Under the pieces are notes generated by a model, which was not told the DNA's origin, did not search any database, and saw nothing but the letters and a program-made list of their open reading frames with translations. A program made the position numbers and the translations under genes. A DNA stretch of 64,000 bases, taken from the IMG/VR virus record IMGVR_UViG_3300044818_000015, positions 26,045 through 90,044 of that record; one strand, given 5' to 3'. This document shows, one piece after another, positions 1 to 64,000 of the stretch. The first letter of the stretch is position 1; each line of letters opens with the position of its first letter. Origin of the DNA: a virus.

Positions 1-318
1 CATAGCCTCGAACGATCTCCCTCGCGGGCAGTTGCGGAAGCCGTCGCGCCAGGCCAGATCGTTCTTCTCGTCGATCGACAATTCGACGCCCTCGATCACC
101 ACGCCAAAGGATCCGTCGCCGCGCTCGTAGATCTCGATGCCCTCCACCTTCGAGCACGGCCACCTGCCCAAGAGCCGCATCGTCTTCTGACGTGGATCCA
201 CATAGCAGTGACAGGTTTCCCCGACACGCGGGGCAATCTTCCGCTCTCCACGTATGCTGTGACGCTTCGAGCCCTCCTCGACCAACGGCGCAAACTGGCG
301 CTTAAATCCCAGGAGCAT
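1..318 (-). CDS. ASCH/PUA-like domain protein (runs off the left edge)
   Basis: Manually translated from ATG 318: MLLGFKRQFAPLVEEGSKRHSIRGERK...; F-K-x-x-F...G-x-K-x-x-[ST]-I-R is the ASCH signature; open to position 1. Confidence 0.65.
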   Translation of the reverse strand, partial: MLLGFKRQFAPLVEEGSKRHSIRGERKIAPRVGETCHCYVDPRQKTMRLLGRWPCSKVEGIEIYERGDGSFGVVIEGVELSIDEKNDLAWRDGFRNCPRGRSFEAM

Positions 319-319
319 C

Positions 320-430
320 TCAGTGCTTCCTTCTTCTGTCGCCAGCCCAGCCGGCCAGCCAGATCACGCCGATTACCAGGAGCAACATGACCACTACGCC
401 AATCACGATTCCGATCAAAAGTCTGTCCAT
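320..430 (-). CDS. 36-aa single-pass membrane peptide
   Basis: MDRLLIGIVIGVVVMLLLVIGVIWLAGWAGDRRRKH; TAATG overlap with upstream gene; hydrophobic helix with basic tail. Confidence 0.65.
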   Translation of the reverse strand: MDRLLIGIVIGVVVMLLLVIGVIWLAGWAGDRRRKH

Positions 431-657
431 TACGCTTTTTCTCCTTCGGGCTCGTCTTGCGTTGCGGTGGGGGCGGTGGAAGTCGCCGGACGCTCAAAGC
501 GTGCGGATATCGCGACGGCTTCGAGCACCACGCGAAGGTAATTGCCGCTGAGCGTGTGCACCAGGTTCCACAGATTGAGCGGGCAACTCAGGATGTGCAG
601 TGCGCCGCGCCAGCCGGCATCGCCAAGCAGGCCGTGAGGGATCACGGGTGTTTTCAT
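430..657 (-). CDS. hypothetical protein (75 aa)
   Basis: ATGA coupling at 654-657 and TAATG coupling at 428-432. Confidence 0.6.
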   Translation of the reverse strand: MKTPVIPHGLLGDAGWRGALHILSCPLNLWNLVHTLSGNYLRVVLEAVAISARFERPATSTAPTATQDEPEGEKA

Positions 658-842
658 GAGAATTGCACCTCGCCGAACAGGCAGCACTGGAGGAACACGT
701 CGCCCGTTGTCGCATCGTCATCCTCCTTGAGGAAGTCGGCGAAGGTCTTCGAGGCCGGATTGTCGCAGTTGTCGCAAACCACCAGGCCGTTCTTGATGGC
801 GTGCAAGCGGCGCGCCCGCGCAATGATCTTAGCTATCGTCAT
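654..842 (-). CDS. small Cys-containing hypothetical protein
   Basis: CDNC and CC motifs; ATGA overlaps at both ends. Confidence 0.65.
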   Translation of the reverse strand: MTIAKIIARARRLHAIKNGLVVCDNCDNPASKTFADFLKEDDDATTGDVFLQCCLFGEVQFS

Positions 843-1483
843 TTGCGCTCCAGATACACGCCGCCTCCCAGCCTCGCGCCAGGCACAGCAATATCCGCCT
901 TCAGATCCGCCTTGACCATCGACGTAGAGACTTCCACCTTGGCCGACCGCACCTCACCGAGCACCTGTTCGCGAAGGTCGAGATCGAGCGAGTCGCAGAC
1001 CAGTTCCCATGTCTCCGCCGGCAGCGTCACGGTGACGCGCTTGTATTTCGTGGGCACGGCCTGCTCATCGACCACCTCGGCCCGCTTGTCGCAGCCTCGG
1101 GCATTGAAGGTGACGGTGGTGCCCTCCAGGCGCCGGCGTTTGCCCTTGGCGTCCAGTCCCAGGCTGTCGATGGTGCGCAGGACGTAGCGCTCGACAAAGG
1201 CGAAGGCGCGGGTGTAGCGCGCCTCCCTGGCCTCCTGCCGCTTGCGCTCATCGTGGGCACAGGCGATCATCGATTCGCACTGAGCCATCCAGGCGCTCAC
1301 GCGATCGCGCTTGGCGACGGCCGCGAGGAGCGCGGCCTGCAGTTCCATGCCGTACTCGGCCTCCAGCTCGGCAGGGACCGTTTCCTTACTGTCGAGGAGT
1401 GTCTGAAGGTGCTGCTCAATATCGAGCATGCCGCGTGGTGCAGCCAGCGCGGATACTTCGGGGGCTTGGGCAAGAGCTAGCAT
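839..1483 (-). CDS. Siphovirus Gp157-family protein
   Basis: Coiled N-terminus, VVDEQAVPTKY and VKADLKADIAVPGARL motifs; start set at TAATG overlap 1483. Confidence 0.75.
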   Translation of the reverse strand: MLALAQAPEVSALAAPRGMLDIEQHLQTLLDSKETVPAELEAEYGMELQAALLAAVAKRDRVSAWMAQCESMIACAHDERKRQEAREARYTRAFAFVERYVLRTIDSLGLDAKGKRRRLEGTTVTFNARGCDKRAEVVDEQAVPTKYKRVTVTLPAETWELVCDSLDLDLREQVLGEVRSAKVEVSTSMVKADLKADIAVPGARLGGGVYLERK

Positions 1484-2610
1484 TACGCCACCGCCTTGCG
1501 GACGATTGCATCGAGGCGCCAGTAGCATTCCCGCGCCTTCCCGTAGGCGTTGGGCGCCTTATTATCGATCGCGTTGCGCAGGTCTTGAAAGGAGCGCCAG
1601 CCGAACCGGTCCAGCTCGTCGCGCCAAGCCGTTTCGCCAGCCTTCTCGCGCATGACTTTGAAATGCTCGGCTAGCTCCTTCATGTTCTTCCAGGGGGCGT
1701 TGCGGTCGAGGTTGCCGCTGGCAATCTTCTGCTCTGCGACGTACTGCGCCGCGGCGCGCGTGTTCGGCGGGTTGCCGCCGATATCGATGTCCTCGGCCAC
1801 GGAGAAGTCCTCCACGTCCTGCGTGAAAAACTCGCTCGCGCTGGTGGCGTTCACCGTTCCTGAGATCTTCGCTCGCTTATAGGCAATTTTGAGAATGGTA
1901 TTCACCACGTCGGCGACGTCGGGATTCAGCTTGCGTCCAGTCTCCTGGCTTTCGATGGATTGGTCGCCATCATTGAATACCGTGCCGCAGCCGTCCGTCT
2001 TGCGCCAGCAATACCAGCCGCCGTCCCGGCTCTTACGGATGTTCGCCTTGCCGCAGCTCGGGCAGGTCCGCTCCGCCTTGCGCCAGCGGTACTTGCTCTC
2101 CCACGAGCTGCAGGAGCCCACGCCCTCGCCGATCAGGAAGTCGCCGCGGTATACCAATGTGCGGATCTGGTAATAGAAGAACATCTCCCCGCCGTGGTGC
2201 TCTCCGCTCCAGTCCTCCACCTTCTCGAGGAACTCGTACTTGAGTGTGAGCCCGAACAGGTTGCACAGCTTGTCCGCGCCCGGCTGGAGGAGCGCCGGTT
2301 TGGTGGTGCCGGGAATCTTGCCGTAGTCCACGTCCTCCGTCATGAGGCGCTTCATCGCCTGGACGATCACCTCGCGCCGCTGCACGGCTTGCTCGATGTC
2401 CATCACCGGCATGAACCGCGCCAGTTCGTTGCTACCATGCTGGGTAGCAGGGAGTGTGACCACCTCTGCCTGTTTTGCCAATTCCAGCGCGGGTGCTTCT
2501 ACACCCGCGTTGGTCCTGCCGTTTAAACATTCCATCGTCCCTCTCCTTTTGAATTCGTCCTCGCCCTTCATTCGGTCTGCGTATGCGCGCTGGGCCTCCA
2601 GGGTGTTCAT
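1483..2610 (-). CDS. probable single-strand annealing recombinase with Zn-ribbon insert
   Basis: DYGKIPGT.KP.L..PGA.KL, NTILKIAYKRA and FTQDVED motifs; CPSC...C...C insert; next to Gp157. Alternative start 2535 has a strong SD (AGGAGAGG). Confidence 0.6.
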   Translation of the reverse strand: MNTLEAQRAYADRMKGEDEFKRRGTMECLNGRTNAGVEAPALELAKQAEVVTLPATQHGSNELARFMPVMDIEQAVQRREVIVQAMKRLMTEDVDYGKIPGTTKPALLQPGADKLCNLFGLTLKYEFLEKVEDWSGEHHGGEMFFYYQIRTLVYRGDFLIGEGVGSCSSWESKYRWRKAERTCPSCGKANIRKSRDGGWYCWRKTDGCGTVFNDGDQSIESQETGRKLNPDVADVVNTILKIAYKRAKISGTVNATSASEFFTQDVEDFSVAEDIDIGGNPPNTRAAAQYVAEQKIASGNLDRNAPWKNMKELAEHFKVMREKAGETAWRDELDRFGWRSFQDLRNAIDNKAPNAYGKARECYWRLDAIVRKAVA

Positions 2611-2981
2611 GCCGCCATCGCCTCCGTTGCCAGGGCGAGCGCAGCGCCCTCGAATTCGCGCAGCGCGCTGTCCCGGTGCTTGAGATAGGACTCGATCAGC
2701 GCGGGGATGATCGGATCCAGCTTCTCGGCGATCGCCAGGAATACCTTGGGGTTCTTGCGCGGCAACTGGGCGCAGAGCACGCGCACGCTCTTATCGCCGA
2801 AGAGCATGAAGGATTCGCTCGTGCCGTAGGTGTCGTGCTTTATCGTCACGGTGCTGATGCGGAGGTAGATTCCCCGAATCCGCGCGTCTTTGTCGTAGGA
2901 CAGGGCAAGTTTGGCAACTTCCCCTTCCGGAGCGCTGAGATAGCGGTAGTCTCCGTCGTGTCTGAGCGTTAGGTGTGTCAT
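2607..2981 (-). CDS. hypothetical protein (124 aa)
   Basis: MTHLTLRHDG start with AAGGGAG SD; ATGA coupling downstream. Confidence 0.65.
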   Translation of the reverse strand: MTHLTLRHDGDYRYLSAPEGEVAKLALSYDKDARIRGIYLRISTVTIKHDTYGTSESFMLFGDKSVRVLCAQLPRKNPKVFLAIAEKLDPIIPALIESYLKHRDSALREFEGAALALATEAMAA

Positions 2982-3010
2982 CGTCGTTTTGGCTCCCTTT
3001 TCTGCGCGGG

Positions 3011-3403
3011 TTAGGCCGCGCCCATGTCTTCGTACTGCTGTACTGCCGTCACCGCCCGCAGTCGCGCGTTCCAGCGGCTCCGGTCGTTGTGGTACTCGCA
3101 GGTAAACGGGTTGAACATATCGACGTCCGTCTGCGTGCAGGTGCATTCCGGCTCTTCGCTCTCGACCGCTGCAATGGCGCAAGCGAGACATGAGGGCCAG
3201 CCGTCGACGGCCGCCCGGTGCTCGTTGCAGAAAAGCGCGTTGCAGCCTTCGCATACAAATGACAGGTGATCGCACCCGCCCTTGCAGAGCCGGACTGCGC
3301 AGCCTGGGTGTCCGCAGCGCACGGCCTCGAGCTCCGGTACTCCGTCTTCGTCCCGCTCTACGTGATCGAAGGTCGTTGAACAATTACTGCAAGTGGCTGT
3401 CAT
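3011..3403 (-). CDS. Cys-rich zinc-finger protein
   Basis: Several CxxC/CxxH pairs; ATGA coupling to upstream gene. Confidence 0.7.
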   Translation of the reverse strand: MTATCSNCSTTFDHVERDEDGVPELEAVRCGHPGCAVRLCKGGCDHLSFVCEGCNALFCNEHRAAVDGWPSCLACAIAAVESEEPECTCTQTDVDMFNPFTCEYHNDRSRWNARLRAVTAVQQYEDMGAA

Positions 3404-3717
3404 GCGGATCTCCTTTGTCTTTCGTTCCAGAGGCGGTTGTAGTGGTTGATCAGCGCCGGGATGTTCAATCCGTGGCGTTCCGCGAATGCCTGGGGATCGT
3501 CGTCGAATTCGTCGTGTTCTTTTCTGGTCAGTGGGATTGTGGAGAAGTCAGAGGACTTCTGTCCCGTCCCGTGCGGTCCCGTGTGGCAGGCATCGCAGCC
3601 GCCATATCCCGAGACGACGGATGCCTGTGTACGGATGAAGGCCAAGTACTTCTTGTCGCGTGCCGGCTTTACCCCTTTGTAGATCGGGTTGGTTGCGACT
3701 TGGAAGGCTTGGTACAT
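3400..3717 (-). CDS. DUF968/HNH-like putative nuclease with degenerate Zn site
   Basis: KYLAFIR..., H...G.GQK.SD..TIPL...H pattern; first gene after the leftward promoter. Confidence 0.7.
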   Translation of the reverse strand: MYQAFQVATNPIYKGVKPARDKKYLAFIRTQASVVSGYGGCDACHTGPHGTGQKSSDFSTIPLTRKEHDEFDDDPQAFAERHGLNIPALINHYNRLWNERQRRSA

Positions 3718-3724
3718 TTGGACT

Positions 3725-3809
3725 ATGCTTGCCTGTAAGTATTATGCTTGCTGGCAGGCATCACGTCAAGTACTATCTTTCTAGCAAGCATGTGCTTGCC
3801 GGAAGGTAT
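3725..3809. promoter_or_regulatory. four 18-bp imperfect palindromic operators, consensus ATGCTTGC-NN-GCAAGCAT
   Basis: 3725-3742 ATGCTTGCCTGTAAGTAT; 3744-3761 ATGCTTGCTGGCAGGCAT; 3774-3791 TATCTTTCTAGCAAGCAT; 3792-3809 GTGCTTGCCGGAAGGTAT; lie between divergent genes. Confidence 0.75.
3741..3769 (-). promoter_or_regulatory. sigma70-type leftward promoter
   Basis: TTGACG (3769-3764), 17 nt, CATAAT (3746-3741). Confidence 0.75.
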
Positions 3810-3823
3810 ATGATGGATGCCTG

Positions 3824-3985
3824 ATGGCACAGGAACAAGAAGGGAAGCCTTTGACCGTTAAGGAAATGGCCGCGATGGGGGGGAAGGCTCGCGCCAAGGG
3901 CCTGACGAAGAAGCGCCGAAAGGAAATAGCCTCCGACGCGGCAAAGAAGCGCTGGGCATCGACGAAGGCGGACGGGCCCAAGTAA
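3824..3985 (+). CDS. 53-aa basic KGG-like small DNA-binding protein, candidate regulator
   Basis: MAQEQEGKPLTVKEMAAMGGKARAKGLTKKRRKEIASDAAKKRWASTKADGPK; below ORF-track cutoff; TATGAT at 3809-3814 just upstream. Confidence 0.75.
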   Translation: MAQEQEGKPLTVKEMAAMGGKARAKGLTKKRRKEIASDAAKKRWASTKADGPK

Positions 3986-4061
3986 AGTCCTGCTGATCGG
4001 GTCTCCTACCGGACTGGCACTATCCCGAAACGCACGAACAGCCTACTGGAGGTTCCTCACC

Positions 4062-4892
4062 ATGGTTAACAACCGAACACTCGCATTGACGCTGCTCACG
4101 ACTATGGCGGTCTCGACCGCGTATAGCCAAGCTGTCAACGCCCAAGCCATCAACGCGGCCAGCGGAGCTGCAATCGTGGCTCCTGGATCGCTCATTTCCG
4201 TATTTGGGAAATTTGATGCTCCCACAGGAAAGGCCACGACGCTGCCGTTGCCGACGACAACAATACCAGGGGGATTCTCCTTCATGATGGCCGGTGGTGC
4301 AGGCATACTCGCTCGATCCGTTTCGTTGCTCTATTGGAGCCCTTCCCAGATCAACGCGCTCCTGCCGGCTTCGGCCACGTCTCAAAGCCAGTTTCTGGAA
4401 TATATCTATGGCCAACCACTGTCCGGCAGGGTTTTGCTTAGTGTTGCGGCGCAAGCGCCCGGCATCTTCACCAACCCGGTTTCCGATTGCAGCCTCGCGG
4501 CGGACGGCTGTTGGCAGCGGATCTTAAGGGGGATCATCACGGACGGCTACTACTTTCCGATCAACAGTCTCAATGCCGCTCGTCCGGGCCAATCTCTTGT
4601 GATTTGGGTCACTGGATTGGGAAGCAACGTCGTCTCGCTGCCGTTAAGCGAATACCCCGTTGTCGCGCTTCTGCCAAGCGGCGCCGCGGTAACGGTCAAG
4701 GTGTTCTATGCCGGGCCGACAACGTTCGCGGGATTGGATCAGGTCAACATCACTCTACCCGGCGGCAAGGCGCTCTCTCCGGGATGCGTAGTTGGCGCAC
4801 ATGTCGAGATTCCCTTATCAATGAAGTCCGTTGTCACGGGCATCCAGTCCAACACGGTTTTACTGCCGGTCGTCACCGATTCCTGTAACTAA
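4062..4892 (+). CDS. secreted TIGR03437-like (Solibacter C-terminal domain) protein
   Basis: Signal peptide; NAAS, APGSLISVFG, LLYWSPSQIN, APGIFT, ARPGQ..VIWVTGLG, YAGP..AGLDQVN motifs; GGAGG SD. Confidence 0.8.
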   Translation: MVNNRTLALTLLTTMAVSTAYSQAVNAQAINAASGAAIVAPGSLISVFGKFDAPTGKATTLPLPTTTIPGGFSFMMAGGAGILARSVSLLYWSPSQINALLPASATSQSQFLEYIYGQPLSGRVLLSVAAQAPGIFTNPVSDCSLAADGCWQRILRGIITDGYYFPINSLNAARPGQSLVIWVTGLGSNVVSLPLSEYPVVALLPSGAAVTVKVFYAGPTTFAGLDQVNITLPGGKALSPGCVVGAHVEIPLSMKSVVTGIQSNTVLLPVVTDSCN

Positions 4893-5035
4893 GGGACGCG
4901 CAATGAGCCGGCCGCCCATGATGAAGCCGGGTGGGCGCTTCGAGTTAACCCAAAACGCAGCCCAAGGCGTTTCTTCGGGCACGTATTGAGAAGCTACGAT
5001 GGCAGGAGTATCACGCCGGACGGAGGATTCTCTAA

Positions 5036-5347
5036 ATGAGCGATCAAGACAAATTCGAAGCACAAGGGCGCGCCCACGCTGCGCTGAGAGCGGCCAGGTC
5101 CAACGTAGCGACACTGACGGTCGCCCTTCGCGAGTTTTCCCAAGGGCTCAGGGAGCTGAGCCAGGAGATTGAAATACTCGTTGCCGACCCCGCGCGCCAC
5201 GAGTCTGGGGCGATCAAACCGCAAGCCGAGAATCTTGGTGACCACCTGCGGCGGCTCGACGTTGGCAGCGCCGCTTTTCAACTCGCTGAGATTTGCCGGG
5301 AAGCCACGAAGGCCCGTCTACTTGAAGCGGAGATTGCGAAGTTTTGA
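5036..5347 (+). CDS. hypothetical coiled-coil protein
   Basis: GGAGG SD; helical composition. Confidence 0.65.
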   Translation: MSDQDKFEAQGRAHAALRAARSNVATLTVALREFSQGLRELSQEIEILVADPARHESGAIKPQAENLGDHLRRLDVGSAAFQLAEICREATKARLLEAEIAKF

Positions 5348-5614
5348 CTAGGCGACCGTGATTCGTGCAAAGGGGCCGACCGCCGAGCCAGTTAAGGAAG
5401 TTGGGCCAGCGTAGCGAAGGGGATTACGGCGCGAACCGGCGAAGGAATCGAGCCCTCAATCCGGGATCTTCCTTGTCGGGATTGTCGATCATGTCTTGAA
5501 CGAAGCGGGGGAGGGGATTGTAAATGAGAGCCGGTCGTGCAGAAGTGGCGGACATTTTTCGCAAGTGGCTCGCCGAACGTACGTTCTTGCGTTGTGACTT
5601 CACCTTCCATAAAA

Positions 5615-5818
5615 CTAACAAATAGGATGCGTCCACGCCCAAACATTCAAAAGGACGCCGTCAGACCTGCCCCCAATTTGCCGTTCCACGTCGGCCCGAG
5701 ACGTGCCGACCGCTACTATCTTGCCATCGTCTGAGACGTAAACCCACGACTTCGGGGGAAGCCCGGATAGGTCAACTTCGAAAGGTGCCGTTGCTCGTCC
5801 ATCATCGATATGTTGCAT
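5615..5818 (-). CDS. DUF5678-like small protein
   Basis: KSWVYVSDDGKIVAVGTSRADV pattern; start set at MQHIDDG with GGGGAAG upstream. Confidence 0.5.
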   Translation of the reverse strand: MQHIDDGRATAPFEVDLSGLPPKSWVYVSDDGKIVAVGTSRADVERQIGGRSDGVLLNVWAWTHPIC

Positions 5819-6337
5819 AACTTCCCCTATTCTAAAGTGCCGGTAGACCACGGCAATGCATTCCCAGAGGTCCATATCGCGATGCGCCCAGTCTTACGGG
5901 TAACGCTGCGAAGCCCAACCGGCGAGGCACCGTTTACGGCAATTGTAGATTCCGGTGCCGACTATTGCCTGTTCCCCCTGCACCTGAGGGCCAAGCTCGG
6001 GCTGCGCATGGAAGATGCCAGGAGCGTGTCGGGGATAGCGGGCTATGGATCCAGCTACGATAATGGCCAGGATGTCTTATTCTGGCCATTGGTGCTGGAC
6101 ATCGCTCCAGGGCTCTCGATCAGCACGGTAGTTGGTTTTGCCGAGCGGCAGGACGAAGTAGGCTTTGGCCTTTTAGGTCAACTCGGCTTCTTCAGCAAGG
6201 TGGCGCAGGTTTATTTCGACCATAGGGCTGGATGGTTTGCGATCAAGCCTTTAGATCCGGCGGAGTCTTTCGCTATGCCACCTGGGACCAGGCCGAGAAG
6301 GGACACGCTGCGGTTGTGGCGAGTGCGCACAAGTTAG
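5810..6337 (+). CDS. retropepsin-like aspartyl protease
   Basis: AIVDSGADY catalytic motif, GLLGQLGFF motif, N-terminal F.Y...RP.L.V. Confidence 0.8.
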   Translation: MLHNFPYSKVPVDHGNAFPEVHIAMRPVLRVTLRSPTGEAPFTAIVDSGADYCLFPLHLRAKLGLRMEDARSVSGIAGYGSSYDNGQDVLFWPLVLDIAPGLSISTVVGFAERQDEVGFGLLGQLGFFSKVAQVYFDHRAGWFAIKPLDPAESFAMPPGTRPRRDTLRLWRVRTS

Positions 6338-6339
6338 CC

Positions 6340-6594
6340 AAGGGGTGACGGCCTGCTTAAAAAGAAGCGGCTAAAAGAAGCGGCTAAGGGCGAAGAGTAA
6401 TTTGACGATCAGTGCACAGTGGAGAGGAAAGATCGAGGACACCCTGCTCATCTTGTGCTGTTGCTTCTTCTATGTCGTAGCTTTCGTATCGTTCTGGGTT
6501 TTGGCGGAATGGTTGGGCGGCAAGGAGACTCTAGTGCAGGTCGTCAGCAATTTGATGAAGCGGGTCTTCTAGCTTATAAGGGGTGACGGGCCTG
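6340..6594 (+). repeat. direct repeat AAGGGGTGACGG(G)CCTG flanking a small gene
   Basis: Copies at 6340-6355 and 6578-6594; tandem AAAGAAGCGGCTA x2 at 6361-6386. Confidence 0.7.
6402..6572 (+). CDS. 56-aa membrane peptide
   Basis: TTG start; LLILCCCFFYVVAFVSFWVLAEWLG hydrophobic helix. Confidence 0.45.
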   Translation: MTISAQWRGKIEDTLLILCCCFFYVVAFVSFWVLAEWLGGKETLVQVVSNLMKRVF

Positions 6595-6653
6595 TTACTT
6601 CGGGCACGTCTTGAGGAGGATGGGATGGCAGAGAATACGCCGGGCGAGGGACC

Positions 6654-7004
6654 ATGAAGAAGAAAACCGAAGTCGCCGTCATCGTCGCCGAGGAAGTCCC
6701 GCCGCCGCCGTCCGAGCTGAAGGACTGGGCACTTGTGGAATTATTCGGGCATCAGAAGATCGTCGGCTATCTCTCGCAGCAAGCGTTCGGTACCGGCGTG
6801 TTGTTCCGCGTGGACGTGCCGGACTTGCTGAAGGATTCGAAGGTAGTGCGGAAGGGTTTCACGCGCTACTTTGGACTCTCCGCGATTTACTCCATCACGC
6901 CAGTCGACGAGGCCACGGTTCGCGCGTTGCTGCCGTCTATTGATGGGACACCGGCGGCGCGCCCGCTATCACTCCGAAGCTACGACCGCGACGATTATGG
7001 TTAA
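6654..7004 (+). CDS. conserved phage hypothetical protein
   Basis: WALVELFGHQKIVG...LFRVDVP...YFGLSAIYSITP; GAGGG SD. Confidence 0.75.
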   Translation: MKKKTEVAVIVAEEVPPPPSELKDWALVELFGHQKIVGYLSQQAFGTGVLFRVDVPDLLKDSKVVRKGFTRYFGLSAIYSITPVDEATVRALLPSIDGTPAARPLSLRSYDRDDYG

Positions 7005-7005
7005 A

Positions 7006-7205
7006 CTGCGTCCGGCGAGCGCTTCCGCAATAGCTGAGAATGGGTATGGCCGCCTAGTCCTGGCCTCGCGAACCTGGATGAACGTAGGAGTCCTTGACCT
7101 GCTGGCGGCCAGCTTGAGTCAAACCCGATAGCGCCTAAAACGCCTTGTGTAAAGAGATTCGTGGTTTGCTTTACACAATGGGCCTGCGTCCGGCGAGCGC
7201 TATCG
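7006..7205. repeat. 18-bp direct repeat plus nested inverted repeats
   Basis: CTGCGTCCGGCGAGCGCT at 7006-7023 and 7184-7201; CGATAGCGC 7126-7134 pairs with GCGCTATCG 7197-7205; TTGTGTAAAG 7145-7154 pairs with CTTTACACAA 7169-7178. Confidence 0.75.
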
Positions 7206-7322
7206 TTGGGGCATCTCAAAACGCGCCCGAAGAAGAAAAAGCCTGATTTGTCTCTTTTTGGGTGCGCTGGGAAGGCCCAGGTTGAATTGCTGGAGGGATA
7301 GGAGGGGTAAGAGTGCGGGAGT

Positions 7323-10300
7323 TTATTGCCCTGAAAGCCGATTCATCTGCTCGATAACTTCCTGTTGCTGATTCAGCGGGAGCTTCGGCCAGGCGGTCCT
7401 GATCTTCTTGTTAAGAATGGGAGTGAACAGGATACGTTCCTCGGGCGTGGTAATGTCCATGATGTCGAGCGCCGACATCATGTCGAGGGACTCGAAGCCC
7501 GCGACATTCTTCGGCACCTTGGCGCGCTTGAGGGCTAGCTTCACGTCATTTGGCGAGATCACGCCCGCGGCAATCTGCTTGCCGATCAGCTCGTTGGCTT
7601 CGTCGATCTTGTCGTCGCGCACCAGGCTGGTGATCTGGTTCTTCACCTTCACGCGGTCGGCATTGGCCGCGCTCGATCGCTGCCGCGCCAGGAACTCCGC
7701 ATGGTTGAGGGCGTCCCCAGGCCGGCTGAATAACTGCGGCGTTGCCAGATCCACAGCCATACGCAGCCAGTGATTCGCGGGGTCGTCGCCGTGCGGCATC
7801 AGGCCCTTGGTCAGCCCGGTCGCTTCGCCGACGTTCTCGAGGAAGCCGTTCATGGTGACAAGTGGCGCCAGGGCATGCGCCTTCGCCCAGCCAGCCATTC
7901 CCGGCTTCTGCGTTTCTACCGCTTTCATAAGTTGCGGGTTAAACTTGCCGCGATCGTCGCGCCAGCCGGTGACGTATGGCTCGGTTCCGCTGAGGCCCAC
8001 CCAGGCCGCACTGAACGGAGGGCCGAGGAGCGGATGCGCCGCAGCGTTAAAGGCGCCGGCGACGGCCGCGTCCATCAACTGGTCCGTGCTGCCGCCGGCC
8101 TTGTAGGCGTCGAAGGCTCCGGAGATGCCGAGAGCGCGCGCGCCGCGCTTCACGAGCGGCGAGAAGAAGCCGATATCGATGTAGGCGTCTCCATTCGACG
8201 GCGGGCCCCACAACTGTTGGGCCAGCCAGGTGGCACGCTGCTTATCGGTCAGACGCACGGCCAGGAGCTTCGAGTGCGGATCTTTCCATGGCGGGTCCCC
8301 GCGCATCGCTTCGTGCATGGCGATCCACAGGGCGATCAGTCCCACCGCTCCGCCGGTTATTGCCTGCAGGGCACGCAGGCCTGCGCCGCCCTTGGGCATC
8401 GGTCCGCGGCCGGTCCAGGCGTTGACGCCATTCCGCGCCATGGTCGAGCCCGCGGTGTAGAACGGGCTCCAGCCGCTTTCCTTCGCAGCGCGCTCGATGC
8501 TGCCCTGCAGGGCGCGGGTGTAGTTGCCGAGTTGGTTGACCACCAGATACAGGTCTTTCGTCGTCGCTTGCGGGTACAGTGCTTTAGCGGCGCGATACAT
8601 CACCAGCCGCGCACGAATGTCGATCCCCTTGGGACCATACAGGAACGGGCCGAAGCCGAGGCTCGCCTCAACATCCCGCTTCGCTGGTCCCGGCTGCCGT
8701 AGAACCATCGCGGCAAAGTCTTCCGCCGTCTCACGCAAAGCCCGCTTAATTTCGCCGCCGAGGGTTGGCTCGACGTCCGCACCCATTTGCGCGGCGTATT
8801 CCCGGCTCTTCTTGAACCAAGACGAGGCCATCGAGCCATATTTCTCTGGCACCACCCCGAGCTTCGCCATGTCGATGATGTCCTGGACGCTCTCCTCGGT
8901 GGTCGGATTGGTGTTGATCAAATGGAAGATGGCCGCCGCCCGCTTGGTGAATGGGTTGCCGCCTGCGATCTTGCCGGCGAGACTCGTCCCAAGGAACGGG
9001 GTATTCGCCACCAGGGTGCCGATAAGGTTCGCCGAGTGGATCACCGCATCGAGCGGTCCGGCCAGCGTGAACTGAGTGATCTTGCCGATGAGACTCGCGG
9101 GGTCCGACAAGTTGAGGTTGTTCTTGTCGAGAATCGGCCGCAGCTCCTCTTCGAGCCACGCCGCGGTAACCATGTGCTGCGCCGGCACAAATACGGATCC
9201 CTGTCCTGGCGTCACAATCTGGCGGTCCGGCTTAACCTCGACCTTCACGGCCTTGTAATCTTTGCTGCGGATCGCGATCGAGTCCGGCAGGGATTCGCCG
9301 CGGCCCAACTTCCGGCCGAGCTTGTTGTCTTCGAGCGCCTGGATCAGCGCCCCCTTATTGTTGGCGCGGAACGCCTGGCGCAGCCGGTCGGCCAGTGCCT
9401 CCATGCCGGCGTCGTAGAATTCTCCATGGCCGGTGGCGAAATAGTTGGCGATGTTGGGAGGCTTGCGATACGGGACCGCGCGCCCCCAGCGGCCCTTGGC
9501 GTTCGGTTGCTCTTCATCCAGGCGGACCAGCGGGTAATAGGTGTCAAGCGGCCCAAGGGCGTTTGAAAGCACGCCTTCGTTCTCTTCGTGATTCTCCCGT
9601 ACCGCATCCTCCACCAGCGTTTTGTAGACCTTCAGGCCGCCGGCGAATCCAGCGTGTTGGGTGATGTCCTGGTACTCGGTCTCGGGCATCATCCGCGCCA
9701 CGCGCGCCGCCGCCCGCTCGAAGGTGTCCACCAGAAACGCACGCAGGCCGTCCATGTCGCCGCGCTCGAGGAGCGCCGCGGCCGTCAGCGCCGGGCTCTG
9801 GATCGGCACGCCGATACTCTCCTCATGAATCGCCTGGAGGGCGTGCATGACGCTTGCGAGGAATGCCGGCAGGTCATCGTTGGTCGATTGCGCCGCGCCT
9901 TCGGCCATGTTGTCCCAGCGTCCGCGCAGGCCGCGCAGCCGCGATTCGATCAGCGATCGCCGGAAATTGAGCCAGCTCGGCCCGTTCTTCCCTAGTGCCG
10001 CTTCGACTCGTGGCGCCGCAGCCCGCATGAGCGCCACAGTTTGCGCGCGCGACGTCGCGGTCTGTACCGCTGCCGCGTGGGCGGGATGGCTTACCTTTTC
10101 AAGCTGGGAGAGGTTGCGGACGAGCTTGTTTTTGAGCGCGCCGGTCTTCGACTGGTAGCTGGCTGGTTCGTTTAGGGCTTTGCGGCGCCGGGCAAAGGCC
10201 GGTCCGTCTTGTAGAAGAAGTGCGGCTTGTCCTCGGGATCCTCCGGCGGCATGATTTCCTCCATGGCTTCCGCGAGAGCTTTGGGGCCCTGTCTCGCCGC

Positions 10301-13300
10301 TGTCAGCCCCTTGCGGTAATTCGCCTTGAGGCGTTCCAGATCTTCGTTCTGTTTCGGCGTTAATTCCGGCACGTAGCACCGCCTCTTTCATCATGGGAGC
10401 AAGGTTTGTGATGGCTTGCTCGACTGCTTTGGCTCCATGCTGCTTGGTGAGCAACGTGAAGTAGTGCGTCCCTAACTCTACCGCTTGCGGGCGGGTAAGT
10501 CCCAGTTCTTCGTACTGGCCGCCCACCAGGTGCGTACCGATTTCGGCGGCGATCTCGTTTTCGGGGTATCCCTTGAGACGCAGTTGCACCGCTGCGTCTT
10601 GCGCGAACGGGTGATCGAGTAATTCCTGCTCGTGCTCGCCGAGGTGCCCCTCTAGCTGGTCGATACTGAGGTGCCACTTCTCATGGCGCAAGGTGGCCGC
10701 GGCGCGCTGCAGGCCCGCGCTTCCGTTGACCAGCAACACGGATTGCTCGTTAGCCCCTGCTTTTTCGAGAGCGAGCGCCAGCGCCGGATGGGTCGGCATC
10801 AGCGCTTTCACCGCCCTGACGACGTGGCGCGGGTGCAGGCGCATGCCATCGAGCGCCGGATCTCCCCAGACTTGGCCGATCGCGGTTACGTTGGCCTGGT
10901 TCGTGATCAGCTTACCGGGCTGTACGGTGATCCGCAGTGCGCCCGGGTCCGAGGTTTCGCCGTCCGGCGTGCGGGCGAACAGCGGCTGTCCCTGCATCAC
11001 CGAATCCACCATGGCAGGCGTGATGTCGATCGAGTGCAACGGCTGCAGCGCGCCTGGATTATCGGTGGCTACCCTCGCGACGAAGGCCTCAGCCTGTGCG
11101 CGGGTTTCAAATTCCCTTACGGGTTCGGACAGAGTATCTTGGCTATCCAGAACGGAGAACATCTGGCCGGCTGCTCCGCCGTCCTGCTCGTCGATAAATA
11201 GGTCGCCGGCGATTGACGGTTTATTTATCTGCGTCGTCCCTACCTTCGCGTCCCATTTTTTCCCGTACTTCTTGGCGTAGTCGACCAGTATCTTGTCGTA
11301 GAAGCCCTTCATCCCCTCGCCGCCGACTTTCAGGTCCAGGCCGGTGAAGGTTCTGGCGGCAGGGTCGCCAAAGTCCGACTTTTCACCCTCGCCCGCTACG
11401 ATCCTTTGCGCCATCTCCTTGCCGACGATATCTTCGAGCCCTTCCGCCGTGACAGGTCCAGTGCGGCCGGTGTCGTAAATTGTCTCTCCGCCCTTGGCAT
11501 CGACTGTAAGATCAAACGTCCCTCCTTTGGCTGGTTTTGCCCAAATGGATTCAAGTTGCTGGCTCAGGTCGTACCGGTCCGCATGCGTCTCGCCGGTGTC
11601 CCAGGCCAGCCTGTCGTAGCCGTTTTCCGCCGCATAGCGCAGCATCCGCTTGAAGGCGAGCTCGTGCCAGGTCTTGGCGAATGGTGCGGGAGGGACGCCG
11701 CTATCATTCTTGTGCACGGTGGACAGGGTGTTCGCCTTATCGATCCACTCCTCGCCGAAGTGCTCGCGGAGAGCTTCGAGCCGTTTCGCCTTACTCGCCT
11801 GCGCGGCTTTACTTGCCTGTGCGTTGGTGTCGCCCGGCCTTTCGAAAAGCCATCCGAAAGTGTAAGGGGATAGGCCGAGGTCAACGCTGTTGAGATACGC
11901 CTCTGCTTGATTGCGCAGCGCGTCCCACTGGCCTCCCTGGTAGCCCTTCTTCTTTCCTTCCTGGTGCCAGTCGCTCTGAAGTTCGTAGACGTGCAGGATC
12001 TTCTCAGGTGGGGTGTAAGGCGTTCCGTCGGCGCTGGTCCAGCGATCGCCGAAACGGACGTGCGCGAGGACGTTGGGCTCGCTCCAGTGGGAGGAGCGGT
12101 AAGTGCCCGCGGTCTGCCGGGTACGCTCCATCCCGTTGGCGTCGGTGTAAGTTTCGCTCTTCGCGCCGGGCAGTGTCAGTAGCAGCTCGCGGTAGTTCTC
12201 GCCGCCCGGGGTGACGTAGCCGCCGTACTTGGCTACAGATTCCCTGGCGGGGCCCTGGTCAAGGTCAATCTCGATGCGCTCTGCTTCGACGGCATCCTTG
12301 GCCGCAGCAATAGAGTCAAACTCGCCGAGCGAGCCATGGGTGCTCGTAAGGCTGAAGCCGTCGTATCCTTTATTGGGCGTGATAGTGTAGCGGCCTTCCG
12401 GCGTGTCGGCGATCCAGTCGGGAAGCTCTTCCTTCCACGCCGTAGGCTCGAGCTCGGCGCCTCCGCCCTTGACCACTTCCTCGACCTGCACCTCGTTCGC
12501 CTTCACGAACGCGAGCACCTGCTCCCGGGTCACCGGCCCCTTGCGCTCTTCGAGCCAGGTATCGAGTCCGGTCCATTTCAGCTCATCGGCCTTCACTCCA
12601 CTCTGCGGGTTGCGCAGCATGGCCAGCAGTTGACCTGGCACGGCCGGTCCTTTCATCTTGGCCGCGATCGCGCGCTCGAGCTGGGAATAGAAGCCCGGGG
12701 TTTTGCGGGAGTACTGCGGTGTGTCCTTGAAACGCTCGGCCTGCTCTGCGTGAAAGGCCTTCCATGCCGCCGCGTCCGCCTCATAGAATGCCTGAGCGGC
12801 TGCGGTGGAATCGTCGTCAAAGGGGCGGTCCGCTTGACTCTTCTGGAATGCCTGGAAGGCGCGGTCTCTCTCCTTCACGAACTCGTCGACGCGCCGGTGC
12901 TGCGCGTTGTTAAACTCCGCCCGGCTCGCTATTACCTTTTCGGCACGTTGCTGGCCGGTCTGTGCCGCCGCCGGCGAAAGCTCGGCCAGCGATTGCTCCA
13001 GCCGTTTGACGGCCGCAGCAGCCGCGGCGCGCTCGCCCGGTATGGTGGCGCGCTCCATGAGTGCCTTCGCCGAGCGTAATTGATCGGTTAGCCTGGCGCG
13101 GGGGTCCTGGAGCACGCGCGAGTACTGCGGCTTGTCCGCTGCCTTCGGCTGGCGCGAGAAGAGCGGCGCCTGCTCCGGCTCCTGGCCCTGGTCGCCGAAC
13201 AGGCTATCGCTGCCGCGGTCTTTCGCCGGCTTCAGCTTGGCGGGCCTGGCCGCCATACCGGATTTGACCTGCGCCGTCAGTTGCGCGCCGAGTAGCCGGT

Positions 13301-16300
13301 CCGCGGCCGATTGCGTCTCTGCTTGCGAGCTCGCTTCCGCCACGCGGTCCACCAGCGAGGCCTGGCCGGCGATTTCGTGCGCCTTCGCCCTGGCACGCTC
13401 CAAGGTCGGATAGATCGTAACCGTGGGCAGGGTCTGCTCGGCATCGAGGTCGCGCAGCGTGACCGCGTATCCGTTCGGATGCCTGGTGACCACGGACTCG
13501 AGGCCGTCTTCGTGGTTGGTATAGCGCGCCAACACTTCGGGCGCCTGGCGCGAGAACTGCGGCGCATCGGGCGGCGCCTCGTCCGGCTTCACCGGATAGG
13601 CTTCGAGAATGCGATCGAGGATCGCCCCTGTCGTGTTGGGCCCGTCCCCGTCGTACTTCCTGGGGATGTAATACACCGGCGTGATGCCCTTTTCGGAGAG
13701 AGCGCCAAGGGTCAACAGATTGCGGGCGACGTCCTGGTTTGGCGGGAATAGCTGAATTACCTGGATCCGTCCAATGATCCCGCGGCGTACCTGGGTGTTG
13801 CCTTCGAGGGTGTAAGTCAGGTTGTTGCGCAGCACGTCGTCATGGAGCTGCTTGGCGTCGACGGTGCTCTTGCCGCCCGAAATGCGATCGAGCAAGGCGC
13901 GAATCCGCGATTCGGGAATGTCGATACCGACCACGCGCTCGGCAGTCTTCGAGTCCGCGGTGGTGTAGATGCTGTTGCGGATGAAGGCTGCATCGCGGAT
14001 CGGATTCCAGAAGCGCATCACTTCGCCGCCAATCAGGTGGTGATGGGTGGTGGTGTGAGTCGGCGCCGCGTCGTAGCGCTCCTTCCAAATATCCTTGGCC
14101 CATTGCTGGGGATCCTTGGCGATGGCTTCCGCCGCGGCCAGCGGCGCCCGCTGCGCCTCCACTTCCTTGGTGCTGGCGTCAACCCGCTTGCGCTGCCAGC
14201 TATCCGCCGGCATCTCGTACGCCTTAGCCTTGGCAAGGGCAGTCTTCGCCCGTTCCAGTGCTTCCTCCCGCCGGGTGCGCGCGAAGTACTCGAAGTCCGG
14301 CGCCGCCGCCTCATCCGCGCGGCCTTGCGCATAGCTTAGATCGGATTCCGCGTCGCGCACCCTCGAGGTGCGGTTGTTGTCTTCGTCCCGCTTCAGTTGA
14401 GCCTGGTCGCGCTCGAGGTCCCGCTCCGCGCCCTTCAGCGCGTCCTGTGCCTTGCTCAATTCCTCCTTCGCCCAGGTGTCCACTTCCTTGAGGCCCTTGC
14501 CGCGCAGCTCCGCCTGCGTGACCTTGAGCCAGCGTCCGCGTTCCGGCTTGGCGGTGTAAGACGACGGTTCGACGTTTCCGTCCGCGTGCACGGTCGGCGG
14601 GGCGTCGATCACCAGATAGAGCACGCCCTTCTCGTTGCGCGCGATCGCCGCATGCCGCTTCTCGTGCTGCAGGAGGCGCTCGTCCAACTCCTCGGGCGAC
14701 ACGCGCTCCGTTTTGTTCTTGGCGTCAACGGGATAGTAGTAAGTCTCCGCGCCGGTCTTCGGATCTTTGGCGAGTAATCGCTGTTCCTTTACTTCGATCT
14801 CATCGCCCGGCAGGGTTTTGACGCCGGTATCGAGCGTGCCCGCGGCGATCGCCTGCTCAACGGCCGCATTAAAGATGTTGAAGAAATAGCGATACGTCGC
14901 GTTTTGAATGTCCGGATCGAGCGCCATCAGCCGGTTCAGCAGCTTGGTGACGTTCGTCATATCCGCGGGCGGGATTTCGGGCCCGCTCGAGCCGAGCTTG
15001 ATTACTCTGAGATCGGTGAGAACCTGGAGGCCGCTGAGCCCGGTGCCGGGTACGGGTTGGTTGCGGAGGAGTTGGGTATAGAAGGAGTTGGTCGCGGCGC
15101 GGCCCTGCTCCGTCTCAATGTTGGCGTTCTCGCCCATGGCGGAGCCCGCCGCGGCGTTCTTCTGGCCTTTGGTCAACGCGCCGAGCGAACCCAGGCGCCG
15201 CTGAATGGTCGAAACGAACCGTTGCTCGCCCGCCAGGTCGGAAATCAGGAAGACGTACTCGGGCGGCTGCTTCTGGTTGGTGCGGTGGGTGCGGCCCAGC
15301 ATCTGCTGCGCCTTGTCCGCGGACCAGCCCGTCTGCAGGGTGATGTGATAGCGCTTTTGCTGGTTGGCGACGTCGTTGCCGGCGTGCAGCGAGATTCCGG
15401 TACCGCCCGCCGAGGAGAGCACCGCTACCCGCTTCTTGCCGCCTTGGAAGGCGCGCATCTCGAAGAGGTTGATTTCTTTCTTCGAGGCCTTGGGGTCGCC
15501 GCGTGGTACGAACTTGCCGATGGAGCGGTCATACTTCTCTTTGCGTCCTGTGATCTCCGCGACGTGCTTGTCTCCGCCCAGGCTGTTGATCAGGATGTCG
15601 AGCGGATTCTCTGGCATGTGCAGATCGCGGTTGAGCTTCGCAATCAGCGCATCCCGGGCTTCGACGGCCGCCGGATTGACAACCGGGATCTTACGGCCCT
15701 GCTCATCGTTCCGGTAAACCGGCACTTTGATGGGGTTGCCGCTCGAGTCTACGTCGTCGGCATACTGCTGGGTCGGGTAACTCGTGAGGACCATGTTGAC
15801 CAGGGCTTCCTTCGGCCCGAAGTCATACTCCGGTAAATCGTCCGGATCCTCGTCCTCGTCGCGCTGCTTGGCTTTCTCGCGATTCTGCGCCGCCTCGTTG
15901 GTGTTCACCAGCGTGATCACTACCGACTTACCCTCGGCCAGCGCCTTATTGGCGAGCTCTACCGCGGTGGGCGTCTTGAGCGCGGTAATCAGTAGACCGA
16001 AGAAGCGCTGCTGTGCGCCGCCGAACGCGGACATGAAGTTGCCGCGCTGCTGCCGGCCGCCATTGGTCGTATTGGCGATGGTGGCTTCGGCGTGCTGAAT
16101 GACGGAGGCCCAGGCCTGCGTTGCGGTGCGGTACAGGTCTTTCTGTTCCTTGGATAGCTTGTGGGTCTCTGTCTCGTAAGTGACGCCCTTGTAACTCAGC
16201 GTCCGCGCCAGATACTTGCCCTGCGCCTTGAGTGAGCGGGCGATCAGCTCCATCGCGGCAATGCCGCCTGGCCCGATCTGCGACTGGAACTCGCCGAACC

Positions 16301-19300
16301 CTTGCGGGAAGGCTGTCCCTGGCCCCCACTGGCCCAGGCGATCGAGATAGCCGAGGTTGATTACATCGGTCGCGGCCGTCGCCGAGAGAGAGACCGTGCG
16401 CAGCTTCGGCATGCGCGCCAGCAACTCCTTGGCCGCTACGCCCCTCTGGCTTTCCGAGCCGCCTTGGGCGGCGACGGCCGATTTGAGATTGTGCGACTCG
16501 TCCCATAGGATGTACGCGCCTTCGCCGTCGTCATCGCCGCGTAGATACGCCTCCATCTGGTCGATGCGGCGCTGCCCGGTCTTATTCTTGCCGGTGAGCA
16601 GGGCATAGGTCGAGAACAATACGCCGTCGTGCTCGATCTTCTTGCCGTAGCCGAACTTACTGAACGCCTGCACGGCGGGGTTCTCGCCCATCACGTTCTT
16701 GCCGTCCTCGATGGAGATTCCGCGCGTCAAGGCGTCCGCGCCGATGTTGCGGAAGTCGTGAATGGCCGCGTCCATCAGGTCCCACTTCTCGGAGACCCAG
16801 ATCAGGCGCTTCCGTCCCTGGAGATAGTTATCCCAGAGGATGCCGGCGGAAATGCGGCCTTTGCCCACACCGGTTCCGTCGCCGATCAGCGCACTGGCAT
16901 AGTGCCCGCCGGGCAGGACGATGGAATTCTGCTGGCCCGCGAACGCGATCGCTTCCATCTGCACGGCGGAGAGGCGGCCGTTTTCAAGGACCGAAGGCGG
17001 CAGGGAGGGCTTGTAGGAGATGGGTGGCGGCTTTACGGTCGCCATCGTGCGGGTTTCGACGATATCGCCGGGATGCGCCGGTCCGGCGATCGAGGGGCGG
17101 TACGGAACGAACGGGCCGTTGTCGGCTTCGGCTTCCGGTTGGGGGACTTCTTCGAGGTTCGGGCCTAGTGTGAGAGTAGACGGTCGTTCGTCATTTGAGT
17201 CCGGAGGACGGCTTTCAGGACGTTCAGCGGCGGGAGTTTCGGGATGTCCCGCAGACTCAGTTCCGGGTTGGACTCCACCAGGTAGTTTATCGCCAGCACC
17301 GGCTTGAACTCCCGCATGCTGACTACCAGATCCTCCAGGCTTTCCGGCAGGTTTGCCCGCTCGGCCAGTTCCTCGGCCGCCCGGGTGTACTCCTGGCGGC
17401 ACTGCATCATCATTGCCAGGATCTGCGCCCAGGCCAGTTCCGGACTTACCGGGCCGAGGGCCATTACCGCCTCGCGGGACAGGCTCGATTTGCGGGCGAT
17501 CGGCTGCGACATCTCTAAGAAGATTGTACGCCTCCTCAAGCGTCTCAACATTTCCCTGGAGCACGGAGTCCCAGGTTTTCACCGCGCCGGGCTTCACCTG
17601 CGAGGGCGTGGCCCCGTTCTTGTCGATGACAATGATCCGCGTCGAGAACGTGGTGCCGTACTTCTGGTATTCCTTGCCGGCGATCCGGATGTTGGCGCGC
17701 ACGTTGTACTGCGCCGCAATCCGCTCGAACCATTTGCCCGAGGGTCCGGTGGTGAGGTTGGCGCCGCCGTTGGTGTCGTCGGCGCGTCCGCCGCCCAGGA
17801 TCACCACCAGCCGGCCGTTCGGGAGGAGACGCTGGAGCGCCTGGTCTACGTGGTTCAGCCCATAGATCGCGCGGTTTGTGGCTTCGTGCGATTTGATGGC
17901 GCTCGCCGAGAACGGCGGATTCATCAGCACCACGGTCGGACGGATGGCCGGATCGAGCAGCGCGTTGATCAGCTCGCCGTCGTGCGCGGTCGGCTTATTG
18001 AAGCCGATCAGCTCCATCATTTGGGCGCGGCGCTCGGAGACCTCGTTGACGTGGACTTCGGCGCCAATGGCCTTCGGCCAGATAGCAATCCCGCCATTGC
18101 CGGCGGAGGGTTCGAGTACGACGTCAGTAGGAAGGATGCCGCCAACTCGGGCCACTACATAGGATTCGGTTGGGGGCGTCGAGAATTGCTGGTTGGCCAG
18201 TTGTTCATCGGTCCGGACGCTCTGCGTGGTGACGCGCCCCAGCAGCTCGCGCAGATCTTTCAACGCGGCGATGGGGTCCATTTCCATCAGCGCCTTGCCG
18301 CGTTCGAGCAGCAGCTTGTTGATGCCGGCTTCCATGGCATCGAAGGCGTCTTTCGGGGTCCAGTCGCCCGAGGCGCGGGATCCGCCCAGGTGGAGCTCCG
18401 CCAGCTTATTGAACTCGACGACGTTGCCGAGCGAGCCGCCGGATTTCAGCTTGTCGTAGACGGCATCGATGAGCGCTTGCGCGGGATGCGCCGCGGGCTC
18501 AGGCTCAGGCGCGCTCGTCGACACGCCATTAATCTTGCGGATATCCGCCGGTTTGATGTAGACGGAGCGGGCCGGCTTGTCGGTGGCCGGGATGCGTACT
18601 TCAATCTCGCCGCTACTGCCGTAGATCGCGACGACATTACCCTTGTGGATGCCCTGCGGGGAATCGAAGACCACAACATCGCCCTTGTTGACGACGGGCA
18701 TCGGCTTGTCGGCTTGTACTGGTTGCTGATCGCCGGACGCGGGTTTCTCGGCCGGGGGCTTCATGGGCTCCACGGTCTTGCCGTTAATCTTCGCCACGGC
18801 GACGGCGAGACGGTGCACCTGGCGCAGCGCGTCTTCCGGAGTCTGGCCGGTTTTCTTGGCGTACCACTGGATCACCGGGCCGACGTCCTCGTTCATGCGG
18901 GCGAGCCAGGCGGCTTCGTCGGTCACGCCATCGAGCATGTGCTCGGCGCCGACCGTGGCCAGATCGATGCGCGCCTGCTTGATACGCGGATCGGGCGGGG
19001 TGGTTCCGTTGGCGCCTTCGGTGCGCGAGTATTGCGGCTTGTCGGGCTTAGAATTGACTTCGCCATCTTCGGGCGCGATATTGGAATCAGGTGCACCACT
19101 GTTCGGCGAAGGAGTTTCGCCGCTCCCTTTGCGGGGGGTTCCGGGAACACTCGTAGTCCTCCCGGAAGGCAGAGGAACTTGACCGCTGGTTCCCGGGGGA
19201 GTCGGTCCGGGACCTTTCGGGGCTTCACCAACGCGGATTCTGGTGGTGAGGGCCGGCGGTTCATCTTCATATACGGTAAGCAGCCATTTCTTCGCTTTCC

Positions 19301-22300
19301 CGTCATAGTCCAGGCGCACTGCGGCTTTGTGCCGATCGTCAAATAGCCGAATACGATTCGCTCCTGAACGCTTTTCATCCACCTGCATCTTCGGAAAGAA
19401 CTCCGGGAGCTCGGCAAGAATTGCGGTGCGGCCCTTAGCCACCAGCTTGGCGACGCCCTCTCCGTCCTCGAAGTCCTTTTCTGGCGTGCCCGACTTTCCC
19501 CAGATGATGTCCACGTCCCCGAGGCGGGGGTCCGGGTGATATAGTGCCGCTACCGCGTCACCGGTCTCATGTTCGAGGAGCCACGAGATCGCGCCTTTGG
19601 CGTCGTGGTGGAACTGCCGGAGAATCGGCCCGTGCGATCCCATTTCTGGCTGATCTGTCCTCCGCGAGTACTGTGGTTTGTCGTCTTCCTCCAGCAGCGC
19701 CTTCATGCGATCGCGCGCTTCCTTGCCGGCATCGGCGAGCGGATTGGCTTTGGCGGGCGGCGCGGCCTTCTTCGGAGCGGACGGGTGATTTGGCGGGAAT
19801 TTGGATTTCGGGGCGGGGGTTGCCGTGCTTGCGTCAACGGTGACGACCTTGCCGCTGTCTCTCACGGCCAGGGTGAAGGCGGGCTCCTGGTCGCCGTGGT
19901 TGTCGATGCGCAATACCTCGCCAGAATGCGCGGTACCGCCAGGCCCGTTGAAAGTCACCCTTCCGCCGATAGGAAACCGCTTTTCCATGTCGGCCGTAGT
20001 GGCGCGAGCCGTGCCGCGCTTCGCCGCAATTGCGGCAGCCGCGGCGTCGACGGCCTCTTGCTCTTCGTCGGAGATCTCGGGCTCGGCGGGCTTTCCGGAA
20101 GCGAGCGCCTTGAGATCGGAGATCTGGCCCCGGAGAAACTGCTTATTCTCCTCACCAGCCGCCGCGGCGTCTTCCAGAATGGATTCGGCTATGGCGATGT
20201 CACCCCGGATCTCGGCGCGGGCATCCGCCCGGGCTCCAGCCGAATCGGAGCTGAGTGTCAACTCCCACTGCTTTTGTTTCTCGAAGAGGCTGTCGATGAT
20301 ATTGGCGAGCGCTAATTCGGCCTCGTTTTTAGCCCTGTGTTCCTTTTGAAGCTGGTCTTCGAGATTGGCCGTGTGCTTCTTGCTGATAGGGATCTTCTCG
20401 GCGGTGGTCAGGTCTTCCGTCACTGGCGCGGGAGCCACCGGTCCGGTCTTCGGCGCTCCGAACGCCTTGGCGAATTCCTCGACCGGATCCGGTTGCTCGA
20501 AGAACGATTCCGCGGTGGAGCGTTCCACATAGGCGCGGACCATCTTGGCGATCGCGGTGCCGGAATCCTTGCGCAGGATGCCGGCCAGGTGCTCCGCCCG
20601 CGGCGTCGTCTCCGGCCGCTGGCTGCCGAACATCTCGGGCTGGTCCTTGGCAAGCTGGCTGTTGGCGTCGAATCCGTGCGCCTTCTTGTAGTCGGCCTCG
20701 TATTCGATCAGCGCCGTGGCCTGGCGGACGTCGGGTGAAAGCGTCCAATCCGGACGCGCTTCGATGATGCGCAATAGGGGGGCAATGCGCTCCAGTTTGT
20801 TGCGCAGCGCGGGGGCGATGCGCTTAAACTGGTCGCTGTCTTCGAACAGGCTGCCCATCACCAGCTTGGCTACGCGCTCCTTGGCGGCCTTGGTGACCGC
20901 GCCGCTGGTCGAATCGAAAAGGACGGGCCGCTCCTCTTCGGTAAAAATGCCTTCGCTGATGAGCCGGTTGACGATGCTCGGGCCCATCTTCGAGTTCATG
21001 ATGTCGTTGAGCGAATCATCGGGACCGAAGGATTCGAGGACGGAGGCGAGATACTTCGCCAACTCCGGGGTGATGCTGCGGGCGTCTTCCGTTGCCTGTT
21101 CGGCAGTCGAGAGCTTTGCCGTGGGTACTTTGTTGAGGTCGGCGATTGCGCGTTGCTTGTCGATAGTGTCGTCGGCGATAACGCGGAACAGGCCCGGCTT
21201 TTTGAATCCGTCTATCCCGGCGGGATCGATACCGAACATGGGGGCGCGCTTCCTGAGCCGCTCCTGGTACCGCTTGGCAAGTTCAGGAATCTTGTAGGCG
21301 CGCTTCAGGGTGATGAGCCGGTTGTTGCCACCGAGGGCGTTGCCTACGTCCTCAATGACGGAGGGGCCGTTGATCGCGTCGGGGTTGTCATTGATGAGAT
21401 AAGCCTCATCGAAGAAGGCGGGCAGGCTGTTTTGGATCGGACGGGCCCGGTTCAGCTCGTCGCTGTAATCTCGGCCGTTAACGTATGGATAGTCGGGGTC
21501 TTCTTCGAAAGTAAAAGGATCGTGGCTGGGGCGAACGTCGTCTATTTCTCGGATGGAGTAATAGGCTTCGTAGGGGAGGGCTCTTCCCTTGACACGAATT
21601 TGCGTCCGTTCGCCTTTAATCTCTTTTCGGCCTGTTGGAGGCGGTTCAGGAAGCGATTCTCCTTCGTCTCCACGCTGTCCTCGGGCTGAACGTGTTTCAT
21701 CGGATGGCTCCTCTACTATAGGCGTTTTGTCGGCTGGGGGTTTTTCTTGTATTGAACCTTCCTCAGATGTGGCGGTCGGTCCAGCGGCTTCGGTGGTTGT
21801 GGCAGGCCGGATGCGCTCCCAGTAAACGGTGGCTTCAACGTCGTCATCGTCGAATTTGACGCGAATGCCGTCCCGCGTCTTCGTGTTGGCAAAGCGTTTG
21901 AGGTCGACCATTTTGACCACTGCCGGGCGGTCGGGCTTCTCGCCGGGGATGCTTACCAGGACGTGCTGGCCCACCGCGAAATCGTGGATGCCGGCGGGCT
22001 TCTTCAGATCCGGATAGTCGGCCAACACTTCCGGCGGTATGGTCTCGCCAACGTTCATTGCCTTCCGGATCGCGGCCTCATGGCGCCGGGAGAGTTCCGT
22101 TGTCGGGACGCGGGCGGCGCCGTAGCGCTCCGGATCGCGCAATTCTCCTTGAATCATCTGCGCAAAATCGTTGCCGGGGTTGTTGTAGTCGCCGTAGGTA
22201 TCAGCGAGCGCGTTATGGCGCGCAGTCGTATCGCGACTGTGGTTCAGGAGGTCGGCCAGTTCCCGGTAGGGCAACTCCCAGGCGTGTTTGCCCTCGGCGG

Positions 22301-25300
22301 CGGGCTTCTTCTGGCCGCCCCACTCGCGGCCCTTGGCGGATGGCTCAAATTCGGGGATGCCGCCCAGCTCGGCGATGACCGCGGCGTGGTCGATCTTCTT
22401 CGCGGTGGCGCGCTTCCGGAATTCGGCGAGCTTCGCCTGCGCTTCCTCGATTCGCTTGTCGCGATCGCTGATGTTCTCCCACGTCTCCCATTCGTAGCGG
22501 CCCTGGCCGGCGAATTGGGCATCGGCCTCGCGGGCGTGCTTCAGGGAGTCCGCAATTTTCTGGAGAGCGTTGAGCGAGAGCTTGACCGATTGTTTGACGC
22601 GCTCGGGAACTTCTTCGGGCGCGTGCTGTGGCGCTTCGGCGGGAGGCGCATCGCCGGACGCGGGCGCGGGGGTTCCGCGCTTCTTCGCGATCGCCGCGGC
22701 TGCCGCATCGATGGCTTCCTGTTCCTCTTCGGAAACTCCTGCCTCGACGGGCTTCTTGTCTGCCAGCGGGTGTTGCGGGGGAAGCGTCTGCTTCTTCGGC
22801 GGGGCGGGTGGCTTTGGCTTTACGGCGGCCTTCCAGAGGTGATCGTGCGATGGCACCTGAATCACGCCGGGCTTGGCGTCCTTCGCGATGCCTTTGATGC
22901 TGTCTCGGACCGCCACACCACCGGTGCGGATCTCCGCTTCCTTCAGCCCGGTGTGCTGTGCGACGAAATCGACGTACTTCTGATCGTGCTTCGAGGGAGT
23001 CTTCTGAGCTGCAATGTACGCGGCCTTGTCCAGGTCGTTCTCGAATTCCAGGGTGAACTGTTTCGGCCCGTAGCTGTAGCGCGGGGCGGCTCCCTGGAGA
23101 GCATGCGGGAGGATGGCGGGAGTTGCAGATTGTGGCTGTTCAGCCACATTACTTACTTGACTAAGCTCTGGTTTTTCTTCGGGCGCCGGCGTCTCGTTTT
23201 GGAGGGGAGGCACATCGCCGGACGACGGCTGCGCTTCCGCCGCGGGCTTCCCTGTTAGCGGGATTTCGACTATCTTGCCGTCTTTTCCGCTGAACGTGAG
23301 CGAATCGAGGGTGATCGTTCGTCCGGTGACGTTGCGAATGATGCTCCCGTCGTATAACTCGCGGTGTGTCCCTGGCTTCAGGTAGGCGATGGTGACGTGT
23401 GGCTTATAAGTGGGGAATGTGTTGCCGGTGTGGTCGACGGCATCGCCGACCAGCTTATTCAGCTCGTGCAGCTCGGGCGAGTCTACGTCTACCTTGAGGA
23501 CGTCCGGTCCGCCGTCCGTACCCTTAAATATGGAGGTCTTGCCGAAGGTGACGGTGATCGGTCCTTGCCCTTTCAGAATTTCCTGAATCGGAGTGGGGTC
23601 CGCGCTGGGGTTGCCGTATTTGACGGTGACGTGTATTTCCTTCTCGCGGCCGTCGCTGGCGTCGCCTCCGGTTTTCTCCCCTGCTTCAACGTGTAAATGC
23701 TCATCGGGGATGGCGGCGCCGAACTTGCGCACTGCATCCGCGATATCCTCCGGCATGTTGACCTGGGTAGAAGAGTAGTCGTGAGTTTGAGGGGCAGTAT
23801 CATCATTTGATACCGGCGCTGCTTTCTCTTCGGGCGCGGGCTTCGGCTTGCCGGCCGCGGGCCGCGCCATGGCGGCGTCCACGTCGGCACGCAGGGCATT
23901 GTCGAGCGATTCGTATGGTTTACCGTGCCGCGCCATCGCAACGCGATCGCGGGCGATGCTCTCCGGCGTTGCTTCGGGCGCGGCAGCCGCGGGTTTCGGC
24001 GGCACGTCGTCGGCACCGTCATCCGGCTTCGGCGGTTTCGGTGGCACGTCATCCGGCTTCGGTGGTTTCGGCGGAACATCATCGGGCTTTGGCGGTTTCG
24101 GCGGAACGTCCCTCTTGCCGGTCCGTTGGAATTCCTTCTCGAGAATGGAATACGCCGCTTGGTTGCGCCGGAAGATAGCCGGGTCGACGCCGGGGTTTCT
24201 GTCCGGATGGGACGCCATCGCGGCCTTGCGGTACGCGGCGCGCACCTCTTCGAACGTCGCGTTTCGGTCGACGCCTAGAATATCGCGGGCTTGGTCCTGG
24301 GAAAACTCCGGAGATCCGCGGGGCCGTCTCTGTCGCCGGGCGTCATCCTCCTCACGCTGGCGCTTTTGCCGGGCTTCTGATTCCTCACGTTCGCGCTTGA
24401 GTTTGGCTTCATATTCCGCTCGCCTTCGCGCGGAGGCATCTGCGCTTTGGTCCGGAGGTGGCTTCTTGGTGCCATCGCGTGCGGCCGTTGTCTCCTCATA
24501 CATCTGCCACATGCGTTCGTCGGTGTACTGGTGGCCGCTGGCGGGGTCTTCCCACATCCCTTGCGCGTTTTTCTTATAGAGGTTGTCGCGCCATGTCTCG
24601 TAGGGGCCGGGCTTGTAGCCGTCGTCGGGTGGGGGCTTCTTGGGTCCGCCGCCGCCTTCCCGCTTAAACTTCTCAAAGAGGGACTCTTCGTCAAATTCAT
24701 TGCCGTTAGTTCGGTCCTTTGACTGCCAGCGATCTTCGGTACCGTGTTGCTCGTAAAACTTGTCTCGCCACGCATTAAATTCTGGGTCGGGGGCGCCGCC
24801 CCTTTGCTCGCTGCGTCCATGGGTGCCAAAGCGTTGGTTATACTCAGCGTGCAGCGCTTCATCGGTGAAGGTGTTGCCCGCAGTGTCTTCCCAAGTGCCT
24901 TGCGCCGTCTGCTTGTAGTTCTTATTGCGCCAGTCTGAGTAGAAGTTTCTAAATCGGTTGGGGCCCGTGCCGTGGGAGCCAGGGTCGCCGCTATCCGGTG
25001 GGGGCTCGTCAACGATTTTCTCTGCTTCGCCGGGCTTGAACTTGAAATTGAAGATGTCGCCGAGTTTCTTCTCGATGGCGGTAAGCACCTTTTCGCGGTA
25101 TTCCGGACCGGCCGCGTGGACAAAGGGCAACAGGGTCATGGCGGCATGGCCCACCAGGTCGCCGGCCGTGGCTGGCGACGGGTCTTGCTTGAAGCGCTCA
25201 TACACTTCAGGTAGGTCTTTCGCCATAGTGGTGGCGAAATATGCATCGACGCCCGCCCGCACCGAATCCGGTATCCCTGGCAGCCTTAGTCCCGCGATGG

Positions 25301-26948
25301 TCGCCGCGCCCTGCGGCGTGTACAAAAAATCGACGATGCCGGGAATCCCCTTGCTCGCGTGGAAGAGGAATTCCGCCGTCTTGGCTGGCGCCGGCAGCTT
25401 CCCGCGGGTCACGTCCCATGGCTCGCCGAGCGTGCCCTCAATCAGCCTCTTGGCCGACTGCCAGGCAAGGTCCCAGATGTCTGTCAGTGTGCCGCCGCCT
25501 AGCGCTTTAATCGCGTGCGTGGTGGCAATCGTTTTCGCGCCGTCGACTACGGCGCTGGCGCGCTCCTGGATAGTCTTCGGTAGCTGGTTGGGTGGGGGCG
25601 TCGATTGGATGCCCTTCTGGAGATTGGATGCTTCGTCTTCGAGCGCTTGCGCTGTCGAGATATCTTCCTGCCGCAAGGGCCGGGTAGCGCGTAGCTGCGC
25701 GGCTTGCTGCTTCAGTTGATCGATCCGCGCTCCCGCTTCCGCTGGACGGTAGCCAGCCGGGGCGCTCTGCGCGGCCTGGTTCGCCTGCTGGATTTGAAGG
25801 CTCTGGAGTCCCGCCTTCAGCGTCTCGTCCCGCTTGAACGCCTCAACTTGCGCCTTATAGACGCCGATCTCGTCGTTGACCTTCGCTTCGAGCGCCTGCT
25901 GCTCCTGGATCTTAGCGTTGTGCGCGTCAATCTCTCCCTGGTCGATGGCTCCGCTACTGCCCGGGCCCGGCATGGTCCGCATGTCGATCTGCTGGCGCTC
26001 AGCATCGAGCTCCTGCCGCTTCGCGTTGGCGAAGGCAATCAGTTTGTCGACGTTCTGGCCGCGGAGCGTGAGCGTGCCGCGGCTGAGGACTTGGCTCTCA
26101 GGTGCGGCTGGCGCCGCAGTCGTCTCGTCCGGCGGGGATTCCTTTAGATCGTCGTCCAGTTCCTCATCGAGCGTTTTTCTCGTAGGGGGCCGGGGAATGA
26201 CGTTTCCGGCGCTATCGACGGGCGCGGGCTTGCCCTCGTCGTCAACGTACTGGCCGGTTGGCAGGCCTTTTGCCTTGGCTGCCAGTGCTTGCGGAAGATC
26301 GAAGGCGCGATAGGTGTAGCCCGTTTCGTCCGGCGGTCCGACGCTCTTCTCGTCGTAGACGTTGGGCTCGAACAGATGATCAAGGCCATCGGAAACGGCC
26401 GGTGCCGAAGCTGCGGGCTTCGTTGCCGCCGGCGCTGCGCCACCGAACAGATCATCGAGGCCGTCTCCTGCCGGTTTTCCCGCGCTGAAGGGAATTTTGC
26501 TGGTGCCTTCGGCGTGGGATACCGCCTGCGCCAGGTCGTCCAGCCGGTCCTTATAAGTGCCGATCGGCGTAGTAACCGGAACCTTGAGCTTGGATGCAAC
26601 GTTCTTAGCCCAATCCTCCGGCCGGTTGTTCCCGTCGCCCGCTGGCGCCCACACCTTACCCAGATCGAGCAAGGTGCTGTCACCGTTCAGCTTGTGCCGG
26701 GTGTTCCCCGAGATCTTGGCCGATAAGTCAGAGCGCAGAGCTTCCCACCCCGCTTCCGGCGTGTCGTAGCTGCCTATCGAGGTGGGCGTGTCGCGGATGT
26801 TGCCGGGATTGTTCCGGCCCGTAGGCGCAGATATCGCGGGAGCGGTAGGCGCGGTGGCCACCGGGGCAGGATTCGGAGCTGCGGGTTTTGGGAAGAGATC
26901 GTCCAGGCCGTCGCCGGCCTGTTGATCCTCGGGGAGATAGTTTGGCAA
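7323..26948 (-). CDS. giant polyvalent (DarB-like) protein, 6541 aa, at the ejection-protein position
   Basis: N to C: lysozyme-like NNPGNIR domain (~26500-26820); J-domain with HPD (24201-24209); 2H phosphoesterase with two HVT motifs (23625-23633, 23391-23399); ddrB/ParB-like domain (~20500-21600); PBECR-type nuclease (~19265-19620); adenine MTase (VLEPSAGNG, NPPF; ~17600-18480); Strawberry-notch SF2 helicase (GDGTGVGKG, WDESH, QMLGRTHR; ~14800-17100); LPD-like domain (~11000-12700); HExxH (10671-10685). Confidence 0.9.
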   Translation of the reverse strand: MPNYLPEDQQAGDGLDDLFPKPAAPNPAPVATAPTAPAISAPTGRNNPGNIRDTPTSIGSYDTPEAGWEALRSDLSAKISGNTRHKLNGDSTLLDLGKVWAPAGDGNNRPEDWAKNVASKLKVPVTTPIGTYKDRLDDLAQAVSHAEGTSKIPFSAGKPAGDGLDDLFGGAAPAATKPAASAPAVSDGLDHLFEPNVYDEKSVGPPDETGYTYRAFDLPQALAAKAKGLPTGQYVDDEGKPAPVDSAGNVIPRPPTRKTLDEELDDDLKESPPDETTAAPAAPESQVLSRGTLTLRGQNVDKLIAFANAKRQELDAERQQIDMRTMPGPGSSGAIDQGEIDAHNAKIQEQQALEAKVNDEIGVYKAQVEAFKRDETLKAGLQSLQIQQANQAAQSAPAGYRPAEAGARIDQLKQQAAQLRATRPLRQEDISTAQALEDEASNLQKGIQSTPPPNQLPKTIQERASAVVDGAKTIATTHAIKALGGGTLTDIWDLAWQSAKRLIEGTLGEPWDVTRGKLPAPAKTAEFLFHASKGIPGIVDFLYTPQGAATIAGLRLPGIPDSVRAGVDAYFATTMAKDLPEVYERFKQDPSPATAGDLVGHAAMTLLPFVHAAGPEYREKVLTAIEKKLGDIFNFKFKPGEAEKIVDEPPPDSGDPGSHGTGPNRFRNFYSDWRNKNYKQTAQGTWEDTAGNTFTDEALHAEYNQRFGTHGRSEQRGGAPDPEFNAWRDKFYEQHGTEDRWQSKDRTNGNEFDEESLFEKFKREGGGGPKKPPPDDGYKPGPYETWRDNLYKKNAQGMWEDPASGHQYTDERMWQMYEETTAARDGTKKPPPDQSADASARRRAEYEAKLKREREESEARQKRQREEDDARRQRRPRGSPEFSQDQARDILGVDRNATFEEVRAAYRKAAMASHPDRNPGVDPAIFRRNQAAYSILEKEFQRTGKRDVPPKPPKPDDVPPKPPKPDDVPPKPPKPDDGADDVPPKPAAAAPEATPESIARDRVAMARHGKPYESLDNALRADVDAAMARPAAGKPKPAPEEKAAPVSNDDTAPQTHDYSSTQVNMPEDIADAVRKFGAAIPDEHLHVEAGEKTGGDASDGREKEIHVTVKYGNPSADPTPIQEILKGQGPITVTFGKTSIFKGTDGGPDVLKVDVDSPELHELNKLVGDAVDHTGNTFPTYKPHVTIAYLKPGTHRELYDGSIIRNVTGRTITLDSLTFSGKDGKIVEIPLTGKPAAEAQPSSGDVPPLQNETPAPEEKPELSQVSNVAEQPQSATPAILPHALQGAAPRYSYGPKQFTLEFENDLDKAAYIAAQKTPSKHDQKYVDFVAQHTGLKEAEIRTGGVAVRDSIKGIAKDAKPGVIQVPSHDHLWKAAVKPKPPAPPKKQTLPPQHPLADKKPVEAGVSEEEQEAIDAAAAAIAKKRGTPAPASGDAPPAEAPQHAPEEVPERVKQSVKLSLNALQKIADSLKHAREADAQFAGQGRYEWETWENISDRDKRIEEAQAKLAEFRKRATAKKIDHAAVIAELGGIPEFEPSAKGREWGGQKKPAAEGKHAWELPYRELADLLNHSRDTTARHNALADTYGDYNNPGNDFAQMIQGELRDPERYGAARVPTTELSRRHEAAIRKAMNVGETIPPEVLADYPDLKKPAGIHDFAVGQHVLVSIPGEKPDRPAVVKMVDLKRFANTKTRDGIRVKFDDDDVEATVYWERIRPATTTEAAGPTATSEEGSIQEKPPADKTPIVEEPSDETRSARGQRGDEGESLPEPPPTGRKEIKGERTQIRVKGRALPYEAYYSIREIDDVRPSHDPFTFEEDPDYPYVNGRDYSDELNRARPIQNSLPAFFDEAYLINDNPDAINGPSVIEDVGNALGGNNRLITLKRAYKIPELAKRYQERLRKRAPMFGIDPAGIDGFKKPGLFRVIADDTIDKQRAIADLNKVPTAKLSTAEQATEDARSITPELAKYLASVLESFGPDDSLNDIMNSKMGPSIVNRLISEGIFTEEERPVLFDSTSGAVTKAAKERVAKLVMGSLFEDSDQFKRIAPALRNKLERIAPLLRIIEARPDWTLSPDVRQATALIEYEADYKKAHGFDANSQLAKDQPEMFGSQRPETTPRAEHLAGILRKDSGTAIAKMVRAYVERSTAESFFEQPDPVEEFAKAFGAPKTGPVAPAPVTEDLTTAEKIPISKKHTANLEDQLQKEHRAKNEAELALANIIDSLFEKQKQWELTLSSDSAGARADARAEIRGDIAIAESILEDAAAAGEENKQFLRGQISDLKALASGKPAEPEISDEEQEAVDAAAAAIAAKRGTARATTADMEKRFPIGGRVTFNGPGGTAHSGEVLRIDNHGDQEPAFTLAVRDSGKVVTVDASTATPAPKSKFPPNHPSAPKKAAPPAKANPLADAGKEARDRMKALLEEDDKPQYSRRTDQPEMGSHGPILRQFHHDAKGAISWLLEHETGDAVAALYHPDPRLGDVDIIWGKSGTPEKDFEDGEGVAKLVAKGRTAILAELPEFFPKMQVDEKRSGANRIRLFDDRHKAAVRLDYDGKAKKWLLTVYEDEPPALTTRIRVGEAPKGPGPTPPGTSGQVPLPSGRTTSVPGTPRKGSGETPSPNSGAPDSNIAPEDGEVNSKPDKPQYSRTEGANGTTPPDPRIKQARIDLATVGAEHMLDGVTDEAAWLARMNEDVGPVIQWYAKKTGQTPEDALRQVHRLAVAVAKINGKTVEPMKPPAEKPASGDQQPVQADKPMPVVNKGDVVVFDSPQGIHKGNVVAIYGSSGEIEVRIPATDKPARSVYIKPADIRKINGVSTSAPEPEPAAHPAQALIDAVYDKLKSGGSLGNVVEFNKLAELHLGGSRASGDWTPKDAFDAMEAGINKLLLERGKALMEMDPIAALKDLRELLGRVTTQSVRTDEQLANQQFSTPPTESYVVARVGGILPTDVVLEPSAGNGGIAIWPKAIGAEVHVNEVSERRAQMMELIGFNKPTAHDGELINALLDPAIRPTVVLMNPPFSASAIKSHEATNRAIYGLNHVDQALQRLLPNGRLVVILGGGRADDTNGGANLTTGPSGKWFERIAAQYNVRANIRIAGKEYQKYGTTFSTRIIVIDKNGATPSQVKPGAVKTWDSVLQGNVETLEEAYNLLRDVAADRPQIEPVPRGGNGPRPGKSGTGLGADPGNDDAVPPGVHPGGRGTGRAGKPAGKPGGSGSQHAGVQAGAGDKLPGGVQPGTESAGHPETPAAERPESRPPDSNDERPSTLTLGPNLEEVPQPEAEADNGPFVPYRPSIAGPAHPGDIVETRTMATVKPPPISYKPSLPPSVLENGRLSAVQMEAIAFAGQQNSIVLPGGHYASALIGDGTGVGKGRISAGILWDNYLQGRKRLIWVSEKWDLMDAAIHDFRNIGADALTRGISIEDGKNVMGENPAVQAFSKFGYGKKIEHDGVLFSTYALLTGKNKTGQRRIDQMEAYLRGDDDGEGAYILWDESHNLKSAVAAQGGSESQRGVAAKELLARMPKLRTVSLSATAATDVINLGYLDRLGQWGPGTAFPQGFGEFQSQIGPGGIAAMELIARSLKAQGKYLARTLSYKGVTYETETHKLSKEQKDLYRTATQAWASVIQHAEATIANTTNGGRQQRGNFMSAFGGAQQRFFGLLITALKTPTAVELANKALAEGKSVVITLVNTNEAAQNREKAKQRDEDEDPDDLPEYDFGPKEALVNMVLTSYPTQQYADDVDSSGNPIKVPVYRNDEQGRKIPVVNPAAVEARDALIAKLNRDLHMPENPLDILINSLGGDKHVAEITGRKEKYDRSIGKFVPRGDPKASKKEINLFEMRAFQGGKKRVAVLSSAGGTGISLHAGNDVANQQKRYHITLQTGWSADKAQQMLGRTHRTNQKQPPEYVFLISDLAGEQRFVSTIQRRLGSLGALTKGQKNAAAGSAMGENANIETEQGRAATNSFYTQLLRNQPVPGTGLSGLQVLTDLRVIKLGSSGPEIPPADMTNVTKLLNRLMALDPDIQNATYRYFFNIFNAAVEQAIAAGTLDTGVKTLPGDEIEVKEQRLLAKDPKTGAETYYYPVDAKNKTERVSPEELDERLLQHEKRHAAIARNEKGVLYLVIDAPPTVHADGNVEPSSYTAKPERGRWLKVTQAELRGKGLKEVDTWAKEELSKAQDALKGAERDLERDQAQLKRDEDNNRTSRVRDAESDLSYAQGRADEAAAPDFEYFARTRREEALERAKTALAKAKAYEMPADSWQRKRVDASTKEVEAQRAPLAAAEAIAKDPQQWAKDIWKERYDAAPTHTTTHHHLIGGEVMRFWNPIRDAAFIRNSIYTTADSKTAERVVGIDIPESRIRALLDRISGGKSTVDAKQLHDDVLRNNLTYTLEGNTQVRRGIIGRIQVIQLFPPNQDVARNLLTLGALSEKGITPVYYIPRKYDGDGPNTTGAILDRILEAYPVKPDEAPPDAPQFSRQAPEVLARYTNHEDGLESVVTRHPNGYAVTLRDLDAEQTLPTVTIYPTLERARAKAHEIAGQASLVDRVAEASSQAETQSAADRLLGAQLTAQVKSGMAARPAKLKPAKDRGSDSLFGDQGQEPEQAPLFSRQPKAADKPQYSRVLQDPRARLTDQLRSAKALMERATIPGERAAAAAAVKRLEQSLAELSPAAAQTGQQRAEKVIASRAEFNNAQHRRVDEFVKERDRAFQAFQKSQADRPFDDDSTAAAQAFYEADAAAWKAFHAEQAERFKDTPQYSRKTPGFYSQLERAIAAKMKGPAVPGQLLAMLRNPQSGVKADELKWTGLDTWLEERKGPVTREQVLAFVKANEVQVEEVVKGGGAELEPTAWKEELPDWIADTPEGRYTITPNKGYDGFSLTSTHGSLGEFDSIAAAKDAVEAERIEIDLDQGPARESVAKYGGYVTPGGENYRELLLTLPGAKSETYTDANGMERTRQTAGTYRSSHWSEPNVLAHVRFGDRWTSADGTPYTPPEKILHVYELQSDWHQEGKKKGYQGGQWDALRNQAEAYLNSVDLGLSPYTFGWLFERPGDTNAQASKAAQASKAKRLEALREHFGEEWIDKANTLSTVHKNDSGVPPAPFAKTWHELAFKRMLRYAAENGYDRLAWDTGETHADRYDLSQQLESIWAKPAKGGTFDLTVDAKGGETIYDTGRTGPVTAEGLEDIVGKEMAQRIVAGEGEKSDFGDPAARTFTGLDLKVGGEGMKGFYDKILVDYAKKYGKKWDAKVGTTQINKPSIAGDLFIDEQDGGAAGQMFSVLDSQDTLSEPVREFETRAQAEAFVARVATDNPGALQPLHSIDITPAMVDSVMQGQPLFARTPDGETSDPGALRITVQPGKLITNQANVTAIGQVWGDPALDGMRLHPRHVVRAVKALMPTHPALALALEKAGANEQSVLLVNGSAGLQRAAATLRHEKWHLSIDQLEGHLGEHEQELLDHPFAQDAAVQLRLKGYPENEIAAEIGTHLVGGQYEELGLTRPQAVELGTHYFTLLTKQHGAKAVEQAITNLAPMMKEAVLRAGINAETERRSGTPQGELPQGADSGETGPQSSRGSHGGNHAAGGSRGQAALLLQDGPAFARRRKALNEPASYQSKTGALKNKLVRNLSQLEKVSHPAHAAAVQTATSRAQTVALMRAAAPRVEAALGKNGPSWLNFRRSLIESRLRGLRGRWDNMAEGAAQSTNDDLPAFLASVMHALQAIHEESIGVPIQSPALTAAALLERGDMDGLRAFLVDTFERAAARVARMMPETEYQDITQHAGFAGGLKVYKTLVEDAVRENHEENEGVLSNALGPLDTYYPLVRLDEEQPNAKGRWGRAVPYRKPPNIANYFATGHGEFYDAGMEALADRLRQAFRANNKGALIQALEDNKLGRKLGRGESLPDSIAIRSKDYKAVKVEVKPDRQIVTPGQGSVFVPAQHMVTAAWLEEELRPILDKNNLNLSDPASLIGKITQFTLAGPLDAVIHSANLIGTLVANTPFLGTSLAGKIAGGNPFTKRAAAIFHLINTNPTTEESVQDIIDMAKLGVVPEKYGSMASSWFKKSREYAAQMGADVEPTLGGEIKRALRETAEDFAAMVLRQPGPAKRDVEASLGFGPFLYGPKGIDIRARLVMYRAAKALYPQATTKDLYLVVNQLGNYTRALQGSIERAAKESGWSPFYTAGSTMARNGVNAWTGRGPMPKGGAGLRALQAITGGAVGLIALWIAMHEAMRGDPPWKDPHSKLLAVRLTDKQRATWLAQQLWGPPSNGDAYIDIGFFSPLVKRGARALGISGAFDAYKAGGSTDQLMDAAVAGAFNAAAHPLLGPPFSAAWVGLSGTEPYVTGWRDDRGKFNPQLMKAVETQKPGMAGWAKAHALAPLVTMNGFLENVGEATGLTKGLMPHGDDPANHWLRMAVDLATPQLFSRPGDALNHAEFLARQRSSAANADRVKVKNQITSLVRDDKIDEANELIGKQIAAGVISPNDVKLALKRAKVPKNVAGFESLDMMSALDIMDITTPEERILFTPILNKKIRTAWPKLPLNQQQEVIEQMNRLSGQ
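10172..10372 (-). CDS. nested +1-frame small protein (66 aa) inside the giant gene
   Basis: GTG start with AAGAGG 9 nt upstream; MPELTPKQNEDLERLKANYRKGL... is helical while the host frame is G/S/R-rich linker. Confidence 0.55.
   Translation of the reverse strand: MPELTPKQNEDLERLKANYRKGLTAARQGPKALAEAMEEIMPPEDPEDKPHFFYKTDRPLPGAAKP
17165..17512 (-). CDS. nested +1-frame helical protein inside the giant gene
   Basis: MSQPIARK...ELAWAQILAMMMQCRQEYTRAAEELAERANL...; TACAAT 10 nt upstream of ATG 17512; alternative ATG 17464 has GAGG SD; host frame is G/P-rich linker. Confidence 0.55.
   Translation of the reverse strand: MSQPIARKSSLSREAVMALGPVSPELAWAQILAMMMQCRQEYTRAAEELAERANLPESLEDLVVSMREFKPVLAINYLVESNPELSLRDIPKLPPLNVLKAVLRTQMTNDRLLSH
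19054..19082 (+). promoter_or_regulatory. antisense sigma70-like promoter inside the giant gene
   Basis: TTGACT (19054-19059), 17 nt, GATATT (19077-19082), pointing toward the nuclease-coding region. Confidence 0.45.
21542..21700 (-). CDS. nested +1-frame small protein (52 aa) inside the giant gene
   Basis: MKHVQPEDSVETKENRFLNRLQQAEKRLKANGRKFVSREEPSPTKPITPSEK; GAGGAG SD 7 nt upstream; TATAGT at 21720-21715. Confidence 0.55.
   Translation of the reverse strand: MKHVQPEDSVETKENRFLNRLQQAEKRLKANGRKFVSREEPSPTKPITPSEK
23990..24110 (-). repeat. coding tandem repeat DVPPKPPKPD x3 plus partial copy
   Basis: 30-nt near-identical units just after the J-domain. Confidence 0.85.
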
Positions 26949-26957
26949 TGGAGTGGC

Positions 26958-28424
26958 TTACAGGGTTCCTGCGGCGCGCGCGGCTTTGACGGCCGCTTCC
27001 GCTTCCGGACCATCGGCTTTGAATCCGCGGCTGACTGCGCCTTGACGGATCTGGGCCTCGGTGTACTTCTTGGTTGCCGGCGGCGGATCTGCGGCGGGTT
27101 TTGCAACTTGCGCGCCACGGCCGCCGCCGTTAGGGGGAGTGGCCCCTATCTTGGTCAGCTTCCCGTCGGCTCCTACGCTGAGGCCGGGTGCCCCGCTGGT
27201 ACCGCTGTTGGCGAGCTTATAGTTACGCAGGTCCCCGCCCTTGATAGCGCGCAGGGCTTTCAGCACCCCACCGCGGTTATCACCGATCGGATGATTCTCG
27301 TAATAGTCGGTGTTGGCGACGTTCTTGATCGCGTCGTCCACGCCCGCCCCACCGTTTGCGTTGCTTTCGGCAACGGCTTGGTAGGCGAGAGCCAGGTCCT
27401 CGTTGGCGCGCTGGGGAACCGTCTCGTGCTTCTTGGCCCGCTCGGCGGCGTCCTCTCTGAGTTTCAGGCTCTTAGCGCGGTCTTCTTCCGATTGCTTGGT
27501 GCGCCGTCGCGTTTCTGCGTCCATGGCCGCGGTCCGGTCGGCAGCTTCGATCTGCGCGGCGGTCATGCCCATTCGATTGAGGCTCTGCATCGCAGCCGGG
27601 TTCACCTTGCCGGCGGCGTCAAACGGTGGAGCGCCGAACGAGTCCGGCGGCAGTTCGCTGTCATTGATGATCTGGTTCCACTGATTCAGCTCGGTCACGC
27701 CGCGCAATTTGCCGCGGGTTTGATCGATCTTGGCCTGCTGCAGGGCGAGCTTCGCCTTCTCGGCCGTGGCCGTCTCCGCCGCCAGCTTGGCGTCGGCGGC
27801 GAGTGAGGCGTGCGTATTCAGCTCGTTGCGCATCGCGGTGACGCCCTCGCGGCCAGGGAATTCCCCGAATGTCTTCAGGGCTTGCGCGTGTTCGTCGTTG
27901 CTGGTCAGATTGTCCCGGTTAAACCCCTCGAGGATCTTCGGCCAGCGGGCTTTCAGCTCGTCGTCCGTCAGGTCTAAGGCCGAAGTCAGCCGGTCCCGCA
28001 TGGCGCCGTTCTTCTGCGCCGTGGCGTTGAATTTCTTCACCCCCAGGTCGACGTCGGCTTCATTCTGTTTGGTCAGCGCGAGCGCGTGATCGTCCAGGCC
28101 CTTGCGGACTCGCGCGATTCCCCGCGTCGACATCCCATTCTGGGTAGCCAGATCCAGGAACTTCTTCGGATCTCCCTGCGCAATCTTGAATTGGGTGTTG
28201 CCGATCTCCTCGTCCTTCTGGTCCTGCTGCATCTCCGCGGCCTTCATGCTGGCTTCCTGCGCCTGCGCCTGGTGTTGCTGGAGAATCAACGGATTGAGCT
28301 GGGCCTGCTGTTGCTGCTGCGCCTTCATGTTCTGCAGGGACATCATCTGTCCATACATTTGCATGGGGTCGTTGAGCTGCTGAGTAGGATGTCCAGCTTG
28401 TAGTGGGATAGAAGCGTCGATCAT
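26958..28424 (-). CDS. DNA ejection protein (P22 gp20 position)
   Basis: MIDASIPLQ N-terminus, Q/A-rich coiled coil, synteny. Confidence 0.65.
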   Translation of the reverse strand: MIDASIPLQAGHPTQQLNDPMQMYGQMMSLQNMKAQQQQQAQLNPLILQQHQAQAQEASMKAAEMQQDQKDEEIGNTQFKIAQGDPKKFLDLATQNGMSTRGIARVRKGLDDHALALTKQNEADVDLGVKKFNATAQKNGAMRDRLTSALDLTDDELKARWPKILEGFNRDNLTSNDEHAQALKTFGEFPGREGVTAMRNELNTHASLAADAKLAAETATAEKAKLALQQAKIDQTRGKLRGVTELNQWNQIINDSELPPDSFGAPPFDAAGKVNPAAMQSLNRMGMTAAQIEAADRTAAMDAETRRRTKQSEEDRAKSLKLREDAAERAKKHETVPQRANEDLALAYQAVAESNANGGAGVDDAIKNVANTDYYENHPIGDNRGGVLKALRAIKGGDLRNYKLANSGTSGAPGLSVGADGKLTKIGATPPNGGGRGAQVAKPAADPPPATKKYTEAQIRQGAVSRGFKADGPEAEAAVKAARAAGTL

Positions 28425-28512
28425 AAAAAGAACCTTTTTCTTCGGGCACGTCTTGAGCGGGATTCCCGGGGAAGTTGCTCGCCGGACGTGAGTTTCCGGT
28501 AGAACTTAAAGG

Positions 28513-28749
28513 ATGGCGAACAGATTTCTCACGCCCGATGAGGCCGCAGAAGGATTACTGCGGGATCTCCGCGAGTTGGGCGAGAAGATCAGCATGAGGG
28601 CTGGCGTTTCAGAGGAGGATGGCCAGTTCTGGGTGGCTTACGAGTTCCAGACTCGCGTCGGGCGCTTCCCCCACAATCCCCAGTCCGACGACGGACAGCG
28701 CTTCGAACGGATCAGCGAAGAGATTCGTAAAGCGGGTGGACGGATCTAG
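28513..28749 (+). CDS. hypothetical protein, antisense to the virion operon
   Basis: Fills the intergenic gap exactly; protein-like composition. Confidence 0.7.
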   Translation: MANRFLTPDEAAEGLLRDLRELGEKISMRAGVSEEDGQFWVAYEFQTRVGRFPHNPQSDDGQRFERISEEIRKAGGRI

Positions 28750-29694
28750 TTATGACTCCGGATCGCCGAACGATTGGAATGCGGGATTCGACCATCCTCC
28801 GCCGCTCCCGCCCGGTTTGGTGCGGCCCATTTTCGAGAGCCCATAAAGCATCGCGCTGTTGCCGACGCCGTTCAGCGCGCCGCCCCAGGCATTCGCCGCG
28901 CCCACCGTACCCGCTGCCTGCGAGTTGCCGACGCCGGTGATCAGGTCCGCGTCTTTCCCGGCACCCTGCATTTGGGCGTTGCCGATATACTCGTTGCCCT
29001 GCATGGCGGTATTCGTCTTCAGGCCAGCCGCCTGCATGTTGGTATTCACGCCCATGCCGGCGAGCGACGTCAGCTCTCCGCCGTAGATGCCGCCCGCCTG
29101 GAGATTCTGCGCGTTGGCCGTCTGGCCCATATTGGCGAGCGATTGATAGCCGGCCCGGTTGGTGTCGAACGTGGAAAGAGCGCGGGCGTACGCATCCTTA
29201 TAACTGGTCCCAGCGAGTCCCTGCGAGTAGCCCTCCATGGCTTTCAGCGTGGCGCCCGATTGCAGCATTCCGCGCGAGGCGGCCGAGCTTTGCAGCGCCT
29301 TCAATCCCTGAGCCAGTTGGAACTGGTAACCCGGCTCGCTCTCGAGGTCCTTCGGGTTGAAGCTGAAGTCACCCTGCGACTTCATCTTGTCCAGGCCGTA
29401 CGTCCCCGATTCCGCGTAGGGAGTCAGGCCCGCCTTCATGTCGGCGTAGACGCCTTTTTGCGCCGTGCCGGCATCGCCGATGTATTTGGTGGCAGCTCCG
29501 GTACCGGCGTCGACGGCGTTATTCGCCTGCTCGATGCCGGCGTATCCCCGCTCCACCGCGGCGCCGGTCGCGTAGTCAACCTTCTTCTGCGCGGCTTCCC
29601 CGGCGATCCTCTGCTGTTCCGCGGCTTTCCTCGCGGAGCTCGATCCGATGAGGCCCCCGATCAAAGAAGTTCCGGCCGCGGCTAATATCGGCAT
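28750..29694 (-). CDS. DNA ejection/pilot protein (P22 gp7-like)
   Basis: G/A-rich; PGYQFQLAQG..A...SAASRG.L.SGATLKA...Y.Q motif. Confidence 0.8.
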   Translation of the reverse strand: MPILAAAGTSLIGGLIGSSSARKAAEQQRIAGEAAQKKVDYATGAAVERGYAGIEQANNAVDAGTGAATKYIGDAGTAQKGVYADMKAGLTPYAESGTYGLDKMKSQGDFSFNPKDLESEPGYQFQLAQGLKALQSSAASRGMLQSGATLKAMEGYSQGLAGTSYKDAYARALSTFDTNRAGYQSLANMGQTANAQNLQAGGIYGGELTSLAGMGVNTNMQAAGLKTNTAMQGNEYIGNAQMQGAGKDADLITGVGNSQAAGTVGAANAWGGALNGVGNSAMLYGLSKMGRTKPGGSGGGWSNPAFQSFGDPES

Positions 29695-29696
29695 GT

Positions 29697-30167
29697 TTAT
29701 GTGACCATCGGCTTACTCGCACCCAGTAGTATCTGGTCCTGGAGTTTGCCGTCCTTTTTATAACTCTTGAGGTTTCTTCCGTACGCCTTGAGTCCCGCAC
29801 GTAACCCGAATCTGTGCGCGATCGCGTTCGATTCGACGACGCTCGTCACGGCGCGAACGCACGGCGTGTGTTTCCAGAGCCATCCGTGCGGCCCGAGCAG
29901 CTCGTGCATCGCCGTCAGCGCCCGCCGGTCGAGCGCCATCACGGTATGGAACGCCCAGGTGATCGTGTTGCCGTTGTCCGGCGCGAACATCCAGAAGCCG
30001 AGGAGTACTCCTCCATCGCGCGCCAGGATGTACCAGACGGCCGCGTTCTCAATCACGGCTGCATCCTCGATCGAGGCCGAGAAGTCATCGCCCAGGAACG
30101 GGAACAGCCCGGGATTGCGCACCAGCTCGTTCAACATTCCGTATTCGAAGGTGCGTTCGAAGGTCAT
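29697..30167 (-). CDS. GNAT-fold protein (P22 gp14/DUF2824-like)
   Basis: N..A.RF..RAGL...G....SY.KDG.L.DQ.LLG; TGATG overlap; synteny. Confidence 0.75.
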   Translation of the reverse strand: MTFERTFEYGMLNELVRNPGLFPFLGDDFSASIEDAAVIENAAVWYILARDGGVLLGFWMFAPDNGNTITWAFHTVMALDRRALTAMHELLGPHGWLWKHTPCVRAVTSVVESNAIAHRFGLRAGLKAYGRNLKSYKKDGKLQDQILLGASKPMVT

Positions 30168-30733
30168 CAGTAGAGATCGATCTGGCAGTTGAGGTTCAGA
30201 TGGGTTGTGCCCACTGCCGCGCCATAGAGCCGCAAGTCTCCGGTGGTGTACAAGAAAAGCATCGCTGCGCCCCACGTATTGGACCCGCTGCTGTAGGTCG
30301 CGATGCGGCCCACCAGGGAGATATCCGCGCGGAAGTAGCCTGCGGGCATCGTGCAGAGCACTATCGCGTCGGTAATGACACCACCCGAGAGCTGCCCGCG
30401 CAGGTGCAGCTTGTCAGGCGTCGACTCTTTGGAATAGACTTGGGCGCCATAGGTGGGTACGTTTGCCGATGCCCATCCGTTTTGCGGCGCAGGCAGGGCG
30501 ATCCACGCTGGCACCACAGCGCCACCGGATGCTATCACTGCCGGCGCGTCCTCAAGCGCGGTCACTGCCGCGTCCAGCTTCCCGATCGCGCGCAGGGTGC
30601 CTTTCCAGAAGTCGTACCAAACCCGGTTCACGCCTCCCAGCCTGGAGATCATGCCGGCGGATTCGTCGCTGCCGTCTCCGTCGAACATCGCCGAGCGGAT
30701 CGGGACTTCATTATGGCGGTCGGGATTAACCAC
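30167..30733 (-). CDS. tail needle/fiber-like protein
   Basis: Short coiled segment, then LHLRGQLSGG...LCTMPAGYF fiber-type domain; follows gp10-like gene. Confidence 0.55.
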   Translation of the reverse strand: MVNPDRHNEVPIRSAMFDGDGSDESAGMISRLGGVNRVWYDFWKGTLRAIGKLDAAVTALEDAPAVIASGGAVVPAWIALPAPQNGWASANVPTYGAQVYSKESTPDKLHLRGQLSGGVITDAIVLCTMPAGYFRADISLVGRIATYSSGSNTWGAAMLFLYTTGDLRLYGAAVGTTHLNLNCQIDLY

Positions 30734-30734
30734 C

Positions 30735-32852
30735 TTACGAGATCCCCAGTTCCACGTCCAGATAGGCGTTAATCAGGGCCTTCGGCGCATTTCCCGTCAC
30801 CGTCAACCGGAATACCCGGTCATCGGCGCTGCCGAGCTGCCAGAACACTACGCGGTCCATCGTGTTTACGGTCGACGCGGTAATCGTGAATGCCGGTCCG
30901 CCGCCCTCGAATGTATGGCCGCCGTCGTCGGACCATTCGAGCTCCACCGTCAGGGCTATTCCGCCCTTGGCTGTTTCGAGATCGAGCTGCCATTTGAGGA
31001 AGAATTGCCGCAAGCGCTCTTCGCAGATATGCGGCAGAGTGCGGAAGCACGCCATCTCGTGGCTGTCGTCGGTATAGATGGTGGGCGACAACTCGTAGAT
31101 CTTTCCGTTCTGGTAGTCGCCGATCCAGTGCTTGCCCCAGACGTAGCAGTGGCAATTGGCGCGATGCCGGTGCTCTGCCGCCGGGCCGGGCACATTGCTC
31201 CAGGAAGTGCGCTCATGCCACATGGGCTTGCCCATTTCAAGCGAGGACGTGCGGTCGTACACCCAGGTCTCATCCGCATCGGGAAAGGTGACTTGCCATA
31301 ATTCGTGGCCATCCAATCGATAGGAGAAGCCGATCGCATCCGAGGACTGCGCGAAGGTTTTCCAGTGCGCTTCGAGCGCGAACGTGGAAATGCGTTCCGG
31401 CTGATAGCCTTTGACGTAATAAGCCAGGGGCCCGCCGGCCAGGCTGCCTCCGATGAAGGCGAGTCCATCGCGAAATCCGGCTACCGACGCCGGCGCGAAG
31501 ATGCCAACGCTCATGGTCGCCCCGTCATCGCGTTGCAGCGGGAAGCTGGTTGCATCCGCCGCTGGCCCGCGCCATACTTCGCTCTTCGATTCGCCGAGGA
31601 CGTACAACTCGGAGTGGTCGGAGTAAAGAGCGCCGATATTGTCGGGGTAGGTCTCCTTGCGGGCGCTATCGAGAGGAGCGAATATGGTGCCGTCGCCCGC
31701 CGCGGAGGCCTGCATGAGCTTCGATGAGGGCGGCGCGACGATGAAATAGCTGTTGAGGAATGCCCCCGATGCGGCCTCGAGGATCGGATTCATCGCAAAC
31801 GTGTAGGTTCCGGGAGCGACGACTGTCCCGAGTTCCAGGCTTGTGGGGCTCGTCACGCTGGTCGGACTGCCCATGGATGTGCCGTCAAGCAGCAGAGTGG
31901 CCCCCACGATCCCAAAGGCGACCCCCACTCCGGCCATAGGAAACAAATCCCCTGAATCCCAGGTAAGCGTGGTGCCCGCCACCGTTGCCGTTCCGTTCAG
32001 GCCGGCAACCACGTAGAACTGCGCGAGCGATACGCCCGGGTCCGTCGCCAGATTCACGCGGTAGCCCGCGGGCGCGGGGACATTCGTCACCGTGTAGATC
32101 ACGTTATTGATCTGGATGGCGGAGCCCGCCTGCAGGGTGGGGAAAAGAGTAAGCGTGCCGGTAGCCGGACTTGCCACGTAAACCGAGTAATCGACAGCCG
32201 CGGCGTTCGTCGTCGATTCTACGGTGACCAGGGACGTCGGACTAAGGGGGAGTTTGACGTGGCAGGCCACGCCATCGATCGTGATCAGGTCGCCCGAGAT
32301 CAAGCCCGCAAAAGTCTGCCCGCTAAACCAGGACACCAACTGCCCGGCGCTGGTGACCCTTCCAATCCGGGAAAGGGTATCGGCTGTTCCGGTTATCGGA
32401 TCTCCAGACACCGGTCCGAGTCCGTTGTCGATGTAGAACCGTCCGGCGCTCACAATTCCCAGTTGATCGCCGTTCGGAAGCATCTGCACCGGCAGGCCGT
32501 CGTCGCCCACGTCGCCGCGCGCTGTGTGGTCGGCCGGTCCGCCGAGGCCGATGATGGTTCCGTCCTGGGCAATCTCGTAGAGCTTCGATCCCACCACCGC
32601 GAACATGCGCCCGCCCGAGCCGTCGAGAGGATACAGTGGGGAGCCGCCTGCCAGTAAGCCGCGTACGCCAGTGAACCCGGTTCCTAGCTGGACCAGCGCC
32701 GCGGCCAGCCCCGGGCATGAGCGCAGATAGCCGACACACTTCTCGCCGTCCACCTCCACCACTTCGGAGAACAGGTTGACGCTCCGCTGGCAGGCAACGT
32801 TCTTCGAGGCGAGCGAGTAACTGGGAGAGAGCCAGCCTTTAAATGGGGCCAT
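30735..32852 (-). CDS. tail hub / packaged DNA stabilization protein (P22 gp10-like)
   Basis: QRSVNLF.E, GHELWQVTFP.ADETWVYD, WHER, LEWSDDGGHTF, W.LG...DRVFRL motifs; contains a T/G-rich beta insertion. Confidence 0.85.
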   Translation of the reverse strand: MAPFKGWLSPSYSLASKNVACQRSVNLFSEVVEVDGEKCVGYLRSCPGLAAALVQLGTGFTGVRGLLAGGSPLYPLDGSGGRMFAVVGSKLYEIAQDGTIIGLGGPADHTARGDVGDDGLPVQMLPNGDQLGIVSAGRFYIDNGLGPVSGDPITGTADTLSRIGRVTSAGQLVSWFSGQTFAGLISGDLITIDGVACHVKLPLSPTSLVTVESTTNAAAVDYSVYVASPATGTLTLFPTLQAGSAIQINNVIYTVTNVPAPAGYRVNLATDPGVSLAQFYVVAGLNGTATVAGTTLTWDSGDLFPMAGVGVAFGIVGATLLLDGTSMGSPTSVTSPTSLELGTVVAPGTYTFAMNPILEAASGAFLNSYFIVAPPSSKLMQASAAGDGTIFAPLDSARKETYPDNIGALYSDHSELYVLGESKSEVWRGPAADATSFPLQRDDGATMSVGIFAPASVAGFRDGLAFIGGSLAGGPLAYYVKGYQPERISTFALEAHWKTFAQSSDAIGFSYRLDGHELWQVTFPDADETWVYDRTSSLEMGKPMWHERTSWSNVPGPAAEHRHRANCHCYVWGKHWIGDYQNGKIYELSPTIYTDDSHEMACFRTLPHICEERLRQFFLKWQLDLETAKGGIALTVELEWSDDGGHTFEGGGPAFTITASTVNTMDRVVFWQLGSADDRVFRLTVTGNAPKALINAYLDVELGIS

Positions 32853-32887
32853 AGTGAGTGTAGAGTTAGGGAAGTGGAGGTGCGGAC

Positions 32888-33172
32888 ATGCAAACGCTGA
32901 ATCTGGAGGCGCCGACGATGCGGCCCTATGGCCAACGGGTTGGCAAGCTAACCCGCTTTGGAGGAACGTGGCTCGATCTGGACCGGATCGAAGGCGTCGT
33001 ATTCGGGCCGGAGGACGGTTGCGGATCTGAGGTATCCCTCAGCGGAGGCGACAGACTGCACCTTTCCTTTGAAGATGCGGAATGCCTGCGGGTTTACCTC
33101 ACCGCATTCGAGTCCATTCAAAGAGACGTGGACAGCATTCCTGTAGCGTCCGGCGTAGAATCTGCGCCGTAA
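32888..33172 (+). CDS. hypothetical protein, antisense to the virion operon
   Basis: GGAGGT SD; fills the intergenic gap. Confidence 0.7.
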   Translation: MQTLNLEAPTMRPYGQRVGKLTRFGGTWLDLDRIEGVVFGPEDGCGSEVSLSGGDRLHLSFEDAECLRVYLTAFESIQRDVDSIPVASGVESAP

Positions 33173-33204
33173 GCCAACGCAGTGCGTGCCCGACGACGCA
33201 TGAC

Positions 33205-33999
33205 TTAATCGCCAGTCCGGTAATTGAAGCCGCTGCGCCCGCTCCGAATCGGCATGATCCCCGGGTTGCAGTCCATCTGCGGCGTCTGCGCGTTCAACCG
33301 TTGGATCTTCGCCAGTGCCTCGGTCGCCAGCATCACTACGCCCTCTTTGAGAGGCTTGTCCCATTCCATGGCGAGACGGATTGCCAGGTGATAGCGCACG
33401 GCATCGAGATATCCAGGCGGCACGCTGAAGGTTGTCGCTCCATCGAGAATTGCTCCCGCGATCGGCTGCCAGGAGGAAAGCCATACCAAATCGGCCGAGC
33501 TCTGCGGTACCGGCCAGAGGTTCGCGGTCGCATAGGGATAACTCGTCGCGTAGTACAGCCGCTGCGGGATCGTGCTGCCCGTGCCCGGCAGCGGGATCGA
33601 TTGAAACTGGTCGGAATTGATTACTTGCAGTTCCAGGTGCAGCGGCGATGCCGGGTTGGTCATCACCACGAGCATCGCTTTGGTGACTTTCACCGGACGG
33701 CTGGCGTCCCAGTTGCCCTGCGGCCCCACGGTGTACTGCGCCTGGCCCGCCACCAGGGCAAACGATTGTGTCAGCGTGCAGTAGGCGTTCAGCTCGTCCA
33801 CTGCCCAGGAATCGAGCATGGCGTTGAGGATAAAAAGCGCGTCCGTAAGCTCGCTATCGCTGTATCCGAATCCCGGGAGTAACTGGCCGATGCACCGGAA
33901 CGAGCTGCGTAACAGATCGCTGACCAGGACGCCGGCGCCCGCGATCGTCCCGCCGCCGGCCAGGGGTTGGTTGAATAGTGCAGTGTTAAATTCGCCCAT
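33205..33999 (-). CDS. head-tail adaptor (P22 gp4-like), copy 2
   Basis: DALFILNAMLDSW, PPGYLDAVRYHLAIRLA.EW. Confidence 0.75.
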   Translation of the reverse strand: MGEFNTALFNQPLAGGGTIAGAGVLVSDLLRSSFRCIGQLLPGFGYSDSELTDALFILNAMLDSWAVDELNAYCTLTQSFALVAGQAQYTVGPQGNWDASRPVKVTKAMLVVMTNPASPLHLELQVINSDQFQSIPLPGTGSTIPQRLYYATSYPYATANLWPVPQSSADLVWLSSWQPIAGAILDGATTFSVPPGYLDAVRYHLAIRLAMEWDKPLKEGVVMLATEALAKIQRLNAQTPQMDCNPGIMPIRSGRSGFNYRTGD

Positions 34000-34017
34000 G
34001 GTGGTGTCCTCGGGCGC

Positions 34018-36819
34018 TTAATAGGACGGATAAAACTTCGAAGTACCGGGGTCGTAGCACATTTGCATGGCCTTGCCGATGACTCCGGTGCTCGCGATCG
34101 CGATGTTGCCGGCGTTGGTGGTGGTGTAGGCCGCATCCGGGATCCAGTTGAGGCAGCCGCCCGTGAAGCCCGCAGGCAGCGTCACCGTAACAATGGCGGC
34201 CGTGCCCGTGACGTGGAACATCGCGCCAGTGGGAAGGATTGTTGCCGCGCTTGCCACGTTGGCGCCCACCAGGTTGTTGTTGTAAGTGGGCAATCCTCCC
34301 AGCCAGAGCAGGGTGCCATCGGAGTAGTAGAACGTCGGGACATTCCGCCGTGCGGCGTAGGTGTTGCCGATGGTGGCGCCGGCGGTAAAAGCAACCACCC
34401 CATCGACGGCGGTGAAGTAGCCGCTGCGTCCGGCCCAGGCGGATCCAGACGCAGGCACGGAGCCCGCCGGTCCGATGGCGGTGATCGTAGTTGTGCCGGT
34501 GATATTGAAATTGGGATTGAGGGGCATCGTCAGGGTCGCCGCGGAGGCCACCGTGCCTTGCACGTCCGAGACGCCCAGATTGAACCCCATCGTCAAGTGG
34601 GTCGGGAACGTAGCGCCGCCTAAATTGATAGCGATAGGCCCGGTGGTGAATGGTCCGGTGAAGGAAGCGCCCGAGAGATCGTTCCCGGCGATCACAACAT
34701 TGGCGCCGCCGGCCTCGGCCAGGATTCCCCAGGCTGCCTTGCTGGAATGGATGACGTTGTTGGTAATTATGGCGCTGGCCCCGTTGAGGATGATGCAGCC
34801 AATCGAGGCCGAGGACGCCTCATTGCAGTCGGTGATCGAGTTGCCTGAGATCACCGCTTGCCGCCCCTGCGCCGCATTCAACTGAATGGCGGCGTTCTTC
34901 AGGGAGCGAAAATTGTTATCGGTGATCGAAATCACTCCGAACGGCGCTCCGCCGCTTGTAGTTTGCAGGACGGCGTAATTGCAGGTTGCCGCCCCGCCGA
35001 CGTCGGAATTGTGAATATAGATGTCCCCCGCGTTGGCGCTCGCGGTGTTGGCAATTTGGAACGCGGCTCCGTTGGCGGCGCATCCATCCACCAGCAGATC
35101 ATCGATATCGATGCTGGCCAGATACCAGATGGGATACCCGGTTAATCCGCCCGGTACCATTTTTATGAACGCATCGCCGCCAGCGCCACGGACGTGCGAG
35201 ATGCCGATGCCATCAGCCGCCTGGATGTTGATGGCGACCGCGCCCGAGGTTTGTGTGGTCGCTGGGCTGATCGAGAAAATCTCGCCGTTCGTGACGGTGA
35301 TATCGGAGTTGCTTTGCAGCCCGACCGTGGCGGTGAACAGGATGGCGTCGAGCGCATGGGCCTGGTTTTGCAAGTAGAAGTTGTTGAGACTCGAATTCGA
35401 CGCGGCGTCGAACACTACTTGGTGCGGCCCGTCATAGATGCGGATGCCGTCAATGTGGCAGGAAACTTTGACGCAGTAGATGGCGGCCCCGGTCGATTGC
35501 GCGGCGGTGGTGTAGTTGTTGATGGTCAGGTTGCGGACATAGGTCTGCTTCACCGGGCTTGTGGAAGCCGTGTCCGCGATCAGCAACAGATCGCCATTGG
35601 CATGATCCTCCGGCCGGGTGATCGAATATTGCGCCCCGGTGTTCTTGCCGTCGAGCGTGAAGTTACCGAGCGGAAAGGTGACCTTCCCGTGCATCACGAT
35701 CCCGGCCTCCGGATTCAGTTCCGCCGTCCCGCCTCCATAGGTGGCGAACAGGTAACCCAGAGCTTCCTGGATCCCGCCCGTCGCACTGAGGACCGTCCAG
35801 GCGCCTGAGTGATTGTTGGCGGGCGACACCTGCACCGTCCCGGATGCCAGTCCCGAGGTACATGTGCCGCCGGCGGAGACCAGCGCTTCCGCCGTGCCGC
35901 TTCCACCGGTGATATAGAGTGTGCTGGCATAGACCCCGTTTGCCACGATTCCCACCGGGCAGGGAATCAGCGTGATGGATTGCAGCCCACCGCCGCCCGT
36001 CAGAGTGCCGCCGGGCGTTTGCACAGGGAAGTCGAAATCCGGAACGTATGCCGTGGCCGCTGTCTTGAAGGCCCCGCTAAAGGGCGTCGTGGCGTCCGCT
36101 CGGTACCGCTGAAACGGCGCCGTGCCGGTGGGAGTTACTGCCGGCAGCACACCCGAGTCCACCAATGCGCCGTCCGAGTCATACTTCGGCACCGTTCCTA
36201 CGCCCGGGGCGCTTGAAGCGGCCATCTGCACTTTCGTGGTGTTCAATCCGCGGGTGCTGCCGTTCAGTAGCGCCTGCAGGCCCAGAGGCGCGGTGACCTG
36301 GCCCGTTCCTCCTTTATTGATAGGGATCGTGGGCCCCGAGGTTGTGCCCGGGATATTGGCCATGCTCGCGCCGAGCGCCGTCTCGATGGCCTCTACTTCC
36401 ACCCGGTTCACATTGTGGTGCCACGCCGTCATGAGCACCGCAACGCAACCGTGAGGGGTCGTCCCGACGCACGTCGCGCCAGTTGAAGTATGTACGGCGG
36501 CGGTGGTGCCATCGAAGGCGCGTCCGTTGATATTCGGGCAGGCTCCGGTGGCTCCTACGTTCAGAACGTTCGCCCCTGCTACGCCGCAGATCGAGATAAT
36601 CTCCGAATCGACGCTGACCAGCATGTTGGCGACGAAGCCCGTGGTCGAGGCCACAACCAGCACTGTGTCGCCCACCAGCGTGGTCGAGGTCAGATTCGTC
36701 TGGAGCCGGTTGACGGCCACCTTGAGTTGGCTGTCGGCGGCTACCGCGGTCGGGAATTGCGCCGTCTGCGCGCAGGCCGATACTACGGCCATGACAAGTA
36801 AGAGGGCGAGGTTTCGCAT
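34018..36819 (-). CDS. beta-helix tailspike-like protein with signal peptide
   Basis: MRNLALLLVMAVVSACAQ; VEAIETALG head-binding-type motif; parallel beta-helix repeats (ISGNSI, ITNNVI, IAGNDL). Confidence 0.7.
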   Translation of the reverse strand: MRNLALLLVMAVVSACAQTAQFPTAVAADSQLKVAVNRLQTNLTSTTLVGDTVLVVASTTGFVANMLVSVDSEIISICGVAGANVLNVGATGACPNINGRAFDGTTAAVHTSTGATCVGTTPHGCVAVLMTAWHHNVNRVEVEAIETALGASMANIPGTTSGPTIPINKGGTGQVTAPLGLQALLNGSTRGLNTTKVQMAASSAPGVGTVPKYDSDGALVDSGVLPAVTPTGTAPFQRYRADATTPFSGAFKTAATAYVPDFDFPVQTPGGTLTGGGGLQSITLIPCPVGIVANGVYASTLYITGGSGTAEALVSAGGTCTSGLASGTVQVSPANNHSGAWTVLSATGGIQEALGYLFATYGGGTAELNPEAGIVMHGKVTFPLGNFTLDGKNTGAQYSITRPEDHANGDLLLIADTASTSPVKQTYVRNLTINNYTTAAQSTGAAIYCVKVSCHIDGIRIYDGPHQVVFDAASNSSLNNFYLQNQAHALDAILFTATVGLQSNSDITVTNGEIFSISPATTQTSGAVAINIQAADGIGISHVRGAGGDAFIKMVPGGLTGYPIWYLASIDIDDLLVDGCAANGAAFQIANTASANAGDIYIHNSDVGGAATCNYAVLQTTSGGAPFGVISITDNNFRSLKNAAIQLNAAQGRQAVISGNSITDCNEASSASIGCIILNGASAIITNNVIHSSKAAWGILAEAGGANVVIAGNDLSGASFTGPFTTGPIAINLGGATFPTHLTMGFNLGVSDVQGTVASAATLTMPLNPNFNITGTTTITAIGPAGSVPASGSAWAGRSGYFTAVDGVVAFTAGATIGNTYAARRNVPTFYYSDGTLLWLGGLPTYNNNLVGANVASAATILPTGAMFHVTGTAAIVTVTLPAGFTGGCLNWIPDAAYTTTNAGNIAIASTGVIGKAMQMCYDPGTSKFYPSY

Positions 36820-36842
36820 TTTAGGGGAATTCCTTTAACTGC

Positions 36843-36952
36843 TTTTTGGGTTGAACAATCTACTCGCGGGGCGCGGTGTTACCAGGAGCCGGCTTAAGCG
36901 GCCGGCGTAGAAGCTACCGGCGAAGCAACGCAGCAAACGTGCCCGAAGAAAA
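36843..36952 (-). repeat. bipartite intergenic repeat, copy 1
   Basis: AACAATCTACTCGCGGGGCGCGG.GTTACCAGG and CCGGCGTAGAA.CTACCGGCG.AGCAACG...GCCCGAAGAAA both recur at 42831-43002; second half partly at 33150-33196. Confidence 0.85.
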
Positions 36953-36957
36953 CTGTC

Positions 36958-37614
36958 TTACTGTTGTTGCGCCTGCGCGCTATGTTCGCTGGCGTTGCTA
37001 GCGCCTAAAGCCGACTTACACTGGTCGGCCACCAGCTTGATGGTGGGATCGAGCTTCCGCCCGAACTTCGGCGCCAGGTCCACTGCCAGGTTGTACAGGA
37101 TGGCCTTCAGGTATCCCGGCGGGAAGTCGAGATCGAGCGCGGTATCGGTGACCGCGGCTAACTGGCTCCATACCCACAGCGACAGTGTTTGGCCGCCGTT
37201 CGGGATCGGATAGATGCGAATAGTCCCCACCGGGTAGGCGGCGTCGTACGTGAGTGCGCGGATCCGCGAGCCGGTCAACGCCGCGTCGTCCACTAATGCC
37301 TCGAACGTCAGGGCGTCCACCGGCTTTCCGTCGTCGCTCGTTCCGCCCGCCGTGGTCGATGCCCACGCTTCGATCTTCTCCGGCCGTGTGGGGAAAGTCC
37401 CGCCGGGTCCAGCGGTGAGGGTGGCCTGTCCGTTTACCAGCGCCGCGGTCACGCGCCCTACCGAGTAGACCGCCTGCCCCGTTGCGTTCCACTCGCCCAA
37501 CAGCATATTCAGCCCTAGCAGGCTGGTTGTCCGCGCCTCGGGGCTAATTGTCTGTCCTGGGTAGCGGACGCCGAGGAGTAAGAGCGCTTCGAGAATCAGT
37601 TGATCGCCGGTCAT
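36958..37614 (-). CDS. head-tail adaptor (P22 gp4-like), copy 1
   Basis: LNMLLGEW, FPPGYLKAILYNLAVDLAPKFG. Confidence 0.75.
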   Translation of the reverse strand: MTGDQLILEALLLLGVRYPGQTISPEARTTSLLGLNMLLGEWNATGQAVYSVGRVTAALVNGQATLTAGPGGTFPTRPEKIEAWASTTAGGTSDDGKPVDALTFEALVDDAALTGSRIRALTYDAAYPVGTIRIYPIPNGGQTLSLWVWSQLAAVTDTALDLDFPPGYLKAILYNLAVDLAPKFGRKLDPTIKLVADQCKSALGASNASEHSAQAQQQ

Positions 37615-37617
37615 GGG

Positions 37618-38028
37618 TTACTCCGTTGCCGGTTTCGGCGATGGTGCGGACTTTGCCTTCTTCGAGGCGGCAGCGCGCAGCTCGAGAACTTCGGCCACTC
37701 GCTCGGCGCAGTAGCTCTGCACGTCCGCGTGGTCTTTCGCCAGCCGCGCATGCTCGGCGGTCAACGTGGCGAAGGCGTCCTGCAGACGAAGGTTCTCGGC
37801 CTTCAGCTCCCCCAGTGTCGGTTCGGCCACCGGCGCCACCAACGGGATGGGCGGGTAGGGCGTATCCCTCCACGGGCTTTCGAGCGCGCGGTCTTCGGCT
37901 TCGCCGTTCACGGTCTTGGTGCTGCCATCCGGGTGATAGCGGACGCTCGGATAGGACTGGAACACATGCGGTTTTTGCTCCAGGTAATTGATTCTGGACG
38001 CTGGTGAAAGTTGGCGGTCGGCAAACAT
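37618..38028 (-). CDS. hypothetical virion-associated protein
   Basis: FQSYPSVRYHPDG...W.DTP plus coiled coil; position after capsid genes. Confidence 0.7.
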   Translation of the reverse strand: MFADRQLSPASRINYLEQKPHVFQSYPSVRYHPDGSTKTVNGEAEDRALESPWRDTPYPPIPLVAPVAEPTLGELKAENLRLQDAFATLTAEHARLAKDHADVQSYCAERVAEVLELRAAASKKAKSAPSPKPATE

Positions 38029-38219
38029 GAGGGATTCTCTTTCTTCTTCGGGCGTGAGGGTTGGGACTGCTGGAGAGGGATGGTTTCGCCGGGTTAGGTA
38101 CTTGACGAAGCGGGCAAAATTGTCGATGCTGCTTTACTCGCAAGGCGTGTCAAGCAGCGTCCGGCGGAGACTCCGACTGGCGAGATCTTCAGGACGTGCC
38201 CGAAGAAGCAAACTCCGGA

Positions 38220-39293
38220 CTACATCTTTACGATTTCAATGCTGGCGTTCTGAATCAGTACGCTCGAATCACTGGCGCCGGTGACCACGGTCAGTTCTAC
38301 AATCTTCACTGCCGTGGTGTCGAGTGCCACGGAAGTGGTGGTAATACCGACCACGTTCAATGCGGTGAACGCGCCGGTAGTCACATGCGTGCTCGATACG
38401 ATTCCCTGCCCTACCACCGTGCCACTGGCGCCTGCGGTTCGTACGGTAACCAGAAAGTCCAGGTAGAACGGCTGCGTGGTGATGCTGGCGACGGCCGCGG
38501 CGGTGACGGTGCCCGCGATATTACCGGTAAGCGTGGTGGTTCCGATGCGGACCTTGAAAACGTCGTTGCCGGGTGAGCCCGCGGTGGTGATCGTGCCGGC
38601 TGCCGTAATTCGGAAAGTGGTTCCGGCCTGCATGAGAGTGGCGGGGACCGAGCACGCCACCACTTGCGCCTCCACGTTCACGATGGCGGCCGACTGCGCC
38701 ACAATCGACGCGCATGCGCCCGGGCTTTGGTGCTGATGGTCGCGCCTGGCGGCGATCGAGGAGGTTCCTGGAGCGCCCAGCGCGAGCGGCGTAGTCACCG
38801 CGGCCCCCACCGTATCGAACGCCTGCGTGCCGGTTTGCAGCGTATTACCGTTGACGTCGTGGACTTGCCACGCTTGCCGGTTCAGGGTGGCCACCCCGTT
38901 GGCCGGGAGTGTAATGCCCGGCAAAACCTGGAATGCGGCCGTCGCCGAGGATCCGTTCACCGCCAGCGTCACGCCGGTAACCGCGCTGCTCGTGGTGTTG
39001 GCGAGAGAAGCGAGAGACACAAAGGCCATGACGCCGTTCGGCACGGTGTAGAGCACCGAGTTCGAGGTGCCCAACACGCCTTGTGCCAGCACGCCATAGC
39101 TCGCGTTGCCGCCCGTGTTCGTGTTGACGCCAAAAATGGTGTAAGTGACCGCGCTCGCCGTGCCCGCCAGGCCTTGCAGGGTATTCCCTGCCGCCAACGG
39201 GATCGTGTCGACGCTCAAGGCGCTGCCGGGGATGTTTTGCTGCGCCATGACTATTGCGATCTGCAATAGAAAGAGAAGGGTAAGTCGTTTCAT
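38220..39293 (-). CDS. T/A/G-rich beta protein with signal peptide, virion accessory
   Basis: MKRLTLLFLLQIAIVMAQ; ARRDHQH fiber-type motif. Confidence 0.7.
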   Translation of the reverse strand: MKRLTLLFLLQIAIVMAQQNIPGSALSVDTIPLAAGNTLQGLAGTASAVTYTIFGVNTNTGGNASYGVLAQGVLGTSNSVLYTVPNGVMAFVSLASLANTTSSAVTGVTLAVNGSSATAAFQVLPGITLPANGVATLNRQAWQVHDVNGNTLQTGTQAFDTVGAAVTTPLALGAPGTSSIAARRDHQHQSPGACASIVAQSAAIVNVEAQVVACSVPATLMQAGTTFRITAAGTITTAGSPGNDVFKVRIGTTTLTGNIAGTVTAAAVASITTQPFYLDFLVTVRTAGASGTVVGQGIVSSTHVTTGAFTALNVVGITTTSVALDTTAVKIVELTVVTGASDSSVLIQNASIEIVKM

Positions 39294-39354
39294 TGGTGTG
39301 GGCCTCTTGGTGGATTGGGACTGCGACATAATTGCGAAAAAAGCGAAATAGATG

Positions 39355-39389
39355 GAAAAACGAGGCGGCCCCCGGTTGGAAGCCGCCCC
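39355..39389 (-). terminator. intrinsic terminator after coat and decoration genes
   Basis: GGGGCGGCTTCC-AACC-GGGGGCCGCCTC followed by GTTTTT. Confidence 0.75.
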
Positions 39390-39405
39390 AAGGGAAGAAA
39401 CAGGG

Positions 39406-40368
39406 TCAGTACAGGTAGAGATAGGGTCCGACCGCCGTGGTGAACGTGGAAGGAACCGTCAGCGCCGGAACTGTCCCGAACGTTGCGCCGGTCTGGCCCT
39501 TCGTCAGGATGTTGTCGTTGACTTGTGTGATCGCCATCCGGACCGTGGTCGATCCAACGGCATTGTCCTGAATGCAGCCAAAGTACTGCGCCGGGCCGGT
39601 CGCGAAGAACTTCGTGGTGAAGGCGAAGTTTTCGTAGATCGAAGCGGTTACCGACGCCGCGCCCGCAAGCGCGCTGTTAGCGAGCGGAATCCCGGCGCTG
39701 TCATAGAGGATCACGTACCGGGCATTGGCGGTCACGGTGGTGCCGTTGAGCACGCCGATCCCGGTCAGTAGTTTATTGGCAGGAAGGAAAACCTCGCTGC
39801 AATAGAGCGTCGTGGCGCCCACGGCGGTTCCGTTGGTGTTGAGCGAGGTGTAGATCGTGCCGCCAGGCTCCGGAGAATAGACATGGAAGCGGGAGGCGGT
39901 GGTAATGCCGCTTCCTCCCGCGCCATTGAGCCACAAGCCGCCCAGGCAGTCCGAGACTACGCCCGAGCGGACGTTGATGATCGGCGCGTATTGCAGGGAG
40001 GTGCGAGTGCAAGAGCCGGTCCTATTGGTCGGTCCCAGATCGAATAGTCCAGGGGGTGCGATCCAAACCGCCGCGCCCGAAACGTGCGCGGACTGGACGC
40101 CGCCCACGCCGCGCTTCACGGTCCAGACGTTGCCGGTTCCGGCGGCATTGACGTTGGCAGTGAAGGTCATATACTCGCGATCGACGTATCCGCCGGTCAC
40201 GACATTGGTGCCGGAAGCGGCGCTAACGCTGGTCGAGGAGGCCAGGTTGATGGTGTCGGTACCGCGAGTCATGGCGGCGGCGAGCGTTGTTTGAGTAGGG
40301 GGCGTCTGGGCAAAGCCGAGAGCCACCACAGCGAAAAGGCAGAGAGAGAGCTTGCTGAATTGATTCAT
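39406..40368 (-). CDS. probable capsid decoration protein with signal peptide
   Basis: Directly after coat gene and before the terminator; MNQFSKLSLCLFAVVALGFAQ; QTTLAAA...VDREYM...VKRG..G...AH.SGA.V. Confidence 0.65.
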   Translation of the reverse strand: MNQFSKLSLCLFAVVALGFAQTPPTQTTLAAAMTRGTDTINLASSTSVSAASGTNVVTGGYVDREYMTFTANVNAAGTGNVWTVKRGVGGVQSAHVSGAAVWIAPPGLFDLGPTNRTGSCTRTSLQYAPIINVRSGVVSDCLGGLWLNGAGGSGITTASRFHVYSPEPGGTIYTSLNTNGTAVGATTLYCSEVFLPANKLLTGIGVLNGTTVTANARYVILYDSAGIPLANSALAGAASVTASIYENFAFTTKFFATGPAQYFGCIQDNAVGSTTVRMAITQVNDNILTKGQTGATFGTVPALTVPSTFTTAVGPYLYLY

Positions 40369-40432
40369 GGTGATTGTTTTCCTTGGTGTGGGATAGGGCA
40401 GCGACTTAGTAAGTCCCCGCCCCTCTGGCTAG

Positions 40433-41674
40433 TTAGCCGATAACGCGGCAGCCCCAATCCTTTCGGGGTGCGACCCAGCCGTACATAATGTCGCATCTGT
40501 ACGCGAAAAGGTCGTTCACGATGTCGTACTGCGCAATCGAGCGGATGCTCATCCCGGTGTCGGGATCGGTGGCGCGCTTGGCCATTTCGACCGCTTGCGG
40601 CAGAACCAGCGGCACGCACGCCCAGGCATACGCTTCCTTGTGGAAAGCCAGGCCCTGCGGGCTCAGAATGCTGGTGCTGGTAGCGTTGCCGAAGATCAGG
40701 ATCGCGCCGTTATCCGGTATCGCCACCGAGCAGGTAGCGTAGGGATTCGGATGCGCCGGATCGCCGACCAGGGCAACCGGCGGATAGAAATTCACCGTGG
40801 CCGCGCCGGCTCCATCCGAATTCACGTCACTGAGGACCGTGAACTGGCGGAGGTCGGAGAGCGTGTCACCCGATACCGCGTTGACCGCGTACACCGTAGC
40901 CTGAGTGAAGATGTCGCCGGCCTTGAAGACCACCGAGCTGGCGGTGCAGCCGTCGATGGCCATGGAGCTGCCCGACGCGACCGCCCCGTTGACCAGGATG
41001 GAGGCGCCGCCGGCAAAGGTTCCTTCGGTGTGGGTGCGGACGTTCTGCGCCAGCAGCCAATCAAAGCCTGCCGCCGTGCCCATACGCCCTTTTACATACT
41101 GCCGCTTAATCTGTTCGGAACTCTGGAAAAGCGACTTTAGCGCGTCGACGATCGGTGACTGGAACTTCGGCGGAATCACTACGAAGCGTTCGCCGTCCAT
41201 GGGGGTGGAATTGCGGTCGAGCGCCTCGCCCGCCTGCGTGTACAGCAGGAAGGTGGCCGGCGTGACACCGAGAGTGCCCACCGAATTGGGAGTCTGGCGA
41301 TAGGCCAGGGTCAGGCCGCTGACTTCCGCGGCGTTGGCGAGCGCGACGGACGCGCTTTCGAGATAGCGCTCGCCGATCCGGTCGATCGACAAGGTACGCT
41401 CGGCCGAGTCGAAGCTGAACGCGGTGTGCTTGCGTTCGTTGATGACCAGCGGGATCTTGCGCTCTTCGACGTCCTGGAGAACCAGGGTTGCGCCATCGGT
41501 GGCGGCGAAGCGCACGGGATCACGCAGGCTGAGAGTATCGCCAATTTTGGCGCCGGCCTTCGCAAAGTGCTCCGAGTAGTCCTCGTGATGCACGACTTTG
41601 GCGAAGCCGAGGTTGTTCTTGAACCGCCGCAGGAGTTCGTTGGTGATCACCTGCGGGGTGAGGATGGTATTCAC
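40433..41674 (-). CDS. major capsid protein (P22 gp5-like)
   Basis: KIGDTLSLR.P.RF, G.AAGFDW...QN, LAFHKEA, YDI.ND....R.D.MYG motifs. Confidence 0.9.
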   Translation of the reverse strand: MNTILTPQVITNELLRRFKNNLGFAKVVHHEDYSEHFAKAGAKIGDTLSLRDPVRFAATDGATLVLQDVEERKIPLVINERKHTAFSFDSAERTLSIDRIGERYLESASVALANAAEVSGLTLAYRQTPNSVGTLGVTPATFLLYTQAGEALDRNSTPMDGERFVVIPPKFQSPIVDALKSLFQSSEQIKRQYVKGRMGTAAGFDWLLAQNVRTHTEGTFAGGASILVNGAVASGSSMAIDGCTASSVVFKAGDIFTQATVYAVNAVSGDTLSDLRQFTVLSDVNSDGAGAATVNFYPPVALVGDPAHPNPYATCSVAIPDNGAILIFGNATSTSILSPQGLAFHKEAYAWACVPLVLPQAVEMAKRATDPDTGMSIRSIAQYDIVNDLFAYRCDIMYGWVAPRKDWGCRVIG

Positions 41675-41678
41675 GTTG

Positions 41679-42755
41679 TTACCTTTTGCCGCTAGCGGCG
41701 AGCTGCTTGTCCCTCTCCTTCAGCCATTTCGCGGTGTCCTTCGCGTCTTCGTCGTTCAGAATGTCGAACGGCGCCGGCGGAGAACCGCCCCGGATCTGGG
41801 TAGGAGGCTTCGAAGCGCTGGTTACTGTCTTGGGTTTCGGTGGTGTTGCAGCAGTTGGTGTGACTTTGGGCGGGGCGGCTCTGCCCGGCGATGTGAGCTT
41901 GGCGCGAATGAGGCCTAACTCCATCCCGGCGCGAGCCATCGCCGCGGCGAGCTCTTGCTGATTGGTGGCAAGAGTGAGCTTGGCAATCCGTACGGATTCC
42001 TCGGGATGCCCTGCCAGATAGACGGCAATCTCGGTGCCCGCTTCCGGGTCCATCCGCATGACCGCCTCCATGGCAGCGTTGATCTGAACATCCTTGGCCG
42101 CTTCCATGACTTGTTTGAAGTCCGGAAAACGGGAGGCCGCTTTGTCCCAGTCAGCCGCCGCTGCGGCTTTGGCGTGCTCCAGGTTGAGCTGCGTGCGCTG
42201 CTCTTCGAGGGCGGTTTGTATCGCCTTGGCCGTTTCGGCTTTATTGAAGGCCTTGGTCGCCTTCTCGTACTGGTCCCACGCAGATTCGTCCTCGTTGTCT
42301 TCGAAGTCCCTGAGCATCGGAGCCGCGGCTTCTTCAACCGCTTCCACTTCTTCGGTAGCGGACACAACTTCCGCTTCTGCTTCCTCTGCAACCTCGGCCG
42401 GGGGTTTGCCCCGATCAGCGAGTTGAGATTTGAGCGCCGTGATTTCGCCCGTAAGTTTCCGCATGCGCCGTTCGATCCCTTTGTTGGGTTTCCCGGCGGG
42501 CTTCTCGTCTTCGAGTTCTTCCTCTTCCTCTTCTGCGTCGTCCTGCTGCGCTTCTTCCCCGGTACCCGACTCCGCGGCAATTTGGCGGGCTATTGCAGCC
42601 TGCTCGGATGACGGCGTGTCTTCTTTGCCCGCCGCGGGCAGTTCTTGTTCATCGGTCGAGGCCTGGCCGCCGCCGGCATTGCGAAAGGCTTCGAATGCTG
42701 CGTAGTCTTCCGGTATGTCGGTAGTGGCGTCCTGCTCGATTACTTCTTGGGCCAT
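41679..42755 (-). CDS. scaffolding protein
   Basis: Acidic; GIERRMRKLT coiled coil; FPDF..V, Y.A.HPEE; directly before coat gene. Confidence 0.8.
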   Translation of the reverse strand: MAQEVIEQDATTDIPEDYAAFEAFRNAGGGQASTDEQELPAAGKEDTPSSEQAAIARQIAAESGTGEEAQQDDAEEEEEELEDEKPAGKPNKGIERRMRKLTGEITALKSQLADRGKPPAEVAEEAEAEVVSATEEVEAVEEAAAPMLRDFEDNEDESAWDQYEKATKAFNKAETAKAIQTALEEQRTQLNLEHAKAAAAADWDKAASRFPDFKQVMEAAKDVQINAAMEAVMRMDPEAGTEIAVYLAGHPEESVRIAKLTLATNQQELAAAMARAGMELGLIRAKLTSPGRAAPPKVTPTAATPPKPKTVTSASKPPTQIRGGSPPAPFDILNDEDAKDTAKWLKERDKQLAASGKR

Positions 42756-42830
42756 AACGTGTGTTTCTCCAGTTGGGGATTAGCGCGGTCTACTCGCTCG
42801 AAGGAGCTTGCGGGCCGCTACGCTCTAAAC

Positions 42831-43002
42831 TTTTTGGATTGGAACAATCTACTCGCGGGGCGCGGCGTTACCAGGGGGCTGCGTCCATGCGCTTCAGGCG
42901 GTGTCAAAACTTGGATCATGCCGAACGACGGACACGAAGCACCCGGAAAGCCGTCCGGCGTAGAATCTACCGGCGGAGCAACGGAGCGCGCGCCCGAAGA
43001 AA
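42831..43002 (-). repeat. bipartite intergenic repeat, copy 2, with longer spacer
   Basis: Both halves match 36843-36952. Confidence 0.85.
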
Positions 43003-43013
43003 CAGTACAGGGC

Positions 43014-46000
43014 TTACCGGCGGACGCTGCCACCGATGGCCGCGGCGCCAGAAACCTGGGTCATCGCGCCGAATGGGGCCATGTTGATCTCCGCGAATCC
43101 TTTTAGATCTTCGGTAGTAAAGATCGTTCCACCGCTCGTGTACGCCCCGTTGCCCGCCACGGCAAGCGCGACCCCCGGCCAGGACTGCACCGCGAAGGAC
43201 TGACCGAGTTGATCCGTGTTGAATATGGTGCTCACTGGCGTGCTGGCTGGACAGGCGAAGGTAAACGTAGTGCTGGTTGGAGCACCCGTCACAGCGTACG
43301 TGGACGGCGTGATTCCATCAGTGTTGGATAAATGACTGTCGGGGGCTCCCCACATCGAGATCTTCCACCCGGCCACGAGATTATGGGCAACCGTCGTGGT
43401 CGTCGTGCAGACCGTTGCAGTCCCGTCGCTGGTGATGCTGGTCAGCGTTCCCGGCAGATTCAGCCGGAACGAGCCACCCGAACAAGCCGTAGCGCAGATC
43501 GTCGCGTACACCGAAGTGTCCAGGGTGTAGTTGCTGGCATCCACGACGGTGACAACCCACTGGGTATTGAGCGCCGCCTTGTTGGTGCCGTACACCTGAG
43601 CCGTTTGCCCAGTCAGCAAGCCATGGTTCGTGGCTGTGATTTGGACGAGGCCGCCGCTCGAAGAATAGCTATCGATTACCACCACGAACGGCATCGGATC
43701 GAACCGTGACCATGTTTGCCGCGGCAGAACTGCCGAGAGCGCCGTGTTGGTCACGTTCGCGGCCGTGTTGCCGCCGACGCTTGCCACTGTGACTTTATCG
43801 CCAGCGGCGTACGAGGTATCTGACGTGGTGATGATCCACGTCGGATTCTGGCCGTTGCCGCTCACGCTGATGATCGGTATGCTGATCGGCTTGAAAGCCA
43901 GCCAGATGCGCGGCTGCTGCGCCATGGTTGCGCTGAGGTAGCGGTATACAGAGGTCGCGCCGTTAGTCGTAACCCGATCCGTCGAGGAGCAAGTTGTCGT
44001 CCCGCTCTGGCAGAGTCCGGCAGAAAACCCGAGAGTCTTCATGGACCCCACCGTCGAGTAGCGCATCTCGTACGTGACTATCTGCGTTTTCGGGGCGGTC
44101 CAGGTGATGTCGTACCCCTGCGTCCCACTCGGGGTGACCGCGTGGGCCGTCACGTCTGCGGCCGTAAATCGAGCGGGCGACCAAGACGCCACGCGCGCGT
44201 GGATCAACTCTTCCGGTTCGCCGGTAGCGGCTTCCATTGTGATTGGGGAGATGTAGAGATCCTGGCCGGATGCAATACGCTCCTTGCATGTTATGACCTG
44301 GAAGTCCAGATAGAATGTCCCCATCCGGTCGAAGAAGTGGGACTTTCCCTTCCAGGCGAACGGCATCCCCTGCCACTGCGGGTCATTTGGGTAATCGAAA
44401 GCCGTGTCGCCTGCACTAACCGTGTGGCTGGGCGCTACGGTGAAGGCGTATTTATGCCATTGATCACTATAATTAGCCGGGTCTAAATCGTTGTATTGAT
44501 GGTTGCCTTGCGTTTGCCCCGACCCTGGCGCTTGCCAGTAGGTCCCTACCTCCATCGCCGAGTCGCTCCCGCACGGGACTAGATTCTTACCCCATTTCAC
44601 CCAAAACACCCAGCGGTTGGTAGTTGCCGGATCGAAACCGCTAAAGTTCTTAATCATGCGCGGAAACATCGGGTAGATCTGTCCAGGCGCTGTAAACAGC
44701 GTGTAGGCGACGGTGGTGAACTGGACGCCCACGAAGGCTGGTCTGGTATACCAATCGGTGACCCCTGGCAGCGTCGTAGTGCTGTTGTAGTCGCCGTCTG
44801 GGTAGCCCGGAATGTTGACGGTGATCCGCGTGACGTTGGAGCCGTCTGCCGGACCATCGATCGACCGGACGACGTAGGCGCGGTTCAGCCCGTTCCACCA
44901 AACATTCTCCGTTGCGCCTGCGGAGCCAGTCGATTGCACCACGCCAATGGACTGCGCCCCGGTTATTGAAACCGTCCAAGCGCCATGATCCAATGCACCG
45001 GAGAAAGGAACCCCGATATCGTGGCATCGGTCGTCATAGCCGCTCACTGAAACCCAATGGCCTGCGGTATGGGCGTTGTCGAAGACGCAGGCGATTAAGC
45101 CGACATCCGCGATGGTGGCAGTGCCGGATGTTCCGCAGCCCGACTGGCAGACGCCGATCACGCCGCCAACGTCGAACGGCTGGATCTTCCCGACAGTACT
45201 GGTGCCGGGGATGTACTTCACGAGGTGGCCGGTGGTTGTGCCCGTCGAATCGTTGACCGCGGTCAGCGTGTGCGTCGTCGCGCCCGCCGTGTCCGTGATG
45301 TTTCTCAGCCAGACGGGCGTGCCCACGACGACGTTCTGGCTGCTCGGATTGGCATAGGGGAAGGCCGTCCCAAACGTGATCGTGCCGACGCCGCCAGTGA
45401 TGGTAAACGCAGAAATATTGTTCAGGTTCCCGCTCGTCGTCGGCTGGCCAGGCTCAGGAGTCAACCGCTGCATCGAGCATTCCAACTCGTGCGTAGTGTC
45501 GGGGCATCCAGGGAGAGCCACCTTGAACAGTCCATCGGATGTCACGGTGCCCTTCGAACTCCAGCTCTGGACGTTGTATCGCAGCGGGTAAAAGCCGTTA
45601 TCCGGCGACAAGTTGAAATCCGTGATGAAGGCGCGAGAGATTAGCAGGGTTTGCCCGGTGAACGAGCCGAATGCCGAACTGTCAAACTTAGAATTGGCGC
45701 TTGAGTAAAGTTCAAAGTGGGTTGCATCCACGTACCTTGCGAAGAACAACTTCTTCGTCTGATCGGAACCGATGCTGGCCCACGCCCCGGTTGCCCCCAT
45801 GATCTGAATGTTCCACTCCATCCGCGTAGTGGGGGTGTCGAAGCTGATTCTCGCTGCGGCATTTGTGGAGACGGACTTGCCGATGCCTGTAGCGCCGGGG
45901 GTCCGATACATCAAAAACATTTGCCGGGTCTGCCACGACGTACCACCAGTGAAGGTGGCGTGCGCTACAGTAGCGTTACTGTAAAACACCCCCTTCAAAT

Positions 46001-46325
46001 AGCCGCTGTCATTTATGGCATGGTACAAATGCCATGTGCTGTCTTGCATACTGTTGCCAAGCAGGACTTGATACGGGGTTCCCTGCGTCAGGCTCGTGAC
46101 GAAGGTGTATGTAGTTCCGTCGATAGTGATGGTGTCTCCAGCATTAGCATTGGTATCCAGCGTTAGGACCACAAAGGGGCGCATATTGAACCCGTGCGCG
46201 GACGGGCACGTCACAACTGCGGGGTTGGCGTTGGAAACGGATGCTGGCACAGAGCAGGCGAAGTCCTCGATAGTCTGCGCCGTGCCCCTGATGCACCACA
46301 GTGCGCTAAGTAAGAGAAACTTCAC
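43014..46325 (-). CDS. large beta-rich multi-domain protein with signal peptide
   Basis: MKFLLLSALWCIRGTAQ; repeated FCCH-like units (SNANPAVVT...HG; HGLLTGQ; HNLVAGW). Confidence 0.75.
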   Translation of the reverse strand: MKFLLLSALWCIRGTAQTIEDFACSVPASVSNANPAVVTCPSAHGFNMRPFVVLTLDTNANAGDTITIDGTTYTFVTSLTQGTPYQVLLGNSMQDSTWHLYHAINDSGYLKGVFYSNATVAHATFTGGTSWQTRQMFLMYRTPGATGIGKSVSTNAAARISFDTPTTRMEWNIQIMGATGAWASIGSDQTKKLFFARYVDATHFELYSSANSKFDSSAFGSFTGQTLLISRAFITDFNLSPDNGFYPLRYNVQSWSSKGTVTSDGLFKVALPGCPDTTHELECSMQRLTPEPGQPTTSGNLNNISAFTITGGVGTITFGTAFPYANPSSQNVVVGTPVWLRNITDTAGATTHTLTAVNDSTGTTTGHLVKYIPGTSTVGKIQPFDVGGVIGVCQSGCGTSGTATIADVGLIACVFDNAHTAGHWVSVSGYDDRCHDIGVPFSGALDHGAWTVSITGAQSIGVVQSTGSAGATENVWWNGLNRAYVVRSIDGPADGSNVTRITVNIPGYPDGDYNSTTTLPGVTDWYTRPAFVGVQFTTVAYTLFTAPGQIYPMFPRMIKNFSGFDPATTNRWVFWVKWGKNLVPCGSDSAMEVGTYWQAPGSGQTQGNHQYNDLDPANYSDQWHKYAFTVAPSHTVSAGDTAFDYPNDPQWQGMPFAWKGKSHFFDRMGTFYLDFQVITCKERIASGQDLYISPITMEAATGEPEELIHARVASWSPARFTAADVTAHAVTPSGTQGYDITWTAPKTQIVTYEMRYSTVGSMKTLGFSAGLCQSGTTTCSSTDRVTTNGATSVYRYLSATMAQQPRIWLAFKPISIPIISVSGNGQNPTWIITTSDTSYAAGDKVTVASVGGNTAANVTNTALSAVLPRQTWSRFDPMPFVVVIDSYSSSGGLVQITATNHGLLTGQTAQVYGTNKAALNTQWVVTVVDASNYTLDTSVYATICATACSGGSFRLNLPGTLTSITSDGTATVCTTTTTVAHNLVAGWKISMWGAPDSHLSNTDGITPSTYAVTGAPTSTTFTFACPASTPVSTIFNTDQLGQSFAVQSWPGVALAVAGNGAYTSGGTIFTTEDLKGFAEINMAPFGAMTQVSGAAAIGGSVRR

Positions 46326-46331
46326 TCGTAG

Positions 46332-47315
46332 TTACCTCGTTAATCCAGAAATCCGCATGCCCCAGTAGTCCACGTAAATGTCCCTGGCTGCTGTGGTCAA
46401 GGTCTTCACAAAAAACGACGGCGTCATGTCATTGGTCACGCTGGTCGCAATGCTCACCGCTGTTGAATACGCCCCGCCGTCCGTGCTGATCCGGCACTTG
46501 AGCGTGCCCGCAACGTCGCTGTAAATCAGAATTTTGTACCAGTGGCCGACAGTCGGCGTGACCGTGGTGTCCACCGACGTGCAAGTCGGCGTCTGGTCGC
46601 ACGATTTGAGGTAGAAGTTAGCAGCGTTGGCGTTGCCCGCGGCTAACTCCACCATATGACTATCCTTGGAGAGATCGATGGTCCCATTCTGCGCGTTGAA
46701 ATAGCCGACGCGAATAACCGTAGAGGCAGTGGCGACCGACGTAATGGGCTGGATAATAAAGGGCGACACCCAACTGCCAATAGCGCTCAGATCGGGGAAC
46801 AGGTTGTAACCGGTTCCTGTGCTGCCCAAGTAAATCTGGCAGGTATTGTTTGTGCTGGTCCCCGTCTTGAGTTGGCCAAGTCCCGGATGGTTGACTAGAG
46901 CCGCATTATTGCCTCCCGGCATCGTTACCGATCCCGTGCAATTGACAATCCAGCCATGCGTACCAAAGGTGGTAGAGGTTCCGTTAGAGATTGGGAAATC
47001 CTCGACCATGATGAAGTCCGTAATCGGAAGTCCCGTTACGGTGCTGTCGCCCGAGAGGAGTTGGCCGTAGGTGGGCGTGGAAGAAACGGTACTTGCCCAC
47101 GCAGTTCCGTTGCTCCAGCACAGCACCTTTGTAGACCCGCCGCCCGTCACGCAGTCTGCGGATGAAGCTCCGTCCGACACTTCAAACAAGCGCCCCGCAT
47201 TTGAGGAGGCGGTCGGCAGTGCGGCGACGGTAGTGATGGGCAGACCCAGCCCATTTGTAAAGGCCGTCTGCCCAAAGGCTGAGGCCGCGAGTGCGAGAAG
47301 AAGTAGAGTTTTCAT
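46332..47315 (-). CDS. lectin-like beta-sandwich protein with signal peptide
   Basis: MKTLLLLALAASAFGQ; W(Y)KILI...IYVDY C-terminal pattern. Confidence 0.7.
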   Translation of the reverse strand: MKTLLLLALAASAFGQTAFTNGLGLPITTVAALPTASSNAGRLFEVSDGASSADCVTGGGSTKVLCWSNGTAWASTVSSTPTYGQLLSGDSTVTGLPITDFIMVEDFPISNGTSTTFGTHGWIVNCTGSVTMPGGNNAALVNHPGLGQLKTGTSTNNTCQIYLGSTGTGYNLFPDLSAIGSWVSPFIIQPITSVATASTVIRVGYFNAQNGTIDLSKDSHMVELAAGNANAANFYLKSCDQTPTCTSVDTTVTPTVGHWYKILIYSDVAGTLKCRISTDGGAYSTAVSIATSVTNDMTPSFFVKTLTTAARDIYVDYWGMRISGLTR

Positions 47316-47319
47316 TAGG

Positions 47320-49071
47320 CTATTTCCCGTATACCGTCCAGTTCGTGCCATTGCAGTAGGCCAACACGTGGTTGGTTGAGCCCCCTGCGACAGTTGCGCC
47401 CCACGTGGAAGTGTTGGAATCCGTCACTCCGCGTGTGCTGCCCTCTGCGCCGGAATTGCACGTCGGCAACGCCGACGCCGCGCCCACCTTGGCTATAGCC
47501 GACCCACCAAAAGAGACGGCCCCGCCCGACGGGTTCAACTGCAATACCTGGGCGCCTGTGCTGATAAGATAAGCATCAACAAAAAAGTCCCCGGAGCTTA
47601 GCGCTCCCAAGGATAGCCGCATCTTGGCGTTGGTCAGGGCGGAAATCGTAAATTGACCGGGATACCCAGAGGTTAACTTGGTAAGGTCTCCGTGACCTGA
47701 AACGTTCATCCCGCGCCCAATTTCGGATGACACCAAGCCATAACCACGAAAGCCTGTTCTCTGCGTCCCGCCTAAGATTGTGGACGTGCCGAGCGTGACT
47801 CCGGAATCATCGTCTACTATTGAGCTAGAGCCGAACAAGAATGACAGCACGAACAAATTGTCATACGATGCCCCATTAAGAGAGTATGCAACAGCCGAAC
47901 CGTCATAGAACGAGTTGGCTATATAGGTTCCAGTTTGGCATTTGGTCAGCTTAATCACTGGGTTGTAGCTATCAACCTCGAACAAATTATTGTTAACCCG
48001 GACTCCGTAGGTATACCCGCCAGAGGCAGCACTTTGGCTACCATCGCATTCAACAGCCACAAGTCCCACACTGTGACGCACGAAGGAGTTTCGCTCAAAC
48101 GTTACATCGTTTGCATTGGCTCGCGCATATAGCCCACGATTCAGGTAGGCGAAAGAGTTGGATTCAATCACGGTGCCATACCCGTTAAATGGAGAGGTTT
48201 GGTCTGGAGGGTCTGGGTAGGAGGCGTTATTGCCCCCCAAAACGATTGCGTCTTGTCCGGGCGCTCCGTTTCCGATAAAGGAGTTGTCCCGAATCTTCAG
48301 GGTTGTATTCGTGCTGTGAACGAAGGGCGCGCCGTAGGTCATGGTCAGTGCGCCATTGCTGTAGGTCCCGTTGCTCACGCCGACCGTAGGGAAGGTGATG
48401 GTCGTTGCCGCCGCTGTTGCGCTGACTGACACGACTTGATTTAAGGCACTCGTGGTGCTCCCACTGATAACCCAGACGGCGTTTTGGAAATGGCCGCTCG
48501 TCAAGGTGCTAGGGAACGTGGCCACCCCAACGTTGCCGGTCACTACAATATTGGTCAACGTGGTGCCCGTCACAGAAAAAGTTAATGGAGTAGACCCATC
48601 AATGATGGTTAGATTATCCATCGTGAACGTCGCTTGAGCTTGTAGTTCGATCTTTGCCCCGAGGTTTCCCTGATAGCGCAGATCGAGCACTGTGGCTCCT
48701 TTGACCATACTGCTGAGTCCAGACCCAACCTCCCACTGCGGCCCCCCTCCCGCACCAGTGAATCTGATGTTGCAGCCACGCGCGGCCGATCCACCCTGCG
48801 TTGATGGGGCGAGTTGCCCGTCAGCCCGATAGGTTGACGTGGACGCCGGGAAATATACCGTCCCACCGCCGACTCCAGAGGCGCAGATAGTCGTTAGCAT
48901 TGCCTGCGCTTGCGTGGTGCGATCTGTCCCGTCAGGCAACCATCCGAGGGATTGCGCGTTATACATTTGAGGGAGTTTGGCAAGAGCTGCGTCGAGAGCC
49001 GAGTAGCTCGTAGCAGGAAACTGCCCGGATGCCTGCACGGCTATCGCTAAAGCAAGTAGAAGGCTTTTCAT
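47320..49071 (-). CDS. pectate-lyase-like beta-helix tailspike with signal peptide
   Basis: MKSLLLALAIAVQASGQ; DG.D.T..Q...GGGTVYFPA..Y motif; N.F ladders. Confidence 0.7.
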   Translation of the reverse strand: MKSLLLALAIAVQASGQFPATSYSALDAALAKLPQMYNAQSLGWLPDGTDRTTQAQAMLTTICASGVGGGTVYFPASTSTYRADGQLAPSTQGGSAARGCNIRFTGAGGGPQWEVGSGLSSMVKGATVLDLRYQGNLGAKIELQAQATFTMDNLTIIDGSTPLTFSVTGTTLTNIVVTGNVGVATFPSTLTSGHFQNAVWVISGSTTSALNQVVSVSATAAATTITFPTVGVSNGTYSNGALTMTYGAPFVHSTNTTLKIRDNSFIGNGAPGQDAIVLGGNNASYPDPPDQTSPFNGYGTVIESNSFAYLNRGLYARANANDVTFERNSFVRHSVGLVAVECDGSQSAASGGYTYGVRVNNNLFEVDSYNPVIKLTKCQTGTYIANSFYDGSAVAYSLNGASYDNLFVLSFLFGSSSIVDDDSGVTLGTSTILGGTQRTGFRGYGLVSSEIGRGMNVSGHGDLTKLTSGYPGQFTISALTNAKMRLSLGALSSGDFFVDAYLISTGAQVLQLNPSGGAVSFGGSAIAKVGAASALPTCNSGAEGSTRGVTDSNTSTWGATVAGGSTNHVLAYCNGTNWTVYGK

Positions 49072-49310
49072 GGAACAATGCCCGCCCATTGCGCAGCGGT
49101 TAGCGCACTCCAAGTCCCATTCGTTATCGCGGCCCAAGAAAGCCCTGATGGGGAGGCGCCTCCACCGAGCGTCACCCTGCCCCCGATTGTGACCCCGCCT
49201 CCGATAGTCTGGGACAGGACCGGAATGATGCGCACGCGGCGAATTGGATGGTTGACGGCATGTGCCAGCGAAGTGCTCGCCATGGCCAAGCCGATGAGTA
49301 TTAATCGCAT
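49068..49310 (-). CDS. small protein with signal peptide
   Basis: MRLILIGLAMASTSLAHA; WAAIT..TWSALT..QW repeat; ATGA coupling. Confidence 0.65.
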   Translation of the reverse strand: MRLILIGLAMASTSLAHAVNHPIRRVRIIPVLSQTIGGGVTIGGRVTLGGGASPSGLSWAAITNGTWSALTAAQWAGIVP

Positions 49311-49315
49311 GCCTG

Positions 49316-57871: not shown

Positions 57872-58489
57872 TTAGACCTTGGCGTACTTGTATCCGAAAG
57901 CGTCCCCCGCTTCCGTCGAGTACTCGCCGGTCTTGTCGTTCCGAACCAGGTAGTAGCCGGGACACACAGCAATGCCTTCGAGGTCGCCGCGGTCGGGATC
58001 GCTCTGCGCGTCCGTTTTCGCGCTACTGGTGGGCGCACTCGACTCCTGGGCCGTAGACGCAGCAGCCTTGGCATCTTCAATTGCCTCCAATTCCGTGGCG
58101 GAGCGGCTGTAGCCCTCTGCCGCCGCCATCTCCGCTTCCGCCTGATTCTGCGCAATCACGTTGGGCGCATTCACCTTGACGAACGTTTGCGGGTACTCGG
58201 ACGGAACTGGGGGAGGTGGAGGGGCAACCAGCTTACCGGAAACGGGATCGACCGTATGTCCCGCCAACGCCGGGTCTGGGGGAGGCTCCGGGGGAGGAAC
58301 CCAGCCATGGTCGCTCATGAGGGCGCCGCAAGTCTTGCAGGGCCTGGAGCCATCCACGTCATCCCGGTGGTAGGCTTTCACGATGCGGCCGTCGCCGTTC
58401 GCGAGTAGGGGCTTATCCCCTGGCATGTCGCCGAGGCGGCGCCACAGTGCGGCGGTATAGGTGTCTGCGATTCGTCGGTACTGAGCCAT
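57872..58489 (-). CDS. hypothetical protein
   Basis: CKTCG..M.DHGW and VCPGYYLV...GEY motifs separated by a Pro-rich insert; AAGGAG SD. Confidence 0.7.
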   Translation of the reverse strand: MAQYRRIADTYTAALWRRLGDMPGDKPLLANGDGRIVKAYHRDDVDGSRPCKTCGALMSDHGWVPPPEPPPDPALAGHTVDPVSGKLVAPPPPPVPSEYPQTFVKVNAPNVIAQNQAEAEMAAAEGYSRSATELEAIEDAKAAASTAQESSAPTSSAKTDAQSDPDRGDLEGIAVCPGYYLVRNDKTGEYSTEAGDAFGYKYAKV

Positions 58490-58560
58490 TGGGCTGATTC
58501 TCCTTGGTTGAATGGTGTCACATCTACTGCGCGGCGGACAGCGGCGGGGCTACCGCGCAC

Positions 58561-58716
58561 CTAGCCCTGTGCCATCGAAGACAATGAGCACAGCTTGGAC
58601 GGATCCGTCCCCGCGCCCATGCCGGGATACATTCGCGGCGTTTTCGTGCGCGGTTTCTTTCCCGCCGGCGCGGGGGTCATGGGCAGCTTGAGCTGCGGGG
58701 CGGCAACGTGTTTCAT
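58561..58716 (-). CDS. small basic hypothetical protein
   Basis: MKHVAAPQLK start, GGAGG upstream. Confidence 0.5.
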   Translation of the reverse strand: MKHVAAPQLKLPMTPAPAGKKPRTKTPRMYPGMGAGTDPSKLCSLSSMAQG

Positions 58717-58718
58717 TG

Positions 58719-59270
58719 TTAGAGTTTTCCTCCGTGGGTGATCGCGGAATTGCAGTCCATTCTTGAGTCTCTGATCTTGCGAATCGCTACGGTGCGGTCC
58801 GGACCAGGTGGGACGTCGGCCACGATGATTTTCACCGCGTCGGCCAGTGCCCGGCGGACGCGGGATCCGGCTTCGACCTGTGCGGGCGTCCACTTGTGAT
58901 ACTCGAAGGCGTCGTCGATGGCGGCCTCGACTTCGGGCGTCAGTTCGGTGGCGCGGGTGAAATCGATCCGGATGGGGGCGGCGCGTTGTACTTCGGGCGC
59001 CTTTTCGATCATGAGCGGCTCTTGCGCGAGCGGATCGCAGTGGACTTCCGGCTCGTTGGCGGCTGCTTCTTTGGCGGCGCGGGCGTCCATCCAGTTCTTC
59101 AGGACGATCACCGCCGGCCGTAGATAGAGATCCCAGAGCGTCTCGGGCGAGAATTCCTGAAAGTCTTTCAGTGAGATCGACATCTCGACGTGAGACTGGG
59201 ACTCCGGGTCGGTAGGATCCGGGTGAAAGGCAAGGACTAGGAGGCCGGATGCGGTGACTGCTTCAAGCAT
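58719..59270 (-). CDS. Acb2/Tad1-like hairpin domain with N-terminal coat-like segment
   Basis: IDDAFEYH...Q....VR.....AVK.I...VP.GPDRTVAIRKIRDSRMDCNSAI resembles the nucleotide-sponge hairpin family; LYLRPAVIVLKN ~ coat RYLESASVALAN. Confidence 0.6.
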   Translation of the reverse strand: MLEAVTASGLLVLAFHPDPTDPESQSHVEMSISLKDFQEFSPETLWDLYLRPAVIVLKNWMDARAAKEAAANEPEVHCDPLAQEPLMIEKAPEVQRAAPIRIDFTRATELTPEVEAAIDDAFEYHKWTPAQVEAGSRVRRALADAVKIIVADVPPGPDRTVAIRKIRDSRMDCNSAITHGGKL

Positions 59271-59371
59271 AAGTTCGGATTCTTCCTTTTAGGGGGTGTT
59301 ACAGCATCAACCGGTCTCGGGCGATGCGTCCTGGGGCTTCCTACGCAGCCCTTTTCAGGCTTCTAAGCTGA

Positions 59372-59635
59372 TCAGCGGCGTCCCTGCCCCTGAAGCGCCC
59401 GGTCCAGGCGATCCAACGACTTTCGGATCGCGCGTACCGCCGCGGCGTCGTCCTCGCAGTGAACGACGTCAATGCCGGCCTGCCGCGTCATCCGGTATGC
59501 CGCGGTCAGCGCTTTCCGCGCCGGCACTGTGACGGGCTCCGCTTCTTTCACGCCGAGCGCGCGCTCGAGGTCCTCGATGATGCGCCTGAAATCCTCGCGG
59601 GCAATCGCTAGCCGGTCGGCCTGTTCGCCGGTCAT
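59372..59635 (-). CDS. hypothetical helical protein
   Basis: ATGA coupling with TerL stop. Confidence 0.65.
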   Translation of the reverse strand: MTGEQADRLAIAREDFRRIIEDLERALGVKEAEPVTVPARKALTAAYRMTRQAGIDVVHCEDDAAAVRAIRKSLDRLDRALQGQGRR

Positions 59636-61173
59636 CGCATCCATCCACCGGAACCGTAGCGGCTGAGGCCTGCAAACTCTTCGTCCTCGTCGCGATCTTC
59701 CTTCTCGGCCGGCGCTACCCGTTGCGCAAACGTAAGGCAGAGGGCGTCCCCGTCGTCCGGACTCGCGATCCCGCGTCTTTGCATGTCGGCCTTCGATTCG
59801 AGCACCAGCTTGTTGCTCCGGTTGATGGCGTAACCTGGTCCCGCCAGATCCATCGCCATCTTCTCGTCCAACTCGATCGCACCGTGCAGCAGCCAGTCTT
59901 TGCACTGGCTCCACATGTAGGCCCGCATGTTGGACATGTTCCGGTCCGACGTGTGCGTCAATCCAAAGTTGGTCTCGTGAACGTTATTGAACCCGAGCGC
60001 CCGCAGCCGTTCGTAGATGGCCGCGCCGAAGGCCATGTCGATGAACATGGCTGCGACCCGGCGCCCCGGCCGCGCATCGCGCAACACTTCGGCCAGAACG
60101 CCGACCAGCACGCTGCGATCGCGCGTCTGTTCGCCGGGAATCCGGATCCGCGGAATCGAGCGGGCATCGAGGCCTCGCCGGAAAGCGCACACATTCCAGG
60201 CGGCGCCACCGCCCGATACGTCCACGCCGCAGATGAGCGGATCGTCCGGCAGGCTTTGTGCGGCCCGCCGCTGCGCGTCGAGGATGCGCGCGCGGTCGAT
60301 GAACTGGAGCTCGTCGGCTGAGGGCGGCAGGCCCATCACTCGTACGCGGAAAAAGTCCGAATTCTCGCCGTATAGCTCGGCCCAGTCGGCAATCTCTACC
60401 TTGTTCGGCAGGGCGCAGGTTCGAGAGTCGATCGACTTATGGACCCAGCGGCCCATCTCGCTGCCAAAACAAACGCGGTAGAACTTGCCGGTGTTTCTGG
60501 TGGCGTTCCCATATAGAAAGGCCATTGCTTCCCCGTCCGTAAGTCCGCCTTCAGCCACCTCAAAGATCTTGTCGGGTACCGCGCTCGCCTCGTCGAAGAC
60601 GTAGAAGCTCGAGGACGTCGCCGCGTGCTGGCCGGCGAAGGCCTCTGAGTTTTCCTCCTTGCAGGTTGCCGGCGCGCAGAACCAGGATTCCTTGGCGTCC
60701 CGGTGATAGAGGCGTGCCGTCGTGCAGATGAACCACGGCGCCGTGAGGCAGAGCTTGTGCCACTTCTGAATCGCCGCCCAGGTTTTGGTCTCCAACTGGA
60801 TGAACGTGTTGGCTGTGACCGTGCCTTGCGCGTCAGGGCGCGTCGACATCACCCACAGGACCACGAACGCGGTCAGCGTGCTCTTGCCAATGCCGTGTCC
60901 GGATGCGATCGCCCGCCGGATTGGAGCTACGGGGGTAATCCCGTTGAATCCGCGGTCGCGCACCTGCTGCCCGATCTCATCGAGTTCCCTGCGCTGCCAT
61001 TCATCGGGGCCGGTAAAGGCTTCGAGCGGGGTTCCCGGCTCGCCCCATGGGAAGCATTCGAGGACGAACAGAAGCGGATCGTCGACATAATCCGCCATCA
61101 TATCGAGCAGCTCGTAGTCGAGTGTTGCTGCTGCGGCCGGATCGTGGTTATTTGGCTGCTGCTGCGGCTGCAT
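59632..61173 (-). CDS. terL: terminase large subunit
   Basis: Walker A SGHGIGKS, Walker B VFDEAS, nuclease GVDV and SPDDGDA. Confidence 0.92.
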   Translation of the reverse strand: MQPQQQPNNHDPAAAATLDYELLDMMADYVDDPLLFVLECFPWGEPGTPLEAFTGPDEWQRRELDEIGQQVRDRGFNGITPVAPIRRAIASGHGIGKSTLTAFVVLWVMSTRPDAQGTVTANTFIQLETKTWAAIQKWHKLCLTAPWFICTTARLYHRDAKESWFCAPATCKEENSEAFAGQHAATSSSFYVFDEASAVPDKIFEVAEGGLTDGEAMAFLYGNATRNTGKFYRVCFGSEMGRWVHKSIDSRTCALPNKVEIADWAELYGENSDFFRVRVMGLPPSADELQFIDRARILDAQRRAAQSLPDDPLICGVDVSGGGAAWNVCAFRRGLDARSIPRIRIPGEQTRDRSVLVGVLAEVLRDARPGRRVAAMFIDMAFGAAIYERLRALGFNNVHETNFGLTHTSDRNMSNMRAYMWSQCKDWLLHGAIELDEKMAMDLAGPGYAINRSNKLVLESKADMQRRGIASPDDGDALCLTFAQRVAPAEKEDRDEDEEFAGLSRYGSGGWMR

Positions 61174-61717
61174 CTCGTCTCAGCTTTTCCGCGGCCACGC
61201 GGTCGCGCCCGGCATGGATACGCTGCCGGATCACGCCGATGCCGATAGTGCCCGATACGTCCACCTTGGTGGCCACCTGGCCCAGCTCCACGGCTACCTG
61301 CTTTTCGATATTCAGCATGGCGTCCAGCATTCCGTCGTCGACGCGATACTCGGGCACCTTCGAAGAGCCCAGGCCTTCGCCCATCGACTGCATCTTGTAA
61401 GTCACACAGATAAGTCCGGTATCCCCGCCCGGCGTGCCTGCCATCTCGGGATCGGCGGCCCGTTGCAGGATCACCGACCGCAGCCGCTTATAGCGGTCGT
61501 TCTGGTTGCGGAGGCGGTAGTCCTGGTCCGCGACACCTTCGCCGCGGGCCTTCGCGCGCCATAGGCCACGCAGCCGCTTTACCTCTTCCAGGAACTCGTG
61601 GTCCTTCTTCCAGTTGGCAATCGTCCGCTCGCTCATGCCCGACGCCTTGGCGATCTCGGCAACGGTCAGCTTGCCCTTGGCGACCGCAGCCGCCGCGGTG
61701 AGCTGCTGGGGAGTCAG
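61148..61717 (-). CDS. terS: terminase small subunit (HTH)
   Basis: LTPQQ...LTVAEIAKASGMSERTIANWKK HTH; EKQVAVELGQ; start extended to CTG 61717 because the HTH begins upstream of ATG 61636. Confidence 0.7.
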   Translation of the reverse strand: MTPQQLTAAAAVAKGKLTVAEIAKASGMSERTIANWKKDHEFLEEVKRLRGLWRAKARGEGVADQDYRLRNQNDRYKRLRSVILQRAADPEMAGTPGGDTGLICVTYKMQSMGEGLGSSKVPEYRVDDGMLDAMLNIEKQVAVELGQVATKVDVSGTIGIGVIRQRIHAGRDRVAAEKLRRDAAAAAAK

Positions 61718-61932
61718 AGTTTCGCGGACTTCGCCGCGGGCTTCATTGGGTGAGTTGCTGCTTGCACGGCCTCGGCCGCGTGGATCCGTTCCGGTAACTG
61801 GGTTACGGCGTCGAGCACGATATCCGATGCCTCCAACTCCGCAGGCGTGAAGTACTTCAAGCCGTACAGACGGATCAGGGCGTGCAGCCCCGCGCTCGCC
61901 TGGGTGATGGCAAATTGCTGCCAGAAGTTCAT
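61714..61932 (-). CDS. hypothetical protein
   Basis: ATGA coupling to upstream gene. Confidence 0.65.
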   Translation of the reverse strand: MNFWQQFAITQASAGLHALIRLYGLKYFTPAELEASDIVLDAVTQLPERIHAAEAVQAATHPMKPAAKSAKL

Positions 61933-62861
61933 GAGACTCCCTCTGCTTTCGACTTGTCGACCTTGGCGTCGAGCGCCGCCGTGACGGCAGTGACGCTTTT
62001 CGCCGCGTCCTCGCGCATGTCGATAACTTTCTGAGTGAGGCTGTTGGCGTGTTCGATGGCCATAGCTGAGGAAGCCGATCCTTGAGCCACCGCTTCGAGA
62101 ACTGACTTGGTGTTGGCTTCGGAGTGGGACATCGCGATGGCGGTCGCTCTGGTAGTGGCGCTCACGGCGTCCTTGACGCTCTCGCCGATGTTCACGAGCT
62201 TCTGGTTGAAGTTATTCGAGATTCTGATCGCCTGGCTGGACTCCTTTGTGCCGGCGTCGACGGCCGCCAGCACGGCATCCTTGCTCGCGGCGTTTACCCT
62301 TGCCACCTCTGCCAGGGCTGTCAGGGCGTCGGCGTGCTTCCTGTCGGCGTCCTCCCGGGCCCATAGGCGATCCCGCGCGTCGGTGGTTGCCTTGAACTCG
62401 TTGGCTCGTTTGTCGGTGTACGCTTTGAAGGCAAAGGTCATTAGTGTGGTGAAGATTCCACCAATGGTCACCACCGTCAGGGTGGTACCGCGGCTCGCGG
62501 CATCGCCGTCCCTGGTCGCGCTCACCGCCGCTACGGCCGCGGCGATCGCGGCGGCTTGCCGTGCGGATTCCGCAGCGGTAGTTCTCGCGGCTTCCTGGGC
62601 GCTGCCCATGGTGTCCTCTCGCGCGGCCCGGGCTGCGGACTGCGCGCTGGTTTCCGAGGTGGCAGTGGTCAACTTGGCGATAGAAGCAGTCAACCTGGCG
62701 ACAGAAGCGGCTAGGGCGGCTCTCTCCTTGGCGGCCTGCGCTAACTCCGTCTCCGTTGCGGCCAGCCGTGTGGTCAGCTCCTTTTCGGTCCTCGACTGCG
62801 CGCCAAGGGGAAGTTGCAGCGTTCCGAGCAGCGCGGCGATGATGATCGTGAGGGGTTTCAA
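61929..62861 (-). CDS. signal peptide + coiled coil + TM protein, possible lysis/envelope function
   Basis: MKPLTIIIAALLGTLQLPLGAQ; TM segment TLTVVTIGGIFTTLMTFAF. Confidence 0.65.
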   Translation of the reverse strand: MKPLTIIIAALLGTLQLPLGAQSRTEKELTTRLAATETELAQAAKERAALAASVARLTASIAKLTTATSETSAQSAARAAREDTMGSAQEAARTTAAESARQAAAIAAAVAAVSATRDGDAASRGTTLTVVTIGGIFTTLMTFAFKAYTDKRANEFKATTDARDRLWAREDADRKHADALTALAEVARVNAASKDAVLAAVDAGTKESSQAIRISNNFNQKLVNIGESVKDAVSATTRATAIAMSHSEANTKSVLEAVAQGSASSAMAIEHANSLTQKVIDMREDAAKSVTAVTAALDAKVDKSKAEGVS

Positions 62862-62955
62862 TGAATCCTTTGAGAAGTTGTGGCATACTTCCTCGCGGAG
62901 CGGTATGCCGGCGCCTTGCGTCGGGCGGATTTGGGAACCGGCGCCCGTTCAAGCT

Positions 62956-63138
62956 CTAAAAGAGGACTTTGCCGAGCGCGCGCGCGGTCCGCACATGGTG
63001 CAGCACGGGGAAGAATGCGACGATGGCGGCACACTTCACCGTCTTCACCGGATGGCGTACCGGATACGTGGCGACTTTCAGGATGCCGGCATTGGCCAGC
63101 GCGGTACTGAATACGGCGAGTAAGATCGTTCGTTTCAT
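62956..63138 (-). CDS. small hydrophobic/basic protein
   Basis: MKRTILLAVFSTALANAG; AGGAG SD. Confidence 0.55.
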   Translation of the reverse strand: MKRTILLAVFSTALANAGILKVATYPVRHPVKTVKCAAIVAFFPVLHHVRTARALGKVLF

Positions 63139-63149
63139 GATGGAGACTC

Positions 63150-63377
63150 CTAGAGATGGGAAGCAGCGGCCGTAGCGCGGGCGCGAAGGTCCGCCGCTTT
63201 CTTTCTGTCGTTGCCGGTGCAGGCGGCCTCGGTGAGCACCTTGAGCCGGAACTCCTCGAGAGTATGGCTTTCCTTGGCCAGCAGCAGGAATATCTCGACC
63301 GGCAGCGTGAACTCGGCAAGACAGTTGGTCTTGCAGGTGAAGGCGACCACGGGCGAGCCGTTTACCATGCGGATCAA
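63150..63377 (-). CDS. hypothetical protein
   Basis: Fits operon packing; start uncertain. Confidence 0.5.
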   Translation of the reverse strand: MIRMVNGSPVVAFTCKTNCLAEFTLPVEIFLLLAKESHTLEEFRLKVLTEAACTGNDRKKAADLRARATAAASHL

Positions 63378-63408
63378 GCTGCGTCACCGGTCAATATGCA
63401 GCTTCCCG

Positions 63409-63627
63409 TCATGTGCGCGGTACCCTTGCCTTCCGCGCACCTTCCGCCTGGAATACCGGCTCCGGCGGAATGGCCGGGTCCGTTTCGTCTTCATCGCAGT
63501 CGTCGCCCATGATCGAGAAACCCACGGCGTCCGCCAGCGGCGTGCGGTGCGATGGCGAGATCGCGCGCATGCCGCCGGTGAACCCGAGTTGGCGGACGTA
63601 AGCCCGGCCGTGGGAATCGTAGACCAT
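63409..63627 (-). CDS. hypothetical protein
   Basis: Fits operon packing. Confidence 0.5.
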   Translation of the reverse strand: MVYDSHGRAYVRQLGFTGGMRAISPSHRTPLADAVGFSIMGDDCDEDETDPAIPPEPVFQAEGARKARVPRT

Positions 63628-63632
63628 GGGGA

Positions 63633-63986
63633 TTAGACCGCGGCGGGCGTGTTGTCGGTAACGGCCTTCGAAATACGGTCCGCGTTGGCCGTCATAGCTA
63701 CGGCGGAATCGTCGATAGCCTTCTGGGCGGCGGCGATGGCGGCGGGATCGTTGTTCGCCAGGGCTTCGGCGAGCTGCTTGGCAAGGGCGGCCTGGTTGTC
63801 GGCCAGGGTCTTGACCAGGACCAGGATCGAATCGTCCACGCTGGTTTCGCGGGCTACCGCAGAGGTCAGGGCGTCAAGGTTCAGCATTTCTTTTGTCTCC
63901 ATGGCGGTCACCGCGTCGAGTTTCTGCTCAATGCGGGCTAGTGCGGCTGTGTGGTTAAGGATCTGGCTGGATACCAGGGCCTCCAA
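63633..63986 (-). CDS. Ala-rich coiled-coil phage protein
   Basis: LDALTSAVARETSVDDSI...DPAAI...AV..NTP; start uncertain near the window edge. Confidence 0.65.
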   Translation of the reverse strand: MEALVSSQILNHTAALARIEQKLDAVTAMETKEMLNLDALTSAVARETSVDDSILVLVKTLADNQAALAKQLAEALANNDPAAIAAAQKAIDDSAVAMTANADRISKAVTDNTPAAV

Positions 63987-64000
63987 AGCGGGCGAGAGAT

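Follow-up and report, generated by a model that had tools for sequence, protein, structure and literature searches.

Evidence for a conserved gene nested out of frame at the methyltransferase-helicase junction of a giant polyvalent-protein gene, with a probable second and a possible third

The window analyzed here (64,000 nucleotides of the virus record IMGVR_UViG_3300044818_000015) contains a giant open reading frame at 7323-26948 on the minus strand, which starts with TTG and encodes 6541 aa. Its domains, all read in frame 0, comprise DnaJ, 2H/Acb1-like, ddrB-ParB (aa 1793-1923; 21180-21572, minus strand), an N6-methyltransferase-like region with an NPPF motif (17514-18551, minus strand) and a Strawberry-notch-type helicase (14817-16994, minus strand; AAA_34 at aa 3319-3607 and Helicase_C_4 at aa 3781-4044). 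The ORF combines several conflict-related domains, as is characteristic of the polyvalent proteins of phages and conjugative elements; it lies in a virus record, and in plasmids its homologues are each annotated as one CDS. We take its product to be a polyvalent multi-enzyme protein from a virus-like element of soil Acidobacteriota. The dyad of DNA methylase and helicase is known to occur in polyvalent proteins (Iyer et al. 2017, PMC5512222).

Three shorter ORFs are located wholly inside 7323-26948, all on the minus strand and in the +1 frame relative to it, as a preliminary description had stated; they are same-strand nested out-of-frame ORFs. The middle one, 17165-17512, encodes 115 aa plus a stop from an ATG and covers frame-0 aa 3146-3262, between the NPPF methyltransferase region upstream and AAA_34 (from aa 3319) downstream. 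Its ATG sits inside the D-V codons of the methyltransferase C-terminal end, and the program-listed version of this ORF begins further upstream, with an ATG at 17551. ORF 10172-10372 (66 aa, GTG start) covers the frame-0 linker aa 5526-5593, which comes after the region containing the HExxH-type motif HEKWH. ORF 21542-21700 (52 aa, ATG start) covers frame-0 aa 1750-1803, which abut and overlap the ddrB-ParB match, and the 3' third of this ORF reaches into the conserved beginning of the ParB-like domain. At all three places frame 0 is a G/P/S/R-rich linker, and the neighbouring modules are those named in the preliminary description.

The mere openness of the three ORFs is nothing unusual: the giant gene holds 44 open +1 stretches of at least 50 codons, several of them longer than these ORFs, and the +1 frame stays open in 35-95% of synonymous resamplings. 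Their codon phase, in contrast, is beyond chance. Frame-0 GC3 drops from 0.76 to 0.33-0.38 at the three ORFs, the phase shift that had been named beforehand as a check, and the observed +1 codon score or low frame-0 GC3 was reached in 0/5000 synonymous resamplings for each ORF. By +1 codon score they occupy ranks 1-3 of the 44 stretches and alone have a negative frame-0 score. They are the only strong sites in 19.6 kb where the +1 score exceeds that of frame 0, and the sole spots where codon usage is gene-like in +1 and not gene-like in frame 0. The proposal that real +1 genes are hidden in the linkers holds to different degrees, strongly for 17165-17512, reasonably for 10172-10372 and weakly for 21542-21700. 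Searches of Pfam, NCBIfam, PHROGs and PDB sequences gave no family match of a nested product better than E=0.03, and the family, structure and context searches indicated no function for these products.

For the middle ORF, homology searches identified 92 homologues of the 115-aa product at E<=1e-3 (best 66% identical). Of 76 related viral loci spanning the junction, 71 have the same +1 ORF in their methyltransferase-helicase linker, and so do three conjugative plasmids of cultured Gammaproteobacteria (HMM E 5e-10 to 2e-15). Methylotuvimicrobium alcaliphilum 20Z, with plasmid MEALZ_p, is one of the cultured carriers. Counted by the presence of the ORF, nested copies were found in 66/80 sequences (the window and 79 viral loci), with 55 of the 66 joined by BLASTP and 11 not; the HMM adds six further nested copies. 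In 14/66 loci the +1 codon score is not above that of frame 0. L001 and L002, which both carry a nested copy, match stretches of Ca. Angelobacter and Terriglobales MAGs without a difference; in the controls pRL7, L082 and L087 the junction holds an ordinary linker or insert and no +1 ORF. The nested products are mostly acidic (median pI 4.73, below 6 in 52/58), the window's own mildly so (core pI 5.9). Free-standing homologues are found in unrelated neighbourhoods (L003, L007, L010), and in the longer database homologues P0007, P0040 and P0079 the domain sits C-terminally. ORF 17165-17512 is best read as a real nested gene, whose product belongs to a conserved family of small proteins that are acidic in most members.

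Conservation at the junction follows the +1 frame. Among 2145 sequence pairs, significant similarity was detected for 166 when read in +1; the frame-0 and +2 readings gave 30 and 25, respectively. In 166/166 of the pairs significant in +1, the +1 bits exceed the frame-0 bits. Substitutions at frame-0 codon positions 1/2/3 number 103/54/35 in the nested core and 505/350/1309 in the flanks, in a test of 11 close pairs from 5 groups that are not independent of one another. At the same time, frame 0 contains no stop across the nested region (0 in 9030 codons, 353 expected), and the free-standing homologues do carry stops in the frame-0 register. The middle gene thus shows that both frames are occupied, that selection acts on +1 and also keeps stops out of frame 0, and that its start signals are conserved; purifying selection on the nested frame was found for 17165-17512 only. 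The preliminary description had called the small genes overprinted, and here the direction is probably the reverse. According to PMC3744397, the ancestral frame can be told by its codon usage, which is nearer to that of the remaining genome. In our case the +1 codons are gene-like, and frame 0 is unconserved with odd codons. Since the small protein also has free-standing homologues, the linker appears to be overprinted on the small gene, which is probably the older reading, with frame 0 as the derived one.

The strict positional linkage of the small gene to the methyltransferase-helicase pair fits the earlier idea of a partner or inhibitor cassette. We tentatively and speculatively suggest a dedicated partner of the two enzymes (chaperone or inhibitor), which would act in the producing cell and would not be delivered with the giant protein; we hold this at somewhat below even odds. 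Rather unlikely, if closest behind it, is that the nested protein is real and unrelated to the flanking enzymes, being independent cargo, such as an anti-defence factor, that settled in a tolerant linker. Many anti-defence proteins are small and acidic, as this one is, and the free-standing homologues in unrelated neighbourhoods, together with the fast evolution of 10172-10372 and its positional counterpart, point the same way. Against independent cargo stands the junction position itself, which is kept across flanks only 30-40% identical, in Acidobacteriota-associated elements as well as gammaproteobacterial plasmids.

ORF 10172-10372 has a codon signal as strong as that of the middle gene. 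In locus L091, whose flanks are 65% identical, a 59-aa +1 ORF with the same codon signature (19.7 vs -16.7) lies at the same junction, and both ORFs evolve fast. Conservation of the frame in relatives, evident for 17165-17512 in more than 70 loci, comes down here to this one ORF at the same place, and the two peptides are not significantly alike (shuffle p=0.06). Homologue searches with the 10172-10372 product found none, and neither did those with the product of 21542-21700. The latter ORF is weaker than the other two: its +1 score per codon is near zero (0.03-0.06), a comparably weak +1 signal comes from an A/G/P-rich linker in L091 (601-750) without a convincing ORF, and frame 0 has some similarity to P0094. 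The lack of homologues for both, the dissimilar L091 peptide and the near-zero score of 21542-21700 would suit a reading, unlikely and slightly less probable than independent cargo, in which only 17165-17512 is a gene and the other two are compositional oddities that are not translated, such as captured genes whose remnants are decaying in linkers. However, a decaying remnant should lose its three-base periodicity, which both ORFs retain; L091 keeps ORF and phase at the 10172-10372 junction despite its diverged flanks, and well-spaced SD-like motifs precede both starts. We consider 10172-10372 probably a second junction gene and 21542-21700 possibly a third nested gene.

With respect to start signals, SD-like motifs had been reported for all three ORFs and are present, on the minus strand in each case: AAGAGG (10382-10387) precedes the GTG at 10372 by 9 nt and GAGGAG (21708-21713) the ATG at 21700 by 7 nt, but GAGGAGG (17531-17537) lies 18 nt before the ATG at 17512, too distant for a good SD and a poor fit in the window's copy of the middle gene. 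Among its relatives, GGAGG or AGGAG is found 4-12 nt before the start in most cases, and a 5-nt SD core occurs 4-12 nt upstream of the nested start in 31/58 loci compared with 2.1% of control positions. The ATG is kept, with GTG or TTG in few loci, so that SD core and conserved ATG give this family translation start signals of its own. The -10-like hexamers TATAGT and TACAAT exist as described, but a sigma-70-type consensus scan of 10000-22000 does not support promoters, with no site on the minus strand and two on the plus strand against 1.9 expected. For 17165-17512, a conserved internal SD and ATG, instead of internal -10 promoters, is supported by these comparisons. The same signals bear on programmed +1 frameshifting at the methyltransferase end, which would yield a truncated methyltransferase with the small domain as its C-terminus. 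The ORF's position on the same strand at +1 and the C-terminal location of the domain in the longer homologues would suit such a product. In many loci, however, a +1 stop lies 1-5 codons ahead of the conserved ATG, leaving almost no room to shift and no +1 frame open continuously with frame 0 upstream in those loci. The start codon is retained, and roughly half of the loci also have an SD core. We regard this candidate as highly improbable.

Still less credible is that all three ORFs stand open by chance, owing to the high GC content of a gene in which frame 0 alone codes. Open +1 stretches are indeed common, and A/G/P-rich linkers can give weak +1 scores, as in L091, but no resampling matched the codon phase, and the homologues and +1-phased conservation refute chance for 17165-17512. 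Assembly errors or compensated frameshifts, by which the +1 peptide would be the true in-frame segment and the frame-0 linker an artefact, merit next to no weight: a real frame break does exist in pTHIMO01, where the reading of the C-terminal helicase domain passes into +1 (L094 5920-6249), but over 70 independent assemblies, finished plasmids among them, share the two-frame layout, every +1 ORF is closed by a stop and frame 0 is open throughout, and the stretch has 0 differences in the window's source run, which is not an independent one.

Altogether, we favour, with a probability of roughly 0.8, a two-frame gene at the methyltransferase-helicase junction, accompanied by a probable second and a possible third nested gene. 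Over 17165-17512, frame 0 would serve as a G/P/S/R-rich tether whose sequence is unconstrained as long as it stays free of stops, so that both enzymes are made as one chain. Frame +1 would encode the conserved protein, which has about 115 aa and is acidic in most relatives. Ribosomes would start it separately, from an ATG of its own that is paired with a GGAGG-type SD in most relatives; we infer that this occurs internally on the giant mRNA. As the small gene also exists free-standing, read-through of it seems to have produced the fused giant ORF. A wider extension, which we regard as doubtful, is that polyvalent proteins are built around junction genes as a design principle: tethers would come from read-through small genes, and the three nested products would be partners staying in the producing or donor cell, each a chaperone or inhibitor of the adjacent module, whereas packaging or transfer would carry off the giant protein. 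If true, phage and plasmid counter-defence would involve a further layer of proteins that annotation has missed.

Genes nested in other genes are known from several systems. In phage lambda, Rz1 is nested at +1 inside Rz with its own start, and the two products work together; unlike the host gene here, Rz is small, with no linker logic and no multi-enzyme fusion. The gene comS overlies folded NRPS coding sequence, not an inter-module tether, and is not known outside Bacillus, whereas the present gene fills such a tether, encodes about 115 aa, has free-standing homologues and occurs in many elements of at least two phyla. What they share is a small gene in another frame wholly inside a giant multi-module gene, in that case srfAB of Bacillus subtilis, with which comS is co-transcribed according to PMC12915044. 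The closest parallel in layout is the polymerase spacer of hepatitis B virus, a disordered tether between enzyme domains overlapped by PreS in another frame, so that the same bases encode tether and second protein; according to PMC9093120, the spacer is the variable reading and is thought to be younger than the other polymerase domains. That animal virus has a 3.2-kb genome and an overlapping gene reaching far beyond the spacer, in contrast to a prokaryotic mobile-element gene of 7-20 kb with the nested gene confined to the tether.

The main text of PMC5512222 describes no gene inside the dyad junction, does not contain the words "overlap" or "linker" and uses "nested" only for a hairpin fold; in the literature searched we found no description of a nested family at this junction. 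In the gene tables of two plasmid records the giant CDS alone is listed at the junction, although the PLSDB table is incomplete. To our knowledge, gene callers normally omit genes lying wholly inside another on the same strand, which, with these tables, explains how the family went unseen. It would represent a previously unseen conserved protein family at the heart of the phage and plasmid polyvalent methyltransferase-helicase pair, and a clean prokaryotic case in which a disordered tether was overprinted on a gene older than itself; its many independent copies would allow evolution under two-frame constraint to be studied. Should the product control or chaperone delivered enzymes, it would also bear on how mobile elements deploy counter-defence proteins. 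The carriers include cultured methanotrophs, which makes translation and function directly testable.

The minus strand of the window, part of a 90-kb virus record, bears a single ORF of 6541 codons (7323-26948), whose layout is that of the polyvalent proteins containing a methylase-helicase dyad, a class described by Iyer et al. 2017 (PMC5512222). Pfam places DnaJ (aa 889-942), a 2H/Acb1-like phosphoesterase (aa 1101-1195), ddrB-ParB (aa 1793-1923) and a Strawberry-notch-type helicase (AAA_34 from aa 3319, Helicase_C_4 to aa 4044), and an NPPF methyltransferase region is located before the helicase. The approximately 2500 residues past the helicase (aa 4045-6541, window 7326-14816) have zero Pfam matches at E<=1e-3, and Rfam yielded no matches on window 10000-22000. 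Two DNA read runs showed no differences from the window; one of them may be the window's own source, and the other, a soil metagenome from another study, contains identical fragments of window 10000-22000 at low depth.

Three genes overprinted on this ORF (frame 0) had been proposed in a preliminary description, and the ORFs in question are indeed found on the minus strand, every one at +1: 21542-21700 (52 aa), 17165-17512 (115 aa, here the middle ORF) and 10172-10372 (66 aa). Their openness is unremarkable, as the giant gene contains 44 open +1 stretches of at least 50 codons, the longest spanning 286 codons. The remarkable feature is their codon phase. Overall, the giant gene has a GC1/2/3 of 0.66/0.46/0.76; at all three ORFs the frame-0 GC3 is only 0.33-0.38, with +1 showing the gene-like pattern instead, which is the outcome that the preliminary description had anticipated for a GC3 plot. 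Ranked by +1 score per codon, the three ORFs occupy the first three places of the 44 (0.24, 0.10 and 0.06; remaining stretches -0.25 or lower), and only they have a negative frame-0 score. An alternative frame beats frame 0 in 23 windows of 120 nt, confined to five places of the giant gene, namely the three ORFs and two weak places with negative scores in every frame. When codons for the same frame-0 peptides were re-drawn from the gene's own usage (5000 draws), +1 still remained open in 35-95% of the resamplings, while none of the 5000 matched the observed +1 score or the low GC3 for any of the three ORFs. Two further stretches, 19059-19238 and 24309-24428, were rejected as extra nested genes because their +1 scores are negative; they are ordinary low-complexity frame-0 linkers, P/G/S/T-rich and R/E/K-rich, with poor scores in all frames and a P-Q-Y-S-R motif in 19059-19238.

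Based on comparison with homologous sequences, the middle ORF is a gene. A HMMER search of 1.84 billion representative proteins returned 92 homologues of its peptide at E<=1e-3 and 28 at <=1e-10, mostly 110-130 aa long and with the best one 66% identical, many of which start with Met-Ser-Gln at the position matching the ATG at 17512. Ten homologues that were looked up carried no name or 'hypothetical' and came from contigs of mostly 1-3 kb, on which a gene caller would choose the better-scoring frame. Two loci, L001 and L002, contain the homologue nested at +1 in a frame-0 ORF (4450 codons and 2469 codons, respectively) and also show the codon-phase switch of the window; sequence identical to these loci occurs in a Candidatus Angelobacter MAG and a Terriglobales MAG. 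Conserved frame-0 flanks (TLEEAYN..L..VAE.RP upstream, Y.P...GP.HP..IVET.TMATV downstream) enclose a linker that is not conserved.

Next, we analyzed the methyltransferase-helicase junction in 80 viral loci retrieved with an alignment of this junction, one of which (L082) was dropped beforehand due to its short frame-0 ORF. Including the window, 66 of 80 loci have an open +1 stretch of at least 100 codons at the same place, representing 59 distinct peptides; one BLASTP cluster unites 55 of the 66 with that of the window, and in 52 loci +1 has a higher codon score than frame 0, which is not so in the other 14. Among the 15 uncounted loci, an HMM of the nested peptides detected the protein in six, three more have a +1 ORF approximately 115 codons long with no significant HMM match, four contigs end short of the junction, and the nested protein is absent at the junction of L082 and L087. 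In L087, a frame-0 insert of several hundred residues (about 3400-4600) takes the place of the nested gene. Altogether, the nested gene is found in 71/76 viral loci that include the junction.

Beyond viral contigs, the gene is present on three plasmids, conjugative or large, whose hosts are cultured Gammaproteobacteria (HMM E 5e-10 to 2e-15), namely MEALZ_p of Methylotuvimicrobium alcaliphilum 20Z, a plasmid of Methylomonas sp. LL1, and pTHIMO01 of Thioflavicoccus mobilis. According to the PLSDB gene table, which is incomplete, the giant CDS alone, which is MEALZ_RS20390 on MEALZ_p, lies under the junction in MEALZ_p and LL1, and no gene is listed there in pTHIMO01. The shorter Rhizobium pRL7-type enzyme, serving as negative control, has an ordinary 75-aa linker without a +1 ORF or signal. 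An order-level search recovered the family in 2 of 401 genomes and a metagenome scan in two short contigs only. With tblastn, neither the nested peptides in phages and plasmids nor the junction in phages gave any matches, and a viral-contig scan with the middle peptide as single query gave none either. A separate candidate on pTHIMO01 (L094, 5920-6249) was rejected as a genuine frame break or pseudogene of the helicase: the Strawberry-notch C-terminal domain runs on in +1, a frame-0 stop lies at 6249, and RefSeq annotates the gene in separate pieces.

Regarding selection, locus pairs were compared across the final 100 codons of the nested gene: similarity is significant at +1 in 166 of 2145 pairs, compared to 30 in frame 0 and 25 at +2, and in all 166 the +1 score exceeds that of frame 0. 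In 11 close pairs (five groups, non-independent), the counts of substitutions at frame-0 codon positions 1/2/3 are 103/54/35 for the nested core, which in +1 terms means third > first > second; in the flanks of the same pairs they are distributed as 505/350/1309. Frame 0 contains no stops in 9030 codons across the nested region, where 353 would be expected from the density of 0.039 per codon in the equivalent frame elsewhere in these genes. Taken together, this indicates purifying selection on the sequence in +1, with frame 0 selected only for openness. Stops in the corresponding frame are present in free-standing homologues from a soil metagenome (L003), a Terriglobales genome (L007) and genome G354 (L010); L004 is a frameshifted copy of the family. 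The protein is also known as the C-terminus of other proteins. Since the overlap region has genome-like codon usage in +1 and an unconserved, atypical frame 0, +1 is probably the ancestral reading by the codon-usage criterion of Pavesi et al. 2013 (PMC3744397). The tether thus appears to have been overprinted on the small gene upon fusion of neighbouring genes.

How the nested frame is entered is suggested by its start region. The ATG lies at the methyltransferase end, within two frame-0 codons, Asp/Asn and then Val, Glu, Asp or Ala. When starts were picked automatically, which is an imperfect procedure, GGAGG or AGGAG preceded the ATG by 4-12 nt in 31/58 loci versus 2.1% of 129,229 control positions; the window copy is a poor example (GAGGAGG 18 nt from the ATG). 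In many loci a +1 stop stands 1-5 codons ahead of the ATG, which leaves hardly any room for entry by frameshifting. The -10-like hexamers of the preliminary description found no support, since a sigma-70-type promoter scan of the minus strand detected none. Internal initiation on the giant mRNA would be the most economical reading.

The ORF 10172-10372 is likely to be real. Its signal, with 0.30 per codon at +1 and -0.39 in frame 0, matches that of the middle gene in strength, and AAGAGG is located 9 nt upstream of its GTG. Conservation of the frame in relatives holds in part: the relative L091, with flanks 65% identical, keeps a 59-aa +1 ORF with the same switch at this junction (19.7 vs -16.7), but similarity between the two peptides falls short of significance (shuffle p=0.06). 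Another stretch of L091 (601-750) was rejected as a nested gene, being an A/G/P linker without a convincing ORF. The homologous proteins P0094, P0096 and P0097 have comparable G/P-rich linkers at the junction, which represents a module boundary, because the flank homologues P0098 and P0099 begin just past it as separate proteins. The module that follows (window 9992-10200; P0093-P0104) opens with a conserved N-Y-S-G-L-G-A-x-K-D-K-x-V-R-N-L-S-Q-L-E-K and has different preceding modules in different relatives; the upstream module (giant ORF aa 5366-5563) occurs in two copies each in P0094 and P0097, so this unit may be repeated. No matches were found for the flanks by tblastn against phages or in 401 genomes from the phylum to which G003 belongs, for the peptide in genomes G001 and G002, or in a viral-contig scan with P0094.

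For 21542-21700, the balance tips slightly against a real gene. Its +1 score is only 0.03-0.06 per codon, weaker than for the other two ORFs, and its final third coincides with the conserved beginning of the ParB-like domain. Across the first codons of the ORF, P0094 is partly similar in frame 0, a resemblance that may stem from either frame. The ParB flank had no matches in six related virus records. For both short ORFs, viral-contig scans with the frame-0 flanks as single queries and word-based searches with the peptides gave no matches, and phmmer against all loci, the genome and P0093-P0105 returned self-matches only.

Concerning function, the nested products match no curated families or solved structures, and the genes around the free-standing L007 copy offer no clue to a role. 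Proteins of the nested family are short, and most are acidic (median pI 4.73; below 6 in 52/58; plasmid copies 4.2-4.35), the window copy only mildly so. The place of the middle gene between two enzymes is retained across flanks of 30-40% identity and two phyla, which suggests that its product may be a dedicated partner of the flanking enzymes. It is a same-strand nested gene and in this respect comparable to comS within srfAB and to PreS, which overlaps the spacer of the HBV polymerase; the accessible part of the literature searched contained no description of a gene inside a methylase-helicase junction. Finally, segments inside related giant ORFs (L017 1741-1890, L069 721-870, L085 301-570 and L031 2101-2310) show gene-like codon usage in +1 and not in frame 0, and could possibly be additional junction genes of other families.
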